64,000 nucleotides of DNA from an uncultured virus (IMG/VR IMGVR_UViG_3300002072_000002) (IMGVR_UViG_3300002072_000002), one strand, 5' to 3'; shown: positions 1 to 64,000, numbered from the stretch's first letter. Program-made: numbers and translations. The notes: generated by a model not told the origin, from the letters alone.

Positions 1-10061: not shown

Positions 10062-10676
10062 TTATCCTCCTGCGAGGCTATTGTCGATGTAGACGACGCC
10101 GATGCCGCCTGGAGCACTTTTTCTATTCACGACGAGTTCCTGCGTCACATACCCAGCCTCTTGGATGTCACCCCAGAGTTTCCAGACCTCAAGTTCGGGA
10201 CAAGTGTCCCCTCTGAGGATGTCATGGAACGCGATGATTCCACCTGGCTTGACCAGTTTGCCATAGAACTCAAAGTCAGCCTTGACCTCCCCGTAGAGGT
10301 GTCCCCCGTCAATGAATAGGAAATCGACCGAGGGCATCACTTGTGAGGCCAACCCTTGCGCCTCGTTGTGATGCGAGTTGCCATTTATCACGAGGCATTC
10401 GCAACCAAATGATTTGCACCAGATATCTGCCGCTTTCTGCTGAAAGAGGAAGTCTATCGCGAGGAAGTTTGCACCCGGACTGACCGCCCTCATCATGGAC
10501 AGCAATGTTCCGCCGCGATATGACCCGATCTCCAAAATGTTACGAGGGTCGGCTTTTTGCACAAGGGCAACCAACGACCGGAGTTCCCATTCTTTCTGAA
10601 GTGTCTCAGGGTCCCCGCCCGTTATCTCCGCCAGGTCCATGCTTCTCAAACCAACATCATGCCACTGGGTAAACAT
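10062..10676 (-). CDS. Class I SAM methyltransferase (Methyltransf_24-like)
   Basis: ILEIGSYRGGT, DFLFIDGGHLY..VKADF and GGIIAFHD motifs. Confidence 0.9.
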   Translation of the reverse strand: MFTQWHDVGLRSMDLAEITGGDPETLQKEWELRSLVALVQKADPRNILEIGSYRGGTLLSMMRAVSPGANFLAIDFLFQQKAADIWCKSFGCECLVINGNSHHNEAQGLASQVMPSVDFLFIDGGHLYGEVKADFEFYGKLVKPGGIIAFHDILRGDTCPELEVWKLWGDIQEAGYVTQELVVNRKSAPGGIGVVYIDNSLAGG

Positions 10677-10785
10677 CTTGCGCCTCCACGAACCAACAAC
10701 CCGATTCCGCCCTTACCTGATCCCCGAATATCTCATGCACCGCCTGTGACACACCCGGATAGCGGGGAATGTAGTCATGGCCGAT
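10657..10785 (-). pseudogene. Remnant C-terminus of a second Methyltransf_24-like gene
   Basis: Start-less frame reads IGHDYIPRYPGVSQAVHEIFGDQVRAESGCWFVE. Confidence 0.55.
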
Positions 10786-13210
10786 TCTTTTGTGTCATGC
10801 CAATCAACACAAGTCTGGCAGGGAACTGCGCGATCACTGATTCGGGGACAGGGCATTCAGTAAAAATAGCACCGAACTCCTTTTGCCACCACTTCTCAGA
10901 ACGGAAGGTTCGGTGCGTCGGATCGGCGCACATGTCGGGGTTTTCGATCGTGTCGATAACCACGCATACCTGCCCATTCCTCTTGAGTGCGTTCATTTTA
11001 CGCAAGTTATCCCGCACAGAAGCCGGCGCGAGGTGTTCCAACACGTCCTGCGAAAAAATCAGGTCGTATTTCTTCCCCGGAGAGAACCGCGAGTCAGGAC
11101 CCCAAGACTTGAGAATACGGATATTGCGACCGCTTTGCCGCTGCAATACGTCTATGAGCGCATCGGGCACTTGCACGCATTCAGACCAAAGGTTCGTTTT
11201 GTCCTTTTGGTGTCGCAGGAACTTGTATTTTTCCCCGGCAAGTGCCTGGATCGTGTTGATGAACCGATATGCCACGGCTTCCTTGCTATACTTCTCCGAA
11301 AGCAACCTGCTCACGTCCCGCAAATCTGCCTTGTCGCATGGAATGGTGAACATGTCCCGCATCCACTCGGAGATTGCATCCACGTTTGCTTCGGCCCATT
11401 GTGGTTGTTTCTCGCCCGGTTCAAAATACGGTTCCCCCGGATGGTTGTGAAACGTCGAACGTTTCATCTCGAATGGAAATAGTGTCATCGTGCGATTGTC
11501 GGCATACTCGTTTGTCGCGCTCCAGCCCGTCATTCCAATCCGACAACCGCAAATCGCGGCTTCCAGCGGAGTTCTGCCGAAGCCCTCGCCTCGATGCGGG
11601 TGGACAAACGCTCCTTGGTCATACGAGGCACTGCGATAAATGTCGGCCAGTTCTTCCTCTGATGTATCATTCCAGATATGCTTGATCTTGGATGCGAGCG
11701 GATGCCTTGCGATCATCTTTGCCGTGTTCTCCCGCTGCCCATAGATTCCATCTTTAAGGACCAACTCGACATTATCGCCGCAAGTGAATGCCGTCCCGAA
11801 CGCTTTGAGTAGCAGGTCAATCCCTTTTCGCGGCTGACTCGATCCTACCCACAGAAACCGGAACGGCTTTGACTGGCGAGGCGAAAGGGCGGGGCGGAAT
11901 ACATTTGTGTCGACGGCGTTCAAGTCACATCGGATCAGTTTCCTTCGGGGTACGCCGCTGTCCACCAGAGCCTCAAGAGCGTGGTCGCTCATGCACAGGT
12001 TCACGTCCACATCGAAGCCCGCAGCATATTTGCGCGGAACACGATCATTCTCGACAACAAAAGTACCTAACCGCCGACCTCCCATGACCAACTGGAATGA
12101 GGTAGACACCGCAAGTGGATGGAAGTCGTATCCGATNGATGCTCTTCTGAACACGGTATAGCCAAAAGATCTCAACGCATCCACCGCGTCGGAAGCTATC
12201 GCCTCCATTGAGCCTGTTTGCCNCTCCGATCTATACACACAAACTTCGTTGCCGTCGGACAGTTTTTCTTGCATATACCGAGCATCTACGGCCCATCGAT
12301 CGTGAAACGACTCTTTGCGAACTGCTTTCGTGGTTACGCCAGCCTTGTGGGGCATGTCGAACGGAACGGAAAGTAACCGATAGCCGGCGCGTAGCACCCT
12401 GTGGCTAAACTCCGTGTCTTCATGCCATACCATCGAATCATCCATTGTCCCGACATGCCCTAAGATGTCGGACCAAAACATCTGCGTCTGCCCTATGAGC
12501 AACTGACATTCCCTAATGCAATCTCGCTGAACCAAGGGAAACTCTGCCCACCTGTCGCCCATCATGCACCCATGCGTCCCCACCATTCCGATGTCCGGTG
12601 CCGAACCCAGTGCCGACAACAACCTGCTGTCCCATCCTGGCACAACCTCGATGTCGTTGTCCAGAATACAGATCACCTCGCCCTTGACTTCTTTCATTCC
12701 AAAGTTCCTGCCGCCGGCCACGCCGAGGTTGGTATCGCTTCGGAAGTAACGCACTCGGGGAAACGCAGTGGGGATTTGTGTGGTCGCATCTGCCGAGCCG
12801 TTGTCCACAAAGATGATCTCGAATCGGCAACCNGTATGGGCATAGATGGACCGAACGCACTTGTCTGTGTATTCATACTGGTTGTGTCCGAGGACCACGA
12901 TCGACAAGAGCACGCTAGCAATTGGTGGCCGATTGTGATTCTCCCAGAGTTTCCACTGTTCGCGTCCCTGAACGTCTGAGGCGGCTGTCCGTTTCGTGTC
13001 CCCTATCTGGTAGTTCTGCGGCTCATTCGCTAACCGCAGTGCAAGACTCTTCGGCAGAGGCGTCCATACCTGCGGATCAGCCGGCAGGCAATAGGCGCCG
13101 TGCCACTGTCNGACGCCGGTGAGATTCCGAACCTTGACTTTCGGTTCGGGCTTCGCCGGTCTTGTCGCCTGCTCCATCCGCATCTTGCGCCGCAGAATAT
13201 GGTTTGCCAT
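10775..13210 (-). CDS. Multidomain glycosyltransferase: GT2 + GT4 + methyltransferase-like
   Basis: GT2 (VDNGSAD, NLGVAGGRN, LDND, EDTEF), GT4 (RKGIDLLL, HPHRGEGFGRTPLEA) and a C-terminal YDLIFSQDVLEHL...DPTH MTase-like domain. Confidence 0.9.
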   Translation of the reverse strand: MANHILRRKMRMEQATRPAKPEPKVKVRNLTGVXQWHGAYCLPADPQVWTPLPKSLALRLANEPQNYQIGDTKRTAASDVQGREQWKLWENHNRPPIASVLLSIVVLGHNQYEYTDKCVRSIYAHXGCRFEIIFVDNGSADATTQIPTAFPRVRYFRSDTNLGVAGGRNFGMKEVKGEVICILDNDIEVVPGWDSRLLSALGSAPDIGMVGTHGCMMGDRWAEFPLVQRDCIRECQLLIGQTQMFWSDILGHVGTMDDSMVWHEDTEFSHRVLRAGYRLLSVPFDMPHKAGVTTKAVRKESFHDRWAVDARYMQEKLSDGNEVCVYRSEXQTGSMEAIASDAVDALRSFGYTVFRRAXIGYDFHPLAVSTSFQLVMGGRRLGTFVVENDRVPRKYAAGFDVDVNLCMSDHALEALVDSGVPRRKLIRCDLNAVDTNVFRPALSPRQSKPFRFLWVGSSQPRKGIDLLLKAFGTAFTCGDNVELVLKDGIYGQRENTAKMIARHPLASKIKHIWNDTSEEELADIYRSASYDQGAFVHPHRGEGFGRTPLEAAICGCRIGMTGWSATNEYADNRTMTLFPFEMKRSTFHNHPGEPYFEPGEKQPQWAEANVDAISEWMRDMFTIPCDKADLRDVSRLLSEKYSKEAVAYRFINTIQALAGEKYKFLRHQKDKTNLWSECVQVPDALIDVLQRQSGRNIRILKSWGPDSRFSPGKKYDLIFSQDVLEHLAPASVRDNLRKMNALKRNGQVCVVIDTIENPDMCADPTHRTFRSEKWWQKEFGAIFTECPVPESVIAQFPARLVLIGMTQKNRP

Positions 13211-14067
13211 CAGCTACCCTCCCCGGTCTCGACAATCAAGCCGTCNGGGTCATAAGCCACGTCGAGAATCTTACCGCCTGCCTGTTCCAATGCCTTCGCC
13301 AACTCCTGCCGACCATCCTTTTTCGACAGGAACAGCAATGTCCCGCCGCCTCCCGCACCGCAAGCCTTGCCGACCGCACCGAGGCTCTTCGCCGTGCCAA
13401 ATAGATGCTCAGTTCCCGCGGCGACCAGCGGCGACCATGCCTGCTGGCAAATCCAGTTCTGCTTCACGCACTCGCGGAACCCTTCGATATCGTTGGACTT
13501 TGCGCAAAACGCGCACTTCTCGGCGATGCTACTCTGGGTTCGCAAGGCAGCATTCACCGTCGAGTCGCGCATCGCAACCGCGTCCGCGACCTCCTGATAG
13601 ATCCGGCCCGATGATCGCGATGAGCCGGAATACACAAGCACGAGCCGCGACCAGAGATCGTCCATGAACGTGGCTTGTGCGTCGATTGGCCGGATGCCCA
13701 CATAGTTCGCAGTGTCGATGCACATGAGATTGAACCCGCCGTAAACGGCCGCGTATTCGTCCTGCCTACCGCCCGGGGTTCCCCAGAACGCGCCAAGGCT
13801 GAATGCCTTTTCCGCCAAGTCGTCATTCTCGGTTATACCTTCGAGCGCGGCTTGGACAGCCCGATATGCACCGCTTTGGCCCAACCCCGAGCCGACTGGC
13901 ATCGGGCTCAAGATTGTAAGCGACGAACTCTCCGGGCTTTTGTCCACCCAGCCGATCACTCGTTTGTTGATTGTCGCGTTGACCACGCGGCCCTCACCGA
14001 GATGCAGAAACCAGTCAGACCCGCCGCCGGCGAAGTCGATTCTCAAAGGAGCGCTTACTCTAAGCAT
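13210..14067 (-). CDS. GHMP sugar kinase, D-glycero-D-manno-heptose-7-phosphate kinase (HddA)-like
   Basis: APLRIDFAGGGSD, PVGSGLGQS, GGRQDEYAAVYGGFN and GKACGAGGGG motifs. Confidence 0.85.
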   Translation of the reverse strand: MLRVSAPLRIDFAGGGSDWFLHLGEGRVVNATINKRVIGWVDKSPESSSLTILSPMPVGSGLGQSGAYRAVQAALEGITENDDLAEKAFSLGAFWGTPGGRQDEYAAVYGGFNLMCIDTANYVGIRPIDAQATFMDDLWSRLVLVYSGSSRSSGRIYQEVADAVAMRDSTVNAALRTQSSIAEKCAFCAKSNDIEGFRECVKQNWICQQAWSPLVAAGTEHLFGTAKSLGAVGKACGAGGGGTLLFLSKKDGRQELAKALEQAGGKILDVAYDXDGLIVETGEGS

Positions 14068-15374
14068 GGCAACCCGCTTTCTCTCGCATCGTCGCAAACG
14101 ACTTCGAGGATCTTCTGGCACGTATGCATGATGGTCCACTTCTCGCNAACCCAAGCGGCCGCAGACTTGCCTTTCGCCAAAGCTCGCTTCCGATTATTTC
14201 GTACATCGCGTAGCGATTCTACCAGCGCGTCGAAGTCCGGCTCCCACCAATTTCCGCAATCCCCCCACCTGTCCGGGAACCCGCCGTTCGCTTGGTTGGG
14301 CACCTTGACCTCTTTGCAGGGGATCGGGTAGTTGTATCGCGAGTCGCAATACTGGCTCATGCCTGAGTTGTCGCTGGCAATGACCGGCAGCCCCGTGGAC
14401 ATAGCCTCTACCGGCGGAATGCCGAATCCTTCGCCCCTCGATGGCCACACGAACGCATCGGCGTCAAGGAAATACTGGACCATCCGTTTCGGCGTCGAGT
14501 TCTCCGCGATAATCTGGATGCGATCGTCTTTCGGCACTCGGTCGATCCAATTCTTGAACCCGCCCTCGATCTGGCCGGCGCGGGTTTTGATAACCAGCCG
14601 CACATCGCGATCATGCGGGAATGCCGCAAGGAACGCCCGGACGGCGCCTATTGGGTTCTTTCGATACGTGAGTCCGCCAGCAATGAGGAACGTGAACGGT
14701 CCATCCCGCTTACTGCGATCGACGTACGGCCAAACCTCCGGGTTCACTCCCTGCGGAACAATATGGATTGGCACTGTCACGCCGCGGACACGAAACGACT
14801 GCGCGGAATTCTCGCACGGCGTCATTATCCGCCGACAGAGGTTCATCGGCTTGGTCCACTCCATCGGGGTTGCCGTTGACTCAAACATCGTGTATGCGAT
14901 CGTCCGCGGAAACGCGCTTCTGTGGCAGTCGCCGGGGAATGTCATGTTGATTCCGTAGATCGGCTTTTCCTGATCCTCGCGGAGCCGGTCAATGATGCTC
15001 TGCGGCACAAACGCTTCGCCCCATCGCTCAAGCGGCAGTCCACCACATTTACCCAAGGCCGGGTGATAATCCCGCAATGCGATCGTCAACTTCACGCCGG
15101 CCATTTGCAGGAAAGCGTTGGCGATCTCCTGGCCGACACTGCCGTAGCCGTCCACATACCACAAGGGGCTCGACCAACCGAGGTGAATGAGATCGTCTTT
15201 CGCGAAGAGATATTCGCCGAGGAGATCGTCGGAGTCGCATCGGTAGTCGAGATCGCCCGCGAGTTGGATTGCGAGCGCATCCGGCACAGGTGTCCATCGT
15301 TGAGGCGGAATCTTCGTGCTGCCAATATGCTGATCTATGTGCCCAAGGTTCAGGATATCGATCATTTTGCCCAT
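14055..15374 (-). CDS. Glycosyltransferase family 4 (GT-B)
   Basis: GYGSVG, YTMFES, RKNP, DAFVWPSRGEGFGIPPVEAMSTGLPVI and WWEPDFD motifs. Confidence 0.92.
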   Translation of the reverse strand: MGKMIDILNLGHIDQHIGSTKIPPQRWTPVPDALAIQLAGDLDYRCDSDDLLGEYLFAKDDLIHLGWSSPLWYVDGYGSVGQEIANAFLQMAGVKLTIALRDYHPALGKCGGLPLERWGEAFVPQSIIDRLREDQEKPIYGINMTFPGDCHRSAFPRTIAYTMFESTATPMEWTKPMNLCRRIMTPCENSAQSFRVRGVTVPIHIVPQGVNPEVWPYVDRSKRDGPFTFLIAGGLTYRKNPIGAVRAFLAAFPHDRDVRLVIKTRAGQIEGGFKNWIDRVPKDDRIQIIAENSTPKRMVQYFLDADAFVWPSRGEGFGIPPVEAMSTGLPVIASDNSGMSQYCDSRYNYPIPCKEVKVPNQANGGFPDRWGDCGNWWEPDFDALVESLRDVRNNRKRALAKGKSAAAWVXEKWTIMHTCQKILEVVCDDARESGLPCLE

Positions 15375-15385
15375 TTTGCCCTTTG

Positions 15386-15418
15386 AGATAAGGGGGAAGC
15401 GACTCGCGCCGCCTCCCC
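15386..15418 (-). terminator. Hairpin after the capsid gene (weak terminator/processing site)
   Basis: GGGGAGGCGGC-GCGA-GTCGCTTCCCC followed by CTTATCT on the minus strand. Confidence 0.55.
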
Positions 15419-15448
15419 TGATTGTTCGCTATTCGGTTTGTCCGCTGT

Positions 15449-18229
15449 TTAGAGCGGGGTGCCGGCCGCACTCGTGATTGTCACGGTTCCGAAGAAGTTC
15501 CCGTTGACCATCTTCTCGGCGACTTCACTGAGCATCCCCTGCTCGTAGTCCAGAGTCTCGGGGTCAACCCACGGAGGGCTGACATAGAGGCCGAGATACG
15601 GGGCGACCACGAAGCCGCTGCGATACCACTCGCTGCCGCGAGCAATGATAAGGAGCTTGTTGTCGGCGACAACATCATCCCACCAGTCAACACTCACGAG
15701 TTCCTCGCCCGTGTTGGCAGCGCCCGCAATGTTCACGCCGCGAGCGATCTGGCCCTGGAACCCACTATCGCTGAAGTCGCCGACCTGCCGCATCACCATC
15801 TTCACCCTCGCGATGGAGGTACGACTACCAATAACGGCGACCGCGTTCGCGCCGCAGAGATCGCCGATGCCAGCCTCCGCGAACGTAATGTAGCTGAGCA
15901 ACTGCTCCTGCCATTCCTTGCCAGACCAGAGACCGTTCGCCGGGACCGCACTTCCGTAGGTCCAGTTTCCGCCGGTCTGCCCCTGGACCATTGCCGCAAG
16001 GTGGTTATAATTCCACTCGCGAGCGATCTGGGCAGCACACTCAGCGACCATGACGGCAGTGGCATCGATCCCCCAGTCTGTCTGAAGCCGGCGAATGACT
16101 TCGATGGACAGGTCAAACCCCAGCTTCTTCGCCGTCGGGCTGATACTCTCGGTCGTGAGTTTGCCCTTCAGCCTCTTCATCGCCTGCTTCTCGCCGGGAT
16201 CTGTGGCATAGGAGCCGGTGAAGTTGTCCACGTCCTTCACGAGGAAGTCAGCATTCTGGGCGTTCGTGCCGTACGTCTTCCAATACGCGATCGTGCCGAG
16301 CGACTTGCTCATCGGTTGCAACGATGCGTATCGAGCCGCGATCAACTGCGGGATCATCTCCATCACGATCGGCAGCACGAACGGAATGGCGGTCGCCACA
16401 TCGTCCGTAGTCATGGCGCCGACCGGGATGTCCTGCGTAAGCATCCCGTAGCTCTGCTGCAGGAATGTCTTCATGTCGCCGACTGATTTGCAGTCTCCGT
16501 TGCGGACCCGCATATGGGCGACCGCATAGGCCGGCTTCTCCATCGCCAACGTCTGCAACATCATCCGGGCGTTGCGAGCCATGTTCGACNGGTCATCCCG
16601 CCCGTTGTCCTTGATCTTGTCCTGCTTTACCGCGGTCTGGACCAGATCCTCGATCGCTTCGCCGGGAGTGTTCACGACGATCTTCGACTCGCCCTTGTAC
16701 TCGGGAATATACATCCCCTTGGACGCCATCGTCACCTGCTGGAGTAGCATCGGCTTCATGGCTTCGAGCAACTGCGGAACCTTGTCCTCGACGTCATCCG
16801 CCGACTGGCACATGCTCGACAGAATGCTTTTCGCCGACTGACTGAACATCGGCTCGAACTTCTTGGCGTCGCCTTGCATCATCGCATCGACGACGGACTC
16901 GACCTTCGCGTCGCGAGCGGTCGCGACCTTGGCGGCTTCGTCGCGAGCAACAATCTCGCCTGCCTGCGCGAGAACCTTCTCCTGGTCCTCAGTGAGAGTC
17001 TTCTTCTGCTCCAGGGTATCAGTGATCTTCTTCAGATCGGCCTGGAGGGCTGTGATGTCGGCACTGCCGGTGGCAGTGGCCTGATCGATCAATGCTTTGA
17101 TCTCTTCGGGTGTCATCGTGTCCTCCTCGTGTGGCCCCATATTCAACGCCTGGAGCCGTACATCTGTTATCTCTGCTCCGGGGCTCGCGCCCTGAAGCAC
17201 CGCATCGGCAATTCGTATCCATTGGAAGTTGTCGGGCTGTGCGACATGCACCGACTGACCCATCCAATCTTCCTTCTTTGTCTTCGCCCGGGCGACTGTG
17301 CTCATGTCGAAAGCCACACCGTCGTCGATGAGCGCGGCGAAGTCCTTACCAGCCTGGCTCGTGCATGTCACGGCCTCGAAAACGAAGTAGTCGCCACTCT
17401 GCACGAGCGAAGTGAACCGCATCGCGAACTCCGCCTCGGTCGGTTCGCGGTAGTCTCCATCCTCGGTCGCCGGGTGTCCCAAACATCCGACCGCCTTGCC
17501 CTGAGCGATCAACTCCTGCACTGCTTCAAGTTCGCTCGCCCACAAAGCCGTTGGGAATACGATCGGCGGGTTGCACTTGTTCACAACATTGCCGTGAGTC
17601 GCGATCCCCTGAATGATGTATCGCCCATCCTCGCGCTTCTGGCAGATTACTCCATTTCGCATCGACTGGAACATGACCGCGCCAACCGGATCTGTCAGTA
17701 TCCGGCAATCGGACACGTCCGATCCCTCGCAGAGCTTCTTCCTCTGTTCGGCAATCGCGAACTGTTCGGACTCGGCAATCGCGACGATGATCGTCTGAAT
17801 CGAGGCGTCACGGACATTCGAGAACGCGATCGTTGCGCCGTCGTCGAAATAGTCGGCGATATAGATTCCGACCGACTCGTAGGTCTCCCGGGAATAAGCC
17901 TCAAACGCTACCCATTGCTGGTGCGTGAAGATCGTATAGCGATAGTCGCCCGGAAGCGTCTTGTCGCCGCGCACCGCTCGGCTGAGTTTCCATATCAGTT
18001 CCTCGTAGGTGTCCGAGGTCGAGATTCCCGTGACCATCGCTTGGCAGAAGATCTTCTGCGCCGAAACGAACCCCTGCTCGACGGCATCTTCGTCAGGAGT
18101 CTCGACACCAACCAAACCCTCCAACGTCTCAATCGCTGATTTGATTGTCGCTATCGTCGCGGCAGAAAGCCTCGCGCCGGCTTGCGTGAGGAAATCTCGC
18201 ATCGCTTGTATTCGGATCTTCGGGTCCAT
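15449..18229 (-). CDS. Prohead protease-scaffold-major capsid polyprotein (T4 gp21-like + gp23-like)
   Basis: GGAGG RBS before ATG 18229. Protease-like region (QGIATHGNVVNKCN..., GCLGHP, FDMST), then coiled coil, then gp23-like capsid motifs (QPMSKSLGTIAY, AKKLGFDLSIE, QIAREWN, GFVVAPYLGL). Confidence 0.85.
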   Translation of the reverse strand: MDPKIRIQAMRDFLTQAGARLSAATIATIKSAIETLEGLVGVETPDEDAVEQGFVSAQKIFCQAMVTGISTSDTYEELIWKLSRAVRGDKTLPGDYRYTIFTHQQWVAFEAYSRETYESVGIYIADYFDDGATIAFSNVRDASIQTIIVAIAESEQFAIAEQRKKLCEGSDVSDCRILTDPVGAVMFQSMRNGVICQKREDGRYIIQGIATHGNVVNKCNPPIVFPTALWASELEAVQELIAQGKAVGCLGHPATEDGDYREPTEAEFAMRFTSLVQSGDYFVFEAVTCTSQAGKDFAALIDDGVAFDMSTVARAKTKKEDWMGQSVHVAQPDNFQWIRIADAVLQGASPGAEITDVRLQALNMGPHEEDTMTPEEIKALIDQATATGSADITALQADLKKITDTLEQKKTLTEDQEKVLAQAGEIVARDEAAKVATARDAKVESVVDAMMQGDAKKFEPMFSQSAKSILSSMCQSADDVEDKVPQLLEAMKPMLLQQVTMASKGMYIPEYKGESKIVVNTPGEAIEDLVQTAVKQDKIKDNGRDDXSNMARNARMMLQTLAMEKPAYAVAHMRVRNGDCKSVGDMKTFLQQSYGMLTQDIPVGAMTTDDVATAIPFVLPIVMEMIPQLIAARYASLQPMSKSLGTIAYWKTYGTNAQNADFLVKDVDNFTGSYATDPGEKQAMKRLKGKLTTESISPTAKKLGFDLSIEVIRRLQTDWGIDATAVMVAECAAQIAREWNYNHLAAMVQGQTGGNWTYGSAVPANGLWSGKEWQEQLLSYITFAEAGIGDLCGANAVAVIGSRTSIARVKMVMRQVGDFSDSGFQGQIARGVNIAGAANTGEELVSVDWWDDVVADNKLLIIARGSEWYRSGFVVAPYLGLYVSPPWVDPETLDYEQGMLSEVAEKMVNGNFFGTVTITSAAGTPL

Positions 18230-18381
18230 CGGTTGCCTCCTACTTCGCGCCCTTGTGGGAATCGACCGCATTTTTGAATATGTAACCGCAGAAATACGAC
18301 CAGCTATCCATCTGCTTCTTCGGCGATACTTTGACTGGCTGTTTTGCAGATGCCTTTTGGGTTGTGGCCATGCGATCTTCC

Positions 18382-19893
18382 CTATACTTTCATTCGCCCG
18401 GCGGGTTCACCCACCCCCGGCAACTGCACCCGTTTGTCTGGTGCCGGCGTTGCGCTCGGGTCTACTGGTGCGTTCGGATCGGCTACTACAGGCGCAACAG
18501 GTTCGGGCTTCGGCTTGATCTCGATCTTCGACAACGCCATCTGGCTCGTGTCGCTCATGCGGCTGAACTCTCTGAGCATCACATCCGACTTCTCCCGCAT
18601 CTCAGGATATTCCTTCAGCCAGGCAGTCATTGCGTTCGACAACGCCGCTCGTGTCTGCGCGTCGCGCAGCTGCTCGGTTGTCGATATGTCAGCCATCTTG
18701 ATGACGTACCGAATGCTGCCCGGGTCGATGCCCTTGAGCAATAACTGCCGGTCGAATATCGCCGCGAGCCCGCGCTTAATCATCATCTGGACCAGCATCA
18801 GGGTGCAGACGAAGTGCTTATCTTCCGCGGAACCGCCACCCTCGGACAACTTCGGGGTCGAACCCTCAAACGGGAAATATCGTTTCGGCAAATGTGATGC
18901 CGTTATCAGCCTGTTCAAGAAATGCTCCAAGTCGGCCAGATTCGACAATTGCGCGTTGCTCGGCTCCATCATCGTGGTTCCACCTCGATTCGACCCGTCG
19001 TCGGGGAGGAAGAACTGTTTTTTGATGCCGGTTGGCGCTTCCCATTTCTCGATCGAGTTGCTCGTCTGATTGAAGTAGTCCATCGTCGTCATCAGGGACT
19101 TGAACTGCTCGATCGCTTCCTGCTTCTGCTGGACCGTGTCGCCGGTGCCGACAGGAACTTTGTGCTCCCATCGCGGACCCATGTTCTCGTATCGTTGAAT
19201 GGCGGTCACATCCTCCGCCATGTTGAGCCGTTTCCAGTTCTTGCGTGCGCAACCAAACAGCGGCGTCCCGAGAAACCCGTCGCATTCTCCAAACGCGAAA
19301 TGCACGATCTCCCAATCCGTAAAGATGATCGGCTGCCCAACACTGGTTTCGAGCCGCTGCTCGTAACCGGGCACTCGGTTGCCGCGCTCATCCATCCGCG
19401 GCCACATCGTATGCTCGGGCAGTTGCTTGAGCCCGGTGATGTTCATCGACTGCGCATCGACCAACAACTCGCGAAACTCGTTTCCGAACTTCACCGAGAA
19501 GCGGGCTATCTGCCAGACCTCGTTCCGCAAATCCGCGCGATATATGAGGTCGGTGATCTCGTGTTGTGCTCGCTTGACTGTCGATTCATCAGCCGGCGAG
19601 TCATAGTTCGCCTCGGATTCAGTCACGGCCTGGAAGATGTCGAGGGTCGGGTCTTCCATCCCGGTTGCCCGATTCGCCATCGCGTCGTGCGAGAATGCGA
19701 CAATCTCATCGGTCTTGTCCATCCGCTCAAGGTCTTTGTGGATCTGAGTCCGCTCATAGGAGACCTGGAACATCTTCGCAAGCATCTCGTACGACGAAGA
19801 AGCCGCGGACCCGCGGCCTGTTGGCGAGGCGCCCTTGAATGCGTCGTAGGCTGCCTTGATCTTCGAGGTAAGATTCGTTGTTGGTAGTCTCAT
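18382..19893 (-). CDS. Portal protein (T4 gp20-like)
   Basis: VKFGNEFREL, WEIVHF, ARKNWKRLNMAEDV and QFFLP motifs; lies between terL and the capsid gene. Confidence 0.85.
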   Translation of the reverse strand: MRLPTTNLTSKIKAAYDAFKGASPTGRGSAASSSYEMLAKMFQVSYERTQIHKDLERMDKTDEIVAFSHDAMANRATGMEDPTLDIFQAVTESEANYDSPADESTVKRAQHEITDLIYRADLRNEVWQIARFSVKFGNEFRELLVDAQSMNITGLKQLPEHTMWPRMDERGNRVPGYEQRLETSVGQPIIFTDWEIVHFAFGECDGFLGTPLFGCARKNWKRLNMAEDVTAIQRYENMGPRWEHKVPVGTGDTVQQKQEAIEQFKSLMTTMDYFNQTSNSIEKWEAPTGIKKQFFLPDDGSNRGGTTMMEPSNAQLSNLADLEHFLNRLITASHLPKRYFPFEGSTPKLSEGGGSAEDKHFVCTLMLVQMMIKRGLAAIFDRQLLLKGIDPGSIRYVIKMADISTTEQLRDAQTRAALSNAMTAWLKEYPEMREKSDVMLREFSRMSDTSQMALSKIEIKPKPEPVAPVVADPNAPVDPSATPAPDKRVQLPGVGEPAGRMKV

Positions 19894-21533
19894 GCCGAAC
19901 TCATCACGTGCGAATAATCGGATGCAAATGTATCGACCGTATCTATGAATGCCAGACACATGGCGTCGAAGTCGTCAGGAGACCGACCGATCTTTTTCCT
20001 GATGACTTCTTTCTCGGAATAGTTCAGCTTTCCTCTGCTGTCTGGCGTTATCTCTATCGCCGCGACATCGACCTCGAAATCGGCCACTTCAGCACCCAGC
20101 CGGGTTAAATCAATCTGCTCGCTTTTGAATCTTTCGGCCAATCCGAACGCAAGTTCCGCCCTTTGCGTCGAGTAGGTATCGCGGTTCAAACCTTTTTCGC
20201 TTACCTGTACAGCCAATACGCGATCGCAATGTATATCTCCTTCATCGCGCATGTGCTGAAGTCGTGCCGCAATACCCGACCCCATGCCTATCGCGTCGAT
20301 GGCGACTGTCCCAACCGGGATCGCGGCGGCAACGTAGGAATTGATCATCAACGCGAGTTTTCTGCTTGAATCCTCTGGGTCGTAGCCCTTCCACCGGACT
20401 CGCTTCAGGACCGATTGGCCGCGCCGAGCATAGCAAACCGTGTAGTCCCCGCCCTTGCCTGCAACGTCCATCCCGATGTCAACGGGGATGTTTGTGTCAA
20501 TGTCCTGCCGATTGTTCTTAGCGACCTCCATCAGATATATCGGAATCAGCGTTTCTTCGCCTTCGCGCGGGAACTCGCCCATCCTGCGGCAGAGGAAGAT
20601 GTTGTCCGGCCGATGCCATTCGCCACTGCCGCGCGGATACTCGAAGTCCTGCGGCTCGCGCTCGTCGCCAGGTCCGAGATCCTGGCAGTGCGATTGAATA
20701 TCGCGTTCGACGGCTTCGCGGCTGACCCCGCCGGGGATTATGTCTTTGCCTGTCAGGACATTCGGATGATCGAGTGCGCTCAGGGTTATCTTGTGCCAGG
20801 GCGAATCGGCACCAAATGCCTCGAAAAATGGGCCACTCGGATTTGTCGGGTTGCCCATGAGGATGATAATATTGCCGGTTGCACTCGCCATTTGCTCGAA
20901 GCCGTCCAAAACCCATGCCGCCAGGCCGGGGCCTTCGTCGCCGATCCCCATGAAGTTTTTGTGATGGTCGCCCTTGAATCGCTCTCGGTGGTTTGTCGCG
21001 ATGCCCTTCGCGTAGTTCAGCGCTTCAAGGTGCCATTCAGGGTCGGAAGGCTTCATCCCGCGAACGTCGATGCCGGCACCGCGCTTGTTTGCTTGCTTGA
21101 TCTGGTCGCGGATCTCCTGCCAAATCTGACCTTTGACCTGCGCTTCAGACGGCGCGCTGGTAATCACGATGCTGGATGTGGGCGCGACTTTGTAGTAGAT
21201 GATAAGGCTGGCGACACCCTGCGTTTTGCCTGTCGAGTTGGCGCCCTTAACGACTATCCGCGTATGCCCTCGCGCCACTGCGTCGAGGATCTTTTTCTGG
21301 TCTGGCGTTGTCGTGATACCGAGGACTTCCGACACGAATTTCTCCGGGAACCCCCAGTATTTGCCGTATTCGGAATCAGTCGGGTCCGTCGAGTAGTAGA
21401 GTCTCTCCTCCATCCTCGTCGCCGCCTCGATCGCTATGTCCAGTTCCTCCGAACTCATCTCCGCCAAGGGCTTTGGCAGCAGATCGAGCAGTTGTTGCGG
21501 CAATGTTTCTGAGGAGCTTGGTTGTGAGGACAT
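19890..21533 (-). CDS. terL: Terminase large subunit
   Basis: Walker A GANSTGKT, Walker B GDEG, GNP motif, RNase H GMDVAGKGGD and SPDDFDA. The start may be 21458. Confidence 0.93.
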   Translation of the reverse strand: MSSQPSSSETLPQQLLDLLPKPLAEMSSEELDIAIEAATRMEERLYYSTDPTDSEYGKYWGFPEKFVSEVLGITTTPDQKKILDAVARGHTRIVVKGANSTGKTQGVASLIIYYKVAPTSSIVITSAPSEAQVKGQIWQEIRDQIKQANKRGAGIDVRGMKPSDPEWHLEALNYAKGIATNHRERFKGDHHKNFMGIGDEGPGLAAWVLDGFEQMASATGNIIILMGNPTNPSGPFFEAFGADSPWHKITLSALDHPNVLTGKDIIPGGVSREAVERDIQSHCQDLGPGDEREPQDFEYPRGSGEWHRPDNIFLCRRMGEFPREGEETLIPIYLMEVAKNNRQDIDTNIPVDIGMDVAGKGGDYTVCYARRGQSVLKRVRWKGYDPEDSSRKLALMINSYVAAAIPVGTVAIDAIGMGSGIAARLQHMRDEGDIHCDRVLAVQVSEKGLNRDTYSTQRAELAFGLAERFKSEQIDLTRLGAEVADFEVDVAAIEITPDSRGKLNYSEKEVIRKKIGRSPDDFDAMCLAFIDTVDTFASDYSHVMSSA

Positions 21534-22065
21534 TGATCTTACCCTCTCTTTCGCGATCTGTGAGCGGTTGTTCGAGTTCGGTTGCCTGGTCCGCCATGTC
21601 CTTCACGATCTTGAGGATGCCCCGCAGGTTGGCGTCGAGGCTTATGTCCTCTGGCTTAATCTGCTCGATGCAGGCAATAACCTTGTCGAGAAAGACGTTG
21701 TTGAGCATCCGCACTTTTTGGGTGTATTCTTTGACCCCCACGCGAGTCGCGAGGTTGCCGGGGTTGTTGGCGTAATCGTCGTATGCCTCTGTCCGCGACT
21801 CCCAATCATAAGCCTTGATCCACCCAGTTATTTGCTGCGGCAGGCGGTCGATCTTCTTCGCCAGGTCCGTCTGCATCCGGGCGAGTTTGCCGTCTCCGCC
21901 GATGTGCGTCGGCATGTCAAGCCATTCCACAAACGCGCCGAATGCGAGATCTGTTTCGTTGGACAATTGCTCCCACGGGAATCGGTCGATGTATTCGGCG
22001 CGAGTCCGGTGGGCCTTTTGCGCTTCCAAGAATACGGCGCGGCGGGGTTTTCTTCCAAGTGGCAT
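21376..22065 (-). CDS. Terminase small subunit (putative)
   Basis: PWEQLSNETDLAFGAF...W...YDWESRTEAYD pattern, immediately upstream of terL. Confidence 0.7.
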   Translation of the reverse strand: MPLGRKPRRAVFLEAQKAHRTRAEYIDRFPWEQLSNETDLAFGAFVEWLDMPTHIGGDGKLARMQTDLAKKIDRLPQQITGWIKAYDWESRTEAYDDYANNPGNLATRVGVKEYTQKVRMLNNVFLDKVIACIEQIKPEDISLDANLRGILKIVKDMADQATELEQPLTDREREGKINVLTTKLLRNIAATTARSAAKALGGDEFGGTGHSDRGGDEDGGETLLLDGPD

Positions 22066-22286
22066 TATTGTGTCATCACCTGCGCGGGACGCTCGACGAA
22101 CAGGACAAACCGCGCCTTGGTTTCGATCATGTCGTCGCCGTTGAGTGGCTCGGCGTATATCTTGCCGTCGAGGTATTCCTTGATCTCTGCCCGCTTGCCG
22201 ATGCCTCTGCCAACCTGGACGGTCACTAAGTCGCCAATCTGGAGACTCTTGGTTCCGGTGAGATCCATGCCCACGATCTTTGCCAT
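22065..22286 (-). CDS. Small hypothetical protein (SH3/KOW-like)
   Basis: First ORF after the late promoter; LQIGDLVTV. Confidence 0.55.
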   Translation of the reverse strand: MAKIVGMDLTGTKSLQIGDLVTVQVGRGIGKRAEIKEYLDGKIYAEPLNGDDMIETKARFVLFVERPAQVMTQ

Positions 22287-22315
22287 AATGAGTGCCCCCT
22301 CGCCCTGTAATTCCC

Positions 22316-22344
22316 ATTATGCGGCAAGAATCCCTCTTTGTCAA
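22316..22344 (-). promoter_or_regulatory. Sigma70-type promoter of the packaging/structural operon
   Basis: TTGACA-N17-CATAAT. Confidence 0.8.
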
Positions 22345-22508
22345 ACGCGATTCAGGGCCGCCCCACCACTGGTAGCGACCCTGAATCTTGTTGTTGGTTG
22401 CTTCTTCAAATCATTTGCGGATCGATGCCGCGTTCGGAATCACATAAGCATTATATCGCCTGTCAATCTGCTTGGCAACTCGGCCCCATGTCTGTCACGC
22501 CGCGCCGG

Positions 22509-23174
22509 TCACGCCTCGCATATCACGCAGGCGCGTTCTTTGCATTCGGGGAACATATCCACCTGGTCGGCCTCGCGTAGATCGCGGAGGCCGTAGCCGC
22601 GCATCCACGTATGCTTGCTAGGACTATTCGCGCAAGATTCTTCCTCCCACTGTTCCGCCGCCCGGTAGAGATCGGGGTGGTTTGTCCACAGCCCGCGCCA
22701 ATCCCGCACCCGCTGGAACGGGCAGCAAAAGCACGAGCAAGAGCTACGCCACTTGTAACACGGGTTTAGGAGGTCGGCGGCCTCTACGAGCTTTCGCGCC
22801 TCGGCTTTGGTGATTCCCGCATCAACAAGCGGCCTCGGCTTGTTGGGCATCCTGTGGGCTTCATCAGCGCAGATACCAAGGAGTAGATCANGGAACGCCT
22901 CAAGCGGCTTGAGTTTGAGTTCGCGCGTACACCACCGGACTTGCATTGACGGCAGCAGGTAGCCGAACGCGGCTACCTGCTGGAAGAACGTCGGCCCGCT
23001 AACTACGTTGAGCTTCACGCCCAACGCCCTCACCACCCTCGGTATAATCCAGTAGGTCTCCGGCAGTTCCGCGCCCGTATCGGCGAAGACAAGCTCGAAC
23101 TCCTCGCCTTTGTCCTTGAGATAGATCGCCAGCGCGGTCGAGTCGCATCCCCCGCTGAAGCTTACGTATTGCAT
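22509..23174 (-). CDS. PAPS-reductase family (PP-loop) protein
   Basis: SFSGGCDS, FADTGAELPETY, RWCTRELK and SCSCFCCPFQ motifs. Confidence 0.88.
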   Translation of the reverse strand: MQYVSFSGGCDSTALAIYLKDKGEEFELVFADTGAELPETYWIIPRVVRALGVKLNVVSGPTFFQQVAAFGYLLPSMQVRWCTRELKLKPLEAFXDLLLGICADEAHRMPNKPRPLVDAGITKAEARKLVEAADLLNPCYKWRSSCSCFCCPFQRVRDWRGLWTNHPDLYRAAEQWEEESCANSPSKHTWMRGYGLRDLREADQVDMFPECKERACVICEA

Positions 23175-23370
23175 TCGTGTCCCTCATCCTCGTAATAGTA
23201 GGTTCCGCATACCGAACACCACAGCACGTCGTCGAAGTCCTCGTGTCCGCACTCAGGACAACACGCTCGCGGCTCATACATCGGCGGGTCGCTGGAAACT
23301 TGCTCCATCTTGGAGCCAAGTTCGGTGTCCTCCACGACCTTGCCGCACTTCTCACATTTGCAGTAACTCA
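23162..23370 (-). CDS. Small Cys-rich (zinc-ribbon) protein
   Basis: MSYCKCEKCG...CPECG...CSVCG; GGAGG RBS. Confidence 0.55.
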
Positions 23371-23402
23371 TTTCGATACCTCCTATATTGTCGCCGCGCC
23401 GG

Positions 23403-24021
23403 TCACGCGGGGTCGAGCGCGAGCACGTGCTGGGCGAGCACGTCCTGAATCCGCTTCGCCGCGATCTCCGCCCAATGCTCATCGCGTTCTATGCCAATGA
23501 ATCCACGCCCGGTCTGTACGCAAGCTACACCCGTTGTGCCACTGCCCATGTAGGAGTCAAGCACGACACCATTGTCCACGGAGAATCCGCGAACGAGCTT
23601 CCGCATCAATGCTATCGGCTTCTGCGACGGATGTTCCGTAAACACGTCACGCGCAAAAACTCGCCGCGACCGTTGAGTTTATGAGATAGTATCGGTATAC
23701 GTTGTAGTTGTGGTGGCCATTGCGCTCGAATATCCGCTCGTATTGAGACCCAGCGCCGGACTTCTTATCCCAGATATGGATAGCCGAATAGTCGAGCGGG
23801 AAGTCCACCTTTGCGCTCCAGAATATCAGTTGCCTACACGGATATGCTTCGAGCCAGCGTATATCAGCCTTGCCGTATAGTTCAACATGGTAGTCAGGGT
23901 AAGGTGGGTCGGTTATGATGCAATCCATGCTACCCGGCTTGAGCGTCGGCAAGACATCCTCGCACTTTCCGTGGTACAGCGTCACCCGCCCATCGCCTGA
24001 CTCGAAATAGGGTCTAATCAT
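23403..24021 (-). CDS. N6/N4 DNA methyltransferase (beta class), split by a 1-nt frameshift near 23655
   Basis: DPPY in the 5' part; HPSQKP...VLDSYMGSGTT...GIE in the 3' part. Removing one T of a T5 run fuses them (...ASFARDVFTEHP...). Confidence 0.85.
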
Positions 24022-24192
24022 CCTGCCGCGCCTTCTTCGCCTTCCCGCCCATCGCCGCGATCTCGATTGTGAACATATCAGCCTCCTTGCCGATCTTCGC
24101 ACCTGGGGTCTGTCTCAGTGATTCTCCCGTGAATTCGCGCGTCCGATCGAGACTAAACCCCATGTGCCGAGACCGACCTCGGCAATTCTCCA

Positions 24193-24666
24193 TCAGACCT
24201 TCTTCTTGTGCGACCGCCCATCCGACGGGCGAGCCAACGGGTCCTTGACGAAGTGGTTCGTGTCGGGGTCTTTCAGTGCGACCACGAAGCGGTAACGCCC
24301 CATCCGCCGTTCCGCGATCAACTTCTGCAAGAGATTCATGAAGCGAGCCTGCCAGAGCCTCGGCATCCGCGCGATTGCGGGCCGAGGGATAACGAGGTAC
24401 TCCGAATAAGCCAGACTGCCGACCCGCCAAGCCTCCGGGCCGAGAACCGTCCGGCTGGCCGGCGAGTCGCTCGGACACTGGGTCTCCTCGACGATCGCCG
24501 CCCATTTATCCAAAAGACCGAGTTTGGCGGCGGCGCATTCGAGTTGCGCGTCATAGACATCGCGAGCGCGACCCCTCCGATCTAACCTTGCGGCGATGAT
24601 ATAACCCGCCGCGCCGGCCATGCAAGCCAGCACACAAACGAGAACTGTGAACTGCATTTTGTCCAT
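24193..24666 (-). CDS. Hypothetical membrane-anchored protein
   Basis: N-terminal TM helix; LAYSEYLVIPRPAIARMPRLWQARF motif. Confidence 0.55.
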   Translation of the reverse strand: MDKMQFTVLVCVLACMAGAAGYIIAARLDRRGRARDVYDAQLECAAAKLGLLDKWAAIVEETQCPSDSPASRTVLGPEAWRVGSLAYSEYLVIPRPAIARMPRLWQARFMNLLQKLIAERRMGRYRFVVALKDPDTNHFVKDPLARPSDGRSHKKKV

Positions 24667-24703
24667 TTGATTGCCCCTTTCCTGGCTGGGGTTGCCAGCC
24701 AAA

Positions 24704-26047
24704 TTATTCGAGATTCAGTTGCTTTTCTTTCGATCGCTCTTTGATCGCGTGTTCGATGCGACCTTTCGCGATCTCCAGTGAGTGTTCGTCGGCGTCGATT
24801 CCTACCGCGCAGAATCCTTCATGAACAGCCGCAACCAACGTGCTGCCACTTCCGCAGAATGGGTCAAGCAGAACCNCATCGGGCGGAGTAACCATTCGGC
24901 AGAGATAGCGCATCAGCTTGATCGGCTTCACGGTCGGATGATCGTTCGGGCTCGGCTGTGTCGTGAACCTGGTCTCCACATCTTTCATATCCTTCGACGG
25001 CTCGGCTGATTGTCCATTGAACACCTTGCTACGTGCTGCCAGATGTTCGAGTCCGGCGTTACGTTCGGCTTTGCTCGCTTTGGCACAGAAATAGTATCGT
25101 GACGGCCCACCTTTGTCGCCGAAACCAGGCTTTTCGTCGCCATAGTGATCTTCGCGATAGCCGCCGCCATAGGCTCCGTCATGACCGGACTTGCCGCCAG
25201 CCGACGTGGTTGCTGGATTTGCGTCGTCGAGTTGAGCGGCAACCTGTTCGTCGATTATCACGTTCGATNGGTAGCGACCGAGAGCGTTTTGTATTCCATC
25301 CGTCGTCGGTTTGCACTTGCCGTATTTGATGCCATCGCCGATCTCTCTACTTCCGAAAGATAAGCGTTCCTCGGTCTCTATCCGGCACCCATCAATGTTC
25401 AAGCATCCCGTTCCCCACTTCAGTAGGTTCTGCGCGATGTTCTTCTCGGACAACGGCTTGCGAGCGAGGCAGATTGGCTCGTTGGCGGGCTTGAGTGCGG
25501 TTTTCCATCCTTGCCATTGCTCCGCTTCTGCCGACCCCGGCTTTCGCGAAACTCCGGGTTTCACATCATTTGGTCGATGCCCCAATTCCAATCGCCGTTT
25601 ATTGATGCCGAAAGTGCCGTCGTGTTCGGTGACGATTTCGCCGGGAGTCTTGAGTTGAGCGTCTATCGCCTTTGCCGCGTCGAGAGCTTTCGGGAATCCT
25701 GTGGCGTAGTTCCACTGGCACATATCTCTGATCTCAAACCCCGCATCCTCTATCGCACAAGCCATTCGGTGATAGGTTCGCGTTCCGCCGAAGCTGAGAA
25801 CATGCCCACCGGGTCGGAGAACGCGCAGCACTTCGGCCCACATCGGAACCGAATAAGCGATCCCGGTGCCATCCCATTTGGCGCCCATGAAAGATATTTC
25901 GTATGGCNGGTCGGTTACAATCGAGCGAAAGAAGTCGGCAGTCAACTCGCGCATGACTGCCTCGCACTTTCCACAGTACAGGACAATGCGCCCGTCGTCG
26001 GACTGCCAATACGGTTCCAGATTGTCTATCAGATCACGAAGCATCAT
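24704..26047 (-). CDS. N6/N4 DNA methyltransferase
   Basis: IVTD(P)PY, ALKPANEPI, HPTVKP and LDPFCGSGST motifs. Confidence 0.92.
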   Translation of the reverse strand: MMLRDLIDNLEPYWQSDDGRIVLYCGKCEAVMRELTADFFRSIVTDXPYEISFMGAKWDGTGIAYSVPMWAEVLRVLRPGGHVLSFGGTRTYHRMACAIEDAGFEIRDMCQWNYATGFPKALDAAKAIDAQLKTPGEIVTEHDGTFGINKRRLELGHRPNDVKPGVSRKPGSAEAEQWQGWKTALKPANEPICLARKPLSEKNIAQNLLKWGTGCLNIDGCRIETEERLSFGSREIGDGIKYGKCKPTTDGIQNALGRYXSNVIIDEQVAAQLDDANPATTSAGGKSGHDGAYGGGYREDHYGDEKPGFGDKGGPSRYYFCAKASKAERNAGLEHLAARSKVFNGQSAEPSKDMKDVETRFTTQPSPNDHPTVKPIKLMRYLCRMVTPPDXVLLDPFCGSGSTLVAAVHEGFCAVGIDADEHSLEIAKGRIEHAIKERSKEKQLNLE

Positions 26048-26078
26048 ACCTCACAAAACAGCGCGCCCGAATCGGCCT

Positions 26079-26250
26079 TTGACTCAACTGTTGGGGAGGT
26101 GACTACTCCCCTCGGCTAAAGCCGGGGGCTTCTAAGATCGGCTAGCCGATCTAGGCTCTGTAGTCCCAGAGCCAAAATGTTGATTGCGGCGTTGGTGTCT
26201 CTATCCAGAGACAGTCCGCACATCGGGCAGTGATGCCACCGCTCTTTGAG
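26079..26250 (-). ncRNA. TnpB omegaRNA: IS200/IS605 right end plus guide
   Basis: Hairpin CCCCCGGCTTTAGCCGAGGGG then AGTAGTCAC end (26099). The putative guide starts CTCCCCAACAGTTGAGTCAA (26098-26079). The 5' limit is approximate. Confidence 0.75.
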
Positions 26251-27237
26251 CGGTTTCTTCGTCCGATAGCCGCACCCTGAGCAATCTTGCGATGTGTAAG
26301 CCGGATTCACGGCAACGATTGTCCGACCGGCGCTTTCAGCCTTGTTGGTCAATACGGTGCGGAACATAGTCCAGCTTGCATCGGAGATTGATTTCGCCAA
26401 GCAGTGATTCGAGAGCATGTTCGTGGTGTTGAGCTTCTCAACTGCCAGCACATCGTTCTCGTTGACGAGCTTTCGGGAAAGTTGATGAACAAAGTTATGC
26501 CGACGATTCTTGATGCGCTCGTGGACACGGGCGACAACCTTTCGGGCTTTCGTTTGTTCTGCGGAACCTTTCGATTGCTTGGACAACTTGCGTTGTGCCT
26601 TAGCAAGAGCCTGCTGCTCTTTGCGAAAAAATCTGGGATTCTCTACAAAGGAGCCATCGGACAGGGCGGCGAACTTCTCAAGCCCAACGTCTATGCCGAC
26701 AGACTGCCCGGTAGTCGGGAGCGGCTCATGTTCGACTTCGCAGGCGAAGCAGACAAACCACTTGTTGTTCTGCCGCCGGATTGTGCAAGCCTTGATTCTT
26801 TTCGGTATCGCGCGATGGAGTTTGATCTTCAGCGTACCGATCTTTGAGAGTTTAAGAGCCCCTTCGGTAACAGCAAATCCAGAGTCGGGAAATGTAAACG
26901 AGTCGTACCAATCGCGACCCTTGTATCGCGGATAACCGGGTTTGTCCCCGGCTTTCACTCTGCGAAAGAACGCTTTGAAAGCGAGATCGACCCGCATCGC
27001 GACGTTGTAGAGGACGTGCGAATTGACTGACTGAAGCTCGGCCCACGTGTCGCGAAATACCGTGAGTCGTCTGCACTGAGTGTAGTAGCCAGGGGTTTTG
27101 CCAGTATGCTCGTAATCTTGCTCTCTATCCGAGAGCAGCCAATTATAGACCTGCCGACAAGTATGAATAGTACTGTCGAGAGATTGTGCCTGCGCCTTGC
27201 TCGGATATATTCTATATTTGTAGCATTTGCGTTCCAC
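26116..27237 (-). CDS. tnpB: RNA-guided endonuclease TnpB (IS200/IS605 family), no TnpA
   Basis: YKYRIYP HTH, RuvC D/E/D intact (GIDVG, AVEKL, DRDTNAA), zinc finger CSGCG/CPMCG. Confidence 0.95.
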   Translation of the reverse strand: MERKCYKYRIYPSKAQAQSLDSTIHTCRQVYNWLLSDREQDYEHTGKTPGYYTQCRRLTVFRDTWAELQSVNSHVLYNVAMRVDLAFKAFFRRVKAGDKPGYPRYKGRDWYDSFTFPDSGFAVTEGALKLSKIGTLKIKLHRAIPKRIKACTIRRQNNKWFVCFACEVEHEPLPTTGQSVGIDVGLEKFAALSDGSFVENPRFFRKEQQALAKAQRKLSKQSKGSAEQTKARKVVARVHERIKNRRHNFVHQLSRKLVNENDVLAVEKLNTTNMLSNHCLAKSISDASWTMFRTVLTNKAESAGRTIVAVNPAYTSQDCSGCGYRTKKPLKERWHHCPMCGLSLDRDTNAAINILALGLQSLDRLADLRSPRL

Positions 27238-27243
27238 CTCTAC

Positions 27244-27299
27244 AATATACCTCCTGGTCGCTACAATGTCAATACCTTTCGGTGGGGTATTATTCCCCA
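27244..27299 (-). promoter_or_regulatory. Promoter with upstream GGGG-N7-CCCC box (copy 1)
   Basis: TGGGGAATAATACCCC-N7-GGTA-TTGACA-N17-TATATT, 6 nt before the tnpB GTG. Confidence 0.8.
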
Positions 27300-27676
27300 T
27301 GATTCATCGACCGCTTATTGTTGGGCTTCCTTCGCCGATCGTCGCGATTGGCGAGCTTCTCGCGTTGCTTGAAACGACGAGGGCGGGTTGTCAGCGCATC
27401 CTCATGGAGCTTTCGGTGGCAACGCTCGCAGAGCGTTATGAGGTCGCTTAGGTGCCGATGCTCACGGCCATGATGTTTGTAGCGTAGGTGGTGAACCTCG
27501 ACCCTGCCGAGCGACCGGCAATGCGCCCTCTGGCAGCGATTCTTGTCGCGCTCCTTGACCAAACGCGAGACCGCGCGCCAATAAGATGTCAGGAGGAACT
27601 CCAAATACGGCAGATCCTTCAGTCGCTTGGATTCCGCGGCGTCGATGTTGACGATCGCCCAAGTCGCCGGGTCCAT
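27290..27676 (-). CDS. HNH endonuclease
   Basis: ERDKNRCQ..C...VHH...LITLCERCHRKLH. Confidence 0.85.
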   Translation of the reverse strand: MDPATWAIVNIDAAESKRLKDLPYLEFLLTSYWRAVSRLVKERDKNRCQRAHCRSLGRVEVHHLRYKHHGREHRHLSDLITLCERCHRKLHEDALTTRPRRFKQREKLANRDDRRRKPNNKRSMNHGE

Positions 27677-28101
27677 CAGTCAGCCTCCGGCAGATCGGCA
27701 AGTTCGTAGACCGGGATGCCGTGATCTCGGGCGAACGCCACTTCGTCGATTGTGCCGGCAGATGCGTGCCAACCGGGGACCAACACCAGTAGGTCGCACC
27801 GGGAGAGTACCTCGATGTCCATGCAAAGCCAGTATTCATCAGGGAGATTGCCAAGCAGTCCGGGTAGGTGGCTGTTCGTGTGCGGCGTAAAAACGCAGTA
27901 CCCCTTCTCTGCAACCGCGACGGCTATTTCGGCGGCCTTGCGGATGTTCGCGTAGACGCCTCGGCGAGTGGCGGCGCGATATGGGCCCGAAATGAAAGCG
28001 AGGGGCAAGTGATCCTCGGTTGGCACCGACCGGCCGACCTGGCACAAGGCCCACAAAAAGATCCACGTTGCGAGAATCAAGGCGACAAACCAGCCGAGCA
28101 T
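27676..28101 (-). CDS. DUF1937/DUF4406-like (nucleoside deoxyribosyltransferase fold) protein
   Basis: FISGPY, FTPHTNS, LSRCDLLVLVPGWHASAGTIDE motifs. Confidence 0.75.
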   Translation of the reverse strand: MLGWFVALILATWIFLWALCQVGRSVPTEDHLPLAFISGPYRAATRRGVYANIRKAAEIAVAVAEKGYCVFTPHTNSHLPGLLGNLPDEYWLCMDIEVLSRCDLLVLVPGWHASAGTIDEVAFARDHGIPVYELADLPEAD

Positions 28102-28121
28102 AATGTTTACCCTCCGCGAAA

Positions 28122-28217
28122 TAGAATAGCAGAAGCTCGGACGTTACGCAAGACTTCGCAATGGGGAGAAATACCCCGCATGCGGTAGTTGACTTCCGCG
28201 TAGCAAGCAAGTATCCT
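28122..28217. promoter_or_regulatory. Divergent promoter pair with GGGG-N7-CCCC box (copy 2)
   Basis: Leftward TTGCGT-N17-TATTCT; box TGGGGAGAAATACCCC at 28162-28177; rightward TTGACT-N17-TATCCT. Confidence 0.65.
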
Positions 28218-28619
28218 TTCGGTTATACAGCAGAGCAGGAGGGCTTTTTATGCTTCGACAAGCCGCAAATCCAACATCTACGCTATCCGGCACAGTGGCG
28301 GGCAAGCTCGTCCGGGAGCAAACACTCAAAGCGCCGAGCCGCGCACCGAAAGAGACCCGAACGGTCGAGCAGGTCGAGGCCGACCTCGACAACGGCATCG
28401 TCGGCGGTGTCCGGCGCCGGCCACTTAGTTGGTTGAAAGGAAAACGCCAATGACACGCGACTGCGCGAAACAGCGATGCAAGACTTGTCCGCGGTGGGGG
28501 ACGCCGACCGAGCGCGATGGCTGCTCCACGTTTATCAACGTCGTCCGCCAATGGAAACGCAAGGGCGGCTGTCNATGCTACGGGACGCCGGAGACTAAGT
28601 GCGCAGAAACGAGCGCGCA

Positions 28620-29033
28620 ATGAGCCAGATCATCGAGTTCACTGTCCTGGGCGATCCCGTCGCGCAGGCTCGACCCCGCGCGGTCAGGACAGCTAAGGGC
28701 GTACGGATGTATGACACAGGCAAAGTTAAGGATGCCAAGAGCTTTTTCAAGATGTGCGCGGCTGAACACGCGCCCGAAGTATTGATCGACGGGCCGATGT
28801 TTGTAACCCTCGATGTCTACGTGCAGAAGCCGAAGTCGTGGAAGAAGAATCGCACATTGGCCGCAACGGCGCCGGACGTTGATAATTACGCAAAGCTCTG
28901 TTTAGATAGTATGCAAGGCGTACTTTACACAAACGACTCCAGGATCGTGACGCTGATCGTATCGAAGCGACTCTCAGACAAGCCCCGGTGCGAGGTTCGC
29001 ATCGAGGGACTGGTCGATGGGGAGACGGGCTGA
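28620..29033 (+). CDS. rusA: RusA-family Holliday junction resolvase
   Basis: GDPVAQARPR and PDVDNYAKLCLDSMQGVLYTNDSRIV motifs. Confidence 0.9.
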   Translation: MSQIIEFTVLGDPVAQARPRAVRTAKGVRMYDTGKVKDAKSFFKMCAAEHAPEVLIDGPMFVTLDVYVQKPKSWKKNRTLAATAPDVDNYAKLCLDSMQGVLYTNDSRIVTLIVSKRLSDKPRCEVRIEGLVDGETG

Positions 29034-30367
29034 TGATCTATGGCTCCGTTTGTACAGGAATATCTGCGGAGCATGTTGCGTGGGCCGATCTTGGCTGGAC
29101 TGCCGCCTGGTTTTCCGAAATCGACCCGTTCTGTTGTGCGTTGCTGAAACACCACTATCCCGAAGTGCCAAATCTAGGAGATATGACCGATGTTGAAAAG
29201 TTCACCGGGCCAATCGACGTTCTTGTTGGAGGAACTCCCTGTCAAGATTTCTCGGTCGCAGGAAAGCGAGCAGGAATGGCTGGAGAGCGTTCTGGGCTGG
29301 CCCTCGGATATATTGAGCTTGCTAAGAGACTGCGGCCCAAGTGGTTGGTGTGGGAGAACGTGTTTGGAGTTTTGTCCTCCGTTAGCCACGAAGCGCCGGA
29401 TGAGGTTCCACCGCCTGACGACTTACAGCCGGGACAAGAATGGAGCCATGAAGAAGTCTACGAAGCTGACGAAGGAACCGATTTCGGATGCTTCCTTGCC
29501 GGACTTCAGGAATGCGGGTATGGTCTCGCCTGGAGGGTGCTGGACGCACAATTCGCTGGAGTACCACAGCGCCGCCGTCGCGTCTTCCTTGTCGGATATT
29601 TTGGAGATTGGCGTCGTGCCTACGCGGTTTTATCTCAGTCCCACAGTTTGTNGAATCCTCCGCCGAGCAGAGAAGCGGGGGAAAGAACTGCCTCCGGCGT
29701 TGCGGGAAGCCTTGCAGCAAGTGGCGCAGGTTCCGCCCGACCAGCCGGACAAGGAAACGAGCTAGATATACTGGTCAATACCGCTTGGGACAATCAGCGA
29801 TTCAGGCTCCATGACGCCGACGGTATTGCGCCCACACTGGCTACCTCCGACGGAGGCGGCGGTCACCGTTGCCCAAACGTAGTCGCGCGTTGTCTGGCCT
29901 CCCGCGAGGGTATGCGGCAGGACGCGGAGACGGAGAATATGGTAGCTTGCATCAAAGGTGCGGCGATTGGCCGAAAGCCCGAAGCCGGGCCGCAACGCGG
30001 GGAGATTCAGGAAGATGGGAATTGCTGCACGTTGAGCGCGACAGAACAACACGCAATCTGTTTTGAACCCGGCAACTTACGGCGGCAGTGCGGCAGTGAG
30101 CCAAACGAGAACACCGCGCCCACTTTGGGTGCGGAGAAGACAGGGGATACTTTTCCGCATATCGCTCAGGCAATGGCGGTGCGTAGGCTTACTCCCGAAG
30201 AGTGCGAAAAATTGCAAGGACACTCGCCCGGATACACACTCATCCCTTGTCGCGGCAAGCCTGCCTGTGACTCGAATCGCTACAGGGCTTTGGGCAACGG
30301 GATTGCAGTTCCATGCCTGCGCTGGATCGGCGAGCGTATACAACTTGTCGAGGATATGACCCAATGA
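29033..30367 (+). CDS. C5 cytosine DNA methyltransferase, alpha subunit
   Basis: SVCTGI, GGTPCQDFS, WENV, PQRRRRVF, RRLTPEECEKLQG and RYRALGNG motifs. Confidence 0.93.
   Translation: MIYGSVCTGISAEHVAWADLGWTAAWFSEIDPFCCALLKHHYPEVPNLGDMTDVEKFTGPIDVLVGGTPCQDFSVAGKRAGMAGERSGLALGYIELAKRLRPKWLVWENVFGVLSSVSHEAPDEVPPPDDLQPGQEWSHEEVYEADEGTDFGCFLAGLQECGYGLAWRVLDAQFAGVPQRRRRVFLVGYFGDWRRAYAVLSQSHSLXNPPPSREAGERTASGVAGSLAASGAGSARPAGQGNELDILVNTAWDNQRFRLHDADGIAPTLATSDGGGGHRCPNVVARCLASREGMRQDAETENMVACIKGAAIGRKPEAGPQRGEIQEDGNCCTLSATEQHAICFEPGNLRRQCGSEPNENTAPTLGAEKTGDTFPHIAQAMAVRRLTPEECEKLQGHSPGYTLIPCRGKPACDSNRYRALGNGIAVPCLRWIGERIQLVEDMTQ
29190..29765 (+). CDS. Overprinted C5 MTase beta subunit (M.EcoHK31I-beta-like)
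   Basis: Alternative frame nested in the MTase: SSLSDILE...RFYLSPTVC.ILRRAEKRGKELPPALREAL. Confidence 0.75.
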   Translation: MLKSSPGQSTFLLEELPVKISRSQESEQEWLESVLGWPSDILSLLRDCGPSGWCGRTCLEFCPPLATKRRMRFHRLTTYSRDKNGAMKKSTKLTKEPISDASLPDFRNAGMVSPGGCWTHNSLEYHSAAVASSLSDILEIGVVPTRFYLSPTVCXILRRAEKRGKELPPALREALQQVAQVPPDQPDKETS

Positions 30368-30476
30368 AACTATCGCTCCAGAAATACACCGATCACAAGT
30401 CCAAGAAGCTACGCCAGCCGCACAAGGCAAAGAAGCGCAATGCGGTCGCCAAGCAGTCGCGAAAGCGGAATCGCGC

Positions 30477-30806
30477 ATGAAGAAGTCGGCGCAGGCTTCC
30501 CTGTTTCGGCANGGCGAACACTTCTGCCCCAATGACGGCGAAGTGCTACTCATCCAAGATGGTTGGTTGTTCTGCTATCGCTGCCACTATATGCGATGCC
30601 GCGGTTGCGGATTGCCCATTCCGCCGCGAACAGAGGTAACGATGGCGCAATTATCCGGGCAGGAGCCTTATCCTCCGGCGCCCGATGGCTACTGCGAACA
30701 ACCGTTCGGCAAAGCGTGCTACGGTCGGATCGTTGACCGGCTCGAAGCAGAGAACACTCGGCTGCGAATCCAGTTGAAGCGAAAGCGGAATCGGGGGCGA
30801 GCATGA
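30477..30806 (+). CDS. Cys-rich hypothetical protein
   Basis: CPND, CYRC and CRGCG motifs; overlapping start/stop with neighbours. Confidence 0.55.
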   Translation: MKKSAQASLFRXGEHFCPNDGEVLLIQDGWLFCYRCHYMRCRGCGLPIPPRTEVTMAQLSGQEPYPPAPDGYCEQPFGKACYGRIVDRLEAENTRLRIQLKRKRNRGRA

Positions 30807-31633
30807 TCGAACCCTGGTGGGCGAGCCAAGATGGGCGGGTTGTTCTGTATTGTGGAAAGTGCGAGGATGTACTGCCGACGTTCGAGCCGGGGTCAATCGC
30901 GCTCACGGTGACGAGTCCCCCTTACGACCAACTTCGTACGTATCAAGGGTTCGAGTGGGACTTCGAGGCGACGGCGCGGGAACTATTCCGCGTAACGTGC
31001 GAGGGCGGCTTGGTTGTGTGGAATGTCGGCGACTCGGTTGTCGATGGCTCCGAAACGCTCACGAGCTTTCGGCAGGCAATCTACTTCAAGGACGCATGCG
31101 GCTTCCGCGTTCACGATACGATGATATATGAGAAGGCGGGATTTTCCATACCATCAACCGATCGCTACCAACAGGCTTTTGAGTACGTGTTTGTGCTGGC
31201 AAAAGGCAAACCCACGACGTTCAACCCGATAGTGGACAAGCGCAATATCCGGGCCGGCCTGCCGGGTAGCTTCGGTAAATGCACAAAACGGCAGCCGGAC
31301 GGGAGCCAGAGTGAGCGCGCTNGCGCGCTCACTGCCGAGTTTGGTAAGCGGTTAAACGTGTGGCGGGGCAAAACAGCCGGGCAGGAGAATCCCTGTCAGT
31401 CCATAGAGCATCCTGCCACAATGCCCTACTGGTTAGCTCGCGATCACATTCGCTCGTGGAGCAATGAGGGTGACGTCATCCTAGACCCGATGGCGGGTAG
31501 TGGCACGACTTTGGAGGCCGCGATACGTTGCGGCAGGAATGCGGTGGGAATCGAAATCTCACGCGAGTATGCAGATCAGATCGTTGAGCGAATGAAGAAA
31601 CTACTCGCGCAACCTACACTGGAGATGATATGA
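30803..31633 (+). CDS. N4/N6 DNA methyltransferase (SPPY, probably N4-C)
   Basis: VTSPPY, HPATMP and ILDPMAGSGTT...GIE motifs. Confidence 0.92.
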   Translation: MIEPWWASQDGRVVLYCGKCEDVLPTFEPGSIALTVTSPPYDQLRTYQGFEWDFEATARELFRVTCEGGLVVWNVGDSVVDGSETLTSFRQAIYFKDACGFRVHDTMIYEKAGFSIPSTDRYQQAFEYVFVLAKGKPTTFNPIVDKRNIRAGLPGSFGKCTKRQPDGSQSERAXALTAEFGKRLNVWRGKTAGQENPCQSIEHPATMPYWLARDHIRSWSNEGDVILDPMAGSGTTLEAAIRCGRNAVGIEISREYADQIVERMKKLLAQPTLEMI

Positions 31634-32013
31634 TCGAAAGCACTCGACCCGAATGGCTCGACGGCGACAGGCTCATCCACTGGCAGACCCAGGAGGACTT
31701 CTACGCCGATCTCGGCATCGACAACAACCGACCGGCGCCCGCGCAGGACTCCATCGTCCATAAATGCCAGGAATGCGGCAAGGCGATCGACGCGCCCAAG
31801 GGCCAGTTCCGAACTTACGCGAAATGCCGGGAGTGCAATGACAAGACAACTGCCNGGATCGCAAAGCGAGCGGGACCCAGCACGACCTGCAAGCGATGTG
31901 GAAACCGCGAACGCGCATGGATCCGCGGGCGGTTCGCTGGTCTCTGCATCGACTGCGCCGACATCGATCGCAAAGCGTTCACCGCCGGCAACGACTCGCT
32001 TTTTAGGAAGTGA
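31630..32013 (+). CDS. Zinc-ribbon hypothetical protein
   Basis: Four CxxC pairs. Confidence 0.55.
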   Translation: MIESTRPEWLDGDRLIHWQTQEDFYADLGIDNNRPAPAQDSIVHKCQECGKAIDAPKGQFRTYAKCRECNDKTTAXIAKRAGPSTTCKRCGNRERAWIRGRFAGLCIDCADIDRKAFTAGNDSLFRK

Positions 32014-32238
32014 ACACAATGAACAAGCCATTTAATCCCTACGCGCGCAAGCCGAAGTTCAAACAGCGGACCTCCGCAGCGAACTCGGCATCCCTTATCG
32101 CCGAGATCCGCAGGGCGTCTGGCCGGCCCGAAACACAGCCGACCAGCACTCCGCGGACAAAGCGACCGAAAGCCGCGCCCATCACCGGGCGCAAAGGCCG
32201 AGCCAACGCCGGGTTCGACGAAACTGCCAACTCGGCTA

Positions 32239-32419
32239 TTGACAAGCGAATTGGCATATAGTAGGATAGCCGTGCGAGACTAGGAGTTCACCGATGCAGG
32301 AAGCAATCTTCGATCAATACGCCACCATTCCCATCACCAACGGCGACGGTATAGTGCCCACTCCACTGCTTGTACTCCTGGTCTCGCAATCAGGCTCGCT
32401 TGCTTGGGGTGGACACTAT
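32239..32419 (+). promoter_or_regulatory. Primase promoter and structured leader with antisense-type pairing
   Basis: TTGACA-N17-TAGGAT. 32273-32287 is complementary to 32374-32388, which lies inside the stem 32351-32419. Confidence 0.7.
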
Positions 32420-32439
32420 TGCGTTACTGGGGGTGCCCG

Positions 32440-34929
32440 ATGAATGAGGTCTATGCTGCAGCAAAAGCCTACATCGATGCCGGGCTCTCGGTTATCCCGA
32501 TCGCGCTCGACGGCACGAAGCAACCGAAATCTTCGGTTTTGCCGCTCCAGAACGAGAGTTTGCCGCGCAGTGACAAGAACAGGCCCACGTGGAAACCGTT
32601 CGCAGAGCGTTTAGCGACCGACGACGAACTGCACAAATGGTTTGACTCGGGACAAGCGGCCATCGCCATAGTTGGCGGGTCTGTATCCGGCAACCTGGAG
32701 CGCATTGACTTCGATCAGCCCGGGATATACGACGAATGGCTCGCGCTTTGCATCGCCTGCCAGTGCAGCGAACTCGTGGACGACCTGGTCGGGGTCCGCA
32801 CCCCACGCGATCCGTCGTGCTACCATCTCTACTACCGATGCGACGAGCCGGTCCAGACATCGCAGAAGCTCGCGCTCGTCGCCGATGGGGTCAACGAAGC
32901 CGGCAAGCCGAATATCAAGGGCGCCATCGAAACGCGAGGCGAGGCGGGCTACACGGTCGCGCCCGGTTCCCCGTTGTCTGTCCACGAGACCGGCGTCCCT
33001 TACGAGGTTGTCTTCGGCGATCTGCTGGCGATACCCACCATCACGGCATACCAGCGCGAATGCCTGCTAGAATTGGGCAGATCATTCAATGAGGTCGCAC
33101 CCGAGATCAAGCCGCCTGCCGCGGCGAAAGCCGCAACCGCAACCGGCAAACCCGGCGCGGACTACATTGCGCGCGGTCCGTGGCGCGAACTGCTTGAAAC
33201 CGCCGGCTGGAAGATGGTATCGAGCCGCGGAGACGAAGAATGCTGGAGGCGACCGGGCAAGACCGAGGGATTGTCTGCCACATACAACCACCTCGGCACC
33301 GGCATGTTCAAGGTCTTCACCTCCAGCGCCTACCCGTTCGAGATGGGCGGCAACTACTCGGCGTTCGGAATCTACACGATGCTCGAGCACGACGGCGACT
33401 ACACCGCAGCTGCCCGAGCGCTCGCGAAACTCGGCTACGGCGAGCAACGGCAACGCGACCCCGCCGCGGTCTCCAATACCCCAGAAGGCGACGATGCTCC
33501 CATCCCAGACGCGGCCCCATCCGACCCCGACGTGCGCCGCGCGTTATCCGACATGGGCAACTCCGAGCGGCTCATAGACTCCTACGGAACAGAGATCCGC
33601 TACGTCGTCGATTGGAAACGCTGGATAATCTGGGACGGGGTCCGGTGGGCGACCGACTCCGACCTCCGAATCAACCGCTACGCTCGCGAGGTTGTCCGCA
33701 AGATCTATGCCGAGGCATCGGCCGCGCCCGAGGACATGCGTAAGGCAGTCGCAAAATGGGCTCTAGCGTCCGAATCCGAACGCGCCGTAGCAGCCATGGT
33801 GCACATGGCCCAATGCACAGTCGCCATCACCTCCGAGGCGCTCGACTCCGATCCCAACCTACTCTGCTGCCTAAACGGAGTTGTCGATCTCCAAAAGGGC
33901 GAACTGCTCAAGCCGATCCGCGAGAATCTCATCACCAAGCAGGTCCCTGTCCGATACGACGCCGAAGCACCCTGGCCGATTTGGGACGCATTTCTCGCCC
34001 GAACCCAGCCCGAAGATGACATGCGCGCCTACCTACAAGCCGCTGTTGGCTACTCGCTGACCGGCGATGTCTCCGAGCAATGCCTCTTCTTCCTCTATGG
34101 CGAAGGAAAGAACGGCAAAACAACTTTCATCGAAACGATCTCCCTGCTCGTCGGGGAATACTTCACCAAAACCGGCTCGGACTCGCTCATGATCAAGCGA
34201 TATGGCGGGAACACCGGTCACGAAGTCGCAGCCCTAAAATCCGCAAGACTCGTCACCGTCTCCGAAATATCCGATGGCCAGCAACTCGACGAGGGGCTCG
34301 TCAAGGATATGACCGGCGGCGACACGATGACCGCCCGACACCTCTACGGAGACCCGTTCAACTTCAAGGCCGGATTCAAGCTCTGGCTCTACGGCAACGT
34401 CAAGCCCAAAATCAAAGGCAAGGAAGAAGGCATCTGGCGCCGAATCAAAATGATCCCGTTCAACGTCTGCATCCCGCCCGACCAAAGAGACGCGCACCTC
34501 GCAGACAAGCTCAAAGGAGAACTCTCCGGCATACTCAACTGGGCGATCGCCGGCTGCCTCGACTGGAGAGCAAACGGACTGCCCGAGCCCCAGCAAATGC
34601 TCGATGCCGTCAATAAATACCGGTCCGAACAAGACGCGCTCGCGGGATTCATCGCCGACACCTGCATCATCGACCGATCACCGTCCAGCCGAGTCACCAA
34701 AAAAGCACTCTGGGAGGCTTACCAACAATACATCGCTACCAGCGGAGAGCCCGGATACGAAAGCAATCGCGCGTTCTTCAAGGAAATCGATCGCATACCC
34801 GGAGCCGTCGGCGGCAGAGGCACAGGACACGTCGCCATCTGGACTGGCATCAGGCTAATTGACGCAGATACACCCCAAGACACGATGCTGCCGATCGACG
34901 CAGAAGACCAAGGCAACCCCTGGCCATAG
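32440..34929 (+). CDS. Prim-Pol (AEP) + D5/P4-type SF3 primase-helicase
   Basis: IDFD, HLYY and ETRGEAGY (Prim-Pol); D5_N (DMGNSERL, WDGVRW); Walker A GEGKNGKTT; GIWRR. Confidence 0.93.
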   Translation: MNEVYAAAKAYIDAGLSVIPIALDGTKQPKSSVLPLQNESLPRSDKNRPTWKPFAERLATDDELHKWFDSGQAAIAIVGGSVSGNLERIDFDQPGIYDEWLALCIACQCSELVDDLVGVRTPRDPSCYHLYYRCDEPVQTSQKLALVADGVNEAGKPNIKGAIETRGEAGYTVAPGSPLSVHETGVPYEVVFGDLLAIPTITAYQRECLLELGRSFNEVAPEIKPPAAAKAATATGKPGADYIARGPWRELLETAGWKMVSSRGDEECWRRPGKTEGLSATYNHLGTGMFKVFTSSAYPFEMGGNYSAFGIYTMLEHDGDYTAAARALAKLGYGEQRQRDPAAVSNTPEGDDAPIPDAAPSDPDVRRALSDMGNSERLIDSYGTEIRYVVDWKRWIIWDGVRWATDSDLRINRYAREVVRKIYAEASAAPEDMRKAVAKWALASESERAVAAMVHMAQCTVAITSEALDSDPNLLCCLNGVVDLQKGELLKPIRENLITKQVPVRYDAEAPWPIWDAFLARTQPEDDMRAYLQAAVGYSLTGDVSEQCLFFLYGEGKNGKTTFIETISLLVGEYFTKTGSDSLMIKRYGGNTGHEVAALKSARLVTVSEISDGQQLDEGLVKDMTGGDTMTARHLYGDPFNFKAGFKLWLYGNVKPKIKGKEEGIWRRIKMIPFNVCIPPDQRDAHLADKLKGELSGILNWAIAGCLDWRANGLPEPQQMLDAVNKYRSEQDALAGFIADTCIIDRSPSSRVTKKALWEAYQQYIATSGEPGYESNRAFFKEIDRIPGAVGGRGTGHVAIWTGIRLIDADTPQDTMLPIDAEDQGNPWP

Positions 34930-36200
34930 GTGAACAACCTGTGACCGAGGCACCGCCCCGAAAGCACACCAATCCAGCCGAAACACCAGCTTTTTAGAAA
35001 TCCAAGAAAGTGCCGAATGGCACAGAAAGAAATTACGGTAACTCGGTAACTCTGTTTTACTCTCAAAAGTTACCGGCGAACAGGATTTGCATGACTTTTG
35101 TACTAGTGTTCTCTNATGTAGTTACTTTACTGCAAAATGAGTAACTATGGTAACTCAGTAACTCCGTCATCAAAAGCGCGATATTAGACATAAAATGTGC
35201 AGGATAACCCCGGAAACACTGATCCACCCCGCAACCAACCACACGTGCAAGACAACCCGCAACCAGACCGGTAAACCCCACAATACCCACACCACACACC
35301 AAATCACCAACCACAATAATATCCAAGCGAGACGCCAACCCGGAAATAACCCAGAATAAAGATGCCCACCAGGAAGGGTAGCCCACGTCAACTCGTGAAC
35401 GGGCATGGGATGTGCCCCAGGCTGGTAGATGGGCACGGGCCCGGGGTTGATCACTCTCGATCCGTGTTTATGATCGGTGATAACAGGGATTATAGCGTAT
35501 CACACAACTAGTGAACAACAGAGCCTGCTGGTACGCACGCATGTGGCAAACCGGGTGTAACTACGTCTGGCAGGGCAGAGGAAGGGTGGCGTCGAATCTA
35601 ATACGCTTTACCTGGCATTTGCATTACGGTTCTATCCCCCACTCTTTCGCATTCCCCTTGTCCTTTGTCTGTTGTTACAAGACTGTTACACTACTGTTGT
35701 CTGGTTGTTACATCGGTCTGTTGGGCGCATTGCATTGCGTGTATGGGTATATAGTCGGTCGCCTATAGAGTGGGGGGGCGTATAGCTCTCTGGCTATATA
35801 GCGATCAGGCCCGGTTGTCGTCAACTGTCAGTGAACACTGGGGCATGCTCTGTCCACTACTGGTGAACGACAGGGTGATCGGGTCTTGTTCACTATCTCT
35901 GAACAACAGCGCTGGTGTGGTGTTCACTGCTTGTGAACGTGTTGTTGTCAACTGTTGGCGAACAGACGGGTGGCGCGTTCACGGCTAGTGAACAATGGGA
36001 TGTGTATTGTTGTCCACAGGTAGTGAACAATGGGACGGTTGTGCACATATGCACATGTGCAATATGGCCTACAATGCGCCTGTGTGTTGATTATGGGCGT
36101 ATGTATGCGTATATGACTCTGTATACCTCTTTTGTCTGAGATGCGGGTTAACGGCGAATTCGTGCTTAGGATTGGGCGCAATGGGGGTATGTATGCGTAT
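34930..36200. repeat. Non-coding iteron-rich region (putative replication origin or genome end)
   Basis: GTAACT/AGTTAC x7 (35037-35164), AC-rich tract 35220-35360, TGTTAC x3 (35673-35712), GTGAAC/GTTCAC x~10, and direct repeat AGTGAACAATGGGA (35987, 36022). Confidence 0.65.
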
Positions 36201-36210
36201 GCGTTTGCAA

Positions 36211-36278
36211 TGGGGAATAATACCCCATACTATTTACGGAAAAGGTATTGACACGCTATAATGACGGCATGGTATACT
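36211..36278 (+). promoter_or_regulatory. Early promoter with GGGG-N7-CCCC box (copy 3)
   Basis: TGGGGAATAATACCCC-N17-GGTA-TTGACA-N19(TGG)-TATACT. Confidence 0.75.
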
Positions 36279-36328
36279 GCCGATAGTGAGATTAGAGATC
36301 GCCGGCAAATCCGGCAAGGAGTAGGATC

Positions 36329-36865
36329 ATGGAGCAGAGTATAGACTACGGAATGGGACTGGCAAACGTTGACTCTAAGACTGGTATCAGGTATGGGGTC
36401 ATCTCGCAGCACAGTGTATCAGGCGATGCGCTAAATGACATGGATTACGATTATCCTTTGGGTTGCCCAGACTGCGGGAGTGATGCGCTAGTGGCGTCAA
36501 AGTCTACACGGTTTGACTTCTATTGCCAGTCTTGCAAGACATGGCACATGTCAGATTCTTGCTATGGGGATGAGGTAACCGGGTTCCACCTGGAGGACGG
36601 GGAATATACCCTGGTAGACTGTCTTGACTCTGACATCATGGTGATTCGTTCTCCATACTACACGTTCGCGCAGTACTGTTCCCCATGTGTCCCTGGGGCC
36701 NGGAATCTTGACAGTCCCATGCCAGACGGCGCCAAGGCGTACTGCCTGGGGTTAGACTGGTTTGACGACTACTCGTCCTGTCCTTATACCATCTACCGGG
36801 TATCGGATGATTCCGTAGTCGGCGAAGTCACGGGCTCATCCGAGCAGGAAAGAGGGGGGATATAG
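36329..36865 (+). CDS. Early hypothetical protein (Cys/Asp-rich)
   Basis: AGGAG RBS; first ORF after the early promoter; TGIRYGVIS and CSPCVPGA motifs. Confidence 0.7.
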   Translation: MEQSIDYGMGLANVDSKTGIRYGVISQHSVSGDALNDMDYDYPLGCPDCGSDALVASKSTRFDFYCQSCKTWHMSDSCYGDEVTGFHLEDGEYTLVDCLDSDIMVIRSPYYTFAQYCSPCVPGAXNLDSPMPDGAKAYCLGLDWFDDYSSCPYTIYRVSDDSVVGEVTGSSEQERGGI

Positions 36866-37143
36866 CCATGAGTCATTATGTAGGGGGACCGACAAACGAG
36901 AGATTGAAGAAGCGGATCACGGACGGTTATGGGATACGGTCGCTGGTAGCGTTTGACCGTGATACTCAGACGGTGCATCCTCATCACTCGTACACGTTTG
37001 CGACGATAAAGGAGCTGCGGACTACGCTTGCGCAGCTTGAGTATTATCCACTACGGAAGGCTTGAGCTTTTGCCTTCGCCGGTAGACTGCCAAATACCGG
37101 CATGGGCAAGTGCTTAGGCAGTACTTGAGAAGGAAGTGGAATC

Positions 37144-37362
37144 ATGGAGCGAATTGACAAGGACCTATACGAAACAAAGGAAGTGCCGTTGTACTGCCAT
37201 ATACATGGCTTGATGCAGACTGCGTCGGGTTACGGCGGCAAGTTGGCCACCAGCACCATGCTGAAGTACGAAAACCGTTGGCATCGGGTTTATTGCATGT
37301 GCTATTCCAACAATGGCACGTGCTATATCCTCGTGCATGGGAAGATGGTCGTGGTCTGGTAG
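37144..37362 (+). CDS. Early hypothetical protein
   Basis: QTASGYGGKLAT...WHRVYCMCYSNNGTCY. Confidence 0.65.
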   Translation: MERIDKDLYETKEVPLYCHIHGLMQTASGYGGKLATSTMLKYENRWHRVYCMCYSNNGTCYILVHGKMVVVW

Positions 37363-38132
37363 TTAGGCGCTTAGTGGTTAGGCGCGCGGCCTTCTCGACT
37401 TCTTCTCGATTCATATGCTGGAGGGATTATCATGGGGCGTGCTAAGATCGACATGGGGTTCCGGGTTACGACGACAATGGGGATGTACCCATTTATGGAG
37501 GACCTGGCGAAGGATGGTCCGGCGTTTTGTCCGGGGATGGTTGGTGAAGTGGTGGCTTTGCGTGAGAAGTACGTGGTGGTGGGATATATGGTTGACGGGT
37601 TGGCCTACCGGGTTGGCCTACAGCACAGCATGGTTAGACTTGCGCAAGTGTAGAGGCTTGACGGTTCCTGCCTTCGGGCAGGTTCCGTGAGGTCTCAACA
37701 AGAGGTCTCGGGAAGAAGGATAGAATCATGAACGGTTTGGAATTGCGGAGAAGGATCAAGACGGCGCGCCGGCAAGGCGATAGCGCTGCAGTCCGGCAGT
37801 TGAGCCGGCAGTTGAGCCGGTTAGATCGGCGGGTATCGGCATGATCGAGTACGTTCTGTGGGCGCACAAGCCCGAAGACCCGGAAGGGCATGAGTCTTTG
37901 ATCATGAAAGAAAACACAAGCCTAGCGAGTTTGGCGGCGGCGAAGGCATGGGCAATATCCGAAGGCTTTATTGGCCTTCGGGTCCAGACTTTTGACGGTT
38001 ACGAAGTGCCAGACTTCATCGGTGCGATTGCGGGGCTTTGACATGGCTAGCGACATGTGTTTTCGGTTATCACTTCTCGTTGTCGTGGCGCTCATTGTAG
38101 TGCTACAGGATAGGTTAGGGAGGTAACGAATC

Positions 38133-39590
38133 ATGAAGCGCACTAAGGTTATGTTCCGCAAGGATTGGAATGNGGATGTGTACGCACTGTTTCCCGAGAT
38201 CGCCGCTACTGTTGGCAATCCCGCGCATTGTCTATCCTACCAACACATAGGACAGCATTGTGCGGCTGATTATCAGTTGTGCATCCGCGCAAGCAAACCG
38301 GCGAAGTCGGCCGAGTACGCCGAGCTATTCGCCGAATTGACAACCATCGGCTACAGTTTGGAGGTTATCCAGCGCGCGACTGCGGGGATGTATCGGCAGC
38401 GCGAGGCTGAGGCAGTCGCGTTAGACGTGCCGGAGTTAGGCGCGAGCGTGGACGCAAAAACATTCCGCGATGCTGTCCACCAAGTTGGCGCGGCGGTGAG
38501 TTCCCGTAACTCTTTGCCGATACTTGGGCATGTCCTTATCGAGCCGGTCTGCGGCGGAATCAAGCTGACCGCCACTGACTTGGAGCTCGGCGCGAGCGTG
38601 ACAATCCACGCGCTGACAGAGAACTTCGAGCCCTGCACTGTTCCGGCGCGGCTGCTGGCTGATGCGCTGAAGGGCGCGAGTGGCTGTGTGTCGATTCGCA
38701 ATGAAGGTGACGACGTTAGGCTGACCATCGGCGGGTCCGAACAAGTTTTGAAAGGCATCATGGCCGCTGAGTTCCCACAGTTAGCGGAGGTCGAAGTCAA
38801 AACCTGGGTGAAGTTCCCCGGCCTTGCCGGAATACTCAAGCGCCTCATGCCTGCCGTGTCGGATGACGAATACCGGCGGGCCATATTGACCGGCATCTTG
38901 ATCGACGGCAAGAACATCGTTTCGACCGACACGAACCGGCTGTTCGTTTACGAGCACGGCATGGACTTGACCGACCTGCACACATGGCCGCAGGTTACGC
39001 CGGAAGTCGAAGCCGTTCCGGGCGGAAGGTCTGGCATCGTCATCCCCGGCACTACCTGCGACAAACTCATGCGGATGTTAGGCTGCAAGCCAGACGCTGA
39101 AGTCGAGATCGGCTGCTCAGACACGCAAGTGATTTTCAAGGTCGGCGATTCGGTTGTTAGGTCGCGGCTGATCGAGGGCATGTTCCCGAATTATGAGCGG
39201 GTTATCCCCGACGAAGCGGCGCTGACCGGCGCGATAGAAGTAATCCCCGGCGATATGGCAGAAGCGCTCAAGAAAGTCTGGCCGGTCGCTCGGGAGAATA
39301 GCGGCAGGGCGCTCTTCACGGTTGAGGAAAACGATCTGCTGAAGCTCTCTGCTTCTTCGAGCTCATGCGGAGAAGTGTCGGCAATGATAGACGGCTGTAG
39401 AATCACCGGGTTCCCCATCGGCTTTCAGTTCGCCATGTCCTGCAACTATCTGGCCGATGCAGTGGCAGTGTTCAAGAATAGCGAATTGGTGACACTATCG
39501 GGCTCGGGCGCGGTGAACCAGTTCACGGTGACTTCGCGGCAGGACCCGGACATGCTGGTAGTGGTCATGCCGATGCAGATCGGGTACTGA
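38133..39590 (+). CDS. dnaN: DNA polymerase III beta sliding clamp with an extra ~100 aa N-terminal domain
   Basis: LPILGHVLI, LTATDLE, STDTNRL, SRLIEGMFPNYERVIP and VVMPMQI motifs, preceded by KVMFRK...ALFP...SYQHIGQH. Confidence 0.9.
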   Translation: MKRTKVMFRKDWNXDVYALFPEIAATVGNPAHCLSYQHIGQHCAADYQLCIRASKPAKSAEYAELFAELTTIGYSLEVIQRATAGMYRQREAEAVALDVPELGASVDAKTFRDAVHQVGAAVSSRNSLPILGHVLIEPVCGGIKLTATDLELGASVTIHALTENFEPCTVPARLLADALKGASGCVSIRNEGDDVRLTIGGSEQVLKGIMAAEFPQLAEVEVKTWVKFPGLAGILKRLMPAVSDDEYRRAILTGILIDGKNIVSTDTNRLFVYEHGMDLTDLHTWPQVTPEVEAVPGGRSGIVIPGTTCDKLMRMLGCKPDAEVEIGCSDTQVIFKVGDSVVRSRLIEGMFPNYERVIPDEAALTGAIEVIPGDMAEALKKVWPVARENSGRALFTVEENDLLKLSASSSSCGEVSAMIDGCRITGFPIGFQFAMSCNYLADAVAVFKNSELVTLSGSGAVNQFTVTSRQDPDMLVVVMPMQIGY

Positions 39591-39715
39591 GGTTAGACGT
39601 TAGGGGCTTGCCCGGAGGCTTATTTCGGGCGAGCCATGATTATGTTAAGCAAACAACGCGCTGTAGCGAGATTCTGAGCGCGTGACAGCCGAAAGGCATA
39701 GCTAAGGAGGTCATC

Positions 39716-42700
39716 ATGGGCACGATTCGAGTATTCGATNACGACGAAACGAAGGGCGGTCTGACTTACTCAGACGCGGAGGGCAGGGTGCCGCCGATAG
39801 TTCACAAGGGATGGACTTGGGGAGAGACTTTTGAGGAAGCGCGTCATGCTTCAGCCGTTCGTAAAGTGCGGATGTACGCGTTCCTATCCTGGACAGGCTT
39901 CTTCGGGATATGCCAGGAGGGGAATCTGACAATCGGCGATTGTGCGTGGGCGGCATTCGAGTACGGGCATCAGGTATCTGACCAGCGAAGTGCGCGAGCT
40001 TGCCAATATCCCACAAGCAAAGAGATATGGGGACTGGCGTATGCCCCTGTGCTTCCGAGGTTAGAATCATGATCACGCACGGTTATAAGATCGAAATGGC
40101 GGAAGAGGGAAACGACCNGGTGGGCGCACTGCGCGACCTGGTATGGCAATTGGAGAATCCGATGGACTGCCGGGGCGGCAGAACGCTACTCGATGATCTG
40201 CAAGACGGCTTGGAGCGGATCGTCAACTGTGCGGCGCTTCACGAGCGGGGCGTGGACATTCGGATAGTTCGGACAAGGACGGAGGGCTGACATGCGCGGA
40301 TGGACACTTGCGGATCATGCCGAGTGCTGGTGGGCGGGTAGCAATCAGATCATGCCGGCACGCGGCACAACGGCTTGGACTATGATGTATGAGCAGTGGG
40401 CGGAGTGGGCGTTCTCCGACNTTCGCGGGAAGGAGTCTTGACATGACGAAGAGCACGGATAGAGTTAGGTTGGGCAGCGGCGAGGTTATGACTCTTGGGG
40501 AAGCGTTAGACAAGGGCTTGCTGGAGGTGCGGATCGTGGAACACTTCTGCGGACCTCGCGGCGGGTGCGGAATCGCCTACTTCGCGGACGAACCGGGCAC
40601 TATGAGCGGTTTCCGAATCAGCCNATTCCTGTACCGCAGTCGCATGGGCTTGCCGGTTCGGATATACCTCGGCGGGAATGAGGTATGCCTTGACAATCAC
40701 AGTTAGGGGCAAGAGGGTCGAGTTGACCGAGGGACCTTACCAGGTCACATGGACAAACAGATCGGGGGCTAGACCCTGGGCAGTCATGGACGGTCACGGC
40801 GCAATGGTTAGGCAACCGCCTGCTGACAATATGCACAAGGCGCTTTTCTTCCAGACGAATGTGAAAGCGCACGAGTTCGCGATATGCATGAACGACAGGG
40901 AGGGGTGGCAACCATGCTCTTAGGGTTGGGCATCGGGTTAGGCATGTTGGCATTCTGCACCGGCGTTGTGTTCGTAAACGCGGCGGTCGATACGCTGCGG
41001 GAAAGGTTAGGGATATGACACTCGGAATACTCTACACGTTCGGAAGCGCTGAGGCCGACCGCTCATTTGGTACTGACCTGTGGCTGCTGATGGTAGCGGC
41101 TGTGATTGTGACGTTCGGCGGTCGGTGGCTCATACGAAAGTTCATGGGGTGGTTCTGATGACTGATTCTGAGATCGGGTGCGTTGGCAGATGGCGCAACC
41201 ATCACCCAGACGACAAGCACACTGACGCGGAGGTTTTGGATTATCTCCGGCGATGCGATGCGAGAACAGCAGAGCTTATGGATTTGCACTTCCCGTACTA
41301 CATCAAGAACGGGCGGCGCGTTAAAACAGACAGGGGTGCATCATGCTGACAGCACACCACAACCTCGTGAAGCACGGCACTTTGCCGGAATCCCGGCGCC
41401 AAGCGTTAGTCAACAAGCCGTTCGCAGTTCGAGACAGAGCGTTAGGCGCAAAAGTGGAGGCAGTCGCCTTCGGCTACAAAGAACTGACGCCGATCATCGA
41501 GATCGACGGCCGCAAATATCGCGGCATGACCTGGATAGAAGTGAGCGCGGCAGTTGAGCGCGGGGCAGTGCCGGAGTTGGCACGGCTGGAAAGGGTTAGG
41601 TGTTAGATCATGAAGTACTTGGTTTTGGAGGCGCACGACACCGACCAAACGCAAACGAGCGAGGTCAACCGTTTCGCAGTTGAGTTAGGTCTGGTGCCGA
41701 TTGACGAACTGATCGCGCAGGCGGCGAATATCCGCCCGATCTTTGATGACAAGACCNGCGTACTGAAGTCCGGTTGTATGCAGTTCGACTGGCACGAGGG
41801 CGAGTGGCTGGCTTCTGCTTCGATAGAGGAGCTTGACGGGCCGATGATCGCCGAGGATTCGACGGAGGACGGCAACTATTCATGGGGCAAACTCGAAGTC
41901 GCGGGCGGTCACATCCTGCTCTGGTGGGAGGGCGACACCGCGACAATCGAGTTCCGCGCCTACCTGGAATGCGGGATCGAATACTTCTCCGGCGCAGTGT
42001 CGCTNGATTGGTTGGTAGAGCAGGTGGCGGCATGAGGGACGTTACGGTAAAACAAGTGTTGGCTGCCGAGGAGCGGGCACGCGTCGGCGACTTGGAGCAA
42101 ATGTGTGCAACGTGCTGTGCGCGGATAGCTAGATACCCAGTGCTCATGTGTGCAGTAAGTGTAGCGATTGGCGACGACGAGAGGATACTTGCGGGTGTAA
42201 GTCTGGCGCTCGAATTGCTCGAATGCGCCAACCCGCCGCTCGGTATCGGCGCGGAAACCGAGGTTCCGAAGTGACGAAGGATCTTAAACGTTATCGGCGG
42301 CGGCTGTTAGGCTGCTGCACAACACGTTCGCAGATGATGCGCCTGATTCGCAGGCAGGTTAGGTTCGCGCTCAGATNGGCGCAGGAAGTAGAGGTATAAT
42401 CATGAAACGCGGTTGGAGGTTAGAGATCGAATCAACGAAGGATACAGCAACGGTTCTGCGAGCGATTGCAGACGACATGGACGGCAAGGACGTGTCTTTC
42501 GACGCGGCATATACATTCTCCCCCAACGTGGAACTGAGCGATCAACTCAGCGGCGTTAGGCCGGGGAGCGTTACGCCGAATCAGCCAGACGCTACCGATC
42601 TTCTGGCATCGGCGCATGAGGTCGTTTGCCACTGGACAGACGGCGGTTGTTCCGAGGCGATGGGCGGGTTGATAAACGCAGTGCAGGATTATGAGTCGGC

Positions 42701-43366
42701 ACAGGACGAACCGGCTGCCGTCACGCCCATCGTCACGCCGAACCTGGTTGACGCGGCGCGGCGAATGCTGGATGACTACCAGACCGGGCGGCCAGAGCAC
42801 AAATCTGCACTGTGGCTTGAGTCNGTGCTGGAAGACTACGAAGACGCGACAACCGCTCCCGGCCCGATCATCGTCGAGGTTAGCGGCGGGAATGTTCAGG
42901 ACGTTAGGGACATACCCAGTGGCGTCACCGTCGAGGTCCGCGACTACGACAACGGCGAAGAAGCGACCGAGGAAGAGCGTGCGGACATGGGGCAGGACGC
43001 CGACGGGAAGTTCTACAGCGTTGGCGAGTGGAGTTGATCATGAGCATGAAGATCGGTTCAATCGAAACCAACTATGGCGAGGCGGAGATTCTTGCCTGCC
43101 ACTACGGCGGACCCGACGGCCCAACCGCAGTTAGACTGGACCTAACCGACGGCGAGATATTCGGCGTACTGACGGTAAACTTGCCGGACAAAGAGCATTT
43201 GCTTGGGCGCGGCGAAGTGTTCGTCAAAACGTGGTCCGAGAATGCCNGGTGGGTGGCGAAAGTGCTTGCGACTGGACTGTTCGAGGATACCGGCAAGCGA
43301 GTGCCGACCGGCTTCGTTGAAGCTCAGATATGGCGGTTCGTGACTCCGCCGGGGTGGGCGGCATGA
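39716..43366 (+). other. Cluster of ~10 small early hypothetical ORFs (e.g. 39716-40072, 40678-40923, 41343-41606, 41610-42035, 42402-43037, 43040-43366)
   Basis: Tandem co-oriented short ORFs with RBSs and overlapping start/stop codons. Confidence 0.6.
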
Positions 43367-44013
43367 TCTACGCGCTCATTCTCGTTTCCGCGTGGATGCA
43401 GTGCGCCTACACCGTCTACAATGCCAAGTTTCAAGGCCGTACCACTGCCTCCGGCGCGATCTTCTCGCACTCGGGCAGGCTGGTTGCTTGCCGCGAAGGG
43501 CGGTTAGGCAGCCGCGTGGAACTGAGATACCGCAACACGCGCGGCGGCTGGACAACGAGCAGGGGTATCATCGGGGATCGAGGCCGACTGCCTTTGCATC
43601 GGGCGGACTGTTGGCAGTTCGATCTCAGCCAGAAGATCGCCCGAGAGTTAGGGCTTTACAGGTTAGAAAACGGCAAGACCGTTAGGGACGGGCAGTTTCG
43701 GATACTGCCCGGGAAAGGATGGAATGATGCAGCAATCGGCAATTCGGATCTTGACGCCGCGACACAACGGCTTTATCGACAGTTGGCTCCAGAGCCTAAG
43801 CAAACACACCAGAACAGCCTACAGCAGCGACATAGCGGCATTCTGGCTATGGTTTGNGGCAGAGGATGTTTCCCTGGTGACACGGGAGGACTGTCACCGC
43901 TGGTTAGGCTCCTTGAAAGCGACCGACCTGCGGCCAGCGTCGATCAACCGAAAGCTCGCCGCAGTTCGCGGGATGCTGGTCGAAGCAGTTCGGTATGGCA
44001 TCCGGCCCGATAA
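43363..44013 (+). CDS. RlpA-like double-psi beta-barrel (lytic transglycosylase-like) protein
   Basis: Hydrophobic N-terminus, FQGRTTASG, LGSRVEL, DRG and DLSQKIARELG motifs. The conserved part ends ~43710; the rest overlaps the recombinase gene. Confidence 0.7.
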   Translation: MIYALILVSAWMQCAYTVYNAKFQGRTTASGAIFSHSGRLVACREGRLGSRVELRYRNTRGGWTTSRGIIGDRGRLPLHRADCWQFDLSQKIARELGLYRLENGKTVRDGQFRILPGKGWNDAAIGNSDLDAATQRLYRQLAPEPKQTHQNSLQQRHSGILAMVXGRGCFPGDTGGLSPLVRLLESDRPAASVDQPKARRSSRDAGRSSSVWHPAR

Positions 44014-44629
44014 CCNGTTCGTCGGCATCAAGGGCTTCAAGGCGAGCGGCATATCGACGCGGACGAACGTGCNGACAGTAGATCAGGTTGTCGCATTGAT
44101 GGGCTCCATCGGCAACGAAACGCTGATCGACGTTAGGGACCGGGCCGTTATCTACCTGGCCGGCGGGTTAGGTATGCGAAGGGAGGAGATCGTGGACGTG
44201 ACGTTGGACTCCTTGCAGCAGACGCAGGGAAAGACGGTCTTGACCATTGTGGGCAAGGGCAGCAAGACTCGCCGGAATGCGCTGGACCCGAATCCTAACT
44301 TGCTTGATGCGGTTAGGCAGTGGATTGCTCGGGGTCGAATCCGACCCGGTGCGGCGCTGATTCAGGGCGTGGTCCACGGCAAGGCGAACGGTCGGGCTCT
44401 GCATCCGTCGAGTATCTACGCGATCATCGACAAGCGATTGGCGGCGGCGGGGCTCGCAGGTTTCCACCCGCACTCATTTCGCGGGTTCTTTATCACTGAG
44501 GCTCTCAAGGAGTGCGACATATACAAGGTTCAACGCGCGGTCGGCCATAGCGATCCGCGAACAACTCAGGGCTACGATCAGGCCCGCGACGACGTTGAGG
44601 ATAGTGCTTCGGGATATGTGAGGATATAG
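43724..44629 (+). CDS. Tyrosine recombinase/integrase (XerC/D-like)
   Basis: Catalytic R (GMRREE), K (GKG), HSFR, GH and Y (TTQGY). Confidence 0.92.
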   Translation: MMQQSAIRILTPRHNGFIDSWLQSLSKHTRTAYSSDIAAFWLWFXAEDVSLVTREDCHRWLGSLKATDLRPASINRKLAAVRGMLVEAVRYGIRPDNXFVGIKGFKASGISTRTNVXTVDQVVALMGSIGNETLIDVRDRAVIYLAGGLGMRREEIVDVTLDSLQQTQGKTVLTIVGKGSKTRRNALDPNPNLLDAVRQWIARGRIRPGAALIQGVVHGKANGRALHPSSIYAIIDKRLAAAGLAGFHPHSFRGFFITEALKECDIYKVQRAVGHSDPRTTQGYDQARDDVEDSASGYVRI

Positions 44630-44632
44630 TCA

Positions 44633-45139
44633 ATGAAAGAGCGACAAACACAACGGGCATTCAAGGCTCTCCAGCGAAAGGCAGACAGAATATTCCCAAA
44701 CCATCACTCCCTGTGCCATCGCCTGATTCCGACCATCATAGGCGGCGAGGTATGGTTCGTGTGCGCCGATTGCGGGCGAGATGCTTGGGACGGCACTAGA
44801 CATGCCAGTGCAGAGCGCGGCGTCGAGAACTGCAAATCCGGCACGCATCTATTTCTGCACTGGAGCTTTACTTTCGATGGACCTCGATCGCGTGCGTGGG
44901 AACACAGGCGCCAACAATTCCGTCTCTCACGCGAGGCGGACGGTTACAATCAGGAATGGAGGGTGGTGCGGAGGTGGTACGAACCATCAAGGCACAGACC
45001 AACAGTGCCGATCAACGAGACGCTGAAGGGTCGGATATTGTTGGCTGGCAGGGTTGGAGAAATACTCGTCCGTGGCATTCAAGACCGAATAATAGACGAG
45101 TTTCTTGAGGATTCAGCGAGCGGATACGTGAGGATATGA
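44633..45139 (+). CDS. Hypothetical protein ending in the same EDSASGYVRI tail as the recombinase
   Basis: ORF translation. Confidence 0.55.
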   Translation: MKERQTQRAFKALQRKADRIFPNHHSLCHRLIPTIIGGEVWFVCADCGRDAWDGTRHASAERGVENCKSGTHLFLHWSFTFDGPRSRAWEHRRQQFRLSREADGYNQEWRVVRRWYEPSRHRPTVPINETLKGRILLAGRVGEILVRGIQDRIIDEFLEDSASGYVRI

Positions 45140-45687
45140 ATATGTTCAACTGGCAAATGACACGACTCTACTTTCGGGGCAACTGGTACAAGGCCAAGCG
45201 CAGCGAAGCGTTCACCAACGGAGACGCTTATTACGTTAGCTACGACGGCGGCGTGGCTCCAAATCGCGACAACTGGGAGATCGACACTGATCCGATTGCC
45301 CTCGCGCCAGAGGGAGAGCTGTTTGATGGGCAGATAGCGTACGTATTTCCCGAAGGAGGGCAGCACTTGAAGATGAAAACACTTGCGATAGAGCACGTGA
45401 TTGAAGCGTTGGAAGAACCACGAACCCATAATGTTGGCTTGAGCGATAGGGCACTGGCCGCGATCTGCGATCCNGCTTTCCTCGCCGAACTCAAGCAGGC
45501 GGCGGCAGACGCGCGACTGAGGCGGATGGTGGAGGAGCGACACCGCAAAGAACTCAGCCCAGGAGAGATCGGCGGTTGGTGGGTACGCGTCCTTGTTGGA
45601 TTTGATAGCTTTATGCAGGCAGGCGCAACGCTCGACGACGCCCTCGAATCGGCTTACAATGCGGCGGGGATCGAGGTATCCGAATGA
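45136..45687 (+). CDS. Hypothetical protein
   Basis: ATGA overlap with the upstream ORF. Confidence 0.55.
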   Translation: MNMFNWQMTRLYFRGNWYKAKRSEAFTNGDAYYVSYDGGVAPNRDNWEIDTDPIALAPEGELFDGQIAYVFPEGGQHLKMKTLAIEHVIEALEEPRTHNVGLSDRALAAICDXAFLAELKQAAADARLRRMVEERHRKELSPGEIGGWWVRVLVGFDSFMQAGATLDDALESAYNAAGIEVSE

Positions 45688-46693
45688 AGATGAAAGCAGA
45701 CGCGCAGGAGAAGCTGGAGGCGGCGAAGTGCTGTAGGAATTGTTACTACCGAGCACCCAAACCCTATCAGGGTGTGCCATATCGTTGGAGGTGCTTGGAG
45801 CCACATACGCCGTCGAACTATCCCATAGTGGTTCACGGCAACGATAGTTGTCAGCATTGGCGGAAGAGAACGCCCGCCCTCGCGGAGACAGCGGAGGAGG
45901 CGAGAGTATGATGAGCAAGATAGAGCGAGTGCCGATCACAGAGAAAAACAGTCGCACATCCTGCCCGCGATGGAGCGATCTGGACTTCGATTCTGAGTCT
46001 GTGCGGATGGATAACGGCTATCTGCATGTGCCGGTGCATCATTCTTGCGACCCGAACGACGTTATGTGGCGCGTGTTTCCGAAGTCGAAGCACGCCAAGG
46101 GCGTAGCCAAGGAAGCCGACGGCACGTGGGTCTGGATAATAGTGACGAAAGGACGGCAGATAACATGACAAGCAATTGGATGGCATCGACAAGTAGGCGA
46201 AGGAAGAAGCGGGGAGCGAAGCGCACGGACAGGCTGCACATCAACTTCGCAGTGTATTCCGCCAAGTTCCAGGCAGGAATGCGACGGGCGGCGAGTGCGG
46301 CCAGCAGGTTCGGCGATGCTCTTGCCAAGGCCGTAAAGAGCAGCAGGGAGGATTCATGAGAGACACCAACAACCTGCCGATGAATGGAAAGCGGTCTGCA
46401 CTGGATTGGACAAAGCATTACGTCAGGCGTTGTGGAACCTGCACGCATTACGATGGTGGTATCATGGGCAACTGCATCGAGCAACCAGAATTAGGCTTCA
46501 GGCAGTATTGTGATCTCTGCGAACGGTATGAGGCATGTCCAGAATATGCCTCGCGGATTGCAGTTCTCGACTGCGGGACAAGGATGTATCCGAAATACGT
46601 GACCGTAGACACCGGGCAGGATATCACAATCGGACATTACTCGCCTTTCCACGATAGGGCGATCAGAATGTTAGCAACCGGCAAGGAGGATTC

Positions 46694-47080
46694 ATGACAA
46701 CGCAAACACCAAGGCGCGGGGTCGGCAGGCCGAAAGGCAGCGTCGTCGAAACGCGACCGTATCAAGTGGAACTCGACACAGATCTGGTCAAGAAGTTCCG
46801 CGCCCGGGGCGATGATCTCTCCGACGGCATCCGAACGTTAGGCGCGCGGCATTTCGCCTTGCTCGCAGAGGGTCGAGCGCAGTTGCGCCGGCTCCTGAAA
46901 GACAACATCGAGCGAAAGAAGCTCGTGACGATCTACCGCAACGGCGGCGAAGACGCTTTACGTAGGGCGTCTATGCGGTTCACGGAGTTCCAGAAGGCTG
47001 CCTTACTGGATTGCATCGAGCGGTTCTGCGCGGCCCAGGACAAGGACGTTGACGTGCCGCTCGATGTGCTTTTGAAGTAG
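46694..47080 (+). CDS. Putative DNA-binding protein (AT-hook-like GRPKG)
   Basis: RRGVGRPKG followed by an RHH-like segment. Confidence 0.5.
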   Translation: MTTQTPRRGVGRPKGSVVETRPYQVELDTDLVKKFRARGDDLSDGIRTLGARHFALLAEGRAQLRRLLKDNIERKKLVTIYRNGGEDALRRASMRFTEFQKAALLDCIERFCAAQDKDVDVPLDVLLK

Positions 47081-47138
47081 TGGGGAGAAATACCCCGCTC
47101 TAGGGTATTGACAGGCAAGCATGGGCTTGTGGTAAGAT
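47081..47138 (+). promoter_or_regulatory. Middle promoter with GGGG-N7-CCCC box (copy 4)
   Basis: TGGGGAGAAATACCCC-N7-GGTA-TTGACA-N19(TGG)-TAAGAT. Confidence 0.75.
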
Positions 47139-47182
47139 ACGGGAGTTAGATATATGCACATACGCACGGAGGTTCATCTGCA

Positions 47183-47347
47183 ATGGCATCGAACAAAGAT
47201 AAAAACATGAAACCGCACAACATCAATATGCACAACGATCTGTGGAAGCGGCTGAAGACAACGGCGAAGCGCGGGTCTGTGTCGGTTGCGGATGTCGTGA
47301 GGGACGCCTGCGAGGCTTTGCTGGAGCGGATGGCGCCGCCCGAATGA
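47183..47347 (+). CDS. Ribbon-helix-helix (CopG/Arc-like) regulator, 54 aa, missing from the ORF track
   Basis: GGAGG RBS; MASNKDKNMKPHNINMHNDLWKRLKTTAKRGSVSVADVVRDACEALLERMAPPE. Confidence 0.7.
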   Translation: MASNKDKNMKPHNINMHNDLWKRLKTTAKRGSVSVADVVRDACEALLERMAPPE

Positions 47348-47971
47348 GAGACGTGGAGGATGGGGCCATCGTAGATGCACTGAATCCCGATAAGATTGCG
47401 GAGCACGCCGAAGGTCTAATGGCGCGATACCCCATATTCTTCAAGGAAATGAGTCACTTAGTTTTCGCGAACGCAAAAACAAAAGAGAACGAGCAAGAGA
47501 TGTTCCTCCTGTTCATTACTGGGCTGGCCGCATTGGAAAAGGCGAATCCGCCGATGGATATGCCGTCCGGCGGGCTGGGCGAGCCGCCGCAATGAAGGCC
47601 GGACTCAGGGTTATCGGAGCCTGTGCGGAAACTCTGCGACGAGCAGAAGATGAAGAAGGAGGTAGATGATGACCAAAAAGAAACAGACGAAACTTAGACT
47701 CGGACGGCTTGTGAACGTGACAGAGAAACCGTTCACCAAAGAGGAAAAGAAGAAGATGTGCGACGGCGGGGTCAACCNGGACTACTTTGGCAGATATGCG
47801 GGAACGGTGGTTCCTGTGGACGAGGAGGCTGATGATGATCGACCGATGGGTTTGCAGATACTTTGTCGCCGAGCCGCATGATGGGACGGCGATCCAACTA
47901 CTGATCTGCGCGATCGTGATAGTGGCGGGGCTGGCGATGAGGCTGTCGATGCCGCAGGCGGCGAGGCTGCC

Positions 47972-48199
47972 ATGACGACGCACCATGACGAGTTCGCATT
48001 CCAGCAGGTCATGGATATAAACGGCAGGATGGCAGTGTCAGGCGGCTTGACCAAGCGCGAGTATTTCGCGGCGATGGCGATGCAGGGGATACTTTCGGGA
48101 TCCGCGATGAGTGCGATGCTCGATCCCCTTGCGCTATGCGACAACTCGGTCAATATCGCAGACTGGCTGATCGCCGCGCTGAACAAGGAGGCATCATGA
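47972..48199 (+). CDS. Conserved small phage protein
   Basis: GLTKREYFAAMAMQGIL...IADWLIAAL motif. Confidence 0.7.
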   Translation: MTTHHDEFAFQQVMDINGRMAVSGGLTKREYFAAMAMQGILSGSAMSAMLDPLALCDNSVNIADWLIAALNKEAS

Positions 48200-48384
48200 G
48201 CAAGCCGAACACATGGGCAGAGCAAGACATCGAGGTTGTTTTTGTAGGCGTCGGTCCCCCGCCCGCTCTGTATGCATGGAACTGGGCGGGCATTCGGCTG
48301 AGAATCAAGATAATCCATACATNGGTTCGGTCGAAGCACCGAGTTCCTTTACGGCAACTCTTCAAGATCATCAAGTGATTCACT

Positions 48385-58410: not shown

Positions 58411-59016
58411 ATGAATAGCGCCAAGGGGCCGGAGGTAATACGGATACTGGGACTGGACCCAGGCGAGGCGACTGGCTTCTGCCTGCTCGACTTCGCGCAG
58501 GATCGCGTCGCCGTCATTGACTACGGGACCATCCCTATCCTTGGTGATGGGCGCAAGGGGATGGTCCAGAGTACCGTCGCTTGGCTTCAGCGAGCGATCG
58601 ACGCTGACCCCGAGCCGATCATTGTTCTATCCGAGATTGTCCAGATGCCAGGCCGACCGACCTCACACAAGGCGGTTGAGGTCCAGGGCGTTTGCCGACT
58701 CTTCGCCGAGACGGGTTACAATCCCGCGTCCACCCATTCGGTGCTCGGCACAAAGAAGAAGAAGGACGCTCGCGAGTTCGCGCAGGCTGCGCTCGGACTC
58801 AAACTCCCAGGGGCAAGCGATCATGTTTACGACGCCGCGGCGGTTGCGATGGCCCATGCGATCAAGATGGGGTTGTGGTATCCGAGGAACTGCGGCGCAT
58901 TGCCCATGTTGCCGCCGAGGAAGATCAAGGCCAGTGATCTGGTCAAGGATAACCTGAGCAACGCTGACGTTGCGGAACTACTACGGACAGGAAAGGCGAG
59001 AGTGGGGACGAAATGA
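58411..59016 (+). CDS. RuvC-like resolvase/nuclease
   Basis: ILGLDPGEATG and DHVYDAAAVA motifs. Confidence 0.8.
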   Translation: MNSAKGPEVIRILGLDPGEATGFCLLDFAQDRVAVIDYGTIPILGDGRKGMVQSTVAWLQRAIDADPEPIIVLSEIVQMPGRPTSHKAVEVQGVCRLFAETGYNPASTHSVLGTKKKKDAREFAQAALGLKLPGASDHVYDAAAVAMAHAIKMGLWYPRNCGALPMLPPRKIKASDLVKDNLSNADVAELLRTGKARVGTK

Positions 59017-59224
59017 AGTTTTGGCAATGGCTTACAACGGACATTGGCATGGCAATCGCGTCGGGATTCGGGGCCATGGTCGGCATTGGCGCCAGTTATA
59101 TATGTTTCCGGTGGGGATCGCCATGGGTCGCGGGGCTGAACCTGATATGGGTTCCCTTGAACTGCTCGAATCTATTCCTCGCGCTGCGGCGCATCCGCCG
59201 AGGTAGAAAGGCGAGAGTCGTTTG

Positions 59225-59524
59225 ATGAACACCACAACCGTCACTAAACACGTTGGCCCAATGAAGGCAGTGCGCATTCATTGCCTCTACTGTTGCCTCG
59301 AACAGGCGGTCGAGGTCCGCGAATGCGGAGCGACCGAATGCCCATCCTGTCGGTTTCGGCTCAACAAGAAACCGGCGGGCATCTCAAGTCTCAAAACTAT
59401 CCGGGCACAATGCATGGACTGCTGCGGAAACAATGATGCAGAGGTGCGGCGATGCGAGGAAACGGACTGCTCGCTTTATTGCTATCGGATGGGCCACAAT
59501 CCGAGCCTTACGGGAAAGGGATAG
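59225..59524 (+). CDS. Tandem Cys-rich repeat protein
   Basis: Two copies of K(A/T)(V/I)RxxCxxCC...EVRxCxxTxC. Confidence 0.65.
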   Translation: MNTTTVTKHVGPMKAVRIHCLYCCLEQAVEVRECGATECPSCRFRLNKKPAGISSLKTIRAQCMDCCGNNDAEVRRCEETDCSLYCYRMGHNPSLTGKG

Positions 59525-59785
59525 CGCGATCCCATTCTTCGGCTCTCGTGCCGTTGCACGGCGCGATTCCGCGACGCTGCCCCCAGAAACGGCTCAGAAT
59601 ACCTCCGGCTAAACGGAACTGCCAGGATTGGCAGNGGTGGATGGATTCAACCATTCATCGACCATCCAAATCGGCATGCCGAAAAGTTCGCACAGCAAGC
59701 CGAAATGACCGCCGCGCCAATGACAGCCCTGGCATTTGGGAAACATCGTCCAGCCGGTCGGAGGGTTGGTCATGATAACCATGCC

Positions 59786-60262
59786 TTAATCCATTGGATC
59801 GGTCAGAACATAACAGGCGGTGATACCCTTGGCCAGCACAGGCGTATGCCAGAGTCGCCGGCAGACACCGCGGCCACCACAGCACTCGATGGTCCGCCCA
59901 TTGAGAATCAACACCACGTGGCCAGGCTTCTTGCCCTTCTTCGGGATGAACGCCATGCGTAATCGGAAGTCCGTCAGTGCCGCAGTATCTTTGTAGGAGG
60001 TTGCCTTGAAGCCTTGCTTCTTGCACCACTCCCCTTGAGTCCAAGACCCGTCTGGCACGTCGACATGTTCGCTTGCGGAAAGCGGCAGCAACCAACGGAG
60101 GTATCCCGAGCAGTCGGAAGTCTTGATCTTCGCCGCGTCAATTCCGGCGTGTGGCTTGCTCCCATAAAGGTAGGCGACGCGGCCCTCGGTCTGCTTTACC
60201 AGAGCCAGGAGCCGCGCCATGTTTATCGCGATGATGTTGAAGCCCGTTGTCGGCGATCTCAT
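59786..60262 (-). CDS. Endolysin, NlpC/P60-like peptidase
   Basis: YLYG, SDCSGY, GHV and TIEC motifs. Confidence 0.75.
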   Translation of the reverse strand: MRSPTTGFNIIAINMARLLALVKQTEGRVAYLYGSKPHAGIDAAKIKTSDCSGYLRWLLPLSASEHVDVPDGSWTQGEWCKKQGFKATSYKDTAALTDFRLRMAFIPKKGKKPGHVVLILNGRTIECCGGRGVCRRLWHTPVLAKGITACYVLTDPMD

Positions 60263-60272
60263 CTATGCACCC

Positions 60273-60650
60273 TCAGAACTTTAGTTGAACAGCGGTGACA
60301 GTCCACGACCAGCCCCAGTCGCCGGGGAGATATGCAACTCCGAGCCCCAACCCGATAATTCCATTCCCGATCGTGACGCTCCCGCCTATGCCGAACTTCG
60401 CCTTGCCGTCCTGCGGGACCGCAACGAGATCCACGCCGGCGGCGAGCGTCCGGTCGCCGGACAACTGTTTACTCCAAAGGTCAACGCCGAGCTTGCCGAT
60501 AAGCCCGTCCGCACTACCCTTGAATGAGTGAGCGTAACAGACCGTAAACGAGCCGGTGTCGGCGAGTAAGTTCGTCTGGGCGATCGCCGGCTGGCCGAGT
60601 GCTGCCAAACACAACACGACGATGAGTAGGATACTGGATAGGGTTTTCAA
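60273..60650 (-). CDS. Secreted, putative small outer-membrane beta-barrel protein
   Basis: Signal peptide (..PAIA|Q), alternating beta strands and C-terminal ...VQLKF. Confidence 0.55.
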   Translation of the reverse strand: MKTLSSILLIVVLCLAALGQPAIAQTNLLADTGSFTVCYAHSFKGSADGLIGKLGVDLWSKQLSGDRTLAAGVDLVAVPQDGKAKFGIGGSVTIGNGIIGLGLGVAYLPGDWGWSWTVTAVQLKF

Positions 60651-60651
60651 T

Positions 60652-60990
60652 TCATGACTCCTTGCTTCTGACGATCGCAGTCGCAGTAGACTGCATACCG
60701 AGTGCGGTCCACGTCGCCATGACCGACACGCCGACCATCTCCATGGCGATGGCGGCGCTCATCAGTCCGTGGCTGTACCAGCCGACTGCCTCGGCGATGA
60801 TAAGTGATGCTACAAACGCGGCCACAACCGTAGCCGTGCCGGTCAATGGCTTTCCGATCTTTGTGGCAGCCGCCTTGATGGCCGGCACACCGATCAGCTT
60901 CAGAAAAGCCGCGAGCCCCGCGACCGTCCCCAATGCGAGGAAGTCGGGATGCTGCATGAACTTCATAAACTCAAGTATAAACTCTGGCAT
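60652..60990 (-). CDS. Holin-like membrane protein
   Basis: Three hydrophobic segments, near the endolysin. Confidence 0.6.
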   Translation of the reverse strand: MPEFILEFMKFMQHPDFLALGTVAGLAAFLKLIGVPAIKAAATKIGKPLTGTATVVAAFVASLIIAEAVGWYSHGLMSAAIAMEMVGVSVMATWTALGMQSTATAIVRSKES

Positions 60991-61005
60991 GGTAACTCCT
61001 TTCTA

Positions 61006-61416
61006 CTATATTGCTGGATGGTTTGCCAGTTCCGTTCGCACGTGCTCTACCTCTGCCGCCACTTGCCGGTTTTCCAGTGCCAGCGTCACGGCTGAGGATT
61101 CGAGTATGTCGAGTATCTTGTTATTACTCTCTACCAGGTCTTTGTGCGCGACAGATAAGGTTTTGAGCGACTGCGCTATACCTTTCAGCGGCAGGGTCGC
61201 GAGCACATCAATCTTGCCTTGCAGCAAGGCGGATGCCTGCACGACCGCCGTATAGCGTTCGGTCTGCACCCTGTACTGTTCTCTCAGGGCCTCGTTTTGC
61301 TCACGTAGGAGATTGTTGGTTTCCTTGAGCGACTTCAGCCAGCCGCCGGACACCGCGCCCGCCACGAGCGAGATCGCCCCTACTATGGAGAGTATAAGTG
61401 CTACTGTGTCGTTCAT
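61006..61416 (-). CDS. Membrane-anchored coiled-coil lysis-region protein
   Basis: N-terminal TM helix plus coiled coil. Confidence 0.55.
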   Translation of the reverse strand: MNDTVALILSIVGAISLVAGAVSGGWLKSLKETNNLLREQNEALREQYRVQTERYTAVVQASALLQGKIDVLATLPLKGIAQSLKTLSVAHKDLVESNNKILDILESSAVTLALENRQVAAEVEHVRTELANHPAI

Positions 61417-61615
61417 CCAATACTCCTTGTGCAGTCAGATCGTAGCAGGCAGGCTTTAACCCGCCAATGCAGAATAAGACGCGGCAAGCGTGGATTCCTC
61501 CTTCTTGTGCGTGAGAGGGAACCGCGGAAGGTCTGGCCCTGGGCAAGGCAAGGGGCCGGGCTAACCCCACAGACCTTCCACGGTCGGGATCTCCCGGTCT
61601 GCCGACCGGAAGCTG

Positions 61616-64000
61616 TTACGCTTCATCACAGCACGTCAATGCGGGCTTGCCGCTTGGCGTTATCACGATCTTGCCGGTTGTCGAGCAGTAGCGCAGGTGC
61701 AGGCCCTCGGTGCAGTTCGAGTTGAGCCGCGCCACTCGCGTATAGAACCGACTTCGTAGGTCAACACATGTCGGCCCACTCGGGTAGAGCGATGTTATCG
61801 CCGCCTGCCCTTTCGTATTCACCGCCTCGAAGATGAAGTCTCCGAGATCGTCTGCATATACCGGCAAGCCGCCGTCCTCGCCAGCCGACCCGCCGCGTAG
61901 ATCCTCAGTGACGACCCCGCTAGCGTCCGGAACAAACACCCCACCATCTTCTTTCCACGCCACTCCATAAACCTGCCCCCGAAACCGCTTGTATGAACCT
62001 GTCGGCAGGAGTCCGCATCCTGGCACGATGTTGAAGTAGCGCGGCATGATGCTGAGCCCGACCGTTATCACGTCGTCAACCGGCTCGTAGACCCCGCCGC
62101 GCAGGAACGCGATCAGACAATGCTCGCCAACGAGGTCTGTTCCGAACGTTCCAGGAGTGATAGTCACCGCGCCGTTCACGTCGTACTTCGTGGCGTCCGG
62201 GTCGCCGTCTGTGAGAGTGTAGTCATCAAGCGGATAGCCCAACCCTAAGCCTGCGAACCGACTCAGCCTCCAGTAGTGGTAGTCGTAGTACGGATTCGCG
62301 GTGTGGCTTGGGTCGATATACAGATCGTCGTTGACCTCGACAACGTAGCCCGCCATCAGCTCCCACACCACTGCCCCATCAATCACGAGGAAGCCCTTCC
62401 GAATGGCGGACACCTTGTCAACCCGCTCGGAGTCCACGTATATCTCCCCGCTGTCGTGCCAAGCGAAGTCAGTCATTTCGCAGGAGTCGTTCCACGGCCC
62501 GGATGGAGGCACGACATAGAACTTGGCGAACCCGCCTTCGAGCGCGGTCTTGCGGTAGAGGTAGACAGACTCGAAATCGTATGTGCAGTCAGGGGTAGGG
62601 CAGTCGATCTTAACGCTCTTGACGCGGCCCACGCCCCAACCGGCGTCCATCTCCCAATCGTAACTCGCGTCTGCGAGCCGAACCCCGCCCGCGCCCGAAC
62701 GGTCAAGCGGCAATTCCTTCTCTATGAGGCTCTGCTGCAACCCGTCCCCGCCGGTCGTGGCGTCGGGCTTGCACAGGTCGATAAGCGTTGTCTGCGGCCC
62801 CGTGCCTACTGCCGTGAGGTTCCACGAATGCTTGCCCAAGTGCAGGACAGCAATGGCGCCATTGACACTCGCCTGCCAGCAGACCTTAGCGAAGCGCGTT
62901 CCGGTCATGCGTATGTTGGTATCAAGAGTCGCAGTATCCTCTATCTTCGCGTTCGTTATCCCTGCCGCCACTACGACGTGTCGCTTGCCAGATACCACGG
63001 AGGATGTGCAGGCGGTGTCTGCCCACGTGATCGCCGCATTCGTGAACACAAGCGGGGTCGCTACCAGACCCGGCGCGTGGAGCGTCAACGTCAACGCTTC
63101 CTCGTGATCAAGCCTCTCATCGCCGGCCACGAGCGGGATGTTATCATAATGCTCCAAGCCGGCAGAGGGGAATGCCGCCCACGCAGGCTCTTTGAGCGTC
63201 CCATCCAGCACTCCGGGCATAGACAGATCGCCGTGCGCGAGATATTCCCCCGCCCACGGCCCAACGTCCTCATAGTGCTCGTCAGGTTCATATCCGCCGT
63301 AGAGGTATCCCCAGAGCGAGCCGCCCATAGTCGGCTGCGGGTGAAAGTCGATCTTGCCGGTATACGCAATCGAGCATTCGGTNGTCATCAGCAGTTCGGC
63401 GCCGTAAGGCCACTCAACCAGGCTATTGTAGTAGTTATAGCGGAAGCCACTCGGCGGCGTCCAAGGCCCAATCACGGGATCGCATTCCTCGAACGGGGTA
63501 TCCGTGAACGCCGAATGCCGTTCGTGTGTCTGCAAGTCAACAGGCGAGCGGTCTACCTCGTCCATGTTTTTGATATCTTGGGCATAGCTTATCGGGTAAG
63601 GTCCAATGGAATCCACGAACGAACAGCCGAACTGCGCGTTGTAGCCGCTTGGCCCAGCCGTAGGCCAATACCCCATTGCCAGACCTCCCGCTATCNAAAA
63701 CGTGCCGTTGCCCATCTNGAAAGAAACTTCACCTGCGGTAGAACCTACACTATCCTCCCAATGACCCCACATCGAACCCTCTCCAGACTCTTGGCCTTCT
63801 ACGCCTACTATCCACGTCGAGCCCAACACTATATCATCAAGCGGGTAGCTCTGTGTATATGCGCGGCTCTGCGAACAAACATTGTTGGGAGATCGGGTGT
63901 AGACTCCATCCGTTACGGCCTCGAAGCCAGGACTATTCCATAGTGTACCCAAGCACCGCATATCGACGGAGATGCTTTCGCTGGTATCGCCATCCGCACC
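61616..64000 (-). CDS. Tail/baseplate protein, 5'-truncated by the window edge
   Basis: >780 aa, G/S/T/Y/W-rich; upstream of the lysis cassette, same strand as TMP. Confidence 0.6.
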   Translation of the reverse strand, partial: GADGDTSESISVDMRCLGTLWNSPGFEAVTDGVYTRSPNNVCSQSRAYTQSYPLDDIVLGSTWIVGVEGQESGEGSMWGHWEDSVGSTAGEVSFXMGNGTFXIAGGLAMGYWPTAGPSGYNAQFGCSFVDSIGPYPISYAQDIKNMDEVDRSPVDLQTHERHSAFTDTPFEECDPVIGPWTPPSGFRYNYYNSLVEWPYGAELLMXTECSIAYTGKIDFHPQPTMGGSLWGYLYGGYEPDEHYEDVGPWAGEYLAHGDLSMPGVLDGTLKEPAWAAFPSAGLEHYDNIPLVAGDERLDHEEALTLTLHAPGLVATPLVFTNAAITWADTACTSSVVSGKRHVVVAAGITNAKIEDTATLDTNIRMTGTRFAKVCWQASVNGAIAVLHLGKHSWNLTAVGTGPQTTLIDLCKPDATTGGDGLQQSLIEKELPLDRSGAGGVRLADASYDWEMDAGWGVGRVKSVKIDCPTPDCTYDFESVYLYRKTALEGGFAKFYVVPPSGPWNDSCEMTDFAWHDSGEIYVDSERVDKVSAIRKGFLVIDGAVVWELMAGYVVEVNDDLYIDPSHTANPYYDYHYWRLSRFAGLGLGYPLDDYTLTDGDPDATKYDVNGAVTITPGTFGTDLVGEHCLIAFLRGGVYEPVDDVITVGLSIMPRYFNIVPGCGLLPTGSYKRFRGQVYGVAWKEDGGVFVPDASGVVTEDLRGGSAGEDGGLPVYADDLGDFIFEAVNTKGQAAITSLYPSGPTCVDLRSRFYTRVARLNSNCTEGLHLRYCSTTGKIVITPSGKPALTCCDEA

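What the first reader, a model, noticed from the sequence alone, without database searches (positions are those of the whole stretch)
36751..44316. Early region saturated with one-strand GTTAG motifs
SEEN: by manual count, ~41 GTTAG (usually [G/C/A]GTTAG[G/A]) lie on the + strand in 7.6 kb, e.g. 36751, 37362, 37377, 38114, 38420, 38435, 39592, 39599, 40464, 41595, 41602, 43647, 43662, 43681, 44132, 44167, 44312. Only ~2 occur in the opposite orientation there. About 7 more tail off to 50.4 kb, and only a handful occur on + elsewhere. Base composition predicts roughly 7. The motifs sit in all frames inside unrelated genes (clamp, RlpA-like, recombinase) and in spacers, and often force rare TTA/AGG codons, so the selection is on the nucleic acid. 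The block begins just right of the putative origin/genome end. INFERENCE, three hypotheses: (a) a polar DNA mark for a phage protein that coats, protects or translocates first-entering DNA; (b) priming sites for the Prim-Pol primase (the origin repeats share the GTTA core); (c) GUUAG sites that let a sequence-specific RNase or RNA-binding protein shut down early mRNAs, analogous to T4 RegB acting on GGAG. I know of no described system that explains this.
Basis: partly seen in the sequence, partly recalled or inferred. Interest (0 to 1): 0.8.

Follow-up and report, generated by a model that had tools for sequence, protein, structure and literature searches.

The report
One-strand GTTAG array beside phage origin
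An uncultured peat phage has packed about fifty copies of the rare five-letter word GTTAG onto one strand of its first early genes, next to its replication origin, and what reads this signal is still unknown.

Summary
GTTAG occurs 41 times on + and 2 on - in 36751-44316, with 8 more on + out to 50345 and only 6 elsewhere on +. Genes of the same orientation predict 2.6. None of 1000 amino-acid-preserving shuffles reaches 41. In the block, 32 of 122 synonymously writable sites carry the word, against 4 of 211 in late genes. The word is really GTTAGR.

In a candidate host-clade genome it is among the rarest 5-mers, so it is not a host Chi- or KOPS-type word.

The block starts 0.7 kb right of a P4-type iteron origin (TGTTCAC repeats). 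That origin lies behind a Prim-Pol/SF3-helicase gene whose fold matches the sequence-specific primases of pRN1 and NrS-1. GTTA-core repeats follow the primase gene here, in the closest relative, and in NrS-1, where the published primase word TTTGGTTA sits in that cluster.

Best reading (about 0.3): template words for the phage's own Prim-Pol on the displaced strand. Main rival (about 0.25): a GUUAG tag on early mRNA.

The parts
32404..34929 (+). Prim-Pol (AEP) + D5_N + SF3 helicase gene: the replication initiator and the candidate reader of the word
   Evidence: Pfam PF09250 E 1e-14, PF08706 E 8e-33, PF19263. PHROG DNA primase E 7e-132. The N-terminal model (pLDDT 89) matches pRN1 ORF904 (1rni, E 2.6e-10) and NrS-1 (6a9w, E 6e-4). 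The helicase part matches 7ola.
35038..35711 (.). GTTAC/GTAAC repeats just behind the primase gene. Five AGTTAC units on the - strand at 35038-35162, then three TGTTACA on + at 35674-35711.
   Evidence: 11 GTTAC/GTAAC lie in 0.7 kb. The window holds 38 + 33 in 64 kb, so about 0.8 would be expected. Sequence read.
35511..36029 (.). Iteron origin: TGTTCAC/GTGAACA repeats, many as inverted pairs
   Evidence: 7 of the window's 18 TGTTCAC lie in 34930-36029, and 0 of 100 shuffles reach 18. Repeat families. The heptamer equals the annotated 'ori type 1 repeat' of phage P4.
36233..36278 (+). Sigma-70-like promoter(s) facing the early operon
   Evidence: TTTACG-18-TATAAT scores 10 of 12. TTGACA and TATACT were read. 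These are consensus matches only.
36329..43366 (+). Early ORFan operon whose genes share the start context ATCATG. It includes the beta-clamp gene 38133-39590.
   Evidence: 11 gene starts with ATCATG lie between 36329 and 43040. ATCATG occurs 15 times against 2.2 expected. Clamp Pfam hits. The other ORFs have no family in Pfam, NCBIfam or PADLOC; PHROGs gives only unnamed or weak hits for three of them.
36751..44316 (+). Dense GTTAGR array: 41 copies on +, 2 on -, about 5.4 per kb
43724..44629 (+). Xer-like tyrosine recombinase gene. The dense array ends inside it.
   Evidence: PF00589 E 6e-18 and PF02899. NCBIfam XerC and XerD hits fall below cut-off.
45235..50349 (+). Sparse tail of the array: 8 copies on +, about 1.3 per kb. 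No + copies follow up to 59.8 kb.
   Evidence: Occupancy is 7 of 62 writable sites. A change point at 50.4 kb adds 7.5 log-likelihood units.

Best explanation
GTTAGR is a strand-specific word read on single-stranded DNA by the phage's own replication initiator. That initiator is the Prim-Pol/SF3-helicase encoded at 32404-34929.

Proposed course. The protein binds the TGTTCAC iterons at 35.5-36.0 kb. Its helicase leaves rightward on the - strand, because SF3 helicases move 3' to 5'. This displaces the + strand. Early rightward transcription, over the most G-skewed stretch of the window, also exposes the + strand as the non-template strand. The Prim-Pol domain recognises GTTAGR on that exposed strand and starts primers there. 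The first 8-14 kb right of the origin therefore act as a dense priming and initiation zone. Because the word is almost absent from host-like DNA and from the rest of the phage, it works as a private address.

Shown: the array, its strand, its selection against coding cost, the origin beside it, the Prim-Pol fold, and the GTTA-core clusters behind three Prim-Pol-helicase genes.

Inferred: that the Prim-Pol reads GTTAGR, that priming happens there, and why the zone is so long.
For: (1) Strict one-strand use (41:2) of a 5-6 nt word, imposed on proteins and spacers alike. V-[RS] dipeptides are twice as frequent in the block.
(2) The array starts 0.7 kb right of a P4-type iteron origin.
(3) The neighbouring gene is a Prim-Pol of the pRN1/NrS-1 fold. 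These enzymes use short template words: pRN1 GTG, NrS-1 TTTGGTTA and GTG, both bound by a helix-bundle domain (PMC8718748, passages read).
(4) In NrS-1 the one exact TTTGGTTA lies inside 10 GGTTA(CAC) repeats at 17061-17614, right after the primase gene.
(5) In a test of 160 loci for GTTA-core excess in the 1.5 kb after the primase gene, the top locus is the closest available relative, L083: 21 against 4.8 expected, p 4e-8, with GGTTAAC and GGTTATC repeats. This phage scores 16 against 7.1. In all, 11 of 160 loci have p<0.01.
(6) GGTTAG makes up 19 of the 41 copies, and GGTTA occurs 30 times against 4.1 expected.
(7) GC skew of +0.20 at 36-38 kb is the highest in the window.
(8) The word ranks 9-15 lowest of 1024 5-mers in a candidate host-clade genome.
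Against: There is no mirror array. Only 5 GTTAG lie on the - strand in the 35 kb left of the origin, so general lagging-strand priming cannot depend on the word.

The closest relative (G403) and NrS-1 have only the local cluster and no extended array.

The origin-proximal repeats are GTTAC, and GTTAC is not enriched in the array: 6 against 4.6.

Those repeats could be double-strand iterons rather than primase words.

A helix-bundle domain was not resolved in the model; residues 238-330 are mixed alpha/beta.

The base 5' of the word is a purine in 30 of 49 copies. This is not what a purine-initiated primer at that position would predict.

The array is co-extensive with an mRNA-type signature, the ATCATG starts.

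Earlier notes of this scan (unchecked) report similar one-strand early-region arrays in other genomes; whether their replication genes differ was not checked.
Confidence: 0.3

Rival explanations
1. RNA tag. GUUAG on the early polycistronic mRNA is the target of a sequence-specific endoribonuclease or RNA-binding protein, of phage or host. That reader sets the lifetime or translation of early messages. It works like T4 RegB on GGAG or a MazF-type 5-mer RNase. The rarity of the word spares host and late mRNAs.
For: All copies are on the sense strand of a block of co-oriented genes behind a sigma-70-like promoter. The block is co-extensive with a translation-start signature, ATCATG at 11 starts. 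Occupancy falls along the operon: 26%, then 11%, then 0%. The word is rare in host-like DNA and in the late genes. Its length is typical of single-strand readers.
Against: No RNase or RNA-binding family was found in any ORF of the region. Predicted accessibility of GUUAG is 0.138. Controls give 0.098 (permuted words) and 0.152 (GC-matched words), which is inconclusive. No + strand terminator marks a transcript end at 44.4 or 50.4 kb.
Confidence: 0.25
2. Oriented double-strand DNA sites, working like stoperators. A repressor or silencing protein binds the asymmetric word along the early lytic operon and blocks elongating RNA polymerase in one orientation, keeping the operon shut in lysogeny.
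For: Cluster A mycobacteriophages carry 20-30 asymmetric repressor sites oriented with transcription that block elongation (PMC6550527, passages). The phage has a tyrosine recombinase, so it may be temperate. The sites are all oriented with transcription.
Against: The word has only 5-6 informative positions, whereas stoperators are remembered as 13 bp. 31 of 41 copies lie inside genes. No repressor was identified. The palindromic TGTTCAC sites already occupy the control region.
Confidence: 0.1
3. Chi-like or translocase-guiding array. The word, or its complement CTAAC, switches off a host helicase-nuclease that enters from a DNA end. That end could be an injected terminus or the tail of rolling-circle replication starting at the origin. 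The published analogue is the end-clustered Chi arrays of phages LLS and MD8.
For: Polar, end-clustered Chi arrays are published. LLS has 23 Chi, 20 in the active orientation. MD8 has 32 of 32 (PMC12315714, sections 6 and 15 read). The AddAB Chi word AGCGG appears with AddAB in the papers of a search listing (listing only). Density falls with distance from the origin.
Against: The word is depleted, not enriched, in candidate host-clade genomes. GTTAGG counts are 459+437, 256+264 and 364+389 per ~4 Mb, against 1310+1188, 900+1062 and 1155+1196 for the reversed control. Observed over expected is 0.16-0.21. The phage carries its own recombination genes: a RecE-like PD-(D/E)XK exonuclease, an SbcC-like ATPase, RusA and a RuvC-like protein. 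In the paper that class mostly lacks Chi. No DNA end is known near the block. The true host is not known.
Confidence: 0.07
4. One-strand DNA modification or nick sites. One of the phage's several DNA methyltransferases, or its HNH nuclease, acts at the non-palindromic word and marks or nicks only the + strand of the early block.
For: At least four methyltransferase genes are present: 28988-30367, 30803-31633, 24704-26047 and 10062-10676. There is also an HNH gene. Non-palindromic 5-6 nt words are typical of such enzymes (recalled). One-strand nicks in T5-like phages are also recalled.
Against: Nothing links any of these enzymes to this word. Modification targets are not usually enriched 15-fold or more over a local 8 kb.
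Confidence: 0.06
5. Imported module with a foreign oligonucleotide habit. The 36.3-44.4 kb block was acquired from a phage lineage where both GTTAG and ATCATG starts are common, and the word has no function in this genome.
For: Two independent signatures share nearly the same borders. Codon usage differs mildly from the rest of the phage.
Against: GC content is the same as the rest. Density is higher in spacers than in genes. The sparse tail blurs the border. No genome with such a habit was found: the triple-GTTAGG scan of viral contigs returned at least 121 stretches, and the 80 fetched loci were low-GC phages or tandem repeats.
Confidence: 0.05

Closest known systems
Template recognition words of Prim-Pol (AEP) primases: pRN1 ORF904 (GTG), phage NrS-1 polymerase (TTTGGTTA, GTG)
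   Same: Short words read on one strand of ssDNA. The enzyme fold is the same. A GGTTA core is shared with NrS-1. GTTA-core clusters lie just behind the primase gene in NrS-1, G403 and this phage.
   Different: Known words act at an origin or are common trinucleotides. No extended one-strand array of about 50 copies over 14 kb has been described. The word here ends in G, not C. Priming at the word has not been shown.
P4 alpha / SaPI PriRep origins (type 1 iterons TGTTCAC[C/A])
   Same: The same heptamer is clustered just downstream of the primase-helicase gene. The helicase part matches 7ola.
   Different: This accounts for the origin only, not for the GTTAG array. No second crr-like iteron cluster exists in the window. 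P4's primase domain is remembered as toprim-type, not Prim-Pol.
End-clustered polar Chi arrays of Rec-less lambdoid phages (LLS, MD8; PMC12315714)
   Same: Many copies of one short word, nearly all in one orientation, concentrated in one part of the genome and written into genes.
   Different: Those words are the host's Chi and are abundant in the host. Here the word is among the rarest in the candidate host clade. This phage has its own recombination genes. The density here is about 5 per kb, against about 0.5 per kb in LLS.
Stoperators of cluster A mycobacteriophages (PMC6550527)
   Same: Asymmetric sites oriented with transcription, 20-30 or more per genome.
   Different: Stoperators are longer specific sites, mostly between genes, spread over both arms, with a known repressor. 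Here the word is 5-6 nt, mostly inside genes, and confined to one block.
T4 RegB targets (GGAG in early mRNAs) and MazF-type 5-mer RNase sites (recalled)
   Same: Short sense-strand words that single out a temporal class of messages.
   Different: RegB sites are mainly Shine-Dalgarno sequences and are not forced into coding sequence. No nuclease candidate was found here.

Membership tests
Prim-Pol primase recognition sites | A Prim-Pol (AEP) enzyme encoded by the same replicon | tested here: met
   PF09250 E 1e-14. Model matches 1rni at E 2.6e-10 and 6a9w at E 6e-4.
Prim-Pol primase recognition sites | Short word read on one strand only | tested here: met
   41 on + and 2 on -. 5-6 informative positions.
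Prim-Pol primase recognition sites | Word related to an experimentally defined word of the family | tested here: inconclusive
   GGTTA is shared with NrS-1 TTTGGTTA. However, the origin-proximal repeats are GTTAC, and GTTAC is not enriched in the array.
Prim-Pol primase recognition sites | Sites on the lagging-strand template on both sides of the origin or genome-wide | tested here: not met
   Only 5 copies on the - strand in the 35 kb left of the origin. None on + after 50.4 kb.
Prim-Pol primase recognition sites | Primer synthesis starts at or next to the word | not testable with these tools
   Needs a primase assay or primer mapping.
Chi arrays | Word over-represented in the host chromosome | tested here: not met
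   Depleted in three candidate host-clade genomes. Observed over expected is 0.16-0.21 in 400 kb of G002. Host identity is inferred only from best protein hits.
Chi arrays | Phage lacks its own recombination module | tested here: not met
   RecE-like exonuclease, SbcC-like ATPase, RusA and RuvC-like protein are present.
Chi arrays | Orientation faces a DNA end | not testable with these tools
   Termini are unknown. Only contigs were available, with no raw reads.
Stoperators | Asymmetric sites oriented with transcription | tested here: met
Stoperators | Long specific site with a cognate repressor, mostly intergenic | tested here: not met
   No information beyond GTTAGR. 31 of 41 copies are in coding sequence. 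No repressor was found.
RegB-type RNase targets | Phage-encoded sequence-specific endoribonuclease | tested here: inconclusive
   No family hit in Pfam, PHROGs, NCBIfam or PADLOC. The ORFans remain unread.
RegB-type RNase targets | Cleavage of early mRNA at the word | not testable with these tools
   Needs 5'-end or 3'-end RNA-seq from infected cells.
KOPS / FtsK guides | Orientation flips at a dif-like site; word frequent in the host | tested here: not met
   No flip at or after the recombinase gene. The word is depleted in candidate hosts.

The most novel reading that the evidence does not exclude
The array is one instance of an undescribed class of phage cis-signals. These would be private, one-strand 'address words', chosen from the rarest words of the host. 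They saturate the early gene block and are read by a strand-tracking machine, at the DNA or RNA level, to set that block apart from host and late-phage nucleic acid. The class would be independent of host Chi. Earlier notes of this scan (unchecked) list similar early-region arrays with other words in other phages.
Probability: 0.4. Interest if true: 0.85.

Novelty: new variant of a known kind. Interest (0 to 1): 0.7.

Why it matters
The phage pays a real price for this word. It uses rare codons and doubles the frequency of Val-Arg/Ser pairs in order to write the word every ~185 bases on one strand of its first genes.

It would also be a natural substrate for working out how AEP primases choose templates.

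Either way, the array offers a direct handle, through pull-down with GTTAGG repeats, on phages of the little-known Armatimonadota and on a signal type that may recur in many uncultured phages.

Tried and rejected
Relatives. The clamp and the primase used as single queries found only the same phage. Profile scans found 80 + 80 + 80 loci, but none shares the early operon. The closest, G403, shares only the primase and a RuvC-like gene. The SbcC-like ATPase query gave one unrelated contig. phrog_3436 was not found in 401 genomes of the candidate host phylum, and the control rang nowhere.

GTTAG in the 160 other loci. No comparable cluster was found. A zero-order scan proved a poor null because codon-driven words score alike. 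GGACG excess in L169, L183 and L213 looks codon-driven.

Pattern scan of viral contigs. The triple-GTTAGG pattern returned at least 121 stretches. The 80 fetched loci were low-GC phages or tandem repeats, with no R preference after the word.

Mutational origin. No one-step neighbour of the word is depleted enough to be the source.

RNA structure. Accessibility is inconclusive. There are no tRNA genes and no Rfam family.

Sequencing runs. No RNA holder was listed. The contigs laid from 4 peat runs were nearly identical, with 1 SNP and no ends, joints or variants to use.

Other dead ends. The blastn search of phage records found no match. The Atlas look-up of the first early protein gave only small zinc-ribbon look-alikes at 0.90. 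Literature searches for GUUAG with endoribonuclease, and for one-strand pentanucleotides in phage early genes, found nothing relevant. Searching TGTTCACC in papers returned only primers, so the P4 record itself was used instead. The 179-kb metagenome contig that holds the phage could not be read beyond 22.5 kb, so prophage or free state is open.


Full report
WHAT THE WINDOW IS. The 64 kb are almost a whole siphovirus-type phage genome.

- Late genes run on the - strand from 28.1 kb down to 1. They include an HNH nuclease, small and large terminase, portal, a protease-capsid fusion, glycosyltransferases, connectors and the tape measure. Further - strand ORFs without family hits run from 64 kb down to 59.8 kb.
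- Early and middle genes run on the + strand from 28.6 to 59.8 kb. They include RusA, C5 and N6 methyltransferases, a Prim-Pol/D5_N/SF3-helicase, ORFans, a beta clamp, a Xer-like recombinase, an SbcC-like ATPase, a RecE-like PD-(D/E)XK exonuclease and a RuvC-like protein.
- The phage's primase is on record on a 66,657-base contig and on a 179,315-base metagenome contig. A 37.9-kb IMG/VR fragment is 99.9% identical.
- Four peat-metagenome runs hold half or more of the stretch's sampled words and a fifth holds 13%. The contigs of the four runs laid were almost clonal, with one SNP.
- The best hits of the clamp and the primase are Armatimonadota (Capsulimonas and relatives), so that phylum is the likely host. 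This is an inference.

THE OBSERVATION. GTTAG occurs 41 times on + and twice on - between 36751 and 44316. Eight more copies on + trail out to 50345. Only six other + copies exist in the window.

The window-wide total is ordinary: 64 against 56.9 in shuffles. What is abnormal is the placement and the strand.

- Same-orientation coding DNA of this phage predicts 2.6 copies for the block. The word is really GTTAGR, with GTTAGG 27 against 0.7 expected and GTTAGA 11 against 0.9. Flanks carry little information.
- Gaps between copies include six of 20 nt or less. My estimate for an exponential spacing is about four, so the copies look roughly randomly spaced.
- Inside genes only the two frames that avoid a stop codon are used.
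- Ten copies lie in 1.2 kb of spacer, twice the coding density.
- None of 1000 synonymous permutations (maximum 27), and none of 1000 resamplings from the phage's other codon usage (maximum 22), reaches 41.
- Of the sites where the protein sequence would allow the word, 32 of 122 carry it in 36.3-44.6 kb. The figures are 7 of 62 in 44.6-50.5 kb, 0 of 76 further right, 2 of 62 in the + strand genes left of the origin, and 4 of 211 in late genes. Val-Arg/Ser pairs are twice as common in the block.
- Likelihood change points fall at 36.7-37.3, 44.4 and 50.4 kb.
- No one-step neighbour of the word is depleted, so a mutational conversion does not explain the excess.
- As an empirical null, the same criteria were run over 89 loci of at least 16 kb around related primases. 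Only this phage's own locus stood out.

THE SURROUNDINGS. Directly behind the primase-helicase gene, which ends at 34929, lie four features in order.

- First come 11 GTTAC/GTAAC repeats at 35038-35711.
- Next come TGTTCAC/GTGAACA repeats, many as inverted pairs, at 35.5-36.03 kb. Seven of the window's 18 copies lie here, and no shuffle reaches 18.
- Then comes a sigma-70-like promoter at 36.23-36.28 kb.
- Last comes the early operon.

TGTTCAC(C/A) is exactly the annotated 'ori type 1 repeat' of phage P4. There it sits right after the alpha primase-helicase gene and in ori. The helicase half of the protein here matches chain 7ola.

Eleven early genes between 36329 and 43040 start in the context ATCATG. 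That context is almost absent elsewhere. It is a second signature with nearly the same borders as the array.

WHAT THE WORD IS NOT. In three candidate host-clade genomes GTTAGG is two to four times rarer than its reversed control, and it is strand-symmetric overall. In 400 kb of one of them, GTTAG and CTAAC rank 9th to 15th lowest of 1024 5-mers, at 0.13-0.16 per kb and observed over expected of 0.16-0.21. That equals the phage's own background outside the block.

A host Chi or KOPS word should be frequent, so this argues against those readings. So does the phage's own recombination gene set. In the published survey of polar, end-clustered Chi arrays, it is Rec-less phages that carry them (PMC12315714, abstract and sections 6 and 15). 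The caveat is that the true host is unknown.

The sites are too short and too often intragenic for stoperators (PMC6550527, passages). There is no orientation flip that would suit a dif-directed guide.

THE PRIMASE LEAD. An AlphaFold model of residues 13-369 (pLDDT 89) matches several Prim-Pol domains:

- pRN1 ORF904: 1rni at E 2.6e-10, plus 3m1m and 9aam.
- A CRISPR-associated Prim-Pol.
- Phage NrS-1: 6a9w at E 6e-4.

These enzymes start primers at short template words held by a helix-bundle domain. The words are GTG for pRN1, and TTTGGTTA and GTG for NrS-1. The authors suggest that TTTGGTTA fixes where NrS-1 replication starts (PMC8718748, passages).

I looked at the NrS-1 genome. Its only exact TTTGGTTA lies in a cluster of ten GGTTA(CAC) repeats at 17061-17614, immediately after the primase gene. 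Elsewhere in that genome GGTTA is under-represented.

I then tested 160 loci for GTTA-core excess in the 1.5 kb after the primase gene. The top locus is the closest available full-length relative, L083/G403: 21 against 4.8 expected, p 4e-8, with GGTTAAC and GGTTATC repeats. This phage has 16 against 7.1, and 11 of 160 loci have p<0.01.

GTTA-core words therefore recur at the origins of three phages with a Prim-Pol primase gene, and in one of them the word is a proven primase site. In the array, 19 of 41 copies read GGTTAG.

The array lies on the + strand. That strand is displaced when an SF3 helicase (3' to 5', established knowledge) leaves the origin rightward. It is also the non-template strand of the early operon, over the most G-skewed part of the window.

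WEAKNESSES OF THAT READING.

- There is no mirror array to the left.
- The two other phages have only the local cluster.
- The origin repeats end in C, and GTTAC is not enriched in the array.
- The helix-bundle domain was not resolved.
- The base 5' of the word is mostly a purine.
- The length of the zone remains unexplained.

The ATCATG signature and the fall of occupancy along the operon fit an RNA-level tag just as well. For that reading I could find neither a reader gene nor a structural signal. No RNA data were available.

Earlier notes of this scan are unchecked AI notes. They list one-strand early-region arrays with other words, including GTAAC, in other phages. If those hold, a more general mechanism than one primase family may be at work.

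VERDICT. It is not a host Chi or KOPS word, not a stoperator set in the known sense, and not a mutational or codon artefact.

- My best reading, at about 0.3, is a private template word of the phage's own Prim-Pol, forming a long priming zone beside the origin.
- An early-mRNA tag follows at about 0.25.
- The rest is spread over oriented double-strand sites, Chi-like protection, modification or nick sites, an imported module, and readers not yet imagined.

Noticed in passing
window, 60 single positions (e.g. 36701, 38173, 44016, 44073) and 29652-29653: All 26 N letters that could be compared are C or G in the 179-kb metagenome contig. Several sit beside short C or G runs. At 29652 the window lacks 3 bases (GGG) that the other contig has. 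This looks like base-calling ambiguity, not biology.
   Followed up: yes
window 36329-43040: Eleven early genes start in the fixed context (A)ATCATG behind a GGAGG-like site. The context is nearly absent from other gene starts of the phage.
   Followed up: partly
window 26116-27300 (-): A 394-aa transposase (phrog_506, E 2.5e-121) sits between the HNH gene and a methyltransferase gene, so an insertion-sequence-type element may lie inside the phage.
   Followed up: no
window 10062-15374 and 15449-18271 (-): Two or three glycosyltransferase genes and a methyltransferase-like gene lie among the head genes. A 940-aa ORF joins protease-like and major-capsid-like parts.
   Followed up: no
L243 2120-2205; L246 400-520 (candidate host-clade chromosome G002): Intergenic composite repeats hold 6-9 tandem copies of a 15-nt unit containing GGGTTAGG, next to hairpins whose loops read GTTA. 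Three pairs of the phage's GTTAG copies are also 15 nt apart. This may be chance.
   Followed up: partly
L395 (phage NrS-1) 17061-17614: The published primase recognition word TTTGGTTA occurs once in the genome. It lies inside ten GGTTACAC-type repeats directly after the primase gene, which is a likely origin.
   Followed up: yes
L083 5440-5670 (record G403): The closest available primase relative has GGTTAAC and GGTTATC repeats right after its primase gene, but it shares no early genes with this phage.
   Followed up: yes
window 43724-44629: The Xer-like recombinase gene has no spacer on either side for an attachment site. Whether the phage integrates, or uses the enzyme to resolve dimers, is open.
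   Followed up: no
window 36300-44015 in run X2: Contig depth is about 145 in one peat metagenome, and the four runs laid are almost identical in sequence. The phage was abundant and clonal there.
   Followed up: partly
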